From Macrostomum lignano (lineage: Eukaryota), in contig NIVC01000773.1 in NCBI GenBank assembly GCA_002269645.1, positions 62,001-126,000 on the forward strand: DNA of 64,000 nt, given 5' to 3'. Positions 1-64,000 of this stretch are shown here, one piece after another. The position numbers and the translations under genes were made by a program. The notes under the pieces are model-generated. The model made no database searches. It worked only from the letters and a program-made list of their open reading frames with translations, and was not told where the DNA came from. Every line of letters starts with the position of its first letter. The stretch's first letter is position 1.

Positions 1-228
1 GACAAAATGTTCTGGAAACACATCGGATCTATGGTTCCATGGGCTTGAATCGAGTGACGAAAAATCAACTTCAGTTATTCTTCCAGTGTGTTAGGGACTC
101 TGCGTGTTCTTTCATCCGTTGGCTGCTTGTCCGCGTTTTCCCGATCTGAAATTATAGTTTATCGAATTTTTAAGGACATATGCTTCCCTGGTCTGTACTA
201 CTCAGCTATGTTTCTTACACGAAGTGGG

Positions 229-686
229 ACTTCACTTGGATCTGAAGCCATCGCCGATCCACTTCTTGGACCTGAAGCCATCACCGAGCCACTTCTTGGA
301 CCTGAATCCATCACCGAGCCACTTCTTGGACCTGAAGCCATCACCGAGCCACTTCTTAGACCTGAAGCCATCACCTAGCCACTTCTTGGACCTGAATCCA
401 TCACCGAGCCACTTCTTGGACCTGAAGCCATCGCCGATCCACTTCTTGGACCTGAATCCATCACCGAGCCACTTCTTGGACCTGAAGCCATCGCCGAGCC
501 ACTTCTTAGACCTGAAGCCATCACCGAGCCACTTCTTAGACCTGAAGCCATCACCGAGCCACTTCTTAGACCTGAAGCCATCGCCTATCCATTTCTTGGA
601 CCTGAAGCCATCGCCGATCCACTTCTTGGACCTGAAGCCATCGCCGATCCACTTCTTGGACCTGAAGCCATCGCCGATCCACTTTT
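229..686. repeat. 30-bp minisatellite, about 15 copies (ccacttcttggacctgaagccatcaccgag)
   Basis: Direct tandem periodicity of 30 nt; the ORFs 88..378, 224..712 and 375..581 are by-products of it. Confidence 0.95.
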
Positions 687-2802
687 TAGTCAGGCGTTCG
701 TCGTTATCATAGCCAGAAACTTCGTGGCTGGAACTTTCCTGAAAGGTGTTTTGTTTTCAGTTGTAAATTTGTACTATCGGTTTTCATCCAACTCAAATAT
801 CAATCCGCTCACAAAAATGATCGGTAATAATAACAGAAAGCTTACCAGCTTTTCGGAGAAGACCAGCGTACCACTCAGAGCCACTGTAATGAGAGATTGG
901 GTGACCAAGATGTTTAAATTTAAGAGGTTATGCAAATTTTAGTCCATTTCTACAAAAATTCGAATGCATAATTCTGCGCTGGAACGCAGAAGTCCTGTTC
1001 TGCAGTTAAGAGAGAGGCTCAGTACAGAATCACACGATAGAACACAGTTCTTTCTCTCCATCTCTCTGGCACACACAGATTTATTCCATGCAATCTGGAT
1101 GGGCTGAGATAAATCCTCTCTCTTGAGTTCATCTCTGAGCGAAAGCGAACAGGCGCGTGTTGACTGAGCAGTCGAACATCGAGACAGATGGCCGAAAGAA
1201 AGACACATGCCGTTTCTTTCGGGCTTCGCACCCGGGAAGTAGGTAGAGGTTTACGTAAGTCCTGTGCAATTGTGCAGATATTCGCAGTAATATAATATTT
1301 ACGAGTAATTAGAGTGTTAATATTTGCTCTGCAGAAATGCTCCGGGATTGCGCGAATCCACTATAGCAGCATCCTAGTGTCCATCTAGCAGTGAAATATT
1401 TAGCTAATGAAATTCCATACGACTCAGTGGGTTATGAATAAATGTAAATCGTTCAAAATTAACGCAAAGACACGCAATTTGTCCCGAAATTCGAATATAG
1501 AGGCCAACTGTTCATAGAAAAGGCTTGCCGAGTTAATGCCGACTTTGCAACTGGTTAGCCGGTCACATCTCGCATCGGCTTTCCTTTGTATCATGTGTCT
1601 TCAAATATCCCGATCTCTCTCTGCATCAGCGATGACCTTGGAGACTTTCTGCTAGCAGTACAAAGAAAGACACACTGGCAGATGAGAGAGGAAGTGCGCC
1701 AGTGTGGGGGGAAATGGAAGGCAAGAATGGCCTGCTCTGAAAGCCAGATTGATGACTCTTGACGGCAGCTCGCAGCGGCTAATGGAAGGGAAAGCAATGA
1801 ATCGGGGGGGCCCGAGTCACTAGCCAAGCTTTAGTGATTCAGCACTCTGACGTCGCATCTGGTTCTGCCTTTTACCCTCTCACCTTCGCTGCACACTAAT
1901 GCTTTCAGTTTTGCTTTTGCTGTTTCATAGACAGAGCAATACTAATATTGCTTGCACTTTTTTCAAGCCACTTTGCTAGGATAAATCGCTATGGCTAAAC
2001 TCGATACCGGATTAGTTCGAACTACCCCCGAGTAACAAAATACTCGTAGCTGAAAGTCTATCGGCTAACTCGACATTCCAGAATCATTGCAGACTCTGAG
2101 CTGTCTGTGCGCTCAGAAGAGACTTTGCTAGGCATGGTAGAACTCACCGCAGAGGCACAGCATCAGAGCAGACATTGGCGCCATGGCTTAAGCTTTCGCT
2201 CCTGTTACCGCACTCTACTTGATTTGCTATGCGCTTCAAAAATGCAATAAATCAAAGCCTTCCAGCTTGACACGCGGTGAGCAAAAACCTTTTACACCCG
2301 GCTATGCCGGCTGTCTCTTATCGGTCGAGTGCGGCTCCACGGCTCAACCTGATTGGACCGTCCACAGCCTGTCTCGCTTTGCTTATTCCACCTCTCCACC
2401 ACCCGCACGGAGCGGTCCTATTGGCAGGAGATCGGAGGTCGACACGTTTTTGTTGCCAAATTTTGATAATCGTTGTTTAATTTGGAGAGAGACAGAGCCA
2501 GTAGTTGTTTAGCTTCAGCAGTCAGTTTCAGCCAATCAATTAATTAATATGCTATGTCACTATGGGTTCTTAACTTTGAGTAAGCGCAGTAGCGTCTCTA
2601 TGTCTGCTTTTGAAGCACTGATAAGAAATTCTTCATAACATCTGCATGTATATGGAAACGTTAGTTTAATTAATTCAATTAGTTCAATTTATCAAGATAT
2701 TTCATTTCATATGATTTACCTTATGTTATCAGCAGACGGATGATTAACCCTATGAGCAGACGGAGGATAAGCCTTATTAGAGCAGTTGGTGGTTTCTTTG
2801 AA

Positions 2803-3095
2803 GAGGTTCTAGCCTAGTGGTTGGAGCGTCGGACTCACGACTGGAAGGTCGGGGGTTCGATTCCCTATCCCACTCGGAGCAATTTGTGTCCTTGAGCAAG
2901 ACACTCACTCTGCATTTCTTCAGTTCGCCCAGCTGTAAAATGGGTGCCAATAGCTGGGGTAACTGAGGGTGTGAGTGGCGACCCCCCAGTCCTTGGACTG
3001 AACAGCCGTACGCAGCTTTCAGCCCTTCAGCTGCGGCTGAGCTGTCGGTTGCACATCAGCCCAATAGGGCAATTATAATCAATTTATGCCTTCTG
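2803..3095 (+). mobile_element. tRNA-derived SINE with CORE-like central domain, copy 1
   Basis: Pol III A box (tagcctagtgg) and B box (ggttcgattcc); central tgtgtccttgagcaagacact...ctgtaaaatggg; 3' hairpin and AT-rich tail. Near-identical copies at 5138-5410 and 7418-7720. Confidence 0.85.
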
Positions 3096-3920
3096 CTCCT
3101 CTTTAGAATTTCTATTTCTATTGGCTAGACTCATGCTGGATCACAGTTAATTAAATAATTCAATGATTGAAAATCATGGCTGAAAGGAAATTACTATATG
3201 CAAGACAAAATCGACTAGGTTTGAATTTGAGCAGCAAAATTAGCTCGTTGGATAAGGCACCCCGGATTCAAACAGGTTCAAAGCACTAGCTGGTGACTGG
3301 TTCCTCCTAATGGATGCCACTCGCCCCACAATGCGGACCAGTCAATACATTGGCTGACTTCTCACTCGGCCTCTACTAAAAGCATCAGGAAGCAGCGCTG
3401 GCGCCCACAGATCCCTCAGTGTCAGCTAGGTCTTCTCTCTAATGGAAATTTGTTCTGCAATAAATATAAAAAGCAGTCTGCATCGCTGCCAAACACTGGA
3501 TGGATGGGTGGGGGCGGGGCGGTGTGCTCAGAGAGGAGATATACGTAGTTACATAAATGCTGGCTGAGGTGTTCCAAAACTTGCACTGAAGTAAAACTTA
3601 CCGTGCAGTAGATTTTCTGATCAATTTTTTCTTTGCATATCATCAGTCTCCGCTGCGCTCAGGGACTCTCTGCTCAAATATTGGTGCTGACCGAGCCCAA
3701 TGGCTATAATGTGTATATATAGATATGCAGCTCGCCAGGTAGTGGGCTGCTTTAGTGAGAAATTAACTTCTCTGTTTGTTGACTTGTCAGTTGCAGTGGG
3801 TATTCGCACCGTTAGACAGATATGGGCATAAATGGAATAGCGATGAAAATGGCCTAATTTATTTGGGATGAGAACTGCTGCGTGTAAATGTGAAATACAG
3901 ATCGCGATTAAACACAGTGC

Positions 3921-4290
3921 AGATCGTGAATGAACAATTCACATCGTGAATGAACAATTCACATCGTGAATGAACAATTCACATCGTGAGTGAACAATTC
4001 ACATCGTGAATGAACAATGCACATCGTGAATGAACAATTCACATCGTGAATGAACAATTCACATCGTGAATGAACAATTCACATCGTGAATGAACAATTC
4101 ACATCGTGAATGAACAATTCACATCGTGAATGAACAATTCACATCGTGAATGAACAATTCACATCGTGAATGAACAATGCACATCGTGAATGAACAATGC
4201 ACATCGTGAATGAACAATTCACATCGTGAATGAACAATTCACATCGTGAATGAACAATTCACATCGTGAATGAACAATGCAGATCGTGAA
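3921..4290. repeat. 20-bp minisatellite, about 18 copies (acatcgtgaatgaacaattc)
   Basis: Direct tandem periodicity of 20 nt. Confidence 0.95.
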
Positions 4291-5137
4291 TGAAAAAAAA
4301 TGAATTAAGTGAAAGAGAAAGGCGCGAAGATGGCTAGGTGAGTGAGAACGGCTGGCCATTACTCCGAAGCACTGTGGATTGCAATGAAGTGCTGTTGAGC
4401 GCTGGTGGAGCGAGACGGGTGCCTCATTATTTCTACTTCTTGCTGTGTGATATGGCTGGATTGGTCGCGAGAAGCAATAGAGAAATTCATTTGTTTCGGA
4501 GAAGCAGCTCGGGGTAACAGGCTTCCTACACTGCATTGTAACTTTCATTGCACTCCGTGTTTTGCTGCTCTCCTAAAGTGACCTCCTCAGCCACTCTCTC
4601 CTCTTCTCAGGGCTTCATTAGTTTTTGTTCCTATCGCTCAGGCCCGGGATTTGTCCCAGACTAAACCCTTCTAAGCAAACTACACTTCTTAACCGTCTGC
4701 CCCATCCTTACAGCATCCTGCCTAACATCCGGCACTGCAACCCTCCCTGTTCGTCTTTTCCTATCTCCGGCTCCCAACTCCCATTGTTGCCAGAGGGGAA
4801 GCTCGGCTTTTTACTGAAAAAAACCCGAAAATTCGAGGAAAAATTTCCCGCGCAAAGCAAACATCCGCTCCTCGCCGTGTGGACCAGGCCCAGGTCGCTT
4901 CTGACAATGCAAGGCTCTCCCCTGCTTTCAGCAATAATTTCCTTTATTGTCCAGAGCTTCTTTCGGAAGCAATTATTGCAGCTCTCTGACTAAAAGATTC
5001 AAATCATTGTTCAGATGTTTTTATAAATAGAAATAAGGGGGCTAGGAAATGTGTTCTAATTAGCTTTAGCAGGTAGGGAGGGGACGAGTGGAGCTTCCTA
5101 ATTAATATAAGTTCTGTAAGTGTCTTGTTCCGTACGG

Positions 5138-5410
5138 AATAATAATATAATTATAATAACTGATTACACCTGCCCTAATGGGCCAGATGTGCAACCGACA
5201 GCTCAGCCGCAGCTATTGCGCGGCGCATCTGAAGGCTGCGTACGGCTGTTCAGTCCAAGGACTGGGGGGGGTCGCCATGCACACCCTCAATTACCCCAGC
5301 TAATGCTGGCACCCATTTTACAGCTGAGTGAACTGAAGCAATGCAGAGTGAAGTGTCTTGCTCAAGGACACAAATTGCTCCGAGTGGGATCGGGAATCGA
5401 ACCCCGACCT
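5138..5410 (-). mobile_element. SINE copy 2, 5'-truncated (A box missing)
   Basis: Reverse complement of the 2803-3095 body and tail; similarity stops just upstream of the B box. Confidence 0.85.
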
Positions 5411-5444
5411 CAGAACGCGAAACTGATAAGTAAGCAACTAGTAT

Positions 5445-5635
5445 GAGTGTTCATGGGTTTATGGGTTTCTGAGTTCATGGGTTCCTGAATTCATGGGTTC
5501 CTGAGTTCCTGAGTTCATGAGTTCCTGATCATGAGTTCCTGAGTTCATGCGTTCCTGGGTTTATGGGTTCCTGAGTTTATGTGGTATTGAGTTTATCAAA
5601 TCATGGGGTCATGAGTTCAGGGTTCCTGAATTATT
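5445..5635. repeat. Degenerate short tandem repeat (gagttcatgggttcct-like)
   Basis: Imperfect recurring motif. Confidence 0.7.
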
Positions 5636-6139
5636 TAAATAGCCCTTAAAAGCTGCATCGCTAATTGCTTGGCCATAGTTTAATTAGCTACGTAAAATCT
5701 GCTCAAAAAGAGCATCTCTCAGCCGCAGATCTGTCCCCTCTGCGTAGATTTTAATTGACTGTTCGTCATTTCTGTTCCCGGGGATTATAAAGCCTGTGAC
5801 GGTTGGGGGTCTTTCTTCTTGAAACTAAAAATGATAGCTGGGGAATGGTTCTAAAAATAATTACCTTTATGTGGCCGCAGTCCCGCCTGTCTGCCTGTTT
5901 AAGGAAACCGTTAGTCGACTGGATTCGAGATTAAAAACCTCCACTAGGTTTAAAAAATTGGTTGTCAATTTATTAACTGATGGTTGATGAGTAAGAAGAT
6001 TGGCTGACTTCACAAACGACGAAGTTTTATTAATAGAAATATCTTGTAGCTTGCGGCCGCCAAGCCTCTCTATCTGACCCTCTGGTCCTTTGAAACTTCA
6101 CAATAGCAATCCGGCCCGCTCAAGCCAAGGTTGGTGTCG

Positions 6140-6255
6140 CTTTTCAGCTCTCTTCTCTCTCCAATCTCCTCTCCTCTCCTCTCCCCTATATTCTCTCTTC
6201 TATCCCTTGTTCTATCCTTTCTCCTCTTCTCTCTCCTCTTCTCTTCTCTCCTCTC
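6140..6255. repeat. CT-rich low-complexity tract
   Basis: Runs of ctct/cctct; explains the S/L-rich and R/E-rich ORFs here. Confidence 0.8.
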
Positions 6256-6534
6256 TCGGGCCCGGGAGATAGAGTTTGCCAACGGCCCTGCTAAAAAAGT
6301 CCGTATTCAATGGTAGCTACAAAAGGAAAATGATCATTTAGCCTAGAGAAATTTACGCCTAAAAGTTTCAATGTAAACTTTTTTTCAAAATAAATGAACT
6401 GAACTTATATAAGGTTTAATTAGAGTCTTCGACTTTCATCTCTTTTAGACTATCTTAATTATAGTAAAAGTGACGCGATTATGAGTGTAATCCGGACAAG
6501 TTTGGCGGATTATTTGCTGGTCCTGCCGGCGTCC

Positions 6535-7170
6535 CTGTAGGCGGAGCGCTTCGATCTTACCGGTATCCCTGAAGGTGGAGCGCTTCTTACCGGTGTCCCT
6601 GTAGGCGGAGCGCTTCTTACCGGTGTCCCTGTAGGCGGAGCGCTTCTTACCGGTGTCCCTGGAGGCGGAGCGCTTCGATCTTACCGGTGTCCCTGAAGGT
6701 GGAGCGCTTCTTACCGGTGTCCCTGGAGGCGGAGCGCTTCGATCTTACCGGTTCCCTGAAGGTGGAGCGCTTCGATCTTACCGGTATCCCTGAAGGTGGA
6801 GCGCTTCTTACCGATGTCCCTGGAGGCGGAGCGCTTCGATCTTACCGGTGTCCCTGAAGGTGGAGCGCTTCTTACCGGTGTCCCTGGAGGCGGAGCGCTT
6901 CGATCTTACCGGTGTCCCTGTAGGCGGAGCGCTTCGATCTTACCGGTTCCCTGAAGGTGGAGCGCTTCGATCTTACCGGTATCCCTGAAGGTGGAGCGCT
7001 TCTTACCGATGTCCCTGGAGGCGGAGCGCTTCGATCTTACCGGTGTCCCTGTAGGCGGAGCGCTTCGATCTTACCGGTATCCCTGAAGGTGGAGCGCTTC
7101 GATCTTACCGGTATCCCTGAAGGTGGAGCGCTTCTTACCGGTGTCCCTGGAGGCGGAGCACTTCTTACTG
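6535..7170. repeat. 30/35-bp minisatellite (ggcggagcgcttc[gatct]taccggtgtccctgaa-like)
   Basis: Two unit lengths differing by a 5-bp indel; units contain the palindromes agcgct and accggt. Confidence 0.9.
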
Positions 7171-7417
7171 ATGTTCCTGGTGTTAGGACTACAATTGCTT
7201 ATTCGTTCCTACAGTGGCATTTAATTCTTTAAAAATGGTACTGCACTTCTAAAAGACGTCAAGCTGAAGTAAAGCAACCCGCATACATCGAGCCAACATA
7301 TTTAGGGGGATGAGAAATCTTGCAACCAAGACTTCAATTTCATTTTGTAGACTATAGGCCGGGAAACGGACCTGCATAGCATTACCAAATATTTTGAGAT
7401 GTGTATAGGAGTTTAAT

Positions 7418-7720
7418 ATTAATAATAACTGATTATACCTGCCTAATAGGCAGATGTGCAATCGACAGCTCAGCCCGCAGCTACTAATATTGCGCGGCGC
7501 ATCTGAAGGCTGCGTACGGCTGTTCAGTCCAAGGACTGGGGGGTCGCCACACGCCCTCAATTACCCCAGCTATTGGCACCCATTTTACGGCTGGGTGAAT
7601 TGAAGCAATGCAGAGTTAGTGTCTTGCTCAAGGACACAAATTGCTCCGAGTGGGTCGGGAATCGAACCCCCGACCTTCCAGTCGTGAGTCCGACGCTCTC
7701 ACCACTAGGCTACAACCCCC
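7418..7720 (-). mobile_element. SINE copy 3, full length
   Basis: Reverse complement reads gggggttgtagcctagtggtgagagcgtcggactcacgactggaaggtcgggggttcgattccc..., then the same body and (AAT)-like tail as copy 1. Confidence 0.88.
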
Positions 7721-10259
7721 AGGTTTAGAAAAATAATATATTAGAGGTTGAAAATTTGAAAGCATGACCTAAGTATAGGCATCAGCAACAAGTCTCTGCA
7801 CATGGTGTCATGAAATTTCCTTATACTTTGAATCGAATGTTAGCAGCTGTGTAAAAATAACTGAGTTTTGTTTGTTTAAAATCAATTTAATCGATAGATT
7901 TCTAGCTGACACTTTCTCATTCGCCTCTGCAGGCTTAAGCCAACCTGCTGCAGAGTGTCTGATAATAGATTAACCCAAACCAAATTAAGCCAATGGGAAC
8001 ATTGTGCATCCAAATCCATTAAGCAGATTTCGGCTGTCGGCAATTGATGCTTAGAGTCATATAAAAGATCTCTCTGAGCTCCAATATAATTTATTTCCCT
8101 AGCTAGCCGCGGGCGATCGGTACGAGCGCAGTGTACATGTATGCAGCTGCACATGTAGAGATTAAATTATGCTATTCGGGTGTATTCTCCGACTGTTTTG
8201 TACGGGCCGGGAATTTGCTTGCATTCAGAGAATGAAGTCGCAAGACTTGACAAATCTCTCAAGATGTTATGTTATGATCGCAGTGGAGCCTTTCTGCCTG
8301 ATTGAGACGTCGATCGGGATGCATCGTGACTAATGCGTCATTGGGAAGATGGAGGGATAAGAACGGTTTTAGACAATATTTATCTCCGTTAAGTGCAATC
8401 TGACTTGATTGAAGTGGTTCAATTGCCGCGAGTCCTGACTTTTCCTCGATACTAACTTTATCCTTTGTTTTTATTTCTGCAAAAATCAACGTTTGGTCCG
8501 CAGTTTAGAACTATACATGCAGATGATGCTGCTGATATTGGACAATATTTGTATTGATTTCAGTTTCAAAACTGAAATCAATACAATCATTTTTGCTAGC
8601 TACGATATAATATTGTGCAGGTGGTCAGTGGGAGTTGGTGCGACAGAAATATGGCATATTGCAACAGACGCTCATGCTTTAGATCGGGAGAAGCTGTATA
8701 TTTAAACTCATAAAGAGGACTGCACAGTTCATGTTTGCCGTTCAACTATTAGCTCTCGTTACAAACCTGTGCAATGTTCGTCTGCAAGTATAGGTAATAA
8801 AATTCTTTGATCACCTTAATTAATTTCGCCTCAAATAGTAGTCTTTCCCCTCGACCCTCGATCACATCATATAGTCTCCCCCTGACCAGATTAAACATGT
8901 ATAGTCTCTCCCCTGACACACTATGCATCCAATATTGTATGACTCATGAGCAGTAGAGTTCAAATCTCCAATGGTATTGAATGTTGAATCCCAAAAAGTC
9001 ATTAGAAAGTGGAAGGTTATTTTCTGTTTTAATTTTTAGCCTAATATACTTCTATATATATAAATCAGTTAAGGGTGCCTAGCTAGCTAGGACGAAGCAT
9101 GCTCTAACTTGACTAGTCCGCTAGGGGCTGGAGCATGCTCCTGTGCTCCGTAGCTAGCTATACCCGAAGCATGCTCCCAGTGTGAACCAATAAGAATTGC
9201 GCATATTGGGGTTGCAGCAAATTTATAACAAAAAATATAGCACAAAGCAAAACTTGTGTTATGTTGTAATGAGTACTGATGTGTTGGCACTACTGTTGTA
9301 TTTTATTGACAACATCTTAATCTTCAGTTGTACTTTGAATTTCAAGAAAAACCGAACGCGTGCATAATTAACTTTTTACTTCTTTTCAAACTTTACGTTG
9401 ACTAACGCGTCAGCCCGACAACTCCCATCAAATGGGAGTGTATCAATCAATTGAAAGCTTTCACAGGTGTTATTTTTTTTTTATTAACGATTTGCAGTAG
9501 AAAAATTGATGTTGTTAATTCTAATTCGCTTGCATGTAATTTGAAAACAAAATTTACAGGAAGAAGGGTTCCTGTGTTCAACGTTCAACAAAAGCTTCCA
9601 AGGCATATAATTTGTTGTGCTGGGCCTACTGTGCATTGCTGTGCTGGCCAATGCACTAGACTGAACAAGTGAAGGCTCCGTGTACATGATAAATGAAAGG
9701 AGCTTTTATTAAACTTCTTGTGTATTATTTTGTGCTTGCTTTAGTATTTTGTTCTATAGTTTAAAGCCTGTCAGTTAATTATTAATACAGTTAATATAAG
9801 CCTGACCCTGGGCCTGGAATTATTGCATGATTTGAGACCTACTATATAGAACTTAGACAAGCTCTTTGTCTCTTAAATTTGATTTTTAGCCATGTTAATA
9901 TTTATATAAATGCCTTTTGAAACATAAATGTGGGTCTAATATTATAAGAGGCAACTTATAAGCTGCTTTTATTCAGTTATTGAAAAGGCTTCAATTCAAT
10001 TCAATTCTATTATTTAGCTACAGCCATATGTATGTAAAAGCCTATTAAACATAAGCACTAGGCCTAGCTTATTGACTTAATAGATTTAGCTAACTAGATC
10101 TGAGGCTTAATTTTTTTGTTTTTCTATCTATCTACTACATGTATCTAGGCCTACCATTAGACCTAGACTAATAAAAAATTAGTCTAGTCTAATAAAAAAT
10201 TAAGCCTACAATATTTTTATTAAAAATATCTGATCCTTGACTTATTGTCCCTCCTTAGT

Positions 10260-11700
10260 TCTCCTTTCCCCTAGCACTAGCTTTCGTCCCTTGACCCTGG
10301 CTTCTTCCTTGACCCTTGAATTCCTTCCCTTTGACCCTGGTTTCTCTCACTCCTGATCCCCAGTTTCCCTCCCCTGACCCTTGGCTTAACTCCTAATCCC
10401 TGGCTTCTCTCCCCCTGATCTCTGGCTTCTCTCCTCCCTGATCCCTGGCTTTACTCCCCCTGGTCTCTGGCTTCTCTCCCCCCCTGATCTCTGGCTTCTC
10501 TCCCCCTGATCTCTGGCTTCTCTTCCCCTGATCCCTGGCTTCTCCCTCCCTGATCTCTGGCTTCTCTCCCCCCTGATCTCTGGCTTCTCTCCACTTGATC
10601 TCTGGCTTCTCTCCCCCTGATTCCTGGCTTCTCTCCCGACCCCTGGCTTCCTTCCCCTGACCCTGGCTTCTCCCTCCTGACCCCTGGCTTCCCTCCCCTG
10701 ACCCTGGCTTCTCCTTCTTGACCCCTGGCTTCCCTCCCCCTTGACCCCTGGCTTCCCTCCCCTGACCCTGGCTTCTCCCTCTTGACCCCTGGCTTCCCTC
10801 CCTAACCCTGGCTTCTCCCTCCTGACCCCTGGCTTCTCCCTCCTGACCCCTGGCGTCCCTCCTTCCTAACCCCTGGCTTTACTCCTAACCGCTGGCTTAC
10901 CTCCCCTGACCCTGGCTTCCATCCCCTGACCCTGGCTTCCCTCCCCTGACCCTGGCTTCCCTCCCCTGACCCTGGCTTCCCTCCCCCGACCCCTGGCTTC
11001 CCTCCCCTGACCCCTGGCTTCTCTCTCCTGACCCCTGGCTTCTCCCTCTTGACCCCTGGCTTCCCTCCCCTGACCCTGGCTTCCCTCCCCTGACCCTGGC
11101 TTCCCTCCCCTGACCCTGGCTTCTCTCCCGACCCCTGGCTTCCCTCCCCCTTGACACCTGGCTTCCCTCCCCTAACCCTGGCTTCTCCCTCCTGACCCCT
11201 GGCTACTCCCTCCTGACCCCTGGCTTCCCTCTCCCTTGACTCCTGGCGTCCCTCCTTCCTAACCCCTGGCTTTACTCCTAACCGCTGGCTTACCTCCCCT
11301 GACCCTGGCTTACCTCCCCTGACCCTGGCTTCCCTCCCCTGACCCTGGCTTCCCTCCCCCGACCCCTGGCTTCCCTCCCCGACCCCTGGCTTCCCTCCCC
11401 TGACCCTGGCTTCTCTCCCCCTGTCCCTGGCCTTTCTCCTTACTAACCCCTGGCTTCCCTCCTTCCTAACCCCTCCCAGGCTAACCCTCCTACTCTACCC
11501 CTCCCAGCTACGCTCTCTAGGCTACCCCTCCCAGGCTACCCCTGCCATTGTACCCCTCCTAGGCATCCCTCCCAGACAGCCCCTCAGGCTCCCCTCCTAC
11601 TTTACCCCTCAGGCTCCCCTCTTACTTTACCCCTCCCAGGCAGCCCTTCCAGGCTACTCCTCCCAGGCTACCCCTTCCATGGCAACCACTTCCAGGCTAT
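10260..11700. repeat. Degenerate ~20-bp C-rich minisatellite (cccctgaccctggcttccct) grading into ccctcccaggcta units
   Basis: Direct imperfect tandem repeats; inverted counterpart at 19370-20930. Confidence 0.9.
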
Positions 11701-11982
11701 CTCCCACTGTACCCCTGTGTACTGTCTCTATTTATGTTCGAAACTGAGAAGATTGTTTCGTTTCGGTATTATTTAAAAAGATAATGCATCATTTTTTACT
11801 TCAGACGCTTCACTCTCATCATTTCAGGTGCGTACATGCGAGTCAGCTAACGCTGACGCCGCACTTTGTATTCGGCTTTCCAACGGGGAACTGTGCGTTT
11901 ATGAAAGCCATTTGGGATTTGGGATGCCAGAAAAGATATTCTATTTTGCAAGGATCCGATAAAAGCTGCCGCTTCGGCTGCA

Positions 11983-13029
11983 CTGCAGTGACCGCCGGCT
12001 CAAGCGGAGACGATCGCAGGACTGTTTGCTGCCTGCCGCTTGCTGCAGTGACCGCCGGCTCAAGCGGAGACGATCGCAGGACTGTTTGCTGCCTGCCGCT
12101 TGCTGCAGTGACCGCCGGCTCAAGCGGAGACGATCGCAGGACTGTTTGCTGCCTGCCGCTTGCTGCAGTGACCGCCGGCTCAAGCGGAGACGATCGTAGG
12201 ACTGTTTGCTGCCTGCCGCTTGCTGCAGTGACCGCCGGCTCAAGCGGAGACGATCGCAGGACTGTTTGCTGCCTGCCGCTTGCTGCAGTGACCGCCGGCT
12301 CAAGCGGAGACGATCGCAGGACTGTTTGCTGCCTGCCGCTTGCTGCAGTGACCGCCGGCTCAAGCGGAGACGATCGCAGGACTGTTTGCTGCCTGCCGCT
12401 TGCTGCAGTGACCGCCGGCTCAAGCGGAGACGATCGTAGGACTGTTTGCTGCCTGCCGCTTGCTGCAGTGACCGCCGGCTCAAGCGGAGACGATCGCAGG
12501 ACTGTTTGCTGCCTGCCGCTTGCTGCAGTGACCGCCGGCTCAAGCGGAGACGATCGCAGGACTGTTTGCTGCCTGCCGCTTGCTGCAGTGACCGCCGGCT
12601 CAAGCGGAGACGATCGCAGGACTGTTTGCTGCCTGCCGCTTGCTGCAGTGACCGCCGGCTCAAGCGGAGACGATCGCAGGACTGTTTGCTGCCTGCCGCT
12701 TGCTGCAGTGACCGCCGGCTCAAGCGGAGACGATCGCAGGACTGTTTGCTGCCTGCCGCTTGCTGCAGTGACCGCCGGCTCAAGCGGAGACGATCGTAGG
12801 ACTGTTTGCTGCCTGCCGCTTGCTGCAGTGACCGCCGGCTCAAGCGGAGACGATCGCAGGACTGTTTGCTGCCTGCCGCTTGCTGCAGTGACCGCCGGCT
12901 CAAGCGGAGACGATCGCAGGACTGTTTGCTGCCTGCCGCTTGCTGCAGTGACCGCCGGCTCAAGCGGAGACGATCGTAGGACTGTTTGCTGCCTGCCGCT
13001 TGCTGCAGTGACCGCCGGCTCAAGCGGAG
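11983..13029 (+). repeat. Highly homogeneous CpG-rich 60-bp tandem array, 17 full units
   Basis: Unit gtgaccgccggctcaagcggagacgatcgcaggactgtttgctgcctgccgcttgctgca; the only variant is cgc>cgt in units 4, 8, 14 and 17. Confidence 0.97.
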
Positions 13030-13638
13030 GACGATCGCTGCTCCGCGTGCTATCATCCGGTTCCGCGACGACCTTAACGAACAGTGGCAAAGTGAGGGCT
13101 ATTTAATAAACCATAGTTATGACCTGAACGATTTTCTGAAGTGATGCGTGTTTGTGTGACTCACATTCTGGTGATGCGCAGTTCTGTACCAGCTGTTTGT
13201 AGTTGCTGTGTAGCTGAAGTTTCTGCGGGTAGCTTTATGTTGCGAGCATTACTTCAGTTGGTTTTGCGTAGCTGCATAAAGTTATTCTATCCAAGCAGCA
13301 CATTACCTTTGCGTTTATTGAGAGCTTTAATATTTTTTTTGTCCGAATAACAAAAAAAATGCATTTTGCTCAATCGATGTTACCCGGTAATTTGGCTGTT
13401 GCGCCACGCATTTTCGCGCAGAAGTGACCGAAATTGTCCAAGTATTTTTCTATTTTGTGTTACACTTATTTGAGAAATTTCGCTTGCTCAAAAGAATTGA
13501 CCAGACTGCAAGTCGCAGAGTTTGAATTTCGGATCGCGGCGACCTGAAAAATCTTTCATTCTGCTCAAAATGTTAAACATCCTTAGCTAATGGCAAACTA
13601 TCTACATAGTCTGGCTAATTTGCTACCTCAAGTAAGCT

Positions 13639-14480
13639 TGACTTAGATGCAGAGGGCATTATCCGGCGGATGCAGCGATCAGGAGGCGGAGGAGACCGCC
13701 CATTCCGCTAGCCTCTGGCGTGGCGACCATGAATGACTTCCATCGAAGTGATGTCGCTCAGGGGGGCCGTCGTCGGTCTCGCTTGCAGCACGGTCCTCCT
13801 CACCGGCGGTGGGTAAAACTCAGCTGAGGTACCGGGTGAGCATCAATATGCTCTCGGGCCTGCAATTAGCGTTGGAGGGTTTGGGCCGGGGTGAGTGAGT
13901 GGTGAAGACCGGGTAGTGGCAGATAAATTGTTCTGCGTTTTTACTGCCTGTTGAGCGGCAGAAGAGCTTGGGGCACCGCGCGCCGCTCCTCAAGTACCTG
14001 GCCCTGAAGGAAGCGGTGGCGAGAGAAGCAGCCATGCATGCCCGGAAAAGGCCCATGTACTCGTACATGTAAATGCTCTTAAGATCTTAGGCTTGAGCCT
14101 AAGGAAGGGGAGGAGACAGACAGCAAGAACAGCAAGAGCAAGAAGGGGACAGCAGCACGGGATTTCCTGCAATTTCGAGTGTCGATCGTGCCACCTGCGT
14201 AGATGCTCAGAGTCAGCCCAGTGCTTGACTCGGTAGTTGATCACCGAGGCGCATGGGTGGGGGCCCCTGGGCCCGGTCCAGAAGCCCGCTGGCGGAGCCA
14301 GCCTTGCCGGAATGGAAACCATGACATCGTGGACCGGGATCCATTAGAGCTCCACCGGTTGCCCAGCGCAAGCCCGTGGAGCCGGGCGTTGCAGTCCAGG
14401 ACAGATCTGGAGTTGGTGGTGCTGCAGCAGACGGCCAGAAGGACTGCTTGACTGTCGGAGTGAAAAATAAATTTTTGACA
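13639..14480 (-). mobile_element. 5'-truncated, frameshifted LINE relic (RNase H to 3' end), related to the 40585-46486 element
   Basis: Minus-strand peptides IFHSDSQAVLLAV..TNSRSVLDC, VINYRVKHW, HGCFSRHRFLQGQ and FCRSTGSKNAEQFICHYPVF align by eye with ORF2 IFHSDSQAALHA..TNSATVLDC, VIDSRIKAW, HGCFSRHQYLQGN and FCNSGDETAEHFVSICPAF. Shares the 3' UTR ctagcggaatgggcg and the ctaagtca tail; near-TSD tcaagtaagct / tcaagctaagct. Confidence 0.85.
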
Positions 14481-14592
14481 TCAAGCTAAGCTGCTATTAG
14501 GTAGTTAATAATACCTTTGCAAGCTGAACATTTAAATTTATCTCTACTTTTGCCACTTTTACTGATCGCAAGTGGATCCACACGCAGCCGTG

Positions 14593-15600
14593 GAGTGGAT
14601 TGAGCTACATGTAGACTAGTCCAGCGGCCCCGTGGACTGGACTAAAAAACGTATTTTACGCTGATTTAAAGAGCACTGGAAATTCACCGAAATTGAAGCA
14701 TCGATATCTCAGCAACTGCTCAATATTTTGACAAGTGGTAAAGTATATAGCTGGTGCAAAATTACTCTACCTATTATCCAGTAAAATTCTATGCGCCAAA
14801 TCCATCATTTTGGGGTACAAGTATGGCTCGGAAAGAAGTAAATTTTGGCGTAACTCCAGTAGTGGAAACTCCAATCGAAACTCCAACTCCAAAATCGAAA
14901 CTCCAATACTGGCTGATATAAATCCAGCATTGGAGCATAAGATTGTCGCATTGTCGCACTAAACTGCACGCTAAAATCGACTATCAATCTAAGTATTGGA
15001 GTCTGCAAGGCTCCAATGCTGAAGTTATATCAGCTCCAGTACTCGTTTCAATGCTAGAGTTTTCTTATGTTCCAATGCTGGAGTTTTCTTATGCTCCAAT
15101 GCTGGATTTTTATCAGCTCCAATGCTGGAGTTATATCAGCCAGTACTGGAGTTTCGATTTTGGCACCGGAAAAGTGCAAATAACTCTATTGGATGACCTT
15201 CTGGCGCTCTGGGACCGGCGCCAATCGACTCAGGGGCCGAAATCTATCAGAAAATGTTGGGCGCATAGGCGCGAAAGCCACTCTGCAAAATGCCAAAGAT
15301 TTGTATCCCCCCAGCCTAGGTGCACTTGTCAAATTTACACCTTATCAACCTGCTGCCAGTAAAGATTCTGCAAGTAAACCGGCTGTCCTGCAACTTGCAA
15401 CTAATCAAAACTACGCAAGCCGCTGAGCAGTGTCGCACCAGACTGCACGCTAAAATCGACCGTCAATCTATAAAGTATTGGAGTCTGCATATTGCAAGGC
15501 TCCAATGCTGGAGTTTCCTTTATTCCACTACACTGGAGTTATGCCAAAATGCACACTTATTTCCGAGCCATACTGTACTGTAGTCCAGCTCAATCCACTC
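14593..15600. mobile_element. MITE-like non-autonomous element, about 1 kb
   Basis: 14-bp perfect inverted termini gagtggattgagct / agctcaatccactc. Further inverted subterminal blocks (about 14790-14875 vs 15520-15580), an internal direct duplication and many ctccag/ctggag motifs. No TSD identified. Confidence 0.5.
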
Positions 15601-16947
15601 TACTCCAGTTGAACATAGAAATTTTTTTCAAGGATCTTCTCAAACGCGAGAACGGAACTGTTAGCACAACGCTGCCCAGAATCAGGAGAATGGGCATGAC
15701 AGAAGCAGCTGCAAAGAACTCATATAGTAGTGAATTCTCATGCAAGTATGAGCTCATGGAAGTATTAGCAGGAAAGTTTGTTTCAATGGTTCGACCGATC
15801 TGACAAATTTTATTTGTGTGAACCTATAGCCACTAATGTACTCGTAGTGAATAGAAGCTTTTCAGACCGTAAAGACGGTCTCTGACTGTTTTTACCCTGG
15901 CTGTCCTTCGTACCCGCCCTGCAGGAAAGAATGACCATTCACGAAGGTGTACGGTAGAGCCTAGTTGATGCCAGCCCTGAGGCTGTGCCCCGGGAAGCAG
16001 GGTCTCCCAACTGCTAGTAGGGTTCAGGTGCTCCTCCGTCCTGTTTTTATCCCCATTACTTGTATTGGTTTTATTAATGTAAGGCCTTTGACTGCCGCTC
16101 CAATTTTCCGGAGTAATGAGCTCTGCCCTCCCTGCCCGGTCCATCCTGCGCTGTCCTTGTCCATCTGCTGGCTCCTCTGGTTGTCTCCCTGACTAAGTGT
16201 CTCTGGCTCTCATCCTGATAGTAGATTCGTGTCCTGGGGAATGAGTTCGTCCCGAATCGGGGATACCGGCTGAGTCCGGGTCCTCTTGCTCCTTGTGCCC
16301 CTTCCCGACCCCTTGGCCTGGCCCCCAATATTGAGCTGGATAGGCGATACCCTTGGGTTTGTAGCCGGTAGATGGGCTTCCTGCCTGGAGTCTCGCCCTC
16401 GGATACAAGCCTTCCAGACTCGCTCCAATAGTTAAGGCTTCCAAGACTTCTGGGTTTCCCCGCTCTTGGACCGGTTTCAGTAGTAACCCAAGCTAATTTT
16501 TCGTATTTTCAATTTTTTCTGCGCACTCCCGAGGACTCGGTCTTAGCACCGTCGCTGATTCCACTTTTGGGTTGGCGGTGCCTTGTACCGTAGGTTTGAG
16601 TTAGTAGCACCAATGCTCCTGCTCTCACCAGAGTCCTGAGCTCTGGTCCCAATCCCAATCGTGGCCTCTCGGGCTACATGCCCCTGGTAGTATGGCCCAC
16701 AGTCAGATCCCTGCGGTAGAGCCCCCTTAAGGCTGATCCGCGGTAAGCCCCTGGCTTTCTACCCCCGTTCAACAACAAATAGAGGCTTTTTCCTCGGTAG
16801 AAATTCGAGCAACGGATAAAACTTACATGTAGCTCGTCAAAACTGACATTCTCTTCAATTCATCGGTGACATCATGCTGACAACATGCGGATGGCGAGTG
16901 ATCTGGTGGCGAAGCTTGAAGTTGCAGTCGTGAAGTTGAAGAGGCAA

Positions 16948-16999
16948 CGCCTCCTCGCTGCGTCCGGATGCCCGGAACCCCTGCAGCTAAGTCAAGTAA
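16948..16999 (+). mobile_element. Extreme 3'-end fragment of the same LINE family
   Basis: cgcctcctcgctgcgtcc...ccctgcagctaagtcaagtaa matches the 3' terminus of the full-length LINE. Confidence 0.65.
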
Positions 17000-17234
17000 C
17001 CCTCTAACACTGTACACAACTCTCAAATCTGCGCAATAACTACATGTACATGTAGCTAGTGCATGTGCACTTGCCAAGCACAGAGAAGGCGAAACTTCTC
17101 CCCGATATTGTGCTTCTCAATTCAAATACGTATTTAAGAAATTAATAACATGCATCCCGTGTTTCCCGTTCGTTATTTTCAGCAGTACATCAGTTAGCGC
17201 CCCTCATAACTGGTGCCCCTCATACTCATGTTGG

Positions 17235-17286
17235 CCTCCCAAACTTGGACCGCCCCTCCCAAAAAGAAATCCTAGATCCGCCACTG
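17235..17286. mobile_element. Solo DNA-transposon-like end (cctagatccgccactg)
   Basis: Reverse complement CAGTGGCGGATCTAGG resembles common hAT-type MITE termini; no partner end found. Confidence 0.3.
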
Positions 17287-18641
17287 CTCGTACATGATAA
17301 GACTGACTGAATTTATTTCTACTAATATCCACCTATACTAATTATAGATCATTTGTCTTAATCGGATGGAAACAACTTACATATGTAAGTGTCCATGTAC
17401 CAGGAAAGTCATGGCTATTTAAAAAGTGACAGGATGTCACGCTATGGGAGCACGAGACTTTTACACAGAGGCTTTTCTCGCCGAGCTTTCCTCTCATTTT
17501 TAACCAACAGGTGCTGCAGCGACAGAGGGCGAGAAGGAGAAAGGGAGGCCAAGAGGGGCAGGCAAACCATTGAGACTACTGTAATGTAAATTCATATACT
17601 TTATACATCTCGCCCTATGGCTCTACCTCCCACTATTCTTTGTGACCGTCATGTGACCATATTTGTGTCATCATCAAAAGAGAATTCGATAAAACAGGAA
17701 TGTTTCAGGACAGGACAGAGTGAATTATCGTAAAAAGCAATTAAGTCTGTTTTATTTTAGAGGCACATCTTCATAATATACAGTCAAGTATACACTCGTA
17801 AAACTGTACATTGACAAAAGACAATGAAAAAATATAAACAGCCAACGCTTGTCGAAAAACGCGCTGCTTAGTTCTCTCAAAGTTTGGTTAGCAAAACTCG
17901 ACAGGGAGGACAAAACTGATCACAGCATTACAGAGCGGGAGAGAGAGCGTCAGCATTTGATGGTAGTGCAATATTGCAGAGGTCATGGATTAAATGTTGT
18001 ATACGCCACGGGCACAGAGAAGTGTGACTAAACATATTTATACGGCTAACAGCTAATTTCTGTGCAATGTGGCTGAATAGTCATACATGTCGTAGTCGTC
18101 ACTGTCGTCTTCTTTCACCTCACGAGGATCCTGATTGCACTCTGCGTCCTGTGCATCGGCAGCAGCATAATGCACATTGCTTAGTCTCATCTCGACACCT
18201 GCCAATGAACGAGAGAAAAAGTCCTTTTATTTAAAATGCAAATGCATGATGCAAAGTATTCCAATACAGTTCATAGCTAATTTGCATTGTTAGCACTTGA
18301 TGCTGGAGTGACTATGAGCGGAGAAGCTGAATAGGTTATGTACGCGACCAAAACAATTCACTGATTTCACTAGGAAGAAGCTAAATACGCGTAACGTGCA
18401 GAAAATCTACGTACTATTTTGTTTTAAACGACCTCATTTTTCGTATTCTGCTGATGATATTGTAGAGTGTATAAGCGGCAGCATAAAATACACATATTTT
18501 TTTACTCACTGCTAATTCCACGCGAAGATAAATAAATGCCAAAGATCTCCTCTGAAGGAAATCGGATAATATGCTCCTTAATTAGTCCTTCGTTCGCCCT
18601 TAGCACTCGCAACACTCGTAGATGACAGCACGCGAAGCAGC

Positions 18642-19080
18642 GAGCCGGCGGTCACTGCAGCAAGCGGCAGGCAGCAAACAGTCCTGCGATCGTCTCCGCT
18701 TGAGCCGGCGGTCACTGCAGCAAGCGGCAGGCGGCAAACAGTCCTGCGATCGTCTCCGCTTGAGCCGGCGGTCACTGCAGCAAGCGGCAGGCAGCAAACA
18801 GTCCTGCGATCGTCTCCGCTTGAGCCGGCGGTCACTGCAGCAAGCGGCAGGCAGCAAACAGTCCTACGATCGTCTCCGCTTGAGCCGGCGGTCACTGCAG
18901 CAAGCGGCAGGCAGCAAACAGTCCTGCGATCGTCTCCGCTTGAGCCGGCGGTCACTGCAGCAAGCGGCAGGCAGCAAACAGTCCTGCGATCGTCTCCGCT
19001 TGAGCCGGCGGTCACTGCAGCAAGCGGCAGGCAGCAAACAGTCCTGCGATCGTCTCCGCTTGAGCCGGCGGTCACTGCAG
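18642..19080 (-). repeat. 60-bp tandem array, 7 full units, inverted copy
   Basis: Same unit as 11983-13029; carries the same variant in unit 4 counted from the outer side. Confidence 0.97.
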
Positions 19081-19369
19081 TGCAGCCGAAGCGGCAGCTT
19101 TTATCGGATCCTTGCAAAATAGAATATCTTTTCTGGCATCCCAAATCCCAAATGGCTTTCATAAACGCACAGTTCCCCGTTGGAAAGCCGAATACAAAGT
19201 GCGGCGTCAGCGTTAGCTGACTCGCATGTACGCACCTGAAATGATGAGAGTGAAGCGTCTGAAGTAAAAAATGATGCATTATCTTTTTAAATAATACCGA
19301 AACGAAACAATCTTCTCAGTTTCGAACATAAATAGAGACAGTACACAGGGGTACAGTGGGAGATAGCCT

Positions 19370-20930
19370 GGAAGTGGTTGCCATGGAAGGGGTAGCCTGG
19401 GAGGAGTAGCCTGGAAGGGCTGCCTGGGAGGGGTAAAGTAAGAGGGGAGCCTGAGGGGTAAAGTAGGAGGGGAGCCTGAGGGGCTGTCTGGGAGGGATGC
19501 CTAGGAGGGGTACAATGGCAGGGGTAGCCTGGGAGGGGTAGCCTAGAGAGCGTAGCTGGGAGGGGTAGAGTAGGAGGGTTAGCCTGGGAGGGGTTAGGAA
19601 GGAGGGAAGCCAGGGGTTAGTAAGGAGAAAGGCCAGGGCCAGGGGGAGAGAAGCCAGGGTCAGGGGAGGGAAGCCAGGGGTCGGGGGAGGGAAGCCAGGG
19701 TCAGGGGAGGGAAGCCAGGGTCAGGGGAGGGAAGCCAGTGGTCAAGAGGGAGAAGCCACGCCAAGGTCAGGGGAGGGAAGCCAGAAGTCGGGGAGAAGCC
19801 AGCGGTTAGGAGTAAAGCCAGGGGTTAGGAAGGAGGGAAGCCAGGGGTCGGGGGAGGGAAGCCAGGGTCAGGGGAGGGAAGCCAGGGTCAGGGGAGGGAA
19901 GCCAGGGTCAGGGGAGGGAAGCCAGGGTCAGGGGAGGGAAGCCAGGGTCAGGGGAGGGAAGCCAGGGTCAGGGGAGGGAAGCCAGCGGTTAGGAGTAAAG
20001 CCAGGGGTTAGGAAGGAGGGAAGCCAGGGTCAGGGGAGGGAAGCCAGGGGTCGGGAGAGAAGCCAGGGTCAGGGGAGGGAAGCCAGGGGTCAGGAGGGAA
20101 AAGCCAGGGTCAGGGGAGGGAAGCCAGGGTCAGGGGAGGGAAGCCAGGGGTCGGGAGGGAAGCCAGGGAAAGGGGAGGGAAGCCAGGGTCAGGGGAGGGA
20201 AGCCAGGAGTCGGGAGGGAAGCCAGGGTCAGGGGAGGGAAGCCAGAAGTTGGGGGAGAAGCCAGTGGTTAGAAGTAAAGCCAGGGGTTAGGAAAAAGGGA
20301 AGCAAGGGGTCGGGGGAGGGAAGCCAGGGTCAGGGGAGGAAAGCCAGGGTCAGGGGAGGGAAGCCAGGGGTCGGGAGAGAAGCCAGGGTCAGGGGAGGGA
20401 AGCCAGGGGTCGGGAGAGAAGCCAGGGTCAGGGGAGGGAAGCCAGGGGTCAGGAGGGAGAAGCCAGGGTCAGGGGAGGGAAGCCAGGGGTCGGGAGAGAA
20501 GCCAGGGTCAGGGGAGGGAAGCCAGGGGTTAGGAGTAAAGCCAGGGGTTAGGAAGGAGGGAAGCCAGGGGTCACGGGAGAGGGAAGCCAGGGGCCAGGAA
20601 GGAGAAGCCAAGGTCAGGGGAGGGAAGCCAGAGTCAGGGGAGGGAAGCCAGAGTCAAGGGAGGGAAGCCAGGGGTCAAGGGGGAGAGAAGCCAGGGTCAG
20701 AGGAGGGAAGCCAGGGGTTAAGCGTGCAGCCAGGGGTTCGAAAGAAGGGAAGCCAGGGGTCAGGGGGAGAAGCCAAGATTAGGGGAAGGAAGTCAGGGGT
20801 CAAAGAAGGGAAGCTAGGGGTTAGGATTGAAGCCAGGGGTTAGGAGGGAGGGAAGCCAGGGTCAGGGGGGAGAGAAGCTAGGGTAGAGGGAGGAAATCCA
20901 AGGTTAGGGGAGAGAGGAACTAAAGAAAGG
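19370..20930. repeat. G-rich strand of the ~20-bp minisatellite (agggaagccagggtcagggg)
   Basis: Inverted counterpart of 10260-11700. Confidence 0.9.
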
Positions 20931-22829
20931 AAAATAAGTCAAGGATCAGGTATTTTATATAAAATATATTGTAGGCTTAGTTTTATAGTTTGTTATTTAC
21001 TCTAGGCCTAATGCCCATGGTATACATAAAGTAGATACATAGATAAAACTAAAATTTTAAGGCTCGTATCTAGTAAGTTAGCTAAATCTATTCATTAAGT
21101 CAATAAGCTAGGCCTAGTGCTCAATAAGGCTTTCCTACATACATATGGCTATAGCTAAATAATAGAATTTCATTGAATTGAAGCCTTTTTATAATTGAAT
21201 AAAAGCAGCTTATAAGTTACTTCTCATAACATTAGACCTACATTTACATTTCAAATGCCTGTATTATTAATTAACTGACGACAAGTCAAGTGACAGGCTT
21301 TAAACTATAGAACAAAATTACTTAAGCAATCACATAATAATGCACAAGGAATTTAAGAAAAGCTCCTTTCATTTATCTTGTACACGGAGCCTTCACTTAT
21401 TTAGTCTAGGCCTAGTGCATAGGCCAGCACAGCAATGCACAGTAGCCTAGCACAACAAATATGCCTTAGAAGCTTTTGTTGAACGTTGAACACAGGAACC
21501 CCCATTCCTGTAAATTTAGTTTTTAAATTACACATGCAAGCAAATTAATATTAACAAACGTCGATTTTTCTAATGCAAATTGTTATTAATAACACCCGTG
21601 AAAGCTTTCAATTAATAGTTGATACACTCCCATTTGATTGTATGGGAGCGCGCTTTGGGCCCGTCTAGCCGGGAGAAGCGAGAGCTCGAGAGCGCGCTTT
21701 CCTGCCGGTTAGCCTGATGATTTTGTAAGCTTTTGGCCCGGCTAGCCGGTTGTCGTCGGGTGCTATTTGTCGAATGCTGCTTACTGCATGCAACGAGCGT
21801 TAAATAGCTGAAAAACGCAGTTACTCCATTGGCTGTCAGCAGGGAGCATGCTCCACGATTAACTAGCTACACTTTGCTGGGAGCACGGGAGCATGCTCCA
21901 ACCCCTAGCGGACTACCCAAGTTAGAGCGTGCTCCAAGCTAGCTAGCTATCTGAGCCTAGGTGATATAAATAGTATAATTAACATTACTTAAACTTTATT
22001 GGACATACTTATTGGAAAGCTTAATTGAACTCGCTTAGGGTAGGCCTAGAGGATTCATTTGTTACTCCTACTAAATGGTAAATTTTCGAATTAAATTTTG
22101 GCGAAATCTTTAAATGAAATAAGAAGAGCTAAGTCGATAGTTAGTTACTCTGCCAAGTTTCTTTCGTACAACTCGTACCATAAGCATGATGGGGCCTACT
22201 ATGGCGAGCATGCAGCATAAGCCTAAGCCTAACTTGGGCGAGGCTCTTAAGTAAATAAAATAGCGGAAAGCTGTCAGTTAAGGCCTGTTCATTTAATTTG
22301 ATAAACTTAGGCTATAGCCTATAGGCCTAGTCTTATTTATTTTATGGCCTAGATGGACGAAGTCTAAGCGGCCCCTAAGCCTTAAGTAAACTAGAATACT
22401 TATAATTTTTTGATGATCCTTTATTTTTTATGCAACAGAAACTCAATGGACTCTTTAAAAGCTTTAAACTCTGTGTAGTGTTGGGCATAAACCATTTTCA
22501 AGGTAGTCATTATTTGCATGGTACCTTGTAAATAGTGCCAGTGTTATTTTCACAGTAACTGAAATAAATACCTTATAAATAGTTATCCTATCAGGGACTA
22601 CCCACTATTTGTCTCTGTATCTTTTATTTTCATAATGAGTTTAAACTAATCAAAGTTGGTAGATGGAGTTTAGGTGTTAATTTGGCAACAATCTAGGCAA
22701 ATTCAGTGACATATCTTTTTATAGCTAAAAACAAGTTTAGTAAAACTATATGTAAGCCTAATCTTTCTCAAAATGCTTATGAAAGTTATAAATATGAAAT
22801 AATAGTTATATAAGTATGTTAAAAAAGTG

Positions 22830-23057
22830 TGTTGTTAAATAGGACATCCTCCATCTTTGAGATTATAATGGTACATGCAGGCCATTTAAACTTTTAAATT
22901 TGGTCCTTTTTCTTTTTCTTTGCATGGCATATTTTTGCAAATCCTTTTCCCCAACATTGCAACCAATTAAAGGACCTTATTAGGCATATAAGAAAACTGT
23001 GCTTCTCATTTTTTAATTGCACCATCAAATCTTAATGGGTCTTCTCCTGAAGTTTCC
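22830..23057 (-). pseudogene. Possible second piggyBac transposase C-terminal relic
   Basis: Minus-strand fragments PLRFDG...H and RKRKRTKFKS..LHVPL loosely resemble the piggyBac C-terminal region; heavily decayed and CpG-free. Confidence 0.3.
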
Positions 23058-24527
23058 CACACTTAGGAAGGATTATGGCAAAAAATTCTAGTGCATATCA
23101 ACAAAAATGTGTGCAAAGTGGTGCACACAGTGCACAACAAAGGCTTAGCAGAAATTTTTAGTGCATAGTGGTGCATAGCAAAAGCTGATCAAAAAAATTT
23201 AGCTCACAATGGTTCACATAAAATGTGTAATCTATATATGCAGTGCATAAAATATGCTTTTTATATCATGTTTTTTCCCGAGCATTTCAATTAAAAATAG
23301 TCTTTTAGTAAATAAAACAAAAAATAAAATTCAAAATGGCACTTCATTAGAGATGTTCCAAAATTTCGATTTCGATTTTGAAAAAATTTTGGAAGTCAAA
23401 TTTCAGAAGTGCCTACTTCCGAAATTTTTATCTGATTTTAGTTTTTTTAGAACTTCGTTACTGTCTTTTATCGGTGATATTATATAATTTTTACATGTAA
23501 AACTATTTGAATTTGTTAAAACTGTTCCATGCATATAGGACATGTAACATGGTAGTTTGTACATGTGGAACTATAAATTTTTGTAAATTTTGTTGCACTT
23601 TAAAGCTGCAAAAGCGTCTGCTTATATATTGCATATTTTTGCATTTTACAGTATATATATGTACTTTTACTGTACATGTACATGCATTATCGTTTACACA
23701 ATCTCAGTTATTGCTAGTCATGCAGTGATACATGTACATTTTAACTGTACATTTTATACATGTACAACTCAGTATGCACCCTATACCCTACCGCCTAGAC
23801 AGATAAAGGCAGAGAAATTTGTTTTGTCTAGCAGGGAAAAGGCGCGCTTTGCTGCCGTGCTTTAATACTGTCTAGTAATGCAATATACGCACCTTAGTGT
23901 TTCTTTTGAAGGCACTAGTTCAAATAAATTACTTAACACATTTACAGATATATAGTTTTCGCGTCGAAAAAAAATTTTGCATTTAAAAGTGGCAATCAGG
24001 AATTCTACTTATTTAGTGGCCAAAAATAAATGAACTTCTGCTAAACATACATATATTTTGTTTTGCATGAGCAGTAAATCGAAAATAGAAAAGTGAGTGT
24101 CGGTTGTACTAAACTTTGTTTTTCTGAATTACGATTTTGGAAAATTTTGATTTCGATTTCAGAAAGTAGCGAATTTCGATTTTGATTTCGATTTCGACAG
24201 AAAATTTGCTTTTGGAACATCTCTATACTTCACCATAAAGTTTAGGCTAATTCTTTTGTCAATTTTCTATGTGAGCTAAAAAATAGTTTTAAGTTTAAAA
24301 AACCCTATAAAAGTCAAAAGGTATGAAAATTTATCCATTTTTTTAATTTTTTAAATTGGACTCTTACTACCTTTTTTAGTAGTACTCGAATTAGTGCTCT
24401 AGCTATGTTTTTGTCAGTAAACTAATGTAGGCCTCAGCATATAAATTTGTATTTTAGTTTTGCGCATAGTGCACACCAAAAATTTGCTAAAATATATTTT
24501 TGCACATGTGATACCTTCCTAAGTATG
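23058..24527. mobile_element. TIR element hosting a nested MITE
   Basis: Termini cacacttaggaagg / ccttcctaagtatg (13 of 14 match); subterminal tgcac/gtgca-rich regions on both sides. No TSD identified. Confidence 0.45.
23348..24225. mobile_element. hAT-like MITE
   Basis: 16-bp perfect TIR tagagatgttccaaaa / ttttggaacatctcta; subterminal atttcgattt repeats; 8-bp flanks cacttcat / tacttcac (6 of 8 match) fit a decayed hAT TSD. Confidence 0.7.
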
Positions 24528-25458
24528 GCTGAATACTCTGTTTGCCAGGTCTTCAATTCTGAGGGGGGTAGTTGTATTAATCATAGTCTTTGTCAGGCAT
24601 GGTCATTCAGTTTGGGGCCTCAAATACTATAACTATAAATTCAAGATATGCCAATTTGCTGAGTTAGTTACTTTTAGTAGAGTAGTGCTGCTACCACTGT
24701 ATTTATGTATTAATTACAGAATGTTAAATTTTTAGAACTCATTCGGAGTTGAGATTAATTGGTTATTTTATACCCTTGCAGGTAAATGACTCAATATAAA
24801 ACTATGTCAAGTGTATATACAATTAAAACACAAACCAGTTAAGGAAAGTATTAAAATGAAAGGTGATAAAATATTAAAAGTAGCAGGTTAGGAGAGAGAC
24901 ATAAGAACCGTGTGGCCTGGGCCAGGCCTTATAAATAGTAAGCAAAAACATTAGATCCACACATGGGGTGACAGATAAGGCAAGTGCAGGGGCAACAGGT
25001 GGGACAATAGGTGGGGCCACAAAAACATTAAACAAACAAAACAAGGCTGACAGAAGGGGCAAAGAATGGGACAGGGGAAGGCCACTAGAAGGGGCAAGTG
25101 ACAGAAAATATGTCATGCAAATGTCCATCAAATAACTAGTGGTAGTTTGTGCTACTATAGGTGCAAAGGCAATAGCAAACAAAGATAGTTTCCTGGCTGT
25201 TACTGGAGTTGTCCACCACAGGATGAGCTGGAAGTGCATCCGCTGTGGCCAGATATGCAAGATTCATGCTCTGCCTTGGCCATACTAGCAAGACGGCCTT
25301 GGTAGCAAAGCTGTAGGATAGCTGGCAGCACGCCTTGGCCCATAGTGGCAACGTACTCAACCCCTAGGCTAACAATGGCACTAAAAAATAAATTGGGGGC
25401 TTCAAAAAGTAATGGAAATGCAATTGAGCAATAATTTACTGTATTGCATGTAGATATA

Positions 25459-27204
25459 CGAGGGGTGTCCAAAAAGTAGTGATACTTTTGCTCGTATAGC
25501 TTTACTGTATGCTTGAAAATCAGCAAGTTTGGTGTTGTTGGAAAGCGGAACATATCAGCTTTAATTTGACTACAAACATTTAACAAAAACACAACCTATA
25601 ACAAAGTTATGGATAGAAACACACAACAAGGTCGACCATAGAGTTACAATGAATTTGTGCATGGTGCAACAGGTCAAGAAGTTGCGACAGTTAGTACGCC
25701 TCATCATCATCAGGGAGGGAAGCTTTCTCGACATAATTGCCCATCAATTGCACGCACTTCTCCCAGCAATAAAACAAGCAATCAATCGCATCTGCGTAGA
25801 TCTGTCGTGGAATCACATGCAGAAGTACTCTGCGGACTTCCTGTTCCAGATGATCACGGTTGGCATGGACATGGCCCCTCAGGTGGCGCTTCAATTGAGG
25901 GAAAAGGGCAAAATCCGCAGGTGCCAGATCTGGCGAATATGGCGGATGAGGCAGAAGGTCAAACTTTAGCTTTTTGATGGCCTCCATTGTTTGGCGGGCA
26001 GTATGCGGCCGGGCGTTGTCATGATGCAAGATGACTGGCTTGACTCCTGAGCGCCGCTTGTTTTGGATGTCTGCCTTCAGGCTTGCAAGGAGAGATGAAT
26101 AACGGTCTGCGTTGATCGTCGTATTCGGCTCCAGGAAGTCAATGGTAATTGGGCCATTACAGTCAAAGAAAACTGACAGCATGATTTTCTTACAGTGAGT
26201 TTCACGGCGAGCCTTGAGTGGTAGGTCGGAACCCTTGAGTGCCCACACTTTAGACTCTTGCTTTATCGACGGGTCAAAATGTGGAACCCACGTCTCGTCG
26301 CCAGTAACAATCAACTGGCGGAACTGATTCCAGCCACCGCGTTGACTCACCAGATTCAGGTTGCTTTGGCATGTCTGCTGGCACTGCAGTCGCATATCAG
26401 CAGTGAGGAGCTTCGGGACCCAGCGGGTGCTCAGCTTAGCGAAGTTCATGTTGGTCAGGCAGAGATGGACCGTTGATCGTGGGGTGTCGAGTCTGTCAGC
26501 AATCTCACGAATTGTTAATCTGCAGTCTTCTTCCAGAAGATCAAGAATCCGGTCAGCCAAAGCCTTTGAGCTTGGTGCGGATGGCCTTCCTGACCTTGGC
26601 AAGTCAGCCAAATTTGTTCTTCCTGACTCAAATTGCTCGACCCATCAGTACACCGTCATGCGACTTACTGCTTTGGCTCCATGAATGCTGCACAGATGAT
26701 GGTAAATCTCCTGTCTACTTTTTCCGATACTCCATAGGGTGTGAATTGCGTGTCGCTGTCCTTCCTTTGAGTGCACGTCCATAACTGTCGGCTGAACAAA
26801 ATCTGGTCTTGAAAAAGCAAGCGCTTGAGAAAGAAGAATGAAGCAAGCTGGCAGTGCAAAGAAGACTTAGCCATAATTTTACCACAGACAAAACAGCACC
26901 ACTCGAACGCTTATAAAATGCTCATAACAGAGAATATTGAGCGCTCGATATTCTCTGGCTGCTCGATATTCTCCGGCTCGTAAAAACTCAGCAAGATCTA
27001 CCATACAGTTTTTTTGTAAGTCTATGGGCCATCCTTGCTCAAATAGACAGTGATAACTTTTTTTAAAAACAACATACGAGGTTGATTTTTCAGTCAAATT
27101 AAAGCTGATATTTTCCGCTTTCCAACAACACAAAACTTTCTGATTTTCAAGCATGCAGTAAAGCTATACGAGCAAAAGTATCACTACTTTTTGGACACCC
27201 CTCG
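25459..27204 (-). mobile_element. mariner (DD34D) DNA transposon, 1746 bp
   Basis: TA at both flanks; TIRs begin cgaggggtgtccaaaaagtagtgatac and stay nearly complementary for about 110 bp; transposase ORF inside. Confidence 0.97.
25691..26782 (-). pseudogene. mariner transposase interrupted by one in-frame TGA (codon 46, 26645-26647)
   Basis: ATG at 26782 gives MDVHSKEGQRHAIH...TVY*WVEQFESGRTNL, in frame with ORF 25691..26611. Motifs PRSGRP, WVPK-L, VTGDETW, HHDNARPH and YSPDLAPADF; 34 residues between the second and third D. Confidence 0.95.
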
Positions 27205-27962
27205 TATATATTATATTGCTGTGTTGGTGCGGGCTTTTACCATAAAGCCTAAGGCTAGATATCAGAGCATAGAGGTGCAGGCTTATTGTATTGCATTGAT
27301 TAAATGTGAGTATAAGATTAAGCATAAACACCAAAATGAACATTGCTTTTATCCCTCAAGCATAAGGACTACTAATAGTAATGTGCATTATTAGTTAGCT
27401 TCTAGGTGCAACATTAATTTGTTATTACATACCTTAGAGTTCCACTTCCATGCCAATACCAGACAGATCCAGGTCACCTTTGGCTAGCACTTTCGGATGG
27501 CACAAGCTTGGTTCAAACAGCTGGCTGCCTTGTAGTTCAGGCTGAGTTGCGGCTTTCTGTTCTGAGCAGGCTGATTGGCTGGGTCTACTTCACTATGTCA
27601 CTCAACTCATAGGGCAGCATTGGCTGCTTAGTTTGGTGCGGCAGCTCCTGCAGTCAATCTGCCATCATCTAAGAACAAGTTTGTAAATTTATCACATTTC
27701 TTAATCAAGTGAGAATCTAGTGAAAATAGGGATGATTTTAAATAGAATAAATTGACAAAAGGCTCATTCATACTACTATCAAACAATATATTAGGCCCTA
27801 ACTCAATTAAAAAATATATAAAGACATAAACTTTAAGGGCAAAACTTCTTAAGAAATTAGGATTAATTATAGTGAAAGTAAGTGAGCCTTTATAAAACAG
27901 GTTAACAAATTCCTTGGATAACATTTTGCACTGTCACAAATTATAGTCTAAGGGTTATATTG

Positions 27963-29476
27963 TCAAATATGCCATTGTTGAAAACAAGCTTCCAAATAGA
28001 GCCTTGGTTCTCCTGGTCACTTAAGGCAATAGTAGATTGTATACTTGTTGCTTCTAGCTTAGTAGCAGATGTGATAACACTTTGTTGGTCTTGGCTAGCT
28101 ATCTTATTGTGCAATCTTTTAGAAAATGTCTATAGATTGACAGGAATAGTTGCCTAAGCAGCCTTAGTTGCCTAAGTTGCTAATCACTTCTTGGTCATTT
28201 CAGTGTGCTCTACCAATTCCTAAATGTTGGCCTCTGGAAACTTAGTGAACATTCTTTGTCTACTGCACTCTTGTACAATATCCAAGCATTATAAAGCTTT
28301 AGAAACTACTTTTTTATTTTCTTACCTGGCAGATGGGGCTGCATATGACTATGTAATCTGTAAATGTTATCTATGCACCAATTGTAGGAAAGTGTTGACC
28401 TACTTTTTTGTACTATTGCTTCTACTCCTTAAATTTTTTTGGGTCTAAACCTTCTTAGCCACCTCTTTTATGTCTAGCAAATATAGTGTCTTCATTCTAT
28501 ATCTTTTCATTTTTATAGCCAATGCATCATCTTTGTGCATGAAGGCAATGCTGTTATGTTAGGTGGCACATAAGGCTATCTAAACTCAACTGGCACTGGC
28601 ACACTTTAAAATTCCTTGAGTCAGCATGTATTTCAACAGTAGATAGGATCTGAACCACTTGTTAACTAAGATGTGGTAGCCTTGGTTTAGCAGATAGTAG
28701 CAGAGCTTGACTAAAACCTTGCAATGGTTCATCAAACTGGTAGTTCTACTGTAGGGTTGATTAAACATAAAAGTTATATAAGTGGCCCCTTGCTACCCCA
28801 CATGCAAAGTACAACTTTGTGCCATACATTAACTTTGTCTCTTGTATAGCACTAAAGAGTTGTCTATGCTCATGTCCTCCTCAGGCTTATACACATTACT
28901 TGTAATGAAAGCATCTGTCTATGTTTGTAGCAATTGGCAAATCTAAGAAGGTGATTTGTTAATGGCCAGATCTTTGGCATAGTCAAAAACAGAGCAGACA
29001 CAGAAGCTGTTTGAAGCAGTTATGAGAGAAAGCTTCAGCTGCTTAAAATTAAGGTGTTGTGTAATAGTTGCCTGTGTTCCAATACTCATTAATTTAGTAA
29101 TCTTGTCAGAGACTATGTAGAGATGCATTCCTAGGGCTTTCTTTATCTGATTTGCACTGCAGTCTCTCCATTGCCCAAAACTCACAGGTAGGTCCTCAGC
29201 ATTGACTGAGTGAATTGCTGCTTATTGGTCCACTTTGCAAGGTCTTCAGAGGCTTATCTAGCAAAATAGCCTAGAAATAAGGCAGTACTTGCTCAACAGT
29301 TTTGAACTGTAATTCCTGGATTCAGTCCAGGTATCCCTAGAAATTTGTTTATAGTCTTCAGCACATCTTGACCAGCAACTTCAGCATTCTAGGAAAGCTT
29401 GTCTATCTCTCTCTTCATCAGGTGTAATTATGCCAGAAATCGATTGACTGTCTGTTTCATCCAGCAATGGTGCCAT
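27963..29476 (-). pseudogene. Decayed piggyBac (PGBD-like) transposase
   Basis: Colinear minus-strand motifs across stops and frameshifts: QWRDCSANQIKKALGMHL, INEYWNTGNYYTTP, NCFKQLLCLLCF, VYKPEEDMSIDNSLVLYKR, NQGYHILVNKWFRS..L..QGI, NAWILYK, TIYYCLK*PGEPRLYLEACFQQWH. These match recalled piggyBac motifs (SIDES, GYH..DNFF, NAWILY, terminal Cys-rich CF..YH). Confidence 0.8.
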
Positions 29477-29925
29477 AGTTTTGAGTAGTAGATACTTTAA
29501 GAAGACTTGTTTCAGTTGCAAAAAATATCTAAGTTAATTTATGAAGGCTTTGATTTTAGATTTTTTCCCTAGGCTATGCATTTTTAGCAGACTAAGGTGG
29601 CATAGTCATAGACTGGGAAAGCTATCCTTCTTAAGTGGAATATATTTTTATTTATCAAAAAGTGGTACTCACCTTTCAAAGGATACCAGCTGCCATATCG
29701 ATTCAAATTCTAGAATTTCAGGTATACAATTTCCTCTACCAAGTAATACTTATGTATTGTGTATGTTTTTTATTCAATTTGTGACATACCTTGGGACATG
29801 TTTTATAGTATAATCTATCCAATATTAACTTTTCAGATTCTAACCTGACACATTCAATATTTAGCTTTAAAAGCTTTCTTAACGTGTTGTTTAAAACTTT
29901 GAAAAATTGAATTTCGACACTATCT

Positions 29926-39635
<9,710 letters not shown>

Positions 39636-40059
39636 GGTTCGAGTCTGAGCACTGCTCATGCTTTGAGAGTCCACTGCCTTAGCCCCAACCCCTGTCTGTT
39701 GATCGGCTCACTTCACTTTCACTGATATATATAAAAGTTGTTTTTTAAAAACAATGAAAATTGAAGCAATGTAAGCTTTATATTATAATATTCGGTTTCG
39801 TATGAAGGCTTACTAAGTCAAGTTAATGAAGGCCTTAGTTTAATTTGTAAAAAGTGCCTGTTTATTGCTGTGCTGTGTCTGCGAGAGATCAGATATTAGA
39901 CTGACTCTACATGTATGCTATATTTTATTACAGGTTCAATGCGCACTATGCAGCCTGCCATTTATAGAATATACCCGGAGTCCGTATTGATGTAGTCCTA
40001 TACTCAGTTGAGGTTTGTTGAACTCCCTATGCATGTAGTCATGACCTGCATAGCTGGTT

Positions 40060-40430
40060 AGATCTTCCCCTCTCGCCTTTCCCACTCGCCTTCTCTCCCT
40101 CTCGCCCTCTTCCCCTCTCGCTGTCTCCCTTCTCGCCTTCTTCGCCTTCGCCTCTCGCCTTCTCCGCCTCTCGCCTTCTCCCCTCTCGCCTTTTCCCTTT
40201 CACGCCATCTTCCCCTCTCACCATCTCCCTCTCGCCCTCTCCCATCTAGCTTTCTTCCCCTCTCGCCCTCTTCCCCTCTCGCCCTCTTCCCCTCTCGCCC
40301 TCTTCCCCTCTCGCCCTCTTCCCCTCTCGCCCTCTTCCCCTCTCGCCCTCTTCCCCTCTCGCCCTCTTCCCCTCTCGCCCTCTTCCCCTCTCGCCCTCTT
40401 CCCCTCTCGCCCTCTTCCCATCTCTTCATA
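40060..40430. repeat. 16-bp pyrimidine repeat (cccctctcgccctctt)
   Basis: Direct tandem repeats. Confidence 0.9.
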
Positions 40431-40682
40431 TCATTTCCCTCCGAGCCCATTAAAACCAGCATTCACCTACTATGACTAATTCAGTATAATTGCATATTAC
40501 TAATTGTCAATTGCTATCTACAGAACTGCTTTCACAACAAATTTGGTCTGCCTGCTATTATTTATCAAATTACGTACCAGTGTCTTTGACTTACTTGACT
40601 TAGCTGCAGGGCTGTCCCGGAGGGGACACAGCGGGAAGGCGCGGGCGCCCATTCCGCTAGTCCCTGAACGGCCGACGCGTCG

Positions 40683-43600
40683 CTATGGACGGAGGGTTGG
40701 CGCCGCCCAGGGAGGTCCCCCAGTGTCGCCAGCAGCTATGGTGCTCTCTGGAAAGGAGAGTTCAGCCCTGCGGGTGGCCCGAAGGTAGCGCATGAGCTGA
40801 TTAAAGTTTTCGGGTTTGCACGCTTCAGTAATAGATGTGTGTGGCCCGAGGTAAGTGAGTCTGGCCCGCGTGAAGGCGGGACAGATGCTGACGAAATGCT
40901 CAGCGGTTTCGTCACCTGAGTTGCAGAAACTACAGGTGGCGTTGGTGGCGTTGCCCTGCAGGTACTGGTGCCTGGAGAAGCAGCCGTGACCAGAGAGGGT
41001 CATGGTGGCAGCCCGGATGTCTCTGCGCGAGAGGCGCAAGAGGAGCTTCCGGAGCTGGTGAGAGGGCTGAGGGACAGCGCCTCTGGATTGCCTGCAGTTC
41101 GTGCGGTTCGCCCAAGTCGAGCGGTGCTGAGTCCTGATCCACGCTTTGATGCGCGAGTCGATGACACAGCCAGGAATCGGGACAAGAGGTTCGGGGCCGA
41201 GAGAGGAGCCGGAGGCACCAACTTTTGCAAGGGTGTCAGCCAACTCATTTCCTCGGATCCCCACATGCCCCGGAACCCACTTAAGGGTAATTTTGTTGGC
41301 GGAACCCAACACATTGAGGAGTTTGATACAGTCAAGGACTGTAGCAGAGTTGGTGCTGCAGCCACTGATGGCGTGCAAGGCAGCTTGGCTGTCCGAATGG
41401 AAAATGATGTTCTTACCAGTAACGCCAGTGGCGAGAAGCTCTGCAGTGCAGGAGCTGATGGCCAGAACTTCATTTTGGAAAACACTGGAGTTGACCCCAG
41501 TGTATTGAGCGTGGGTAGCGATGACCCTCCCGTTCAGAAAGATTCCAACACCAAAGCCGGTGTTGGCTGACTGCTTAGAACCGTCGGTGTAGCAATGAAG
41601 CTCACCAGGGTTCCAATGGTCATTGATGTTATCGCGCGAGTCGATAGCTACGGAGTAGCGCTGTCTCAGGTTGAGCGTTGAGGCAATGCCATCGGTGAAG
41701 ACGCGATTGGCCTGACACTCGTTGAGAAAGTTGAGGCACAGATCGCTATGCGGGACAAGGTTCCGCTTAGCAGGTGCTCTCATGTAAATGAATTTGACGC
41801 CGGCATCAATTAGACGCCGCGTCGTTCTAGCCGCCTCACCCCTGATGAAGAGGTCAAGAGGCGGAAGATTAAGAAAGGCCCCCATGCCAGCAAAGGGCGT
41901 GGACCTGGTGGCGTTGCAGATGAGCCTACACGCTCTGCCTTGGATCGTGTTGAGCAGGTCTGCATGGCTTTTGACCTGGGTAGCGCTAACCCAGACAACA
42001 GAGGCGTACGTAATGGCAGGTCTAACTACGGAAGTATAGATCCACCAAAGCCGCTTTGGGGATAGACCCCAAGAAGTGCCAAGTGCTCGTCGGAGCTGGG
42101 CCAGGATGGCTGAGGCACGCTTAGCTTTTGCTTTCACGTGGAAGGACCAGTTGAGCCGGTGGTCAAGTGTGACCCCGAGACATCTGGTCTGGTGCGCGAA
42201 GGCAATATCTCTGCCGTAGAGCTGCAGAGGACGTATGTTCCAGCGTAGTCTGCTGGTAAACATAATGGCAACGGTTTTGGGCTCAGAGAGTTCCAAACCA
42301 TTGTCATTGGCCCAGGATTCTGCTTTGCGGATAAAGCTCTGCATCAGATCCCTGAGCGTGCTGGGAGACGGTCCTGCCACAATGGCCGTGACGTCATCAG
42401 CATACCCGACTTTGAAGACGGGGTCAGGTCGGGAGTCACTCAGAAGAGCGTCCATGACCAGGTTCCAGAGCGTCGGGGTGAGGACTCCGCCTTGGGGTCC
42501 ACCCTTACAGACTCTGGTGGAGGCAGTTTGCCCAAGAAGTTGGGCAGTGACCGTACGGTTGGAGATCATGTACATGATCCACCGTATGAGGGTAGCATGA
42601 GCTTTGCGATTTTGAAGGGCCCTCTGAAACGCTTCAAAGATAACGTTGTCGAAGGCGCCAACAATGTCAAGAAAGAGAGCCAGGGCGTAACCGTCACCCA
42701 GTACCGCCCGTTTAATCTTTTCGACAATCGCATGCAGGGAGCTGTCAGTCGACCTCCCGGTACGGAAGGCGTGCTGATTATTGCTGAGGGGCATCGCTGT
42801 CAGCTCGCAGGAGAGCAGCCGCCAGAGAATAAGCCTCTCAGTGAGCTTAAGCATTGCTGACGTTAAGCTAATTGGCCGGAAGGCCTTGACGCTTTGGTAG
42901 TCACCCTTCCCAGGTTTGGGAATAAAGACTACTCGAGCTTCAGTCCAGCTTTTGGGAACGTATCCCAGCTGGATAGAGGCCCGCATAAGATTGCGGGTGA
43001 GTCTCAGGAACGAGGGTATCTTGGCTGCTTCACGAAGGAGAACAGGGTAGATACCATCAGGTCCAGGAGATTTGAAGGGTTTGAAGGTTCTGACCGCACG
43101 AGCGATTAGGTCTTCAGTGACAATGCCCGCCGCTAGGGTGGCTCCATCCATCGAATGGTTGGGCTCCGGTCTAGCAGTAGGTACCCTCGGGAAGAATGTG
43201 CTAAGCATATGCTGAAGCACTTCTTCAGGGTCTTTAGTAAGAGAGCCATCATCTTTTTTGATCATGGCTAATTTGGACATTTTGTCCATTGTAAGGGCCT
43301 TGACAAGCCTAGAAGTAGGTCTGTCTTGATCCAATTCATTGCAGAATTGGCGCCACTTACATTCCTTGGCCTTGCGCACTTCAGATTTGAAATTGCGGGA
43401 GGCTTGCCGGAAAAGCTCCATGTCCTCCGGGTTTCCGGTCTTCATGGCACGGCGATGAAGGCTTTTGGCCTTCCGCCTGAGTTTCCCCAGCTCCGGGTTC
43501 CACCACGGCGCCGAGGTCTTGCCTCTGTAGGCGCGAGCAGGACAAGCCGCTTCGTAGGCTGCAATAATGCAACCTGTCAGCGTCTCAGCCATATGATCCA

Positions 43601-44423
43601 CATCCTCGCAGGTCTCAATCGGACGTAAGTCCGTGAGTTCCTGCAGGTGCAGATCAAGGGCAGCCTTGTAGGCCGCCCAATCAGTGTTGCGGATATTGCG
43701 TCTCCAAGTGATCGGAGACTGGGTTTTAGTGTCCGCGATATTAAAGGCGATAAAGCAGTGGTCAGACAGGGAGGGCTCCTCAGACCAGACTCTCCACTCC
43801 TTGACTCTGTCAAAGAGTCTTGGGGTAACGAGTGTGGCGTCGAGGACCTCGGTCCATCTGCCATTATTAAAGGTAGGAGTGCTGCCGCGGTTGCAGAGCA
43901 TGAGGTTTGTGTTAGAGATGAGGGCCAGAAGCTCCTCTCCTCTAGTGTTGGTATCTTTGCTGCCCCAGTGCTTGTGGTGCGCGTTGAGGTCGCCCCCTAA
44001 GCACAGCTCAGCGTTCTGGGACTCGCAGTACTGCGCAAGGCGCAGTAAACTCTCGGGAGCAGGGTCTCTGTCGCCTGGGATATAAACCGAGGCAACAAGA
44101 CACGTACGCGGAGAGAAATGATTAGATTGGATGACGCAAAGGTCTCCATCAGAGAGATCAGTCCTCAGCCAAGCCTGGAGATGGCTAGCAGCGAGGATAG
44201 CCGCTCTAGGGCGGCTGTTCCCCGGGCCACACACATAAAAATCAGAGTAGCCAGAGGGAATGTTGGGCAACTTACCGTTGCGCATCCAGGGTTCCTGGAT
44301 CAGGATGAGGCCTGGCCTGTACAGCTCAGCAATCTTCATCAGATTTACTGACGCAGATACGCAATGCTGTAAATTTATTTGCAGACAGAATGTCGCTCCT
44401 TTGGCAGCGTGGAGCTTAGTCAT
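40683..44423 (-). CDS. LINE ORF2: APE endonuclease, reverse transcriptase, RNase H and C-terminal Cys/His knuckle, 1246 aa
   Basis: APE: LQINL, IQEPW, GGDLNAHH, LSDH. RT: FRPISL, QHAFR, GGPQGG, YADD. RNase H: YTDGSK, NEVLAI, SDSQAAL, WVPGHVGIRGNELAD. Knuckle: CSFC...H...C. Confidence 0.98.
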   Translation of the reverse strand: MTKLHAAKGATFCLQINLQHCVSASVNLMKIAELYRPGLILIQEPWMRNGKLPNIPSGYSDFYVCGPGNSRPRAAILAASHLQAWLRTDLSDGDLCVIQSNHFSPRTCLVASVYIPGDRDPAPESLLRLAQYCESQNAELCLGGDLNAHHKHWGSKDTNTRGEELLALISNTNLMLCNRGSTPTFNNGRWTEVLDATLVTPRLFDRVKEWRVWSEEPSLSDHCFIAFNIADTKTQSPITWRRNIRNTDWAAYKAALDLHLQELTDLRPIETCEDVDHMAETLTGCIIAAYEAACPARAYRGKTSAPWWNPELGKLRRKAKSLHRRAMKTGNPEDMELFRQASRNFKSEVRKAKECKWRQFCNELDQDRPTSRLVKALTMDKMSKLAMIKKDDGSLTKDPEEVLQHMLSTFFPRVPTARPEPNHSMDGATLAAGIVTEDLIARAVRTFKPFKSPGPDGIYPVLLREAAKIPSFLRLTRNLMRASIQLGYVPKSWTEARVVFIPKPGKGDYQSVKAFRPISLTSAMLKLTERLILWRLLSCELTAMPLSNNQHAFRTGRSTDSSLHAIVEKIKRAVLGDGYALALFLDIVGAFDNVIFEAFQRALQNRKAHATLIRWIMYMISNRTVTAQLLGQTASTRVCKGGPQGGVLTPTLWNLVMDALLSDSRPDPVFKVGYADDVTAIVAGPSPSTLRDLMQSFIRKAESWANDNGLELSEPKTVAIMFTSRLRWNIRPLQLYGRDIAFAHQTRCLGVTLDHRLNWSFHVKAKAKRASAILAQLRRALGTSWGLSPKRLWWIYTSVVRPAITYASVVWVSATQVKSHADLLNTIQGRACRLICNATRSTPFAGMGAFLNLPPLDLFIRGEAARTTRRLIDAGVKFIYMRAPAKRNLVPHSDLCLNFLNECQANRVFTDGIASTLNLRQRYSVAIDSRDNINDHWNPGELHCYTDGSKQSANTGFGVGIFLNGRVIATHAQYTGVNSSVFQNEVLAISSCTAELLATGVTGKNIIFHSDSQAALHAISGCSTNSATVLDCIKLLNVLGSANKITLKWVPGHVGIRGNELADTLAKVGASGSSLGPEPLVPIPGCVIDSRIKAWIRTQHRSTWANRTNCRQSRGAVPQPSHQLRKLLLRLSRRDIRAATMTLSGHGCFSRHQYLQGNATNATCSFCNSGDETAEHFVSICPAFTRARLTYLGPHTSITEACKPENFNQLMRYLRATRRAELSFPESTIAAGDTGGPPWAAPTLRP

Positions 44424-44462
44424 ACTGTATTAAATGCAATATCTGGCTAGAGCCCAGGGCCA

Positions 44463-46025
44463 TCAAGGAGACTTGGACAACAGATCGTCCTCGTCCCAGG
44501 CCGCTGGGGCTTGACTGGGAGATGGGAGTTGGTCGACGTCCATGGCCTCCTCACCCCCACCGGCCCCCCCAGCAGAGTCCTCAGGCTCCGATGACAGGAT
44601 GGAGGAAGCTTCCTCACCTGCATCTTTACCTTCAGACCCCACCAAGGTGGCCGAGGAGAGCTCGGATTCCGAAGACCCGGCCTCGTCCTCAACTCCTTCT
44701 CCGACTGGCAGGTTTGGTTCCCGGGGCTCGGCCGGAGCCGTTACCGCGGTCGCCGAACTGCTGCTAGCAGAGGGGCGAGATGCAGCTTTGGCTTTGGGAT
44801 CGGCTTGCGCCTTTCCTTGGGCCTTAGACTGCGCCCCGCTCTTGCCGGAGATGCCGGGGTTGGCAGTAGCCTTCCCTTTGGCAGACTTTCCTCGGCGCAA
44901 CTTGAGCTTGAGGGCACCCAGCTGGAAAGAGGATCCATTAGGGTACCGACTCGCCCAAGTGCTGGAAAGGCCGAGGACAATTGAGTTGCCCGTCTCCCCC
45001 CTGCGGACTTTGCGGTGATACACCAGTCCACTAGCAGGGAGGTCGGGGTTCAGACGCAGTAGGACCCGGCGAATAACGTCTGGTCCAGCTGCGGTGCTCT
45101 TAGCAGGGACGAAAACCACATAGGGTATCGTCTTTGGACGCTGGCCCTCGCGAAGAAAAAGAGCTCCACCAAGGTCAGCATCCAAGGAGACCGTCGGTAG
45201 CCGCTGGAGCAGCCGCCGAGCGTCCTCCTCGCTGCTAGGAGCAATAAGAACGAATGTGCTTCGCAGCACCATCCGCTCAACGCCGATGGAGATTCCCTCC
45301 TCGACAGTCAGCTCAATCAGATAGGAGTCAACAGCACTCCACACTTTTTGAAGCTGATCAGTGGTCCAGTCCTGGTCGCGACCTTGGATGATCACTCCCG
45401 GGATTTTGGCCTTGGCCTTCGCCGCAAAGGTAGCTCCCGAAGGAACCTCCTTGTTGGCAGTGGCCATTTGTTGCGCCGTGGTTTCGGCCTCAGCAGCCGC
45501 GGCAGCAGCTCCAGGGAGCGCCGCCGCTGAACTACTGGAGCTTCCACCGGCCGGCCCGCCTGGTTGCCTTGGGACTCCAGTCGCTTCAGCATCCATGGTG
45601 GACGCCGCCGCTTTGGCCCCCGCAGCTCCCTTCTTGGCCTGCCTTTTGGCGCGTTGTTTAGCGCGTTTGCGCTCAAGCCGAGCCCGCTGAGCTTCATCGG
45701 ATCTGCCAGATTTGGCCGGTCCTTTAGGCTCAGAGCTCGCGGTTCCCTTAGATCCACCAGCGGAGCTGGCAGGTCTTAGGGTATTTTGAGTTTGGTAGCT
45801 CTGGTCGGATCTGCCAGCAGAGCCAGCCGGTCCTTCCTTTGCCACAGTTGAATCAGTCGGTTGGGATCTGCCAGCAGGGCCGGCCGGTCCTTCGGACTGA
45901 GGTTGGGGTTTAGAAGGGTCCCCGTCCCTAGAAATAGCTTGTTTATCCATAGTCGGCTCGAAGGCCATGATAAAAGGTTGGTGGGCTACCCTCAAAGGGG
46001 CGCGGTACCCACCCGGCCGCTCCAC
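44463..46025 (-). CDS. LINE ORF1, low-complexity ends around a central folded domain (DUF4780-like by recall); first ATG at 45968
   Basis: 520-codon open frame ending 39 nt before the ORF2 ATG; no CCHC knuckle visible. Confidence 0.85.
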   Translation of the reverse strand: MERPGGYRAPLRVAHQPFIMAFEPTMDKQAISRDGDPSKPQPQSEGPAGPAGRSQPTDSTVAKEGPAGSAGRSDQSYQTQNTLRPASSAGGSKGTASSEPKGPAKSGRSDEAQRARLERKRAKQRAKRQAKKGAAGAKAAASTMDAEATGVPRQPGGPAGGSSSSSAAALPGAAAAAAEAETTAQQMATANKEVPSGATFAAKAKAKIPGVIIQGRDQDWTTDQLQKVWSAVDSYLIELTVEEGISIGVERMVLRSTFVLIAPSSEEDARRLLQRLPTVSLDADLGGALFLREGQRPKTIPYVVFVPAKSTAAGPDVIRRVLLRLNPDLPASGLVYHRKVRRGETGNSIVLGLSSTWASRYPNGSSFQLGALKLKLRRGKSAKGKATANPGISGKSGAQSKAQGKAQADPKAKAASRPSASSSSATAVTAPAEPREPNLPVGEGVEDEAGSSESELSSATLVGSEGKDAGEEASSILSSEPEDSAGGAGGGEEAMDVDQLPSPSQAPAAWDEDDLLSKSP

Positions 46026-46243
46026 CTGACCGGGCAGTAGGCCAATAGCACCCTCAAGGCTGGCCCGACACCAGGAGGGGGACCGCTTGCGACCGGACTA
46101 CTCCCCGGCCTTCCAGCCCATCGGCACGGTCAACACCTTAGGCATTAGAGAGTACGTTGAGCAGTACCACGGCCTGCAGGTTGGCGAGCCAGACCCGCAT
46201 ACCCAAATTCGGCCGAAGCCACTGGATAGGGTCGCCAGCGCCG

Positions 46244-46487
46244 GAGCCCAGTCTGTCCAGCAGCCCTAGGGACTGCCTTGAACACACGCGGGGACGAGTA
46301 CCCTGGGTCGACTTGCGAGACAGCGTGGGGGGGGGGTCTGCGGCTGCCAGAGGCAAATAGAGGGTGCAGACCTCCCACCAGCCTTGACCTGCTGAAGATA
46401 GGGGCAGGCGTGAAGCATCGCAGACCTTAGCCCATGGGCCTAGTCTGTCTCATACTTCACTGGCATGCTGAATACGCCTTCGCGTGC
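46244..46487 (-). ncRNA. Candidate HDV-like self-cleaving ribozyme at the LINE 5' end
   Basis: P1 GCACGCG/CGCGUGU with a G1.U wobble; P3 GGG/CCC; L3 UACUCGU; P1.1 AC/GU; P2 CCCA/UGGG; P4 GGCAGUCC/GGGCUGCU; candidate catalytic C at 46255; structured J1/2 of about 170 nt. Confidence 0.7.
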
Positions 46488-46705
46488 GTACCAGTGTCAC
46501 TCTGATCCGATATGTATCTTGCTTTCTACGAGTATTTAATCTGGTGCGGCTGCCGCCCTGCCGTTATGATGCTAAGCAGATTAAATTAATCTGTCTTCCT
46601 CTCACCGAGTTTTGTTCGCATCGATTTATTGCTTTCAGTGGAGTCTGTTGGTATAAATACTATGTGAGTTTTGTCTGTTAAAATCATAATTTGACAAATA
46701 TCTAT

Positions 46706-47411
46706 GGAATCTGACAATTAGCCCCTATGGGATCTAACAATTAGCTCCTATGGGATCTGACAATTAGCTCCTATAGGATCTGACAACTAGCCCCTATGGG
46801 ATCTGACAATTAGCTCCTATGGGATCCGACAATTAGCTCCTATGGGATCTGACAATTAGCTCCTATGGGATCTGACAATTAGCTCCTATGGGATCTGACA
46901 ATTAGCTCCTATGGGATCTGACAATTAGCTCCTATGGGATCTGACAATTAGCTCCTATGGGATCTGACAATTAGCCCCTATGGGATCCGACAATTAGCTC
47001 CTATGGGATCTGACAATTAGCTCCTATGGGATCTGACAATTAGCTCCTATGGGATCTGACAATTAGCTCCTATGGGATCTGACAATTAGCTCCTATGGGA
47101 TCTGACAATTAGCTCCTATGGGATCTGACAATTAGCCCCTATGGGATCTGACAATTAGCTCCTATGGGATCTGACAATTAGCTCCTATGGGATCTGACAA
47201 TTAGCTCCTATGGGATCTGACAATTAGCTCCTATGGGATCTGACAATTAGCTCCTATGGGATCTGACAATTAGCTCCTATGGGATCTGACAATTAGCCCC
47301 TATGGGATCTGACAATTAGCCCCTATGTGATCTGACAATTAGCTCCTATGGGATCTGACAATTAGCCCCTATGGGATCTGACAATTAGCTCCTATGGGAT
47401 CTGACAATTAG
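46706..47411. repeat. 23-bp minisatellite, about 30 copies (ctatgggatctgacaattagctc)
   Basis: Direct tandem periodicity. Confidence 0.97.
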
Positions 47412-48182
47412 TTTCGGTGCTTCATTTTTATTATAAAGTACATTTAACCGTGCTCACTTGTTCGCCAGCCTTCAGCATAGAGTGACCACGCGATTGGGTT
47501 CACTTTGTCTGTACATCAAATAATTGCTACAGCTTTTTAACAAAATTCAATCAAGTTCACTCGCACTTAGCTTTGAAAATTGGAGTTAGTTGTGTATCTT
47601 ACTATATAATTTCGTGATATATCTAGGCTGATGCACCAGTTCAGACTTCATAGCCTGTAAAGTTTAACGAAATTTATGATTGATTCATTTGTGTCACTTG
47701 CCCTGTCACGATTGCAACAACTCGTGTTGTCCCTGTCCGCGTACGTGTGTTTAAATATATTATTCTATCTATATGACTATTGTTTTTGATTACCGATTAA
47801 AACTGCAATTTTAAATTCAGCAACACGTGCTGTGTGTTTGTAGCTGAGCTAATTATGGCTAATTATAATTGCAATTTCTTTATCTATTATGCCCAGTGGT
47901 GAGGTCTCATCACACAATGGCATACATGTAACAGTGTCTGCACCGGTTCGCTCGTACTTACCAGTTAACTGTCTCACCTATGCTAGTCAAAAAGCATTGA
48001 GAATTGGCACATGGCGTCTGTAGCTTCAAATTCTCAGCCTGGGAGTCTACGAATGGTTTTGAGTTTCGCGAATATCCCGCAGCCATGCAGGTACTCTTTG
48101 TCTGGCTGTACCCTAACCTGTTTCTGAACCTATTTTTCCTGCCTGCTACCCTTTCTACCTACTTCTCTCCCTACCTATACTC

Positions 48183-50488
48183 TTCGATGCAGAACTGGAG
48201 ACTGCAGGACGTCAAGTCCAACTTCAAGGCCAACCAAGTGCGTCTTAAAAGTTTGCACTAGTTGTTAAAAAGCAGTATTTATTATTTAATTTCATTTTTA
48301 TTCCTTTGTCATTATAAAAATTTCCCTACTCCTGTAAAATCACAGATAGCACCGCAACCGCTGCTCTACGATAAATCTTCCCTCTCAATCATGCACGGCG
48401 TCACAGGTGGGCTAGCCGTGTCAACGCGAACTCGATATGTTCCAGACACTGCTCGGACAGAGATGCAGTACAGCATCAATATCCATGTCCAGGACACATC
48501 CTCTTCGGAATTCCAAGCAGCAGTGCAGTGTACGCTGAAGCACACAAGTCAGGGTTCTCTGCTCTTGTTGCGTCATGGAGTGAGTTCAACGACCAAGTTC
48601 GTCGCTACGTAAAGGCCAACACTTCTGAATTTTCAGACCTCTTTACCTCATGGAGCGGATTCCAGGACGAAGTCCGCCGGTACGTAGAGCAGTACACATC
48701 GAGATTCTGTGGCATATTTACCTCATGGAGCGGCTTCGATGCTCAAGTGCGGCAGTATGTACTAAGCCATGAAGGAGAATTCGCTACACTTCTTGGAGTG
48801 AGCTCTAAAGCTCCAGACACTTCATCGTCGGAATTCCGTGCTTTAGTTCTTAAATACATCGAAGAAAACAAAACAGACTTCACTAATATCTTTGCAAGTT
48901 GGAACACTTGGCGATCACGTGCGTCTCTATTTGAAGGCCCATACCTCCGAGTTTTTCGACATATTTACGTCGTGGAGTGGCTTTGAATCACAAGTTCGAA
49001 TATATATTCAAACGTATAAAGAGCAATACAGCGACTTACAACTCTCCAAAACAGAGGAGATTGACACATCTCCAGAATTCCGCGCCTTGGTGCTGAGGTA
49101 CTCCCAAGAGCACAAGCCAGAGTTCTCAGCCATCTTCATCACATGGAGCGAGTTTGGCGACCAAGTGCACCGCTACGCGAAAGAGCACACGTCGGAGTTC
49201 TCCAGCATCTTTGTCTCGTAGAGCGGATTCCGCAGCCAAGTGCGTAGCTACGTGCAGGAGAACACTTCGGAGTTCTCTGACATCTATCTCAACTGGGAGG
49301 GTTTCGAGCCGCAAGTGCGTGAATATGTGCAGAAACAGGAAAGCAAGTTTGTCGAGCTTCTCCCCGTCAGGACTAAAGAGATTGACACTTCGTCGCCAGA
49401 GTTCCGCGCCATGGTGCTGAGATACGTTGAGGAGCACAAATCGGAGTTTACCTTTATCTTCGCCACGTGGAACATTTTCAGCGACTACGTGCAGCGCTAC
49501 GTTAAAGAGAACACGTGGGAGTTCACAGAAATCTTCTCCTGGAGCGGAGTCGAAAGTCAGATTAGAAATCATGTGCGTAAGAACTCAGAGAAATTCTCCG
49601 CCCAGATCACTGTGCAGGCGAAGGAGATCGACACGTCGTCGCCAGAATTCCGCGCCTCCGTGCGGAAGTACGTCCAAGCAAACAAGTCAGAATTTACCGC
49701 CATGTTCGTTACCTGGAACGAGTTCGAGGATCAAGTGCGCCGCTACGTCGAAGAGCACACACATCGGAGTTCTCTAGCATCTTTGTGTCGTGGAGTGGAT
49801 TCGAAACTCAAGTTCGGCAGTATATTCGAACACACGAATACAAGTTTAGTGAGCTGAAACAGCCTGATTCCTCGTCACCGGAGTTTCGCTCAATGGTTTT
49901 AAAGTACGTTCGAGAACACTTTCCAGAGTTTCTATGACCTTTTCATCTTAGAGCGCCTTTGAAATTCGGCGTTATGTTCTTCAGCACGATACAGAGTTTA
50001 TTGCGTTGCTTGGCTGCATTCGCGAAAAGGATAAACAGACTTTGCAACTGATTTCCTCCAGTGGCTGTTGTAATGAGATTTCATGGACAATTTCTGAATC
50101 TGTTTTTCACTATGAACGAAACGATGAATCTTTATCTGTGATCCATTCAGGCAAACCAGCCGTTGGAATGACGGCCTTTGAGCCACCAAATGCAGCTGAC
50201 GAAAGACTTGAAAGAAATTTGTCTGACTTAAGCACAGGATTCTCGTTCGTTCATAGACCTACGCTCGTACAACATCTGGCGACATCAAAACAACTGAATC
50301 AAGAGAGTACATGTCGTTCGGATCTCGAACAGAGTCGGTTCCCTTCGGTGTTCAGGGCATTGTATCGGGAGCTACTGGATCACGCGCCGTTAACATCGGC
50401 GGATCGGACGGAGAGATGCTAGACTTATCCGGATCGAGAACTAGCCGATATTCAGCCTACCCAGGGAGAGTCGTATGGAATATCGGAT
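48183..50488 (+). pseudogene. Decayed partial duplicate of the plakin-like gene's 3' part (half exon, intron, diverged 83-aa repeats, about one 69-aa unit)
   Basis: 48183-48350 is near-identical to 57343-57510. The repeat motif DTSSxEFRALV..YVEE recurs across several frames with stops (ORFs 48528, 48892, 49240). 50309-50488 matches the 69-aa repeat DNA. Confidence 0.88.
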
Positions 50489-51689
50489 CAACAGTTTTAT
50501 AACTCATCTATTAGTATAGCATTTGAATAGGATATGAAGCTCAGAAAAAAAGTAAAATATTTTAGCATAACTTACAGAAACCAACTAACAAAAAAGCAGT
50601 TTAATTGAAGTGCATACTTTGCTGTTGGGATTTTTTCAGCGACTATTTATCCATAGTTTTTCTTATTTTCGCACTGTTTAGAAAATCGATTTTAACCCTG
50701 CATTATTATTAATTTTTTTACGCTCTTAAGTTTTACTTTGAACCAAATCTTTATATAGTGTGTAGTTGTCTTTAGTTTTAACAAAATTAACTAACGTAGA
50801 ATTAGATTTAAAACTTATCACTACTAGCTCTTATTTATGGTTTTTTAAAGATTTTTCTGAATAACAAAGTTACCCATAATTACACATTTTGCTGAGTAGA
50901 AAGAATTTCAATTAGCTGCGAATTCTTTTACGTAACAATAAATTAACCATTTCTCTTTCGCCAAAAAACTTTTTTACATATTTTTTAAATTAAATATATA
51001 CCAACTAAAGTGCGAAATATTTAACACTCATTAAAACACGATAACTAGTACCAATTTCTTGTTAATCTTTATTTATTACGTCAACGGAAGCGATGTTCTG
51101 TAAGGCGTAAGAGGCACACTGAACAATTGCGCCATAAGCTTAATTCTCTTGATACTCTGGTGTCCACGGAGAAACCTAGTTGTTTTCCAATTATGAGCGT
51201 AAATGAAAAAAGAGAATTAGAAGAAAACGAAGGTATGGAAAATAAGATTGGAGCAGAGGGGGTGTAAAGATGAATTCAACTCAGCGAGCAGAGCTTTGCA
51301 AAGCAGTTGCGATTCATATGGAGCTCAAGCGGCCAAGCCAAGGAGTGATGGCGAAAGGCTGCGGCTAAAGATGGAATTCTTGCAAACTTTGGAAAACTGT
51401 CCACCTTGCTTCCTTTTATGAGACAAAAAGTGCCTTATTATTCAAAGCCAGCCGTTAAAGGCGTAAACGTTTTTACCCGCGAGAGGGGTCAGAGTGAGCC
51501 TGCCAGGGGGGGGGGCAAGAAGAGATGCAGACAGCCCTGAGTCCGTGGGTCGTTCGGTGCGCTTCAAGTAAGTTGGGCGGCAGACTGTCTGGCCTGCTTT
51601 AGAAATGCAGTTCTTCCCACTGTGCCACTCTGCTCTGGTGTGTTGTTTTACGTCTGCGCCTCCATTCTGCTCTGTCTGTGCTTCTCCGC

Positions 51690-52881
<1,192 letters not shown>

Positions 52882-53439
52882 CCCTATTATCTGTCCACAT
52901 TAATTATTTATTTCTTTCTATTCTCTCGTGCAGAGCCACCTTTTAATTTCTATCTCACTTGGTTTTGTTGCATTTTTTAACTCAATGCTGGCTTGAAAAG
53001 CTGTAAGAGTTTTTCGCTGCATCTACTTGCTGTTCAAGCGTCGTCAATAGGCTTACTTTGGACTCGGGAGGTGCAGTTGAGAAGCTCCACCGCCACTGGA
53101 CAGTTGCTGAATGAATGCTAAAGGAACAATAGACAGGCAAAAAAGAGATTCGGTGGGTCTTTCAATGCCTTTCAATGTTGGGGTTATTAAAGCGGGCAGC
53201 CATCTCCAGTATGCGCCTTCTCTGCTGCTCACAGAACCCAGCACTGTTTTTCTCGAAAGACAGCCCCAGTTCTGACTAAAAATTAGCAAAGCTTTTCAGC
53301 GCATTAAACCTACAGTAGCTTAACTCTCCTTGTATTTCAGAAATCTTAACTACCCTTTTTCCGAACGGAAGAATCGAGATTTAGTGAGTGGTTTATATTT
53401 TTTCGAATCGCTGGAAATTCGATATAGTACTGTATGTTG

Positions 53440-53765
53440 CTATATGGGACTGGAGTGGGATTCTGTAGGGACTGGAGTAGGATTCTGTAGGGACTGAAGT
53501 GGGATTCTGTAGGGACTGGAGTAGGATTCTGTAGGGACTGAAGTGGGATTCTGTAGGGACTGAAGTGGGATTCTGTCGGGACTGAAGTGGGATTCTGTCG
53601 GGACTGAAGTGGGATTCTGTCGGGACTGAAGTGGGATTCTGTAGGGACTGGAGTAGGATTCTGTAGGGACTGAAGTGGGATTCTGTCGGGAGTGAAGTGG
53701 GATTCTGTAGGGACTGGAGTGGGATTCTGTAGGGACTGGAGTGGGATTCTGTAGGGACTGGAGTG
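53440..53765. repeat. 22-bp minisatellite (gtgggattctgtagggactgaa)
   Basis: Direct tandem periodicity. Confidence 0.95.
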
Positions 53766-53873
53766 AGACAATTAAACATCTTTATCATTTGCTTTTTCAT
53801 GGACCTTGTTGGCATTTTTCGGTCATGGTGACAAAAAATTTTCGTCAACTTCACCGCAAATACTCGCTGACAG

Positions 53874-56800
53874 GTGACCCTTGATCGCCTCTCAATGACG
53901 GCTGTGGCGACGACGCATCAGCAGGAGATTGATCAGTGGCTGCATGACAACCGAAATGACGTGGAGTCAGCTGCCATCGGCTGCACTCACCAGGCGCTGC
54001 TGTTTCAGAAAACCAAGCAGGCGGTCCTGCTGGAGGAGATCCAAGCGCTTGAGAGCAGGCTGGACGAGTCCAACAAGTCAGCGGCAGCGTCCCTCACCAA
54101 GCTGAAGGCAATGGAGAGTCAGATTGGCGTGAACGAGGAGGCGCTGACTTACCTCCAGCAGGTGACGTCGCTTGAGACGGCAGTTATGTCAGCCGGTCAG
54201 CAAGTGATGGAGAAGGCACTGCAGATGTCCAAAGTGACCGATGGAGTCGTCCTGGAAGCCAAGAAGGTGAGAAAAGAACTCAACCTTATTGAAAATCTGT
54301 GCGAATACAGTTGACCAAAAAAATCTACATACGAGCCTCGTATGTCAATTTCTAAGCTGCAAGGGAGTAGGCTAATAAGATTGGGGTGAATTTATGAGTA
54401 TGCCATGTGTATGAAGGTCCGATGTTACGGTGGGCGGCAACCTTGCTTGTGATCTGGGTGTATGAGTTTATCAAACTCAGGCGTCGACAAAATCTACATC
54501 CAGAGACAGATGAGAGAGGAGAGAGAATTAAGAAGAGAGAAGAGTTGAGAGAGTAGAGAGGAGAGAGAAGATTAGATGAGAGGTAGGATCAGAAAGTCTA
54601 GAAAACAATTTAATGTCCTATTTCAATCCAAAATCTTGACGGCTCTCTAGAAGCTACTGGTAGAACAAGACAGCTGATGAAGCAAGAAACGGGTAAAGCC
54701 ATATACTACGCTACTCGTAGTTAGAAAATCGAATTGGCGAATATTTCCTCCCAGGAGCTGTCGGCCGAGGTCCACGGCACCTGGAGCTGGGTGAGCCAGC
54801 TGGCCGACCTGAACCGGCTCCACACCCGCAACGCCGCGGACTACCAGACCTTCCACCACAGCGCCTACGAGCTCAACGCCATGCTTAACAGCCGAGCCAG
54901 CAGCAGCAGCGCCGCCATTGCCGCCATTCCCGCCAACGGGATGCTGGGCTCCATCAAACGCATAAACACCGTGCTCACTGTGAGTAACCTCTTGTCAGTT
55001 TCAATATGGGCTTGAAATACTCAAACCGCACACTTCAAAAGTAAAAGCCTCCTCGAACCTCTGCAGGACAACTTGGCCCAGTTCAACCGGCTGTGGCAGC
55101 TGTCAGTCGACCTGACGCAGCGCAGCCGAGCTGTGGTGCCGCTGCACCTGCGTTTCAGCACTGACGCCATCCCGTTCGCGGGCAAGAACGTGTTCAAGTT
55201 CGATGACGGCGAGGTAAGTGCCAACTGTATTGCAGAGTGAATTGCATATTTGATGGCGCTCGCCCCATCATATTCGGACACCTGCGAGTGGAAGTTGCGC
55301 CTGCGAACCTCTGCACGCTACTGACTGAGTAGTGCCGAGAGAAAATGAAATGAAAATTAAAAACGGCAAAGCAATTAGCATACCCACAATAAAAATGATG
55401 GGTGTCTACACGTACTCCTAGAATGCGGGACTGGTCCTGGGCTATCGCAAGGTTGTTTTACTTCCTCCTAGCCTTCCGTTACTTTTTCTCCTAATTGGAA
55501 ACCAAGCCCTTTTGAGTGGCGCATTTGCCAGTATTTCAAATATTTGCACAAAAAAATTCTGTTGTCTTCCGTACGATCGTATGGCCTCTCACTCCCCACA
55601 GACGGTCCTGGAGCCGGGAGAGCAGGTGACTGTCATCGACAACTCCCAGTCCTACACGTGGACGGTGAGGCGCTCGGATGGAAGCGAGGTCAAAGTGCCC
55701 AGCACCTGCATCTGGCTGCCGCCGGCCGATCCGCAGGCAGTGCAGCTCGCTATCGGGTTTGTGGGAATCTTATTATAAAAATACTTCTTTATTGCTCACT
55801 CCTTGTCTTGAGCGCATGAAGTCTTAAAAGTGCTTTGATAATTAAAAAAAGATTAGGCATTTAGAAAAGCAGTAGTTTTGCATTTAAGAACTGAAAAGCG
55901 AACTCGTTGCGGTTTTTAGGCTGAGAAGAAAGCTGCTGAACACCTGGTCTCAGGTTCTGAACAGTCTGCGACAGTGGATCGCCGAGTTCTTTGATTCCTA
56001 CTTGACCCAGATGCTCAAGAGCCCTGTGGTGAGTGCTTTTTGATCATTCGAGTGAAAATTTTCTGATCATAATAACCATACCGTTACACCTAAAAACAAA
56101 AGCCAGCTTTAGCGTGTAGTTAATATATAGGATAGCAGTTTGCGACGTTTGCAAAGTGCTTTCGGAGTGGAGATACTGAACGATCTGTGTTCGCTTTTTC
56201 TTTTATTGCAATCGAAACTCGCGACGAAATCGACTGCTTTGGGCGCGGTGGGCACTCTTGAGTTCTCAAAGAGCCAGGCGCAACAGTCAAGCTGTATCGG
56301 TGCACTCCTTAAAACAAAATTGTGCTATTCTTTGAACATTTAATCGTGCAGACAGATTCTTTATTGCATTTTGGTATTTCTTTTTATATAACACTAAATA
56401 TGAAAAGTGATACATAGAATGGCTTTATTTCAAGTTGAAGCATTAGTTTTTAGCTACTTTTATAATAGCATCCAAGGATTCTCCACCTCAGCTTATACAT
56501 ACGCCACTTGCATATAAATATACTTATGTATAGACATGCTTTTTATAGTACTCGTAAAAGTACAATTTTCAAATCTACCCATTGCCGTCTACAGGGGGTA
56601 GCCAAAAAAAATCAAGGACGCTGTGACTGAATTTCTTAATTCGCTGCGTCAGTCGAGCCAAACATTCCTGGGCGTTGACGATCAGTTTACGGATCGCATT
56701 GTCAAATCCATCGATAAAGTGCTTGAAAAGATGACAATCTGCGGTGAGAATCTGATTCAAAAATACCTTATTAATACCAGAATACTTTTCTGTAAACCAA

Positions 56801-59800
56801 CTAATTCGATGCAAGTTTTAGTGAAGAAATGTACCCGTAAATGCAGAAGTAAAGTACTTTGATGCTTATTAATGTCCCATGAACGAATTTTTTGTTTACT
56901 TTAGAAGGTCCAACGGCATCCCTAGTGGACAGAGAACTAATAATTCTAAAGGCCTGTCTAGCCAAGCTACAGGAGCACCTGAACGAATGGCGTCATTGCT
57001 CAAATGAAGCTACAGAAGCTGAGACCGAGCTGCAAGGCCGGACCGCTTTATCGAAGGAGTCTTCTGAAGTTCTGGTGCGCATCGAACTGCTTTCGTAAGT
57101 CGGACGGACCATTTTGATTTGCTGGAATTTATCTTGTTAGGCGTGGCGTGCGTTCTGACACCTCCCACCTCTGAGGCCACTTGTGGTCGGCGTGAGGTGC
57201 AAATTTTTGTTGTTCTTGTTAGACTTTTGTAATCACACGTGATTAAAATACATGTAGTCTAAAGGGACTGCACTTTAATTTCTCTTTTCACAAGCAGACA
57301 GCTGCAAGAAGAGTCCCAGTCTAAGTTTGAGGAGCTACAGCGTTCGATGCAGAACTGGAGACTGCAGGACGTCAAGTCCAACTTCACGGCCAACCAAGTG
57401 CGTCATAAAAGTTTGCACTAGTTGTTAAATGGCAGCATTTATTATTTAATTTCTCTTTTTAATTAGTCATTATAAAAATTTCCCTACTCCTGTAAACATC
57501 GCAGAGAGCACCGCAACCGCTGTTCTACGATATATCTTCGCTCTCAATCATGCACAGCGTCACAGGAAGACCTGCCGTGTCAACGCGAACTCTTAATGTT
57601 CCAGACACATCTGAGACAGACGAGCAATACAATAAAAGATCAGAAGAAAAAGTTACTGCTGAACTAACGGTGAAAAAATACAATATTGACACTTCGTCTT
57701 CGGAATTCCGTGCACTGGTACAGAAGTACGTCGAAGAGAACAAGTCGGATTTCGCAGCGATTTTTAGCACCTGGAGTGAGTTCAAGGAGCAAGTGCGTCT
57801 GTACGTCGAGGAGCACACGTCAGAGTTCTTGAACGTTTTCACCAAGTGGAGTGGCTTCGATGATTATGTTCGAAAATATGTGCAGCAGAACGAAGAAAAG
57901 TTCATCACAGTGCCTGCCGTCAAGACTAAGGAGATAGACACTTCATCTTCGGAATTCCGTGCACTGGTGCAGAAATACGTCGAAAAGAACAAGACCGAGT
58001 TTATCGCCTTATTCGTTACCTGGAGTGAGTTCGAAGAACAAGTGCGTCGCTACGTCGAAAAGAACACATCGAAGTTCTCTAGCATCTTTTTTTCGTGGAG
58101 CGGATTCGAAAGAAAAGTCAAGCAGTACGTGGTGAAGAATGAAGAGAAGTTTGCTACGCTTCTTCCCGTCAAGTCCAAGGAGATAGACACTTCGTCTTCG
58201 GAATTCCGTGCACTGGTGCAGAAGTACGTCGAAGAGCACAAGACTGAGTTTACCGCCATGTTCGTTACTTGGAGTGAGTTCGAGGAGCAAGTGCGTCGCT
58301 ACGTCGAAGATAACACATCGAAGTTCTCTAGCATCTTCTTTTCGTGGAGTGGATTCGAAAGCAAAGTCAAGCAATACGTGGTGAAGAATGAAGACAAGTT
58401 TGCTACGCTTCTTCCCGTCAAGACTAAGGAGATAGACACTTCATCTTCGGAATTCCGTGCACTGGTGCAGAAATACGTCGAAAAGAACAAGACCGAGTTT
58501 ATCGCCTTATTCGTTACCTGGAGTGAGTTCGAAGAACAAGTGCGTCGCTACGTCGAAAAGAACACATCGAAGTTCTCTAGCATCTTCTTTTCGTGGAGTG
58601 GATTCGAAAGCAAAGTCAAGCAATACGTGGTGAAGAATGAAGACAAGTTTGCTACGCTTCTTCCCGTCAAGACCAAAGAGATAGACACTTCGTCTTCGGA
58701 ATTCCGTGCACTGGTACAGAAGTACGTCGAAGAGAACAAGTCGGATTTCGCAGCGATCTTTAGCACCTGGAGTGAGTTCAAAGAGCAAGTGCGTCTGTAC
58801 GTCGAGGAGCACACGTCAGAGTTCTCGAACGTTTTCACCAAGTGGAGTGGCTTCGATGATTACGTTCGAAAATATGTGCAGCAGAACGAAGAAAAGTTCA
58901 TCACAGTGCCTGCCGTCAAGACCAAAGAGATAGACACTTCGTCTTCGGAATTCCGTGCACTGGTACAGAAGTACGTCGAAGAGCACAAGACCGAGTTTAC
59001 CGCCATGTTTGTTACTTGGAGTGAGTTCGAGGAGCAAGTGCGTCGCTACGTCGAAGAGAACACATCGAAGTTCTCTAGCATCTTTTTTTCGTGGAGCGGA
59101 TTCGAAAGCAAAGTCAAGCAATACGTGGTGAAGAATGAAGACAAGTTTGCTACGCTTCTTCCCGTCAAGACCAAAGAGATAGACACTTCGTCTTCGGAAT
59201 TCCGTGCACTGGTACAGAAGTACGTCGAAGAGAACAAGTCGGATTTCGCAGCGATTTTTAGCACCTGGAGTGAGTTCAAAGAGCAAGTGCGTCTGTACGT
59301 CGAGGAGCACACGTCAGAGTTCTCGAACGTTTTCACCAAGTGGACTGGCTTCGATGATTATGTTCGAAAATATGTGCAGCAGAACGAAGAAAAGTTCATC
59401 ACAGTGCCTGCCGTCAAGACTAAGGAAATAGACACTTCGTCTTCGGAATTCCGTGCACTGGTACAGAAGTACGTCGAAGAGCACAAGTCGGATTTCGCAG
59501 CGATCTTTAGCACCTGGAGTGAGTTCAAAGAGCGAGTGCGTCTGTACGTCGAGGAGCACACGTCAGAGTTCTCGAACGTTTTCACCAAGTGGACTGGCTT
59601 CGATGATTATGTTCGAAAATATGTGCAGCAGAACGAAGAAAAGTTCATCACAGTGCCTGCCGTCAAGACTAAGGAAATAGACACTTCGTCTTCGGAATTC
59701 CGTGCACTGGTACAGAAGTACGTCGAAGAGCACAAGACCGAGTTTACCGCCATGTTCGTTACTTGGAGTGAGTTCGAAGAACAAGTGCGACGCTACGTCG

Positions 59801-62800
59801 AAGAGAACACATCAAAGTTCTCTAGCATCTTTTTTTCGTGGAGTGGATTCGATGAAAAAGTGCGTTGGTATGTCGAAAGCCATGTGTCTAAGTTTAGTGA
59901 TATCTTCGTTAATTGGACCGGTTTTGAAGCAAAAGTTCAACAGTACGTGATGCAAAATGAAGAAAAGTTTAAAATATTGTTTGATGTTAAAAGCACTGAG
60001 CCTGATCTTTCATCACCAGAATATCGGGAATTGGTTTTAAAGTACATTCAAGAAAACATGTCCGAGCTTTTTATCATTTTTACAACCTGGAGTGGTTTTA
60101 CGGCTCAAATCCGTCGCTATGTTCAGCAGCACGAAGACGATTTTATTAAGCTGCTAGGCTGCGTTCGCGAATCAAAAAGTTCAATCCACACAGGCGAATC
60201 GCTTAAAATATCGGATACAGTGAAGACGACCGAAAACAGCGAGTACAAGTCGTTCGGATCTCGAACGGAGACGGCTCCTGTCGGTGTTCAGGGCATTGTA
60301 TCGGAAGCTACTGGGTCACGCGCCGTTAACATCGGCGGATCGGACGGAGAGATGCTAGACTTATCCGGATCGAGAACTAGCCGATATTCGGCCTTCCCAG
60401 GAGAGTCGTATGGAACGTCGGATACAGTGAAGACGACCGAAAGCAGCGAGTACAAGTCGTTCGGATCTCGAACGGAGACGGCTCCTGTCGGTGTTCAGGG
60501 CATTGTATCGGAAGCTACTGGGTCACGCGCCGTTAACATCGGCGGATCGGACGGAGAGATGCTAGACTTATCCGGATCGAGAACTAGTCGATATTCAGCC
60601 TTCCCAGGAGAGTCATATGAAACGTCGGATACAGTGAAGACGACCGAAAGCAGCGAGTACAAGTCGTTCGGATCTCGAACGGAGACGGCTCCTGTCGGTG
60701 TTCAGGGCATTGTATCGGAAGCTACTGGGTCACGCGCCGTTAACATCGGCGGATCGGATGGAGAGATGCTAGACTTATCCGGATCGAGAACTAGCCGATA
60801 TTCAGCCTTCCCAGGAGAGTCGTATGGAATATCGGATACAGTGAAGACGACCGAAAGCAGCGAGTACAAGTCGTTCGGATCTCGAACGGAGACGGCTCCT
60901 GTCGGTGTTCAGGGCATTGTATCGGGAGCTACTGGGTCACGCGCCGTTAACATCGGCGGATCGGACGGAGAGATTCTAGACTTATTCGGATCGAGAACTA
61001 GCCGATATTCCGCCTTCCCAGGAGAGTCGTATGGAATATCGGATACAGTGAAGACGACCAAAAGCAGCGAGTACATGTCGTTCGGATCTCGAACGGAGAC
61101 GGCTCCTGTCGGTGTTCAGGGCATTGTATCGGAAGCTACTGGGTCACGCGCCGTTAACATCGGCGGATCGGACGGAGAGATGCTAGACTTATCCGGATCG
61201 AGAACTAGCCGATATTCGGCCTTCCCAGGAGAGTCGTATGGAACGTCGGATACAGTGAAGACGACCGAAAGCAGCGAGTACAAGTCGTTCGGATCTCGAA
61301 CGGAGACGGCTCCTGTCGGTGTTCAGGGCATTGTATCGGAAGCTACTGGGTCACGCGCCGTTAACATCGGCGGATCGGACGGAGAGATTCTAAACTTATT
61401 CGGATCGAGAACTAGCCGATATTCAGCCTTCCCAGGAGAGTCGTATGGAACGTCGGATACAGTGAAGACGACCAAAAGCAGCGAGTACATGTCGTTCGGA
61501 TCTCGAACGGAGACGGCTCCTGTCGGTGTTCAGGGCATTGTATCGGAAGCTACTGGGTCACGCGCCGTTAACATCGGCGGATCGGACGGAGAGATTCTAA
61601 ACTTATTCGGATCGAGAACTAGCCGATATTCGGCCTTCCCAGGAGAGTCGTATGGAACGTCGGATACAGTGAAGACGACCAAAAGCAGCGAGTACATGTC
61701 GTTCGGATCTCGAACGGAGACGGCTCCTGTCGGTGTTCAGGGCATTGTATCGGGAGCTACTGGATCACGCGCCGTTAACATCGGCGGATCGGATGGAGAG
61801 ATGCTAGACCTATCCGGATCGAGAACTAGCCGATATTCAGCCTTCCCAGGAGAGTCATATGAAACGTCGGATACAGTGAAGACGACCGAAAGCAGCGAGT
61901 ACATATCGTTCGGATCTCGAACGGAGACGGCTCCTGTCGGTGTTCAGGGCATTGTATCGGGAGCTACTGGATCACGCGCCGTTAACATCGGCGGATCGGA
62001 CGGAGAGATGCTAGACCTATCCAGATCGAGAACTAGCCGATATTCAGCCTTCCCAGGAGAGTCATATGAAACGTCGGATACAGTGAAGACGACCGAAAGC
62101 AGCGAGTACATGTCGTTCGGATCTCGAACGGAGACGGCTCCTGTCGGTGTTCAGGGCATTGTATCGGGAGCTACTGGGTCACGCGCCGTTAACATCGGCG
62201 GATCGGACGGAGAGATGCTAGACTTATCCGGATCGAGAACTAGCCGATATTCGGCCTTCCCAGGAGAGTCGTATGGAACGTCGGATACAGTGACGACGAC
62301 CGAAAGCAGCGAGTACAAGTCGTTCGGATCTCGAACGGAGACGGCTCCTGTCGGTGTTCAGGGCATTGTATCGGAAGCTACTGGGTCACGCGCCGTTAAC
62401 ATCGGCGGATCGGACGGAGAGATTCTAAACTTATTCGGATCGAGAACTAGCCGATATTCAGCCTTCCCAGGAGAGTCGTATGGAATATCGGATACAGTGA
62501 AGACGACCGAAAGCAGCGATTACATGTCGTTCGGATCTCGAACGGAGACGGCTCCTGTCGGTGTTCAGGGCATTGTATCGGAAGCTACTGGGTCACGCGC
62601 CGTTAACATCGGCGGATCGGACGGAGAGATGCTAGACTTATCCGGATCGAGAACTAGCCGATATTCGGTCTTCCCAGGAGAGTCGTATGGAACGTCGGAT
62701 ACAGTGAAGACGACCGAAAGCAGCGAGTACAAGTCGTTCGGATCTCGAACGGAGACGGCTCCTGTCGGTGTTCAGGGCATTGTATCGGAAGCTACTGGGT

Positions 62801-63819
62801 CACGCGCCGTTAACATCGGCGGATCGGACGGAGAGATTCTAAACGTATTCGGATCGAGAACTAGCCGATATTCAGCCTTCCCAGGAGAGTCGTATGGAAT
62901 ATCGGATACAGTGAAGACGACCGAAAGCAGCGAGTACATGTCGTTCGGATCTCGAACGGAGACGGCTCCTGTCGGTGTTCAGGGCATTGTATCGGGAGCT
63001 ACTGGGTCACGCGCCGTTAACATCGGCGGATCGGACGGAGAGATGCTAGACTTATTCGGATCGAGAACTAGCCGATATTCAGCCTTCCCAGGAGAGTCGT
63101 ATGGAACGTCGGATACAGTGAAGACGACCGAAAGCAACGAGTACAAGTCGTTCGGATCTCGAACGGAGACGGCTCCTGTCGGTGTTCAGGGCATTGTATC
63201 GGAAGCTACTGGGTCACGCGCCGTTAACATCGGCGGATCGGATGGAGAGATGCTAGACCTATCCGGATCGAGAACTAGCCAATATTCGGCCTTCCCAGGA
63301 GAGTCGTATGGAACGTCGGATACAGTGAAGACGACCGAAAGCAGCGAGTACAAGTCGTTCGGATCTCGAACGGAGACGGCTCCTGTCGGTGTTCAGGGCA
63401 TTGTATCGGAAGCTACTGGGTCACGCGCCGTTAACATCGGCGGATCGGACGGAGAGATGCTAGACTTATCCGGATCGAGAACTAGCCGATATTCGGCCTT
63501 CCCAGGAGAGTCGTATGGAACGTCGGATACAGTGAAGACGACCGAAAGCAGCGAGTACAAGTCGTTCGGATCTCGAACGGAGACGGCTCCTGTCGGTGTT
63601 CAGGGCATTGTATCGGAAGCTACTGGGTCACGCGCCGTTAACATCGGAGGATCGGATGGAGAGATGCTAGACCTATCCGGATCGAGAACTAGCCGATATT
63701 CAGCCTTCCCAGGAGAGTCGTTTGGAACATCAGGTGCCGTCACCCACTTCAGTGAAAGTGACAGTGCTAGTCCTCTATTCTCATTCACGGGTGGCCGCAT
63801 GCGAAATATTGTAGACTAG
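53874..63819 (+). CDS. Plakin-domain (spectrin repeat/SH3) protein with a giant repetitive tail, about 2590 aa as assembled; exons 53874-54266, 54755-54979, 55067-55213, 55602-55756, 55920-56028, 56602-56743, 56905-57094, 57298-57397, 57505-63819; 5' end unresolved
   Basis: GT-AG junctions are phase-compatible and the total of 7776 nt is divisible by 3. TWSWVSQL..HTRNAADYQTF, RSRAVVPLHLR and EPGEQVTVIDNSQSYTWTV...VKVPSTCIWLPPADPQAV match the recalled plakin spectrin-repeat/SH3 region (QWSWILQL, IVPLK.R, KGE.C.L.DNS..W.V..VPSVCF.IPPP). The acceptor at 56601 is weak. Confidence 0.8.
57688..60150 (+). repeat. Coding 249-bp (83-aa) repeat, 9 full units plus a diverged partial tenth
   Basis: DTSSSEFRALVQKYVE recurs every 249 nt (57688, 57937, ...). 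Confidence 0.95.
60214..63732 (+). repeat. Coding 207-bp (69-aa) S/T/G-rich repeat, 17 near-identical units
   Basis: DTVKTTES recurs every 207 nt from 60214 to 63526. Confidence 0.97.
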
Positions 63820-64000
63820 ATTTCTTTACCTGAGCTGGGAATTCTCAGGTAGGAAAGAAGCTGAGCGAAAAGTTAAAGAATTTTGGAACCTGCGCTCACT
63901 AACGTAAATTGTTTGGAGGAAATGGCTTTTTAGCTTTTTAGTACTTTTTTTGTAACAGTTGTATTACCTTTTTCATATCGCCCTTCATATTTTAGCGGAA

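What the first reader, a model, noticed from the sequence alone, without database searches (positions are those of the whole stretch)
53874..63819. Plakin domain fused to a 6.3-kb exon of two unrecognised repeat types instead of a canonical plakin tail
Seen: spectrin-repeat/SH3 plakin exons splice in frame into a ~2100-codon exon with about ten 83-aa units followed by seventeen 69-aa S/T/G-rich units. No plectin repeats, EF-hand or GAR domain is visible in the window. Known: plakins use their C-termini to bind intermediate filaments or microtubules at junctions. Inference: a lineage-specific cytolinker with a new tail, plausibly an anchoring, adhesion or muscle-attachment component. The S/T-rich array could be a phospho-regulated or elastic spacer.
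Basis: partly seen in the sequence, partly recalled or inferred. Interest (0 to 1): 0.75.

Follow-up and report, generated by a model that had tools for sequence, protein, structure and literature searches.

The report
Flatworm plakin-head gene with orphan repeat tail
This is a real gene of the flatworm Macrostomum lignano that joins a shortened plakin (junction and cytoskeleton linker) head to a 6.3-kb exon of two repeat types found nowhere else, and it belongs to a small tandem gene family; its function has not been tested.

Summary
The window is Macrostomum lignano contig NIVC01000773.1, about 62001-126000. Nine + strand exons (53874-63819), all GT-AG and in frame, give a protein of about 2,590 aa.

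- **Head.** The head matches the plakin SH3 (Pfam SH3_10, full length only after splicing, E=5.6e-11). It also matches desmoplakin and plectin SR4-SH3-SR5 structures (E about 1e-8 to 1e-9).
- **Giant exon.** It holds 8 exact 83-aa units, one 108-aa unit and one short unit. Together these are thirty 25-aa aromatic modules predicted to be helical. Exactly seventeen 69-aa S/T/G-rich units follow.
- **No known relatives.** Neither repeat matches Pfam, PDB sequences, or (83-aa repeat only) PDB folds. Among 1.84 billion representative proteins only M. lignano paralogs match.
- **Selection.** Both repeat types are under purifying selection (dN/dS 0.13-0.25).
- **No conventional parts.** There is no actin-binding domain upstream. 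No plakin tail appears in what was checked of 23 kb downstream.
- **Family.** The gene sits between a decayed partial copy upstream and an intact tandem paralog downstream. The paralog carries a different array (49-aa, Cys/Tyr-rich) and the same C-terminal end.

"Lineage-specific, new tail" holds. "Cytolinker" remains inference. An unreviewed UniProt model already contains this architecture, and the NCBI model is chimeric and skips the exon.

The parts
53874..54266 (+). Exon 1: helical, spectrin-like (roughly SR4). The acceptor AG is at 53872-53873. The first internal ATG is at 53895. This is the likely 5' end of the coding sequence.
   Evidence: GT-AG model. A CAG|GTGA acceptor and a nearby Met are conserved in the downstream paralog, while sequence further upstream is not. 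Pfam Spectrin is only E=0.06. The M. lignano spliced leader ends in ATG and the exon is in phase 0 with the acceptor (PMC8629364; inference).
54755..54979 (+). Exon 2: first helices of the SH3-bearing spectrin repeat (SR5).
   Evidence: Aligned to desmoplakin 3R6N and plectin 3PE0. Splice model.
55067..55213 (+). Exon 3: end of the helix plus the N-terminal half of the plakin SH3 (SH3 part about 55139-55213).
   Evidence: SH3_10 profile positions 1-65 are matched only across the exon 3/4 junction.
55602..55756 (+). Exon 4: C-terminal half of the plakin SH3 (about 55602-55721).
   Evidence: Pfam PF17902 SH3_10 E=4e-10 on the exon alone and E=5.6e-11 when spliced.
55920..56028 (+). Exon 5: helix following the SH3.
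   Evidence: dN/dS against the paralog is 0.31.
56602..56743 (+). Exon 6. The acceptor is uncertain. 56602 keeps the frame with the A8 run present in the window. Public models use 56595 with a 7-A run.
56905..57094 (+). Exon 7: helical.
   Evidence: dN/dS of exons 5+7 against the paralog is 0.16.
57295..57397 (+). Exon 8: helical. It has a tandem NAGNAG acceptor (57295 or 57298), which adds or drops one Arg.
57505..57687 (+). Start of the giant exon 9: a linker conserved among paralogs (..APQPLFYD.SSLSIMHSVTG..AVSTRT..).
57688..60210 (+). Array of thirty 25-aa modules, S[EG]FxxxVxxYVxxxxxxFxxxFxxW. They are grouped as 8 x 83 aa (two subtypes, A and B) + 108 aa + 58 aa + a short linker.
   Evidence: AlphaFold2 gives an all-alpha model at pLDDT 59.6. 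dN/dS between subtypes A and B is 0.15-0.25. Only M. lignano homologs were found.
60211..63729 (+). Seventeen 69-aa units (207 nt). They are 45% S/T/G, net charge -3 per unit, with three GSR motifs each, and are predicted disordered.
   Evidence: AlphaFold2 pLDDT 28.6. No homolog outside the family. dN/dS against the paralog's unit is 0.13.
63730..63819 (+). Unique C-terminal tail ..FTGGRMRNIVD and the TAG stop (63817-63819).
   Evidence: The paralog ends ..LEGRMLNLSD-stop.
48175..50470 (+). A related feature, not part of the gene: a decayed, 5'-truncated copy of a giant exon. It has 83-aa-type modules in shifting frames and one 69-aa unit at 50281-50466.

Best explanation
This is a protein-coding gene of Macrostomum lignano (NIVC01000773.1, about 115,874-125,819). 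It encodes a cytoplasmic protein of about 285 kDa built from three parts.

1. **Head.** An N-terminally truncated plakin domain: spectrin-repeat helices with the plakin-type SH3 inserted, roughly SR4-SR6. There is no calponin-homology actin-binding domain.
2. **Middle.** Thirty 25-aa aromatic modules, predicted helical, arranged as 83-aa triplets.
3. **Tail.** Seventeen copies of a 69-aa S/T/G-rich acidic module with a conserved core (FGSRTE ... VNIGGSDGEMLDLS), then a short conserved C-terminal end.

It belongs to a family found only in M. lignano in the proteins searched, duplicated in tandem. All members share the head, at least three 25-aa modules and the C-terminal module. Each member has amplified a different internal unit.

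**Shown:** the gene structure, the plakin-head homology, the orphan status of the repeats, purifying selection on both repeat types, the absence of a canonical tail in the product and in the parts of the 23 kb downstream that were checked, and the family organisation.

**Inferred mechanism (about 35-40% likely):**
- The protein acts as a structural scaffold or linker.
- The plakin head docks at a membrane-junction or cytoskeletal site, as plakin domains do.
- The helical array forms an extended rod.
- The multivalent 69-aa modules bind a partner, or act as a regulated flexible region.
- The mRNA probably starts at a spliced-leader acceptor at 53873.

The confidence of 0.55 is for the whole statement. 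The structural part alone would be about 0.85.
For: **Organism and locus.**

**Gene structure.**
- In-frame GT-AG chain.
- The same junctions appear in independent models A0A1I8GR27 and A0A1I8HNL6.

**Plakin head.**
- SH3_10 is reconstituted only by splicing exons 3 and 4.
- Desmoplakin and plectin are the only PDB hits, E=1e-8 to 1e-9.

**Repeat anatomy.**

**Orphan status.**
- Pfam.
- PDB sequence profiles.
- Foldseek.
- Exhaustive HMMER.

**Coding constraint.**
- Variable sites between 83-aa units pile up at third codon positions, 41 of 78.
- dN/dS is 0.15-0.25 between 83-aa subtypes, and 0.16 for exons 5+7 against the paralog.
- dN/dS is 0.13 for the 69-aa unit against the paralog's unit.

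**Cytoplasmic.**
- No hydrophobic segment: maximum 19-residue Kyte-Doolittle hydropathy is 1.02.
- The N-terminus (MTAVATTHQQEIDQW...) is not hydrophobic, so it does not look like a signal peptide. This is by eye; no predictor was run.

**True C-terminus.**
- A similar end motif followed by a stop occurs in the paralog.
- Intergenic simple repeats follow, and there are no Pfam hits in the first ~2.4 kb after the stop.

**Family.**

**What plakin domains do.** PMC5979291.

**Spliced-leader context.** PMC5730564 and PMC8629364.
Against: - No transcript or protein evidence could be examined directly.
- The transcriptome-guided NCBI model BOX15_Mlig010347g1 skips the giant exon. It proves chimeric: exons 1-2 of this gene joined to exons 3-9 of the paralog.
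- The head is short for a plakin domain and very diverged. Word-indexed searches found no non-Macrostomum relative.
- No cytoskeleton-binding module was detected.
- The AlphaFold2 models have low confidence, so 'rod' and 'disordered' are weak statements.
- Within the 69-aa array pN/pS is 0.67, so the amplification itself looks recent and weakly constrained.
- No poly(A) signal lies near the stop.
- The assembly has a homopolymer discrepancy at exon 6.
Confidence: 0.55

Rival explanations
1. The family supplies building material for an intracellular dense or hard structure of Macrostomum, such as the stylet matrix, sperm bristles or a terminal web. On this view it is not a classical junction-to-filament linker. 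The paralog-specific arrays are the material, and the plakin head only targets or nucleates assembly.
For: - The paralogs differ mainly in which unit is amplified.
- The neighbouring gene carries about 45 copies of a 49-aa unit with 3 Cys and 4 Tyr, a composition typical of cross-linked structural proteins.
- Aromatic residues make up 17% of the 83-aa array.
- Copy number differs between assemblies.
- That flatworm hard parts are intracellular is my own background knowledge, not tested here.
Against: There are no expression data. This gene's own arrays are acidic and almost free of Cys. Nothing links the family to any organ.
Confidence: 0.2
2. The giant exon is not, or not usually, part of the mature protein. 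It would be a satellite-like expansion that happens to stay open, or the locus would be a decaying duplicate.
For: - The NCBI transcript-guided model skips it.
- Tandem units whose length is a multiple of 3 can propagate an open frame without selection.
- Within-array pN/pS of the 69-aa units is 0.67.
- A decayed copy lies 4 kb upstream.
Against: - 6.3 kb is open in one frame only, whereas the upstream copy in the same assembly has several frame breaks.
- dN/dS is 0.13-0.25 for both unit types in older comparisons.
- The exon 8/9 junction, the linker and the C-terminal end are conserved among paralogs.
- The NCBI model is demonstrably chimeric.
Confidence: 0.1
3. It is an ordinary plakin or spectraplakin. 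Its actin-binding and tail exons would simply lie outside the part examined.
For: - Exon 1 begins at a splice acceptor, not at an obvious promoter.
- The UniProt model A0A1I8HNL6 splices upstream sequence onto it.
- About 7% of M. lignano transcripts are multi-gene precursor RNAs that carry several trans-splice sites (PMC5730564).
Against: - The 3.4 kb upstream is microsatellite and a 22-mer array. Before that lie a decayed giant-exon copy and a LINE element.
- tblastn finds no further plakin-head exon in the window.
- ORFs of 110 aa or more in 1-31.7 kb are repeats and transposons.
- Downstream, 5 kb of intergenic sequence is followed by the paralog and then a sulfotransferase gene.
- The upstream part of A0A1I8HNL6 is the decayed copy stitched together.
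Confidence: 0.05
4. The 83-aa units are DUF285/BspA-type leucine-rich-like repeats, which is a known domain.
For: - Pfam DUF285 scores 31.3 bits on the whole array and 18.7 bits on one unit.
- Two DUF285-type proteins come up at E=1e-4 and 8e-4 in the exhaustive search.
- Both repeats have a period of 25 residues.
Against: - A single unit is below the curated cut-off of 25 bits.
- Profile-profile hhalign gives a probability of 5.5% and 14% identity.
- The modules are predicted helical.
Confidence: 0.02

Closest known systems
Plakin family heads: desmoplakin, plectin, envoplakin, periplakin and BPAG1e
   Same: - An SH3 of the plakin type (Pfam SH3_10) is inserted in a spectrin repeat and flanked by helical repeats.
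- The best and only PDB sequence matches are desmoplakin SR3-SR6 (3R6N) and plectin SR4-SR5-SH3 (3PE0).
- Like desmoplakin, envoplakin and periplakin, it has no CH actin-binding domain.
- Like many plakins, most of the protein is encoded by one very large 3' exon.
   Different: - Only about 480 aa of head (roughly SR4-SR6).
- No coiled-coil rod and no plakin-repeat domains.
- Very low identity.
- The tail consists of two orphan repeat types.
Spectraplakins: Shot, VAB-10, MACF1 and dystonin
   Same: They share the plakin SH3 core. They also have giant repeat-encoding exons that create isoforms; for example, the shot plakin-repeat exon (PMC2173965).
   Different: No CH domains, no long spectrin rod, and no EF-hand/GAR module in the product. 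None in the parts of the 23 kb downstream that were checked.
Gly-Ser-Arg (GSR) C-terminal regions of plakins
   Same: The position is C-terminal and the region is Ser/Gly-rich and probably unstructured. There are 50 GSR tripeptides in the 69-aa array, three per unit where about 0.1 would be expected from the unit's composition (my estimate).
   Different: - The unit is long (69 aa) and acidic (net -3).
- It has a conserved hydrophobic core motif.
- It is not next to a GAR or plakin-repeat domain.
- Homology cannot be tested on such low-complexity sequence.
DUF285/BspA-like 25-residue repeats
   Same: A 25-residue period with aromatic positions, and weak HMM matches.
   Different: hhalign probability is 5.5%, and the fold is predicted helical rather than beta. 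I treat the resemblance as a coincidence of period.

Membership tests
Plakin family | A plakin domain core: a plakin-type SH3 inserted in a spectrin repeat (SR5) next to SR4 | tested here: met
   SH3_10 PF17902 matched over 1-65/65 at E=5.6e-11. Desmoplakin 3R6N at 1.3e-9 to 1.3e-8 and plectin 3PE0 at 2e-9 to 3.7e-8, covering about aa 130-330.
Plakin family | A full plakin domain with a run of spectrin repeats on both sides of the SH3 (two pairs in PMC5979291; SR3-SR9 in my own knowledge of the structures) | tested here: inconclusive
   There are only about 130 aa before and about 200 aa after the SH3-bearing repeat. Pfam Spectrin is E=0.06. No further head exons were found by tblastn in the window.
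Plakin family | At least one filament-binding module (CH actin-binding domain, plakin-repeat domain, or EF-hand/GAR) | tested here: not met
   No such Pfam match in the 2,592-aa product or in the first ~2.4 kb downstream of the stop. Downstream ORFs are simple repeats and then the paralog.
Plakin family | Links junctional membrane proteins to cytoskeletal filaments | not testable with these tools
   This needs localisation and binding assays.
Spectraplakin | CH1-CH2 at the N-terminus, a long spectrin rod, and EF-hand plus GAR at the C-terminus | tested here: not met
DUF285 (PF03382) repeats | A profile match above the gathering score for a unit, and profile-profile similarity | tested here: not met
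   18.7 bits for one unit against a cut-off of 25. hhalign probability 5.5%.
Plakin GSR tail | A Gly-Ser-Arg-rich, basic, filament-binding C-terminal region | tested here: inconclusive
   GSR motifs are enriched, 50 in the array, but the array has a net charge of -47. Binding was not testable.

The most novel reading that the evidence does not exclude
Macrostomum has evolved its own class of giant intracellular structural proteins. A minimal plakin SR4-SH3-SR6 head is fused to fast-evolving arrays that differ between paralogs: 25-aa aromatic helical modules, a constrained 69-aa GSR/Ser-Thr module, and a 49-aa Cys/Tyr module. Together these would build or anchor a lineage-specific cell structure, such as the adhesive-organ anchor cells, the stylet or the sperm bristles. 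The 25-aa module and the 69-aa module would then be new folds or new filament-binding motifs.
Probability: 0.2. Interest if true: 0.7.

Novelty: new variant of a known kind. Interest (0 to 1): 0.45.

Why it matters
Plakins are defined by a head that docks at junctions and a tail that grips filaments. Here the head is kept in minimal form and the tail is replaced by repeat arrays unknown elsewhere. Those arrays are still under purifying selection, and they differ between tandem paralogs.

If the proteins are expressed as modelled, the family gives three things:
- a natural experiment on what the SR4-SH3-SR5 core can do on its own;
- two candidate new repeat folds or binding motifs;
- candidate structural genes for Macrostomum-specific cell structures, in a model species where RNAi, in situ hybridisation and transgenesis are routine.

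There is also an annotation point. The GenBank model at this locus is chimeric and omits 6.3 kb of coding sequence.

Tried and rejected
- **Repeat-inflated Pfam hits.** Hits on the whole giant ORF (VQ motif, DUF3106, PfUIS3, DUF285 and others) fall below cut-off on single units, so I rejected them.
- **DUF285 lead.** I followed it with hhalign and rejected it.
- **Word-indexed search with the 83-aa region.** It returned nothing, not even the known paralogs. This is a limit of the index. The exhaustive search superseded it.
- **Profile search with the head.** It found only M. lignano proteins.
- **Foldseek on the 83-aa model.** It gave only noise, E>3 and TM about 0.1. The model itself is poor (pLDDT 59.6).
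- **AlphaFold2 with the paralog row.** I re-ran it without that row.
- **Exact look-up of A0A1I8GR27.** No contig was found.
- **Literature.** Full-text searches for Macrostomum with plakin, plectin or desmoplakin, and for Mlig010347, gave nothing. Searches of supplementary files from three papers for the gene id gave nothing.
- **Poly(A) signal.** No AATAAA lies within 740 nt of the stop, so the 3' end is undefined.
- **Pfam on raw downstream DNA references.** I repeated it with X at the stops for the first ~2.4 kb and found no hits.
Full report
**Where we are.** The head of the predicted protein is 98% identical to UniRef A0A1I8GR27 of Macrostomum lignano. An exact look-up of a related NCBI protein returned contig NIVC01000773.1 of assembly GCA_002269645.1. 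Window 43895-64000 is 100% identical to positions 1-20106 of that locus, L001. The window is therefore contig positions about 62001-126000. L001 also lets me read 23 kb beyond the window's end. This assembly and its transcriptome-guided annotation are described in PMC5730564.

**The observation.**
- The 2,089-codon ORF at 57550-63819 is real.
- Tandem Repeats Finder reports a 249-nt period x 8.7 with a 498-nt super-period at 57688-59855. It also reports a 207-nt period x 17.0 with 96% matches at 60211-63728.
- In protein terms there are eight exact 83-aa units, a 108-aa unit and a short last unit, then exactly seventeen 69-aa units, then 29 unique residues and a TAG stop.
- The 83-aa units come in two subtypes: A is units 1, 5, 7 and 8; B is units 2, 3, 4 and 6. 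Subtypes differ by 24-29% at nucleotide level.
- Each unit is really three copies of a 25-aa module, S[EG]FxxxVxxYVxxxxxxFxxxFxxW, plus an 8-aa linker. There are 30 modules in all.

**Splicing.**
- Reading the DNA, I built a nine-exon model in which every intron is GT-AG.
- The frame runs unbroken from 53874 to 63819, giving 2,592 codons.
- Three things support the model independently of my reading:
  1. The Pfam SH3_10 profile is matched over its full length (1-65/65, E=5.6e-11) only across the exon 3/4 junction (compare).
  2. The public models A0A1I8GR27 (623 aa) and A0A1I8HNL6 (2,314 aa), which appear to come from another assembly, use the same junctions, including exon 8 into the giant exon.
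  3. More distant paralogs (P0003-P0005) keep the same exon 8/9 junction and linker.
- Two borders are ambiguous:
  - Exon 6 starts at 56602 in the window, which has an A8 run. It starts at 56595 in the public models, which imply A7.
  - Exon 8 has a NAGNAG acceptor (57295 or 57298).

**The head.**
- phmmer against all PDB sequences finds only desmoplakin 3R6N (E=1.3e-8) and plectin 3PE0 (E=3.7e-8). Both align to residues about 133-329, that is SR4-SR5 with the SH3.
- A family profile gives the same two hits at about 1e-9.
- Pfam Spectrin is only marginal.
- So this is a real but very diverged plakin core. Word-indexed searches of 5.8 billion proteins found no relative outside M. lignano.

**The 5' end.**
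- Exon 1 starts at a splice acceptor. An in-frame stop lies two codons upstream in the genomic sequence, and the first Met is seven codons in.
- The downstream paralog conserves the CAG|GTGA acceptor and a nearby Met, but not the sequence further upstream.
- About 30-39% of M. lignano genes are trans-spliced to a spliced leader, and the leader ends in ATG (PMC5730564, PMC8629364).
- Exon 1 is in phase 0 with the acceptor in both paralogs.
- I therefore infer a spliced-leader acceptor at 53873. This is inference, not shown.
- Upstream there is no room for further head exons nearby. The sequence holds:
  - (ATCT)n at 51691-52881;
  - a 22-mer array at 53446-53765;
  - a decayed giant-exon copy at 48175-50470;
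  - a LINE element at 40683-46025.
- tblastn with the head finds nothing else in the window.

**Are the repeats known?** No.
- Pfam hits on the whole ORF are inflated by repetition. Single units have no hit above cut-off.
- Profile searches of PDB sequences give nothing significant.
- An exhaustive HMMER search of 1.84 billion representative proteins used a contiguous 470-aa piece spanning both repeat types.
  - It found only M. lignano paralogs for the 83-aa part.
  - It found two weak DUF285-type proteins (E=1e-4 and 8e-4).
  - It found nothing for the 69-aa part.
- The DUF285 lead fails profile-profile comparison (probability 5.5%). The two repeats merely share a 25-residue period.
- AlphaFold2 predicts each 25-aa module as helix-break-helix, at low confidence (pLDDT 59.6). 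Foldseek against the PDB gives only noise.
- Three 69-aa units are predicted unstructured (pLDDT 28.6). The alignment was shallow, so a new fold cannot be excluded.

**Is it coding and constrained?** Yes.
- Only one frame is open over 6.3 kb.
- Variable sites between 83-aa units concentrate at third codon positions, 41 of 78.
- dN/dS is 0.15-0.25 between 83-aa subtypes.
- dN/dS is 0.16 for exons 5+7 and 0.30 for exon 1 against the downstream paralog.
- dN/dS is 0.13 for the 69-aa unit against the paralog's equivalent module.
- Within the 69-aa array pN/pS is 0.67, as expected for a recent amplification.
- The conserved core of the 69-aa module is FGSRTE ... V(N/S)IGGSDGEMLDLS.
- The array has 50 GSR tripeptides but a net charge of -47. 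There is no transmembrane-like segment anywhere in the protein.

**What lies downstream.**
- After the stop come about 5 kb with many stops in all + strand frames, plus simple repeats.
- The first ~2.4 kb has no Pfam match.
- Then a tandem paralog begins: exon 1 at L001 25167, SH3 exon at 27824.
- Its giant exon starts at 31882. The 49-aa array has several frame breaks, and the C-terminal region sits in a separate ORF (40008-41006).
- The paralog has a single 83-aa unit and about 45 copies of a different 49-aa Cys/Tyr-rich unit.
- It then has a non-amplified, degenerate version of the 69-aa module and ends ..LEGRMLNLSD-stop. This gene ends ..TGGRMRNIVD-stop.
- A sulfotransferase gene follows.
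- The stop at 63817 is thus very likely the true C-terminus. No conventional plakin tail follows.

**Public annotation.**
- The GenBank protein BOX15_Mlig010347g1 (P0002) consists of exons 1-2 of this gene joined to exons 3-9 of the paralog. It jumps over 15 kb, including the whole giant exon.
- Exons 1-4 of the two genes are 93-99.5% identical, flanks included. Mis-joining of multi-mapping reads is therefore the likely cause.
- The model is not good evidence that the exon is skipped, but it is the only transcript-derived model I could see.
- UniProt A0A1I8HNL6 contains the architecture, with 6 rather than 8 canonical 83-aa units and at least 12 of the 69-aa units before it is cut off. It also stitches the upstream decayed copy onto exon 1.
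- So the sequence is public but uncharacterised. I found no paper on it.

**Interpretation.**
- The secure part: this is a new variant of the plakin theme, found only in M. lignano in the proteins searched. It has a minimal plakin head and a tail made of two orphan, selected repeat types, and it belongs to a tandem family whose members amplify different units.
- The mechanism is inference:
  - the head docks, as plakin domains do (PMC5979291);
  - the helical modules make an extended rod;
  - the 69-aa modules provide many copies of a conserved short core for binding or regulation.
- A serious rival is that the family supplies material for an intracellular dense structure. The Cys/Tyr-rich neighbour points that way.
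- Without expression data I cannot choose between these two readings.

Noticed in passing
window 48175-50470 (+): A decayed, 5'-truncated copy of a giant exon of the same family. The intron end and linker motif are present. The 83-aa-type modules run in at least three shifting frames with stops. One 69-aa unit at 50281-50466 is about 85% identical to this gene's units. The copy is closer to paralogs P0003-P0005.
   Followed up: partly
L001 25167-41006 (contig NIVC01000773.1, 5-21 kb beyond the window end): An intact-looking tandem paralog. Its exons 1-4 are 93-99.5% identical to this gene, flanks included, which suggests gene conversion, while exons 5-8 are only 70-84% identical. Its giant exon carries about 45 copies of a 49-aa Cys/Tyr-rich unit (ASGCFKQITLEPASVTCDWRPKYDNSGCYYETSYQASSAKFILPAPTLT), with four frame breaks early in the array. 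The breaks could be assembly errors or decay.
   Followed up: partly
L001 10001-33123 (GenBank gene BOX15_Mlig010347g1): The deposited gene model is chimeric. It joins exons 1-2 of this gene to exons 3-9 of the downstream paralog. Its C-terminus is an out-of-frame reading of the 49-aa repeat.
   Followed up: yes
window 56604-56611: A run of 8 A at the start of exon 6. Public protein models imply 7 A (..SPVGVAKKIKD..). With 8 A the frame is kept only by an acceptor 7 nt downstream (..SPVPKKIKD..). This is either a homopolymer error or an allele.
   Followed up: partly
window 40683-46025 (-): A LINE-type retrotransposon with a 1,246-aa endonuclease/reverse-transcriptase-like ORF (40683-44423) and a 520-aa ORF1 (44463-46025). 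It lies just upstream of the decayed copy. I identified it by reading the translation only.
   Followed up: no
window 51691-52881 and 53446-53765: An (ATCT)n microsatellite of about 298 units and a 22-nt tandem array of 14.5 units fill most of the space between the decayed copy and exon 1. They create spurious ORFs in several frames on both strands.
   Followed up: yes
window 25691-26611 (-) and 33249-35138 (+): A mariner-like transposase ORF of 306 aa, and three overlapping ORFs in a row (241, 206 and 241 aa, in different frames) that look like a hAT-type transposase. I judged both by eye only.
   Followed up: no
window 11784-13106 (+) and 18578-19279 (-): Two copies in opposite orientation of the same unit. 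Each has an identical unique part of about 85 aa followed by a satellite with a roughly 20-aa (about 60-nt) period. They may be the ends of a large inverted duplication or of a transposable element.
   Followed up: no
P0010 = UniProt A0A1I8HNL6, compared with window 57688-63729: The other public copy has 6 rather than 8 canonical 83-aa units, and one 65-aa unit among its 69-aa units. This is either copy-number variation between haplotypes or collapse of repeats in the assembly.
   Followed up: partly
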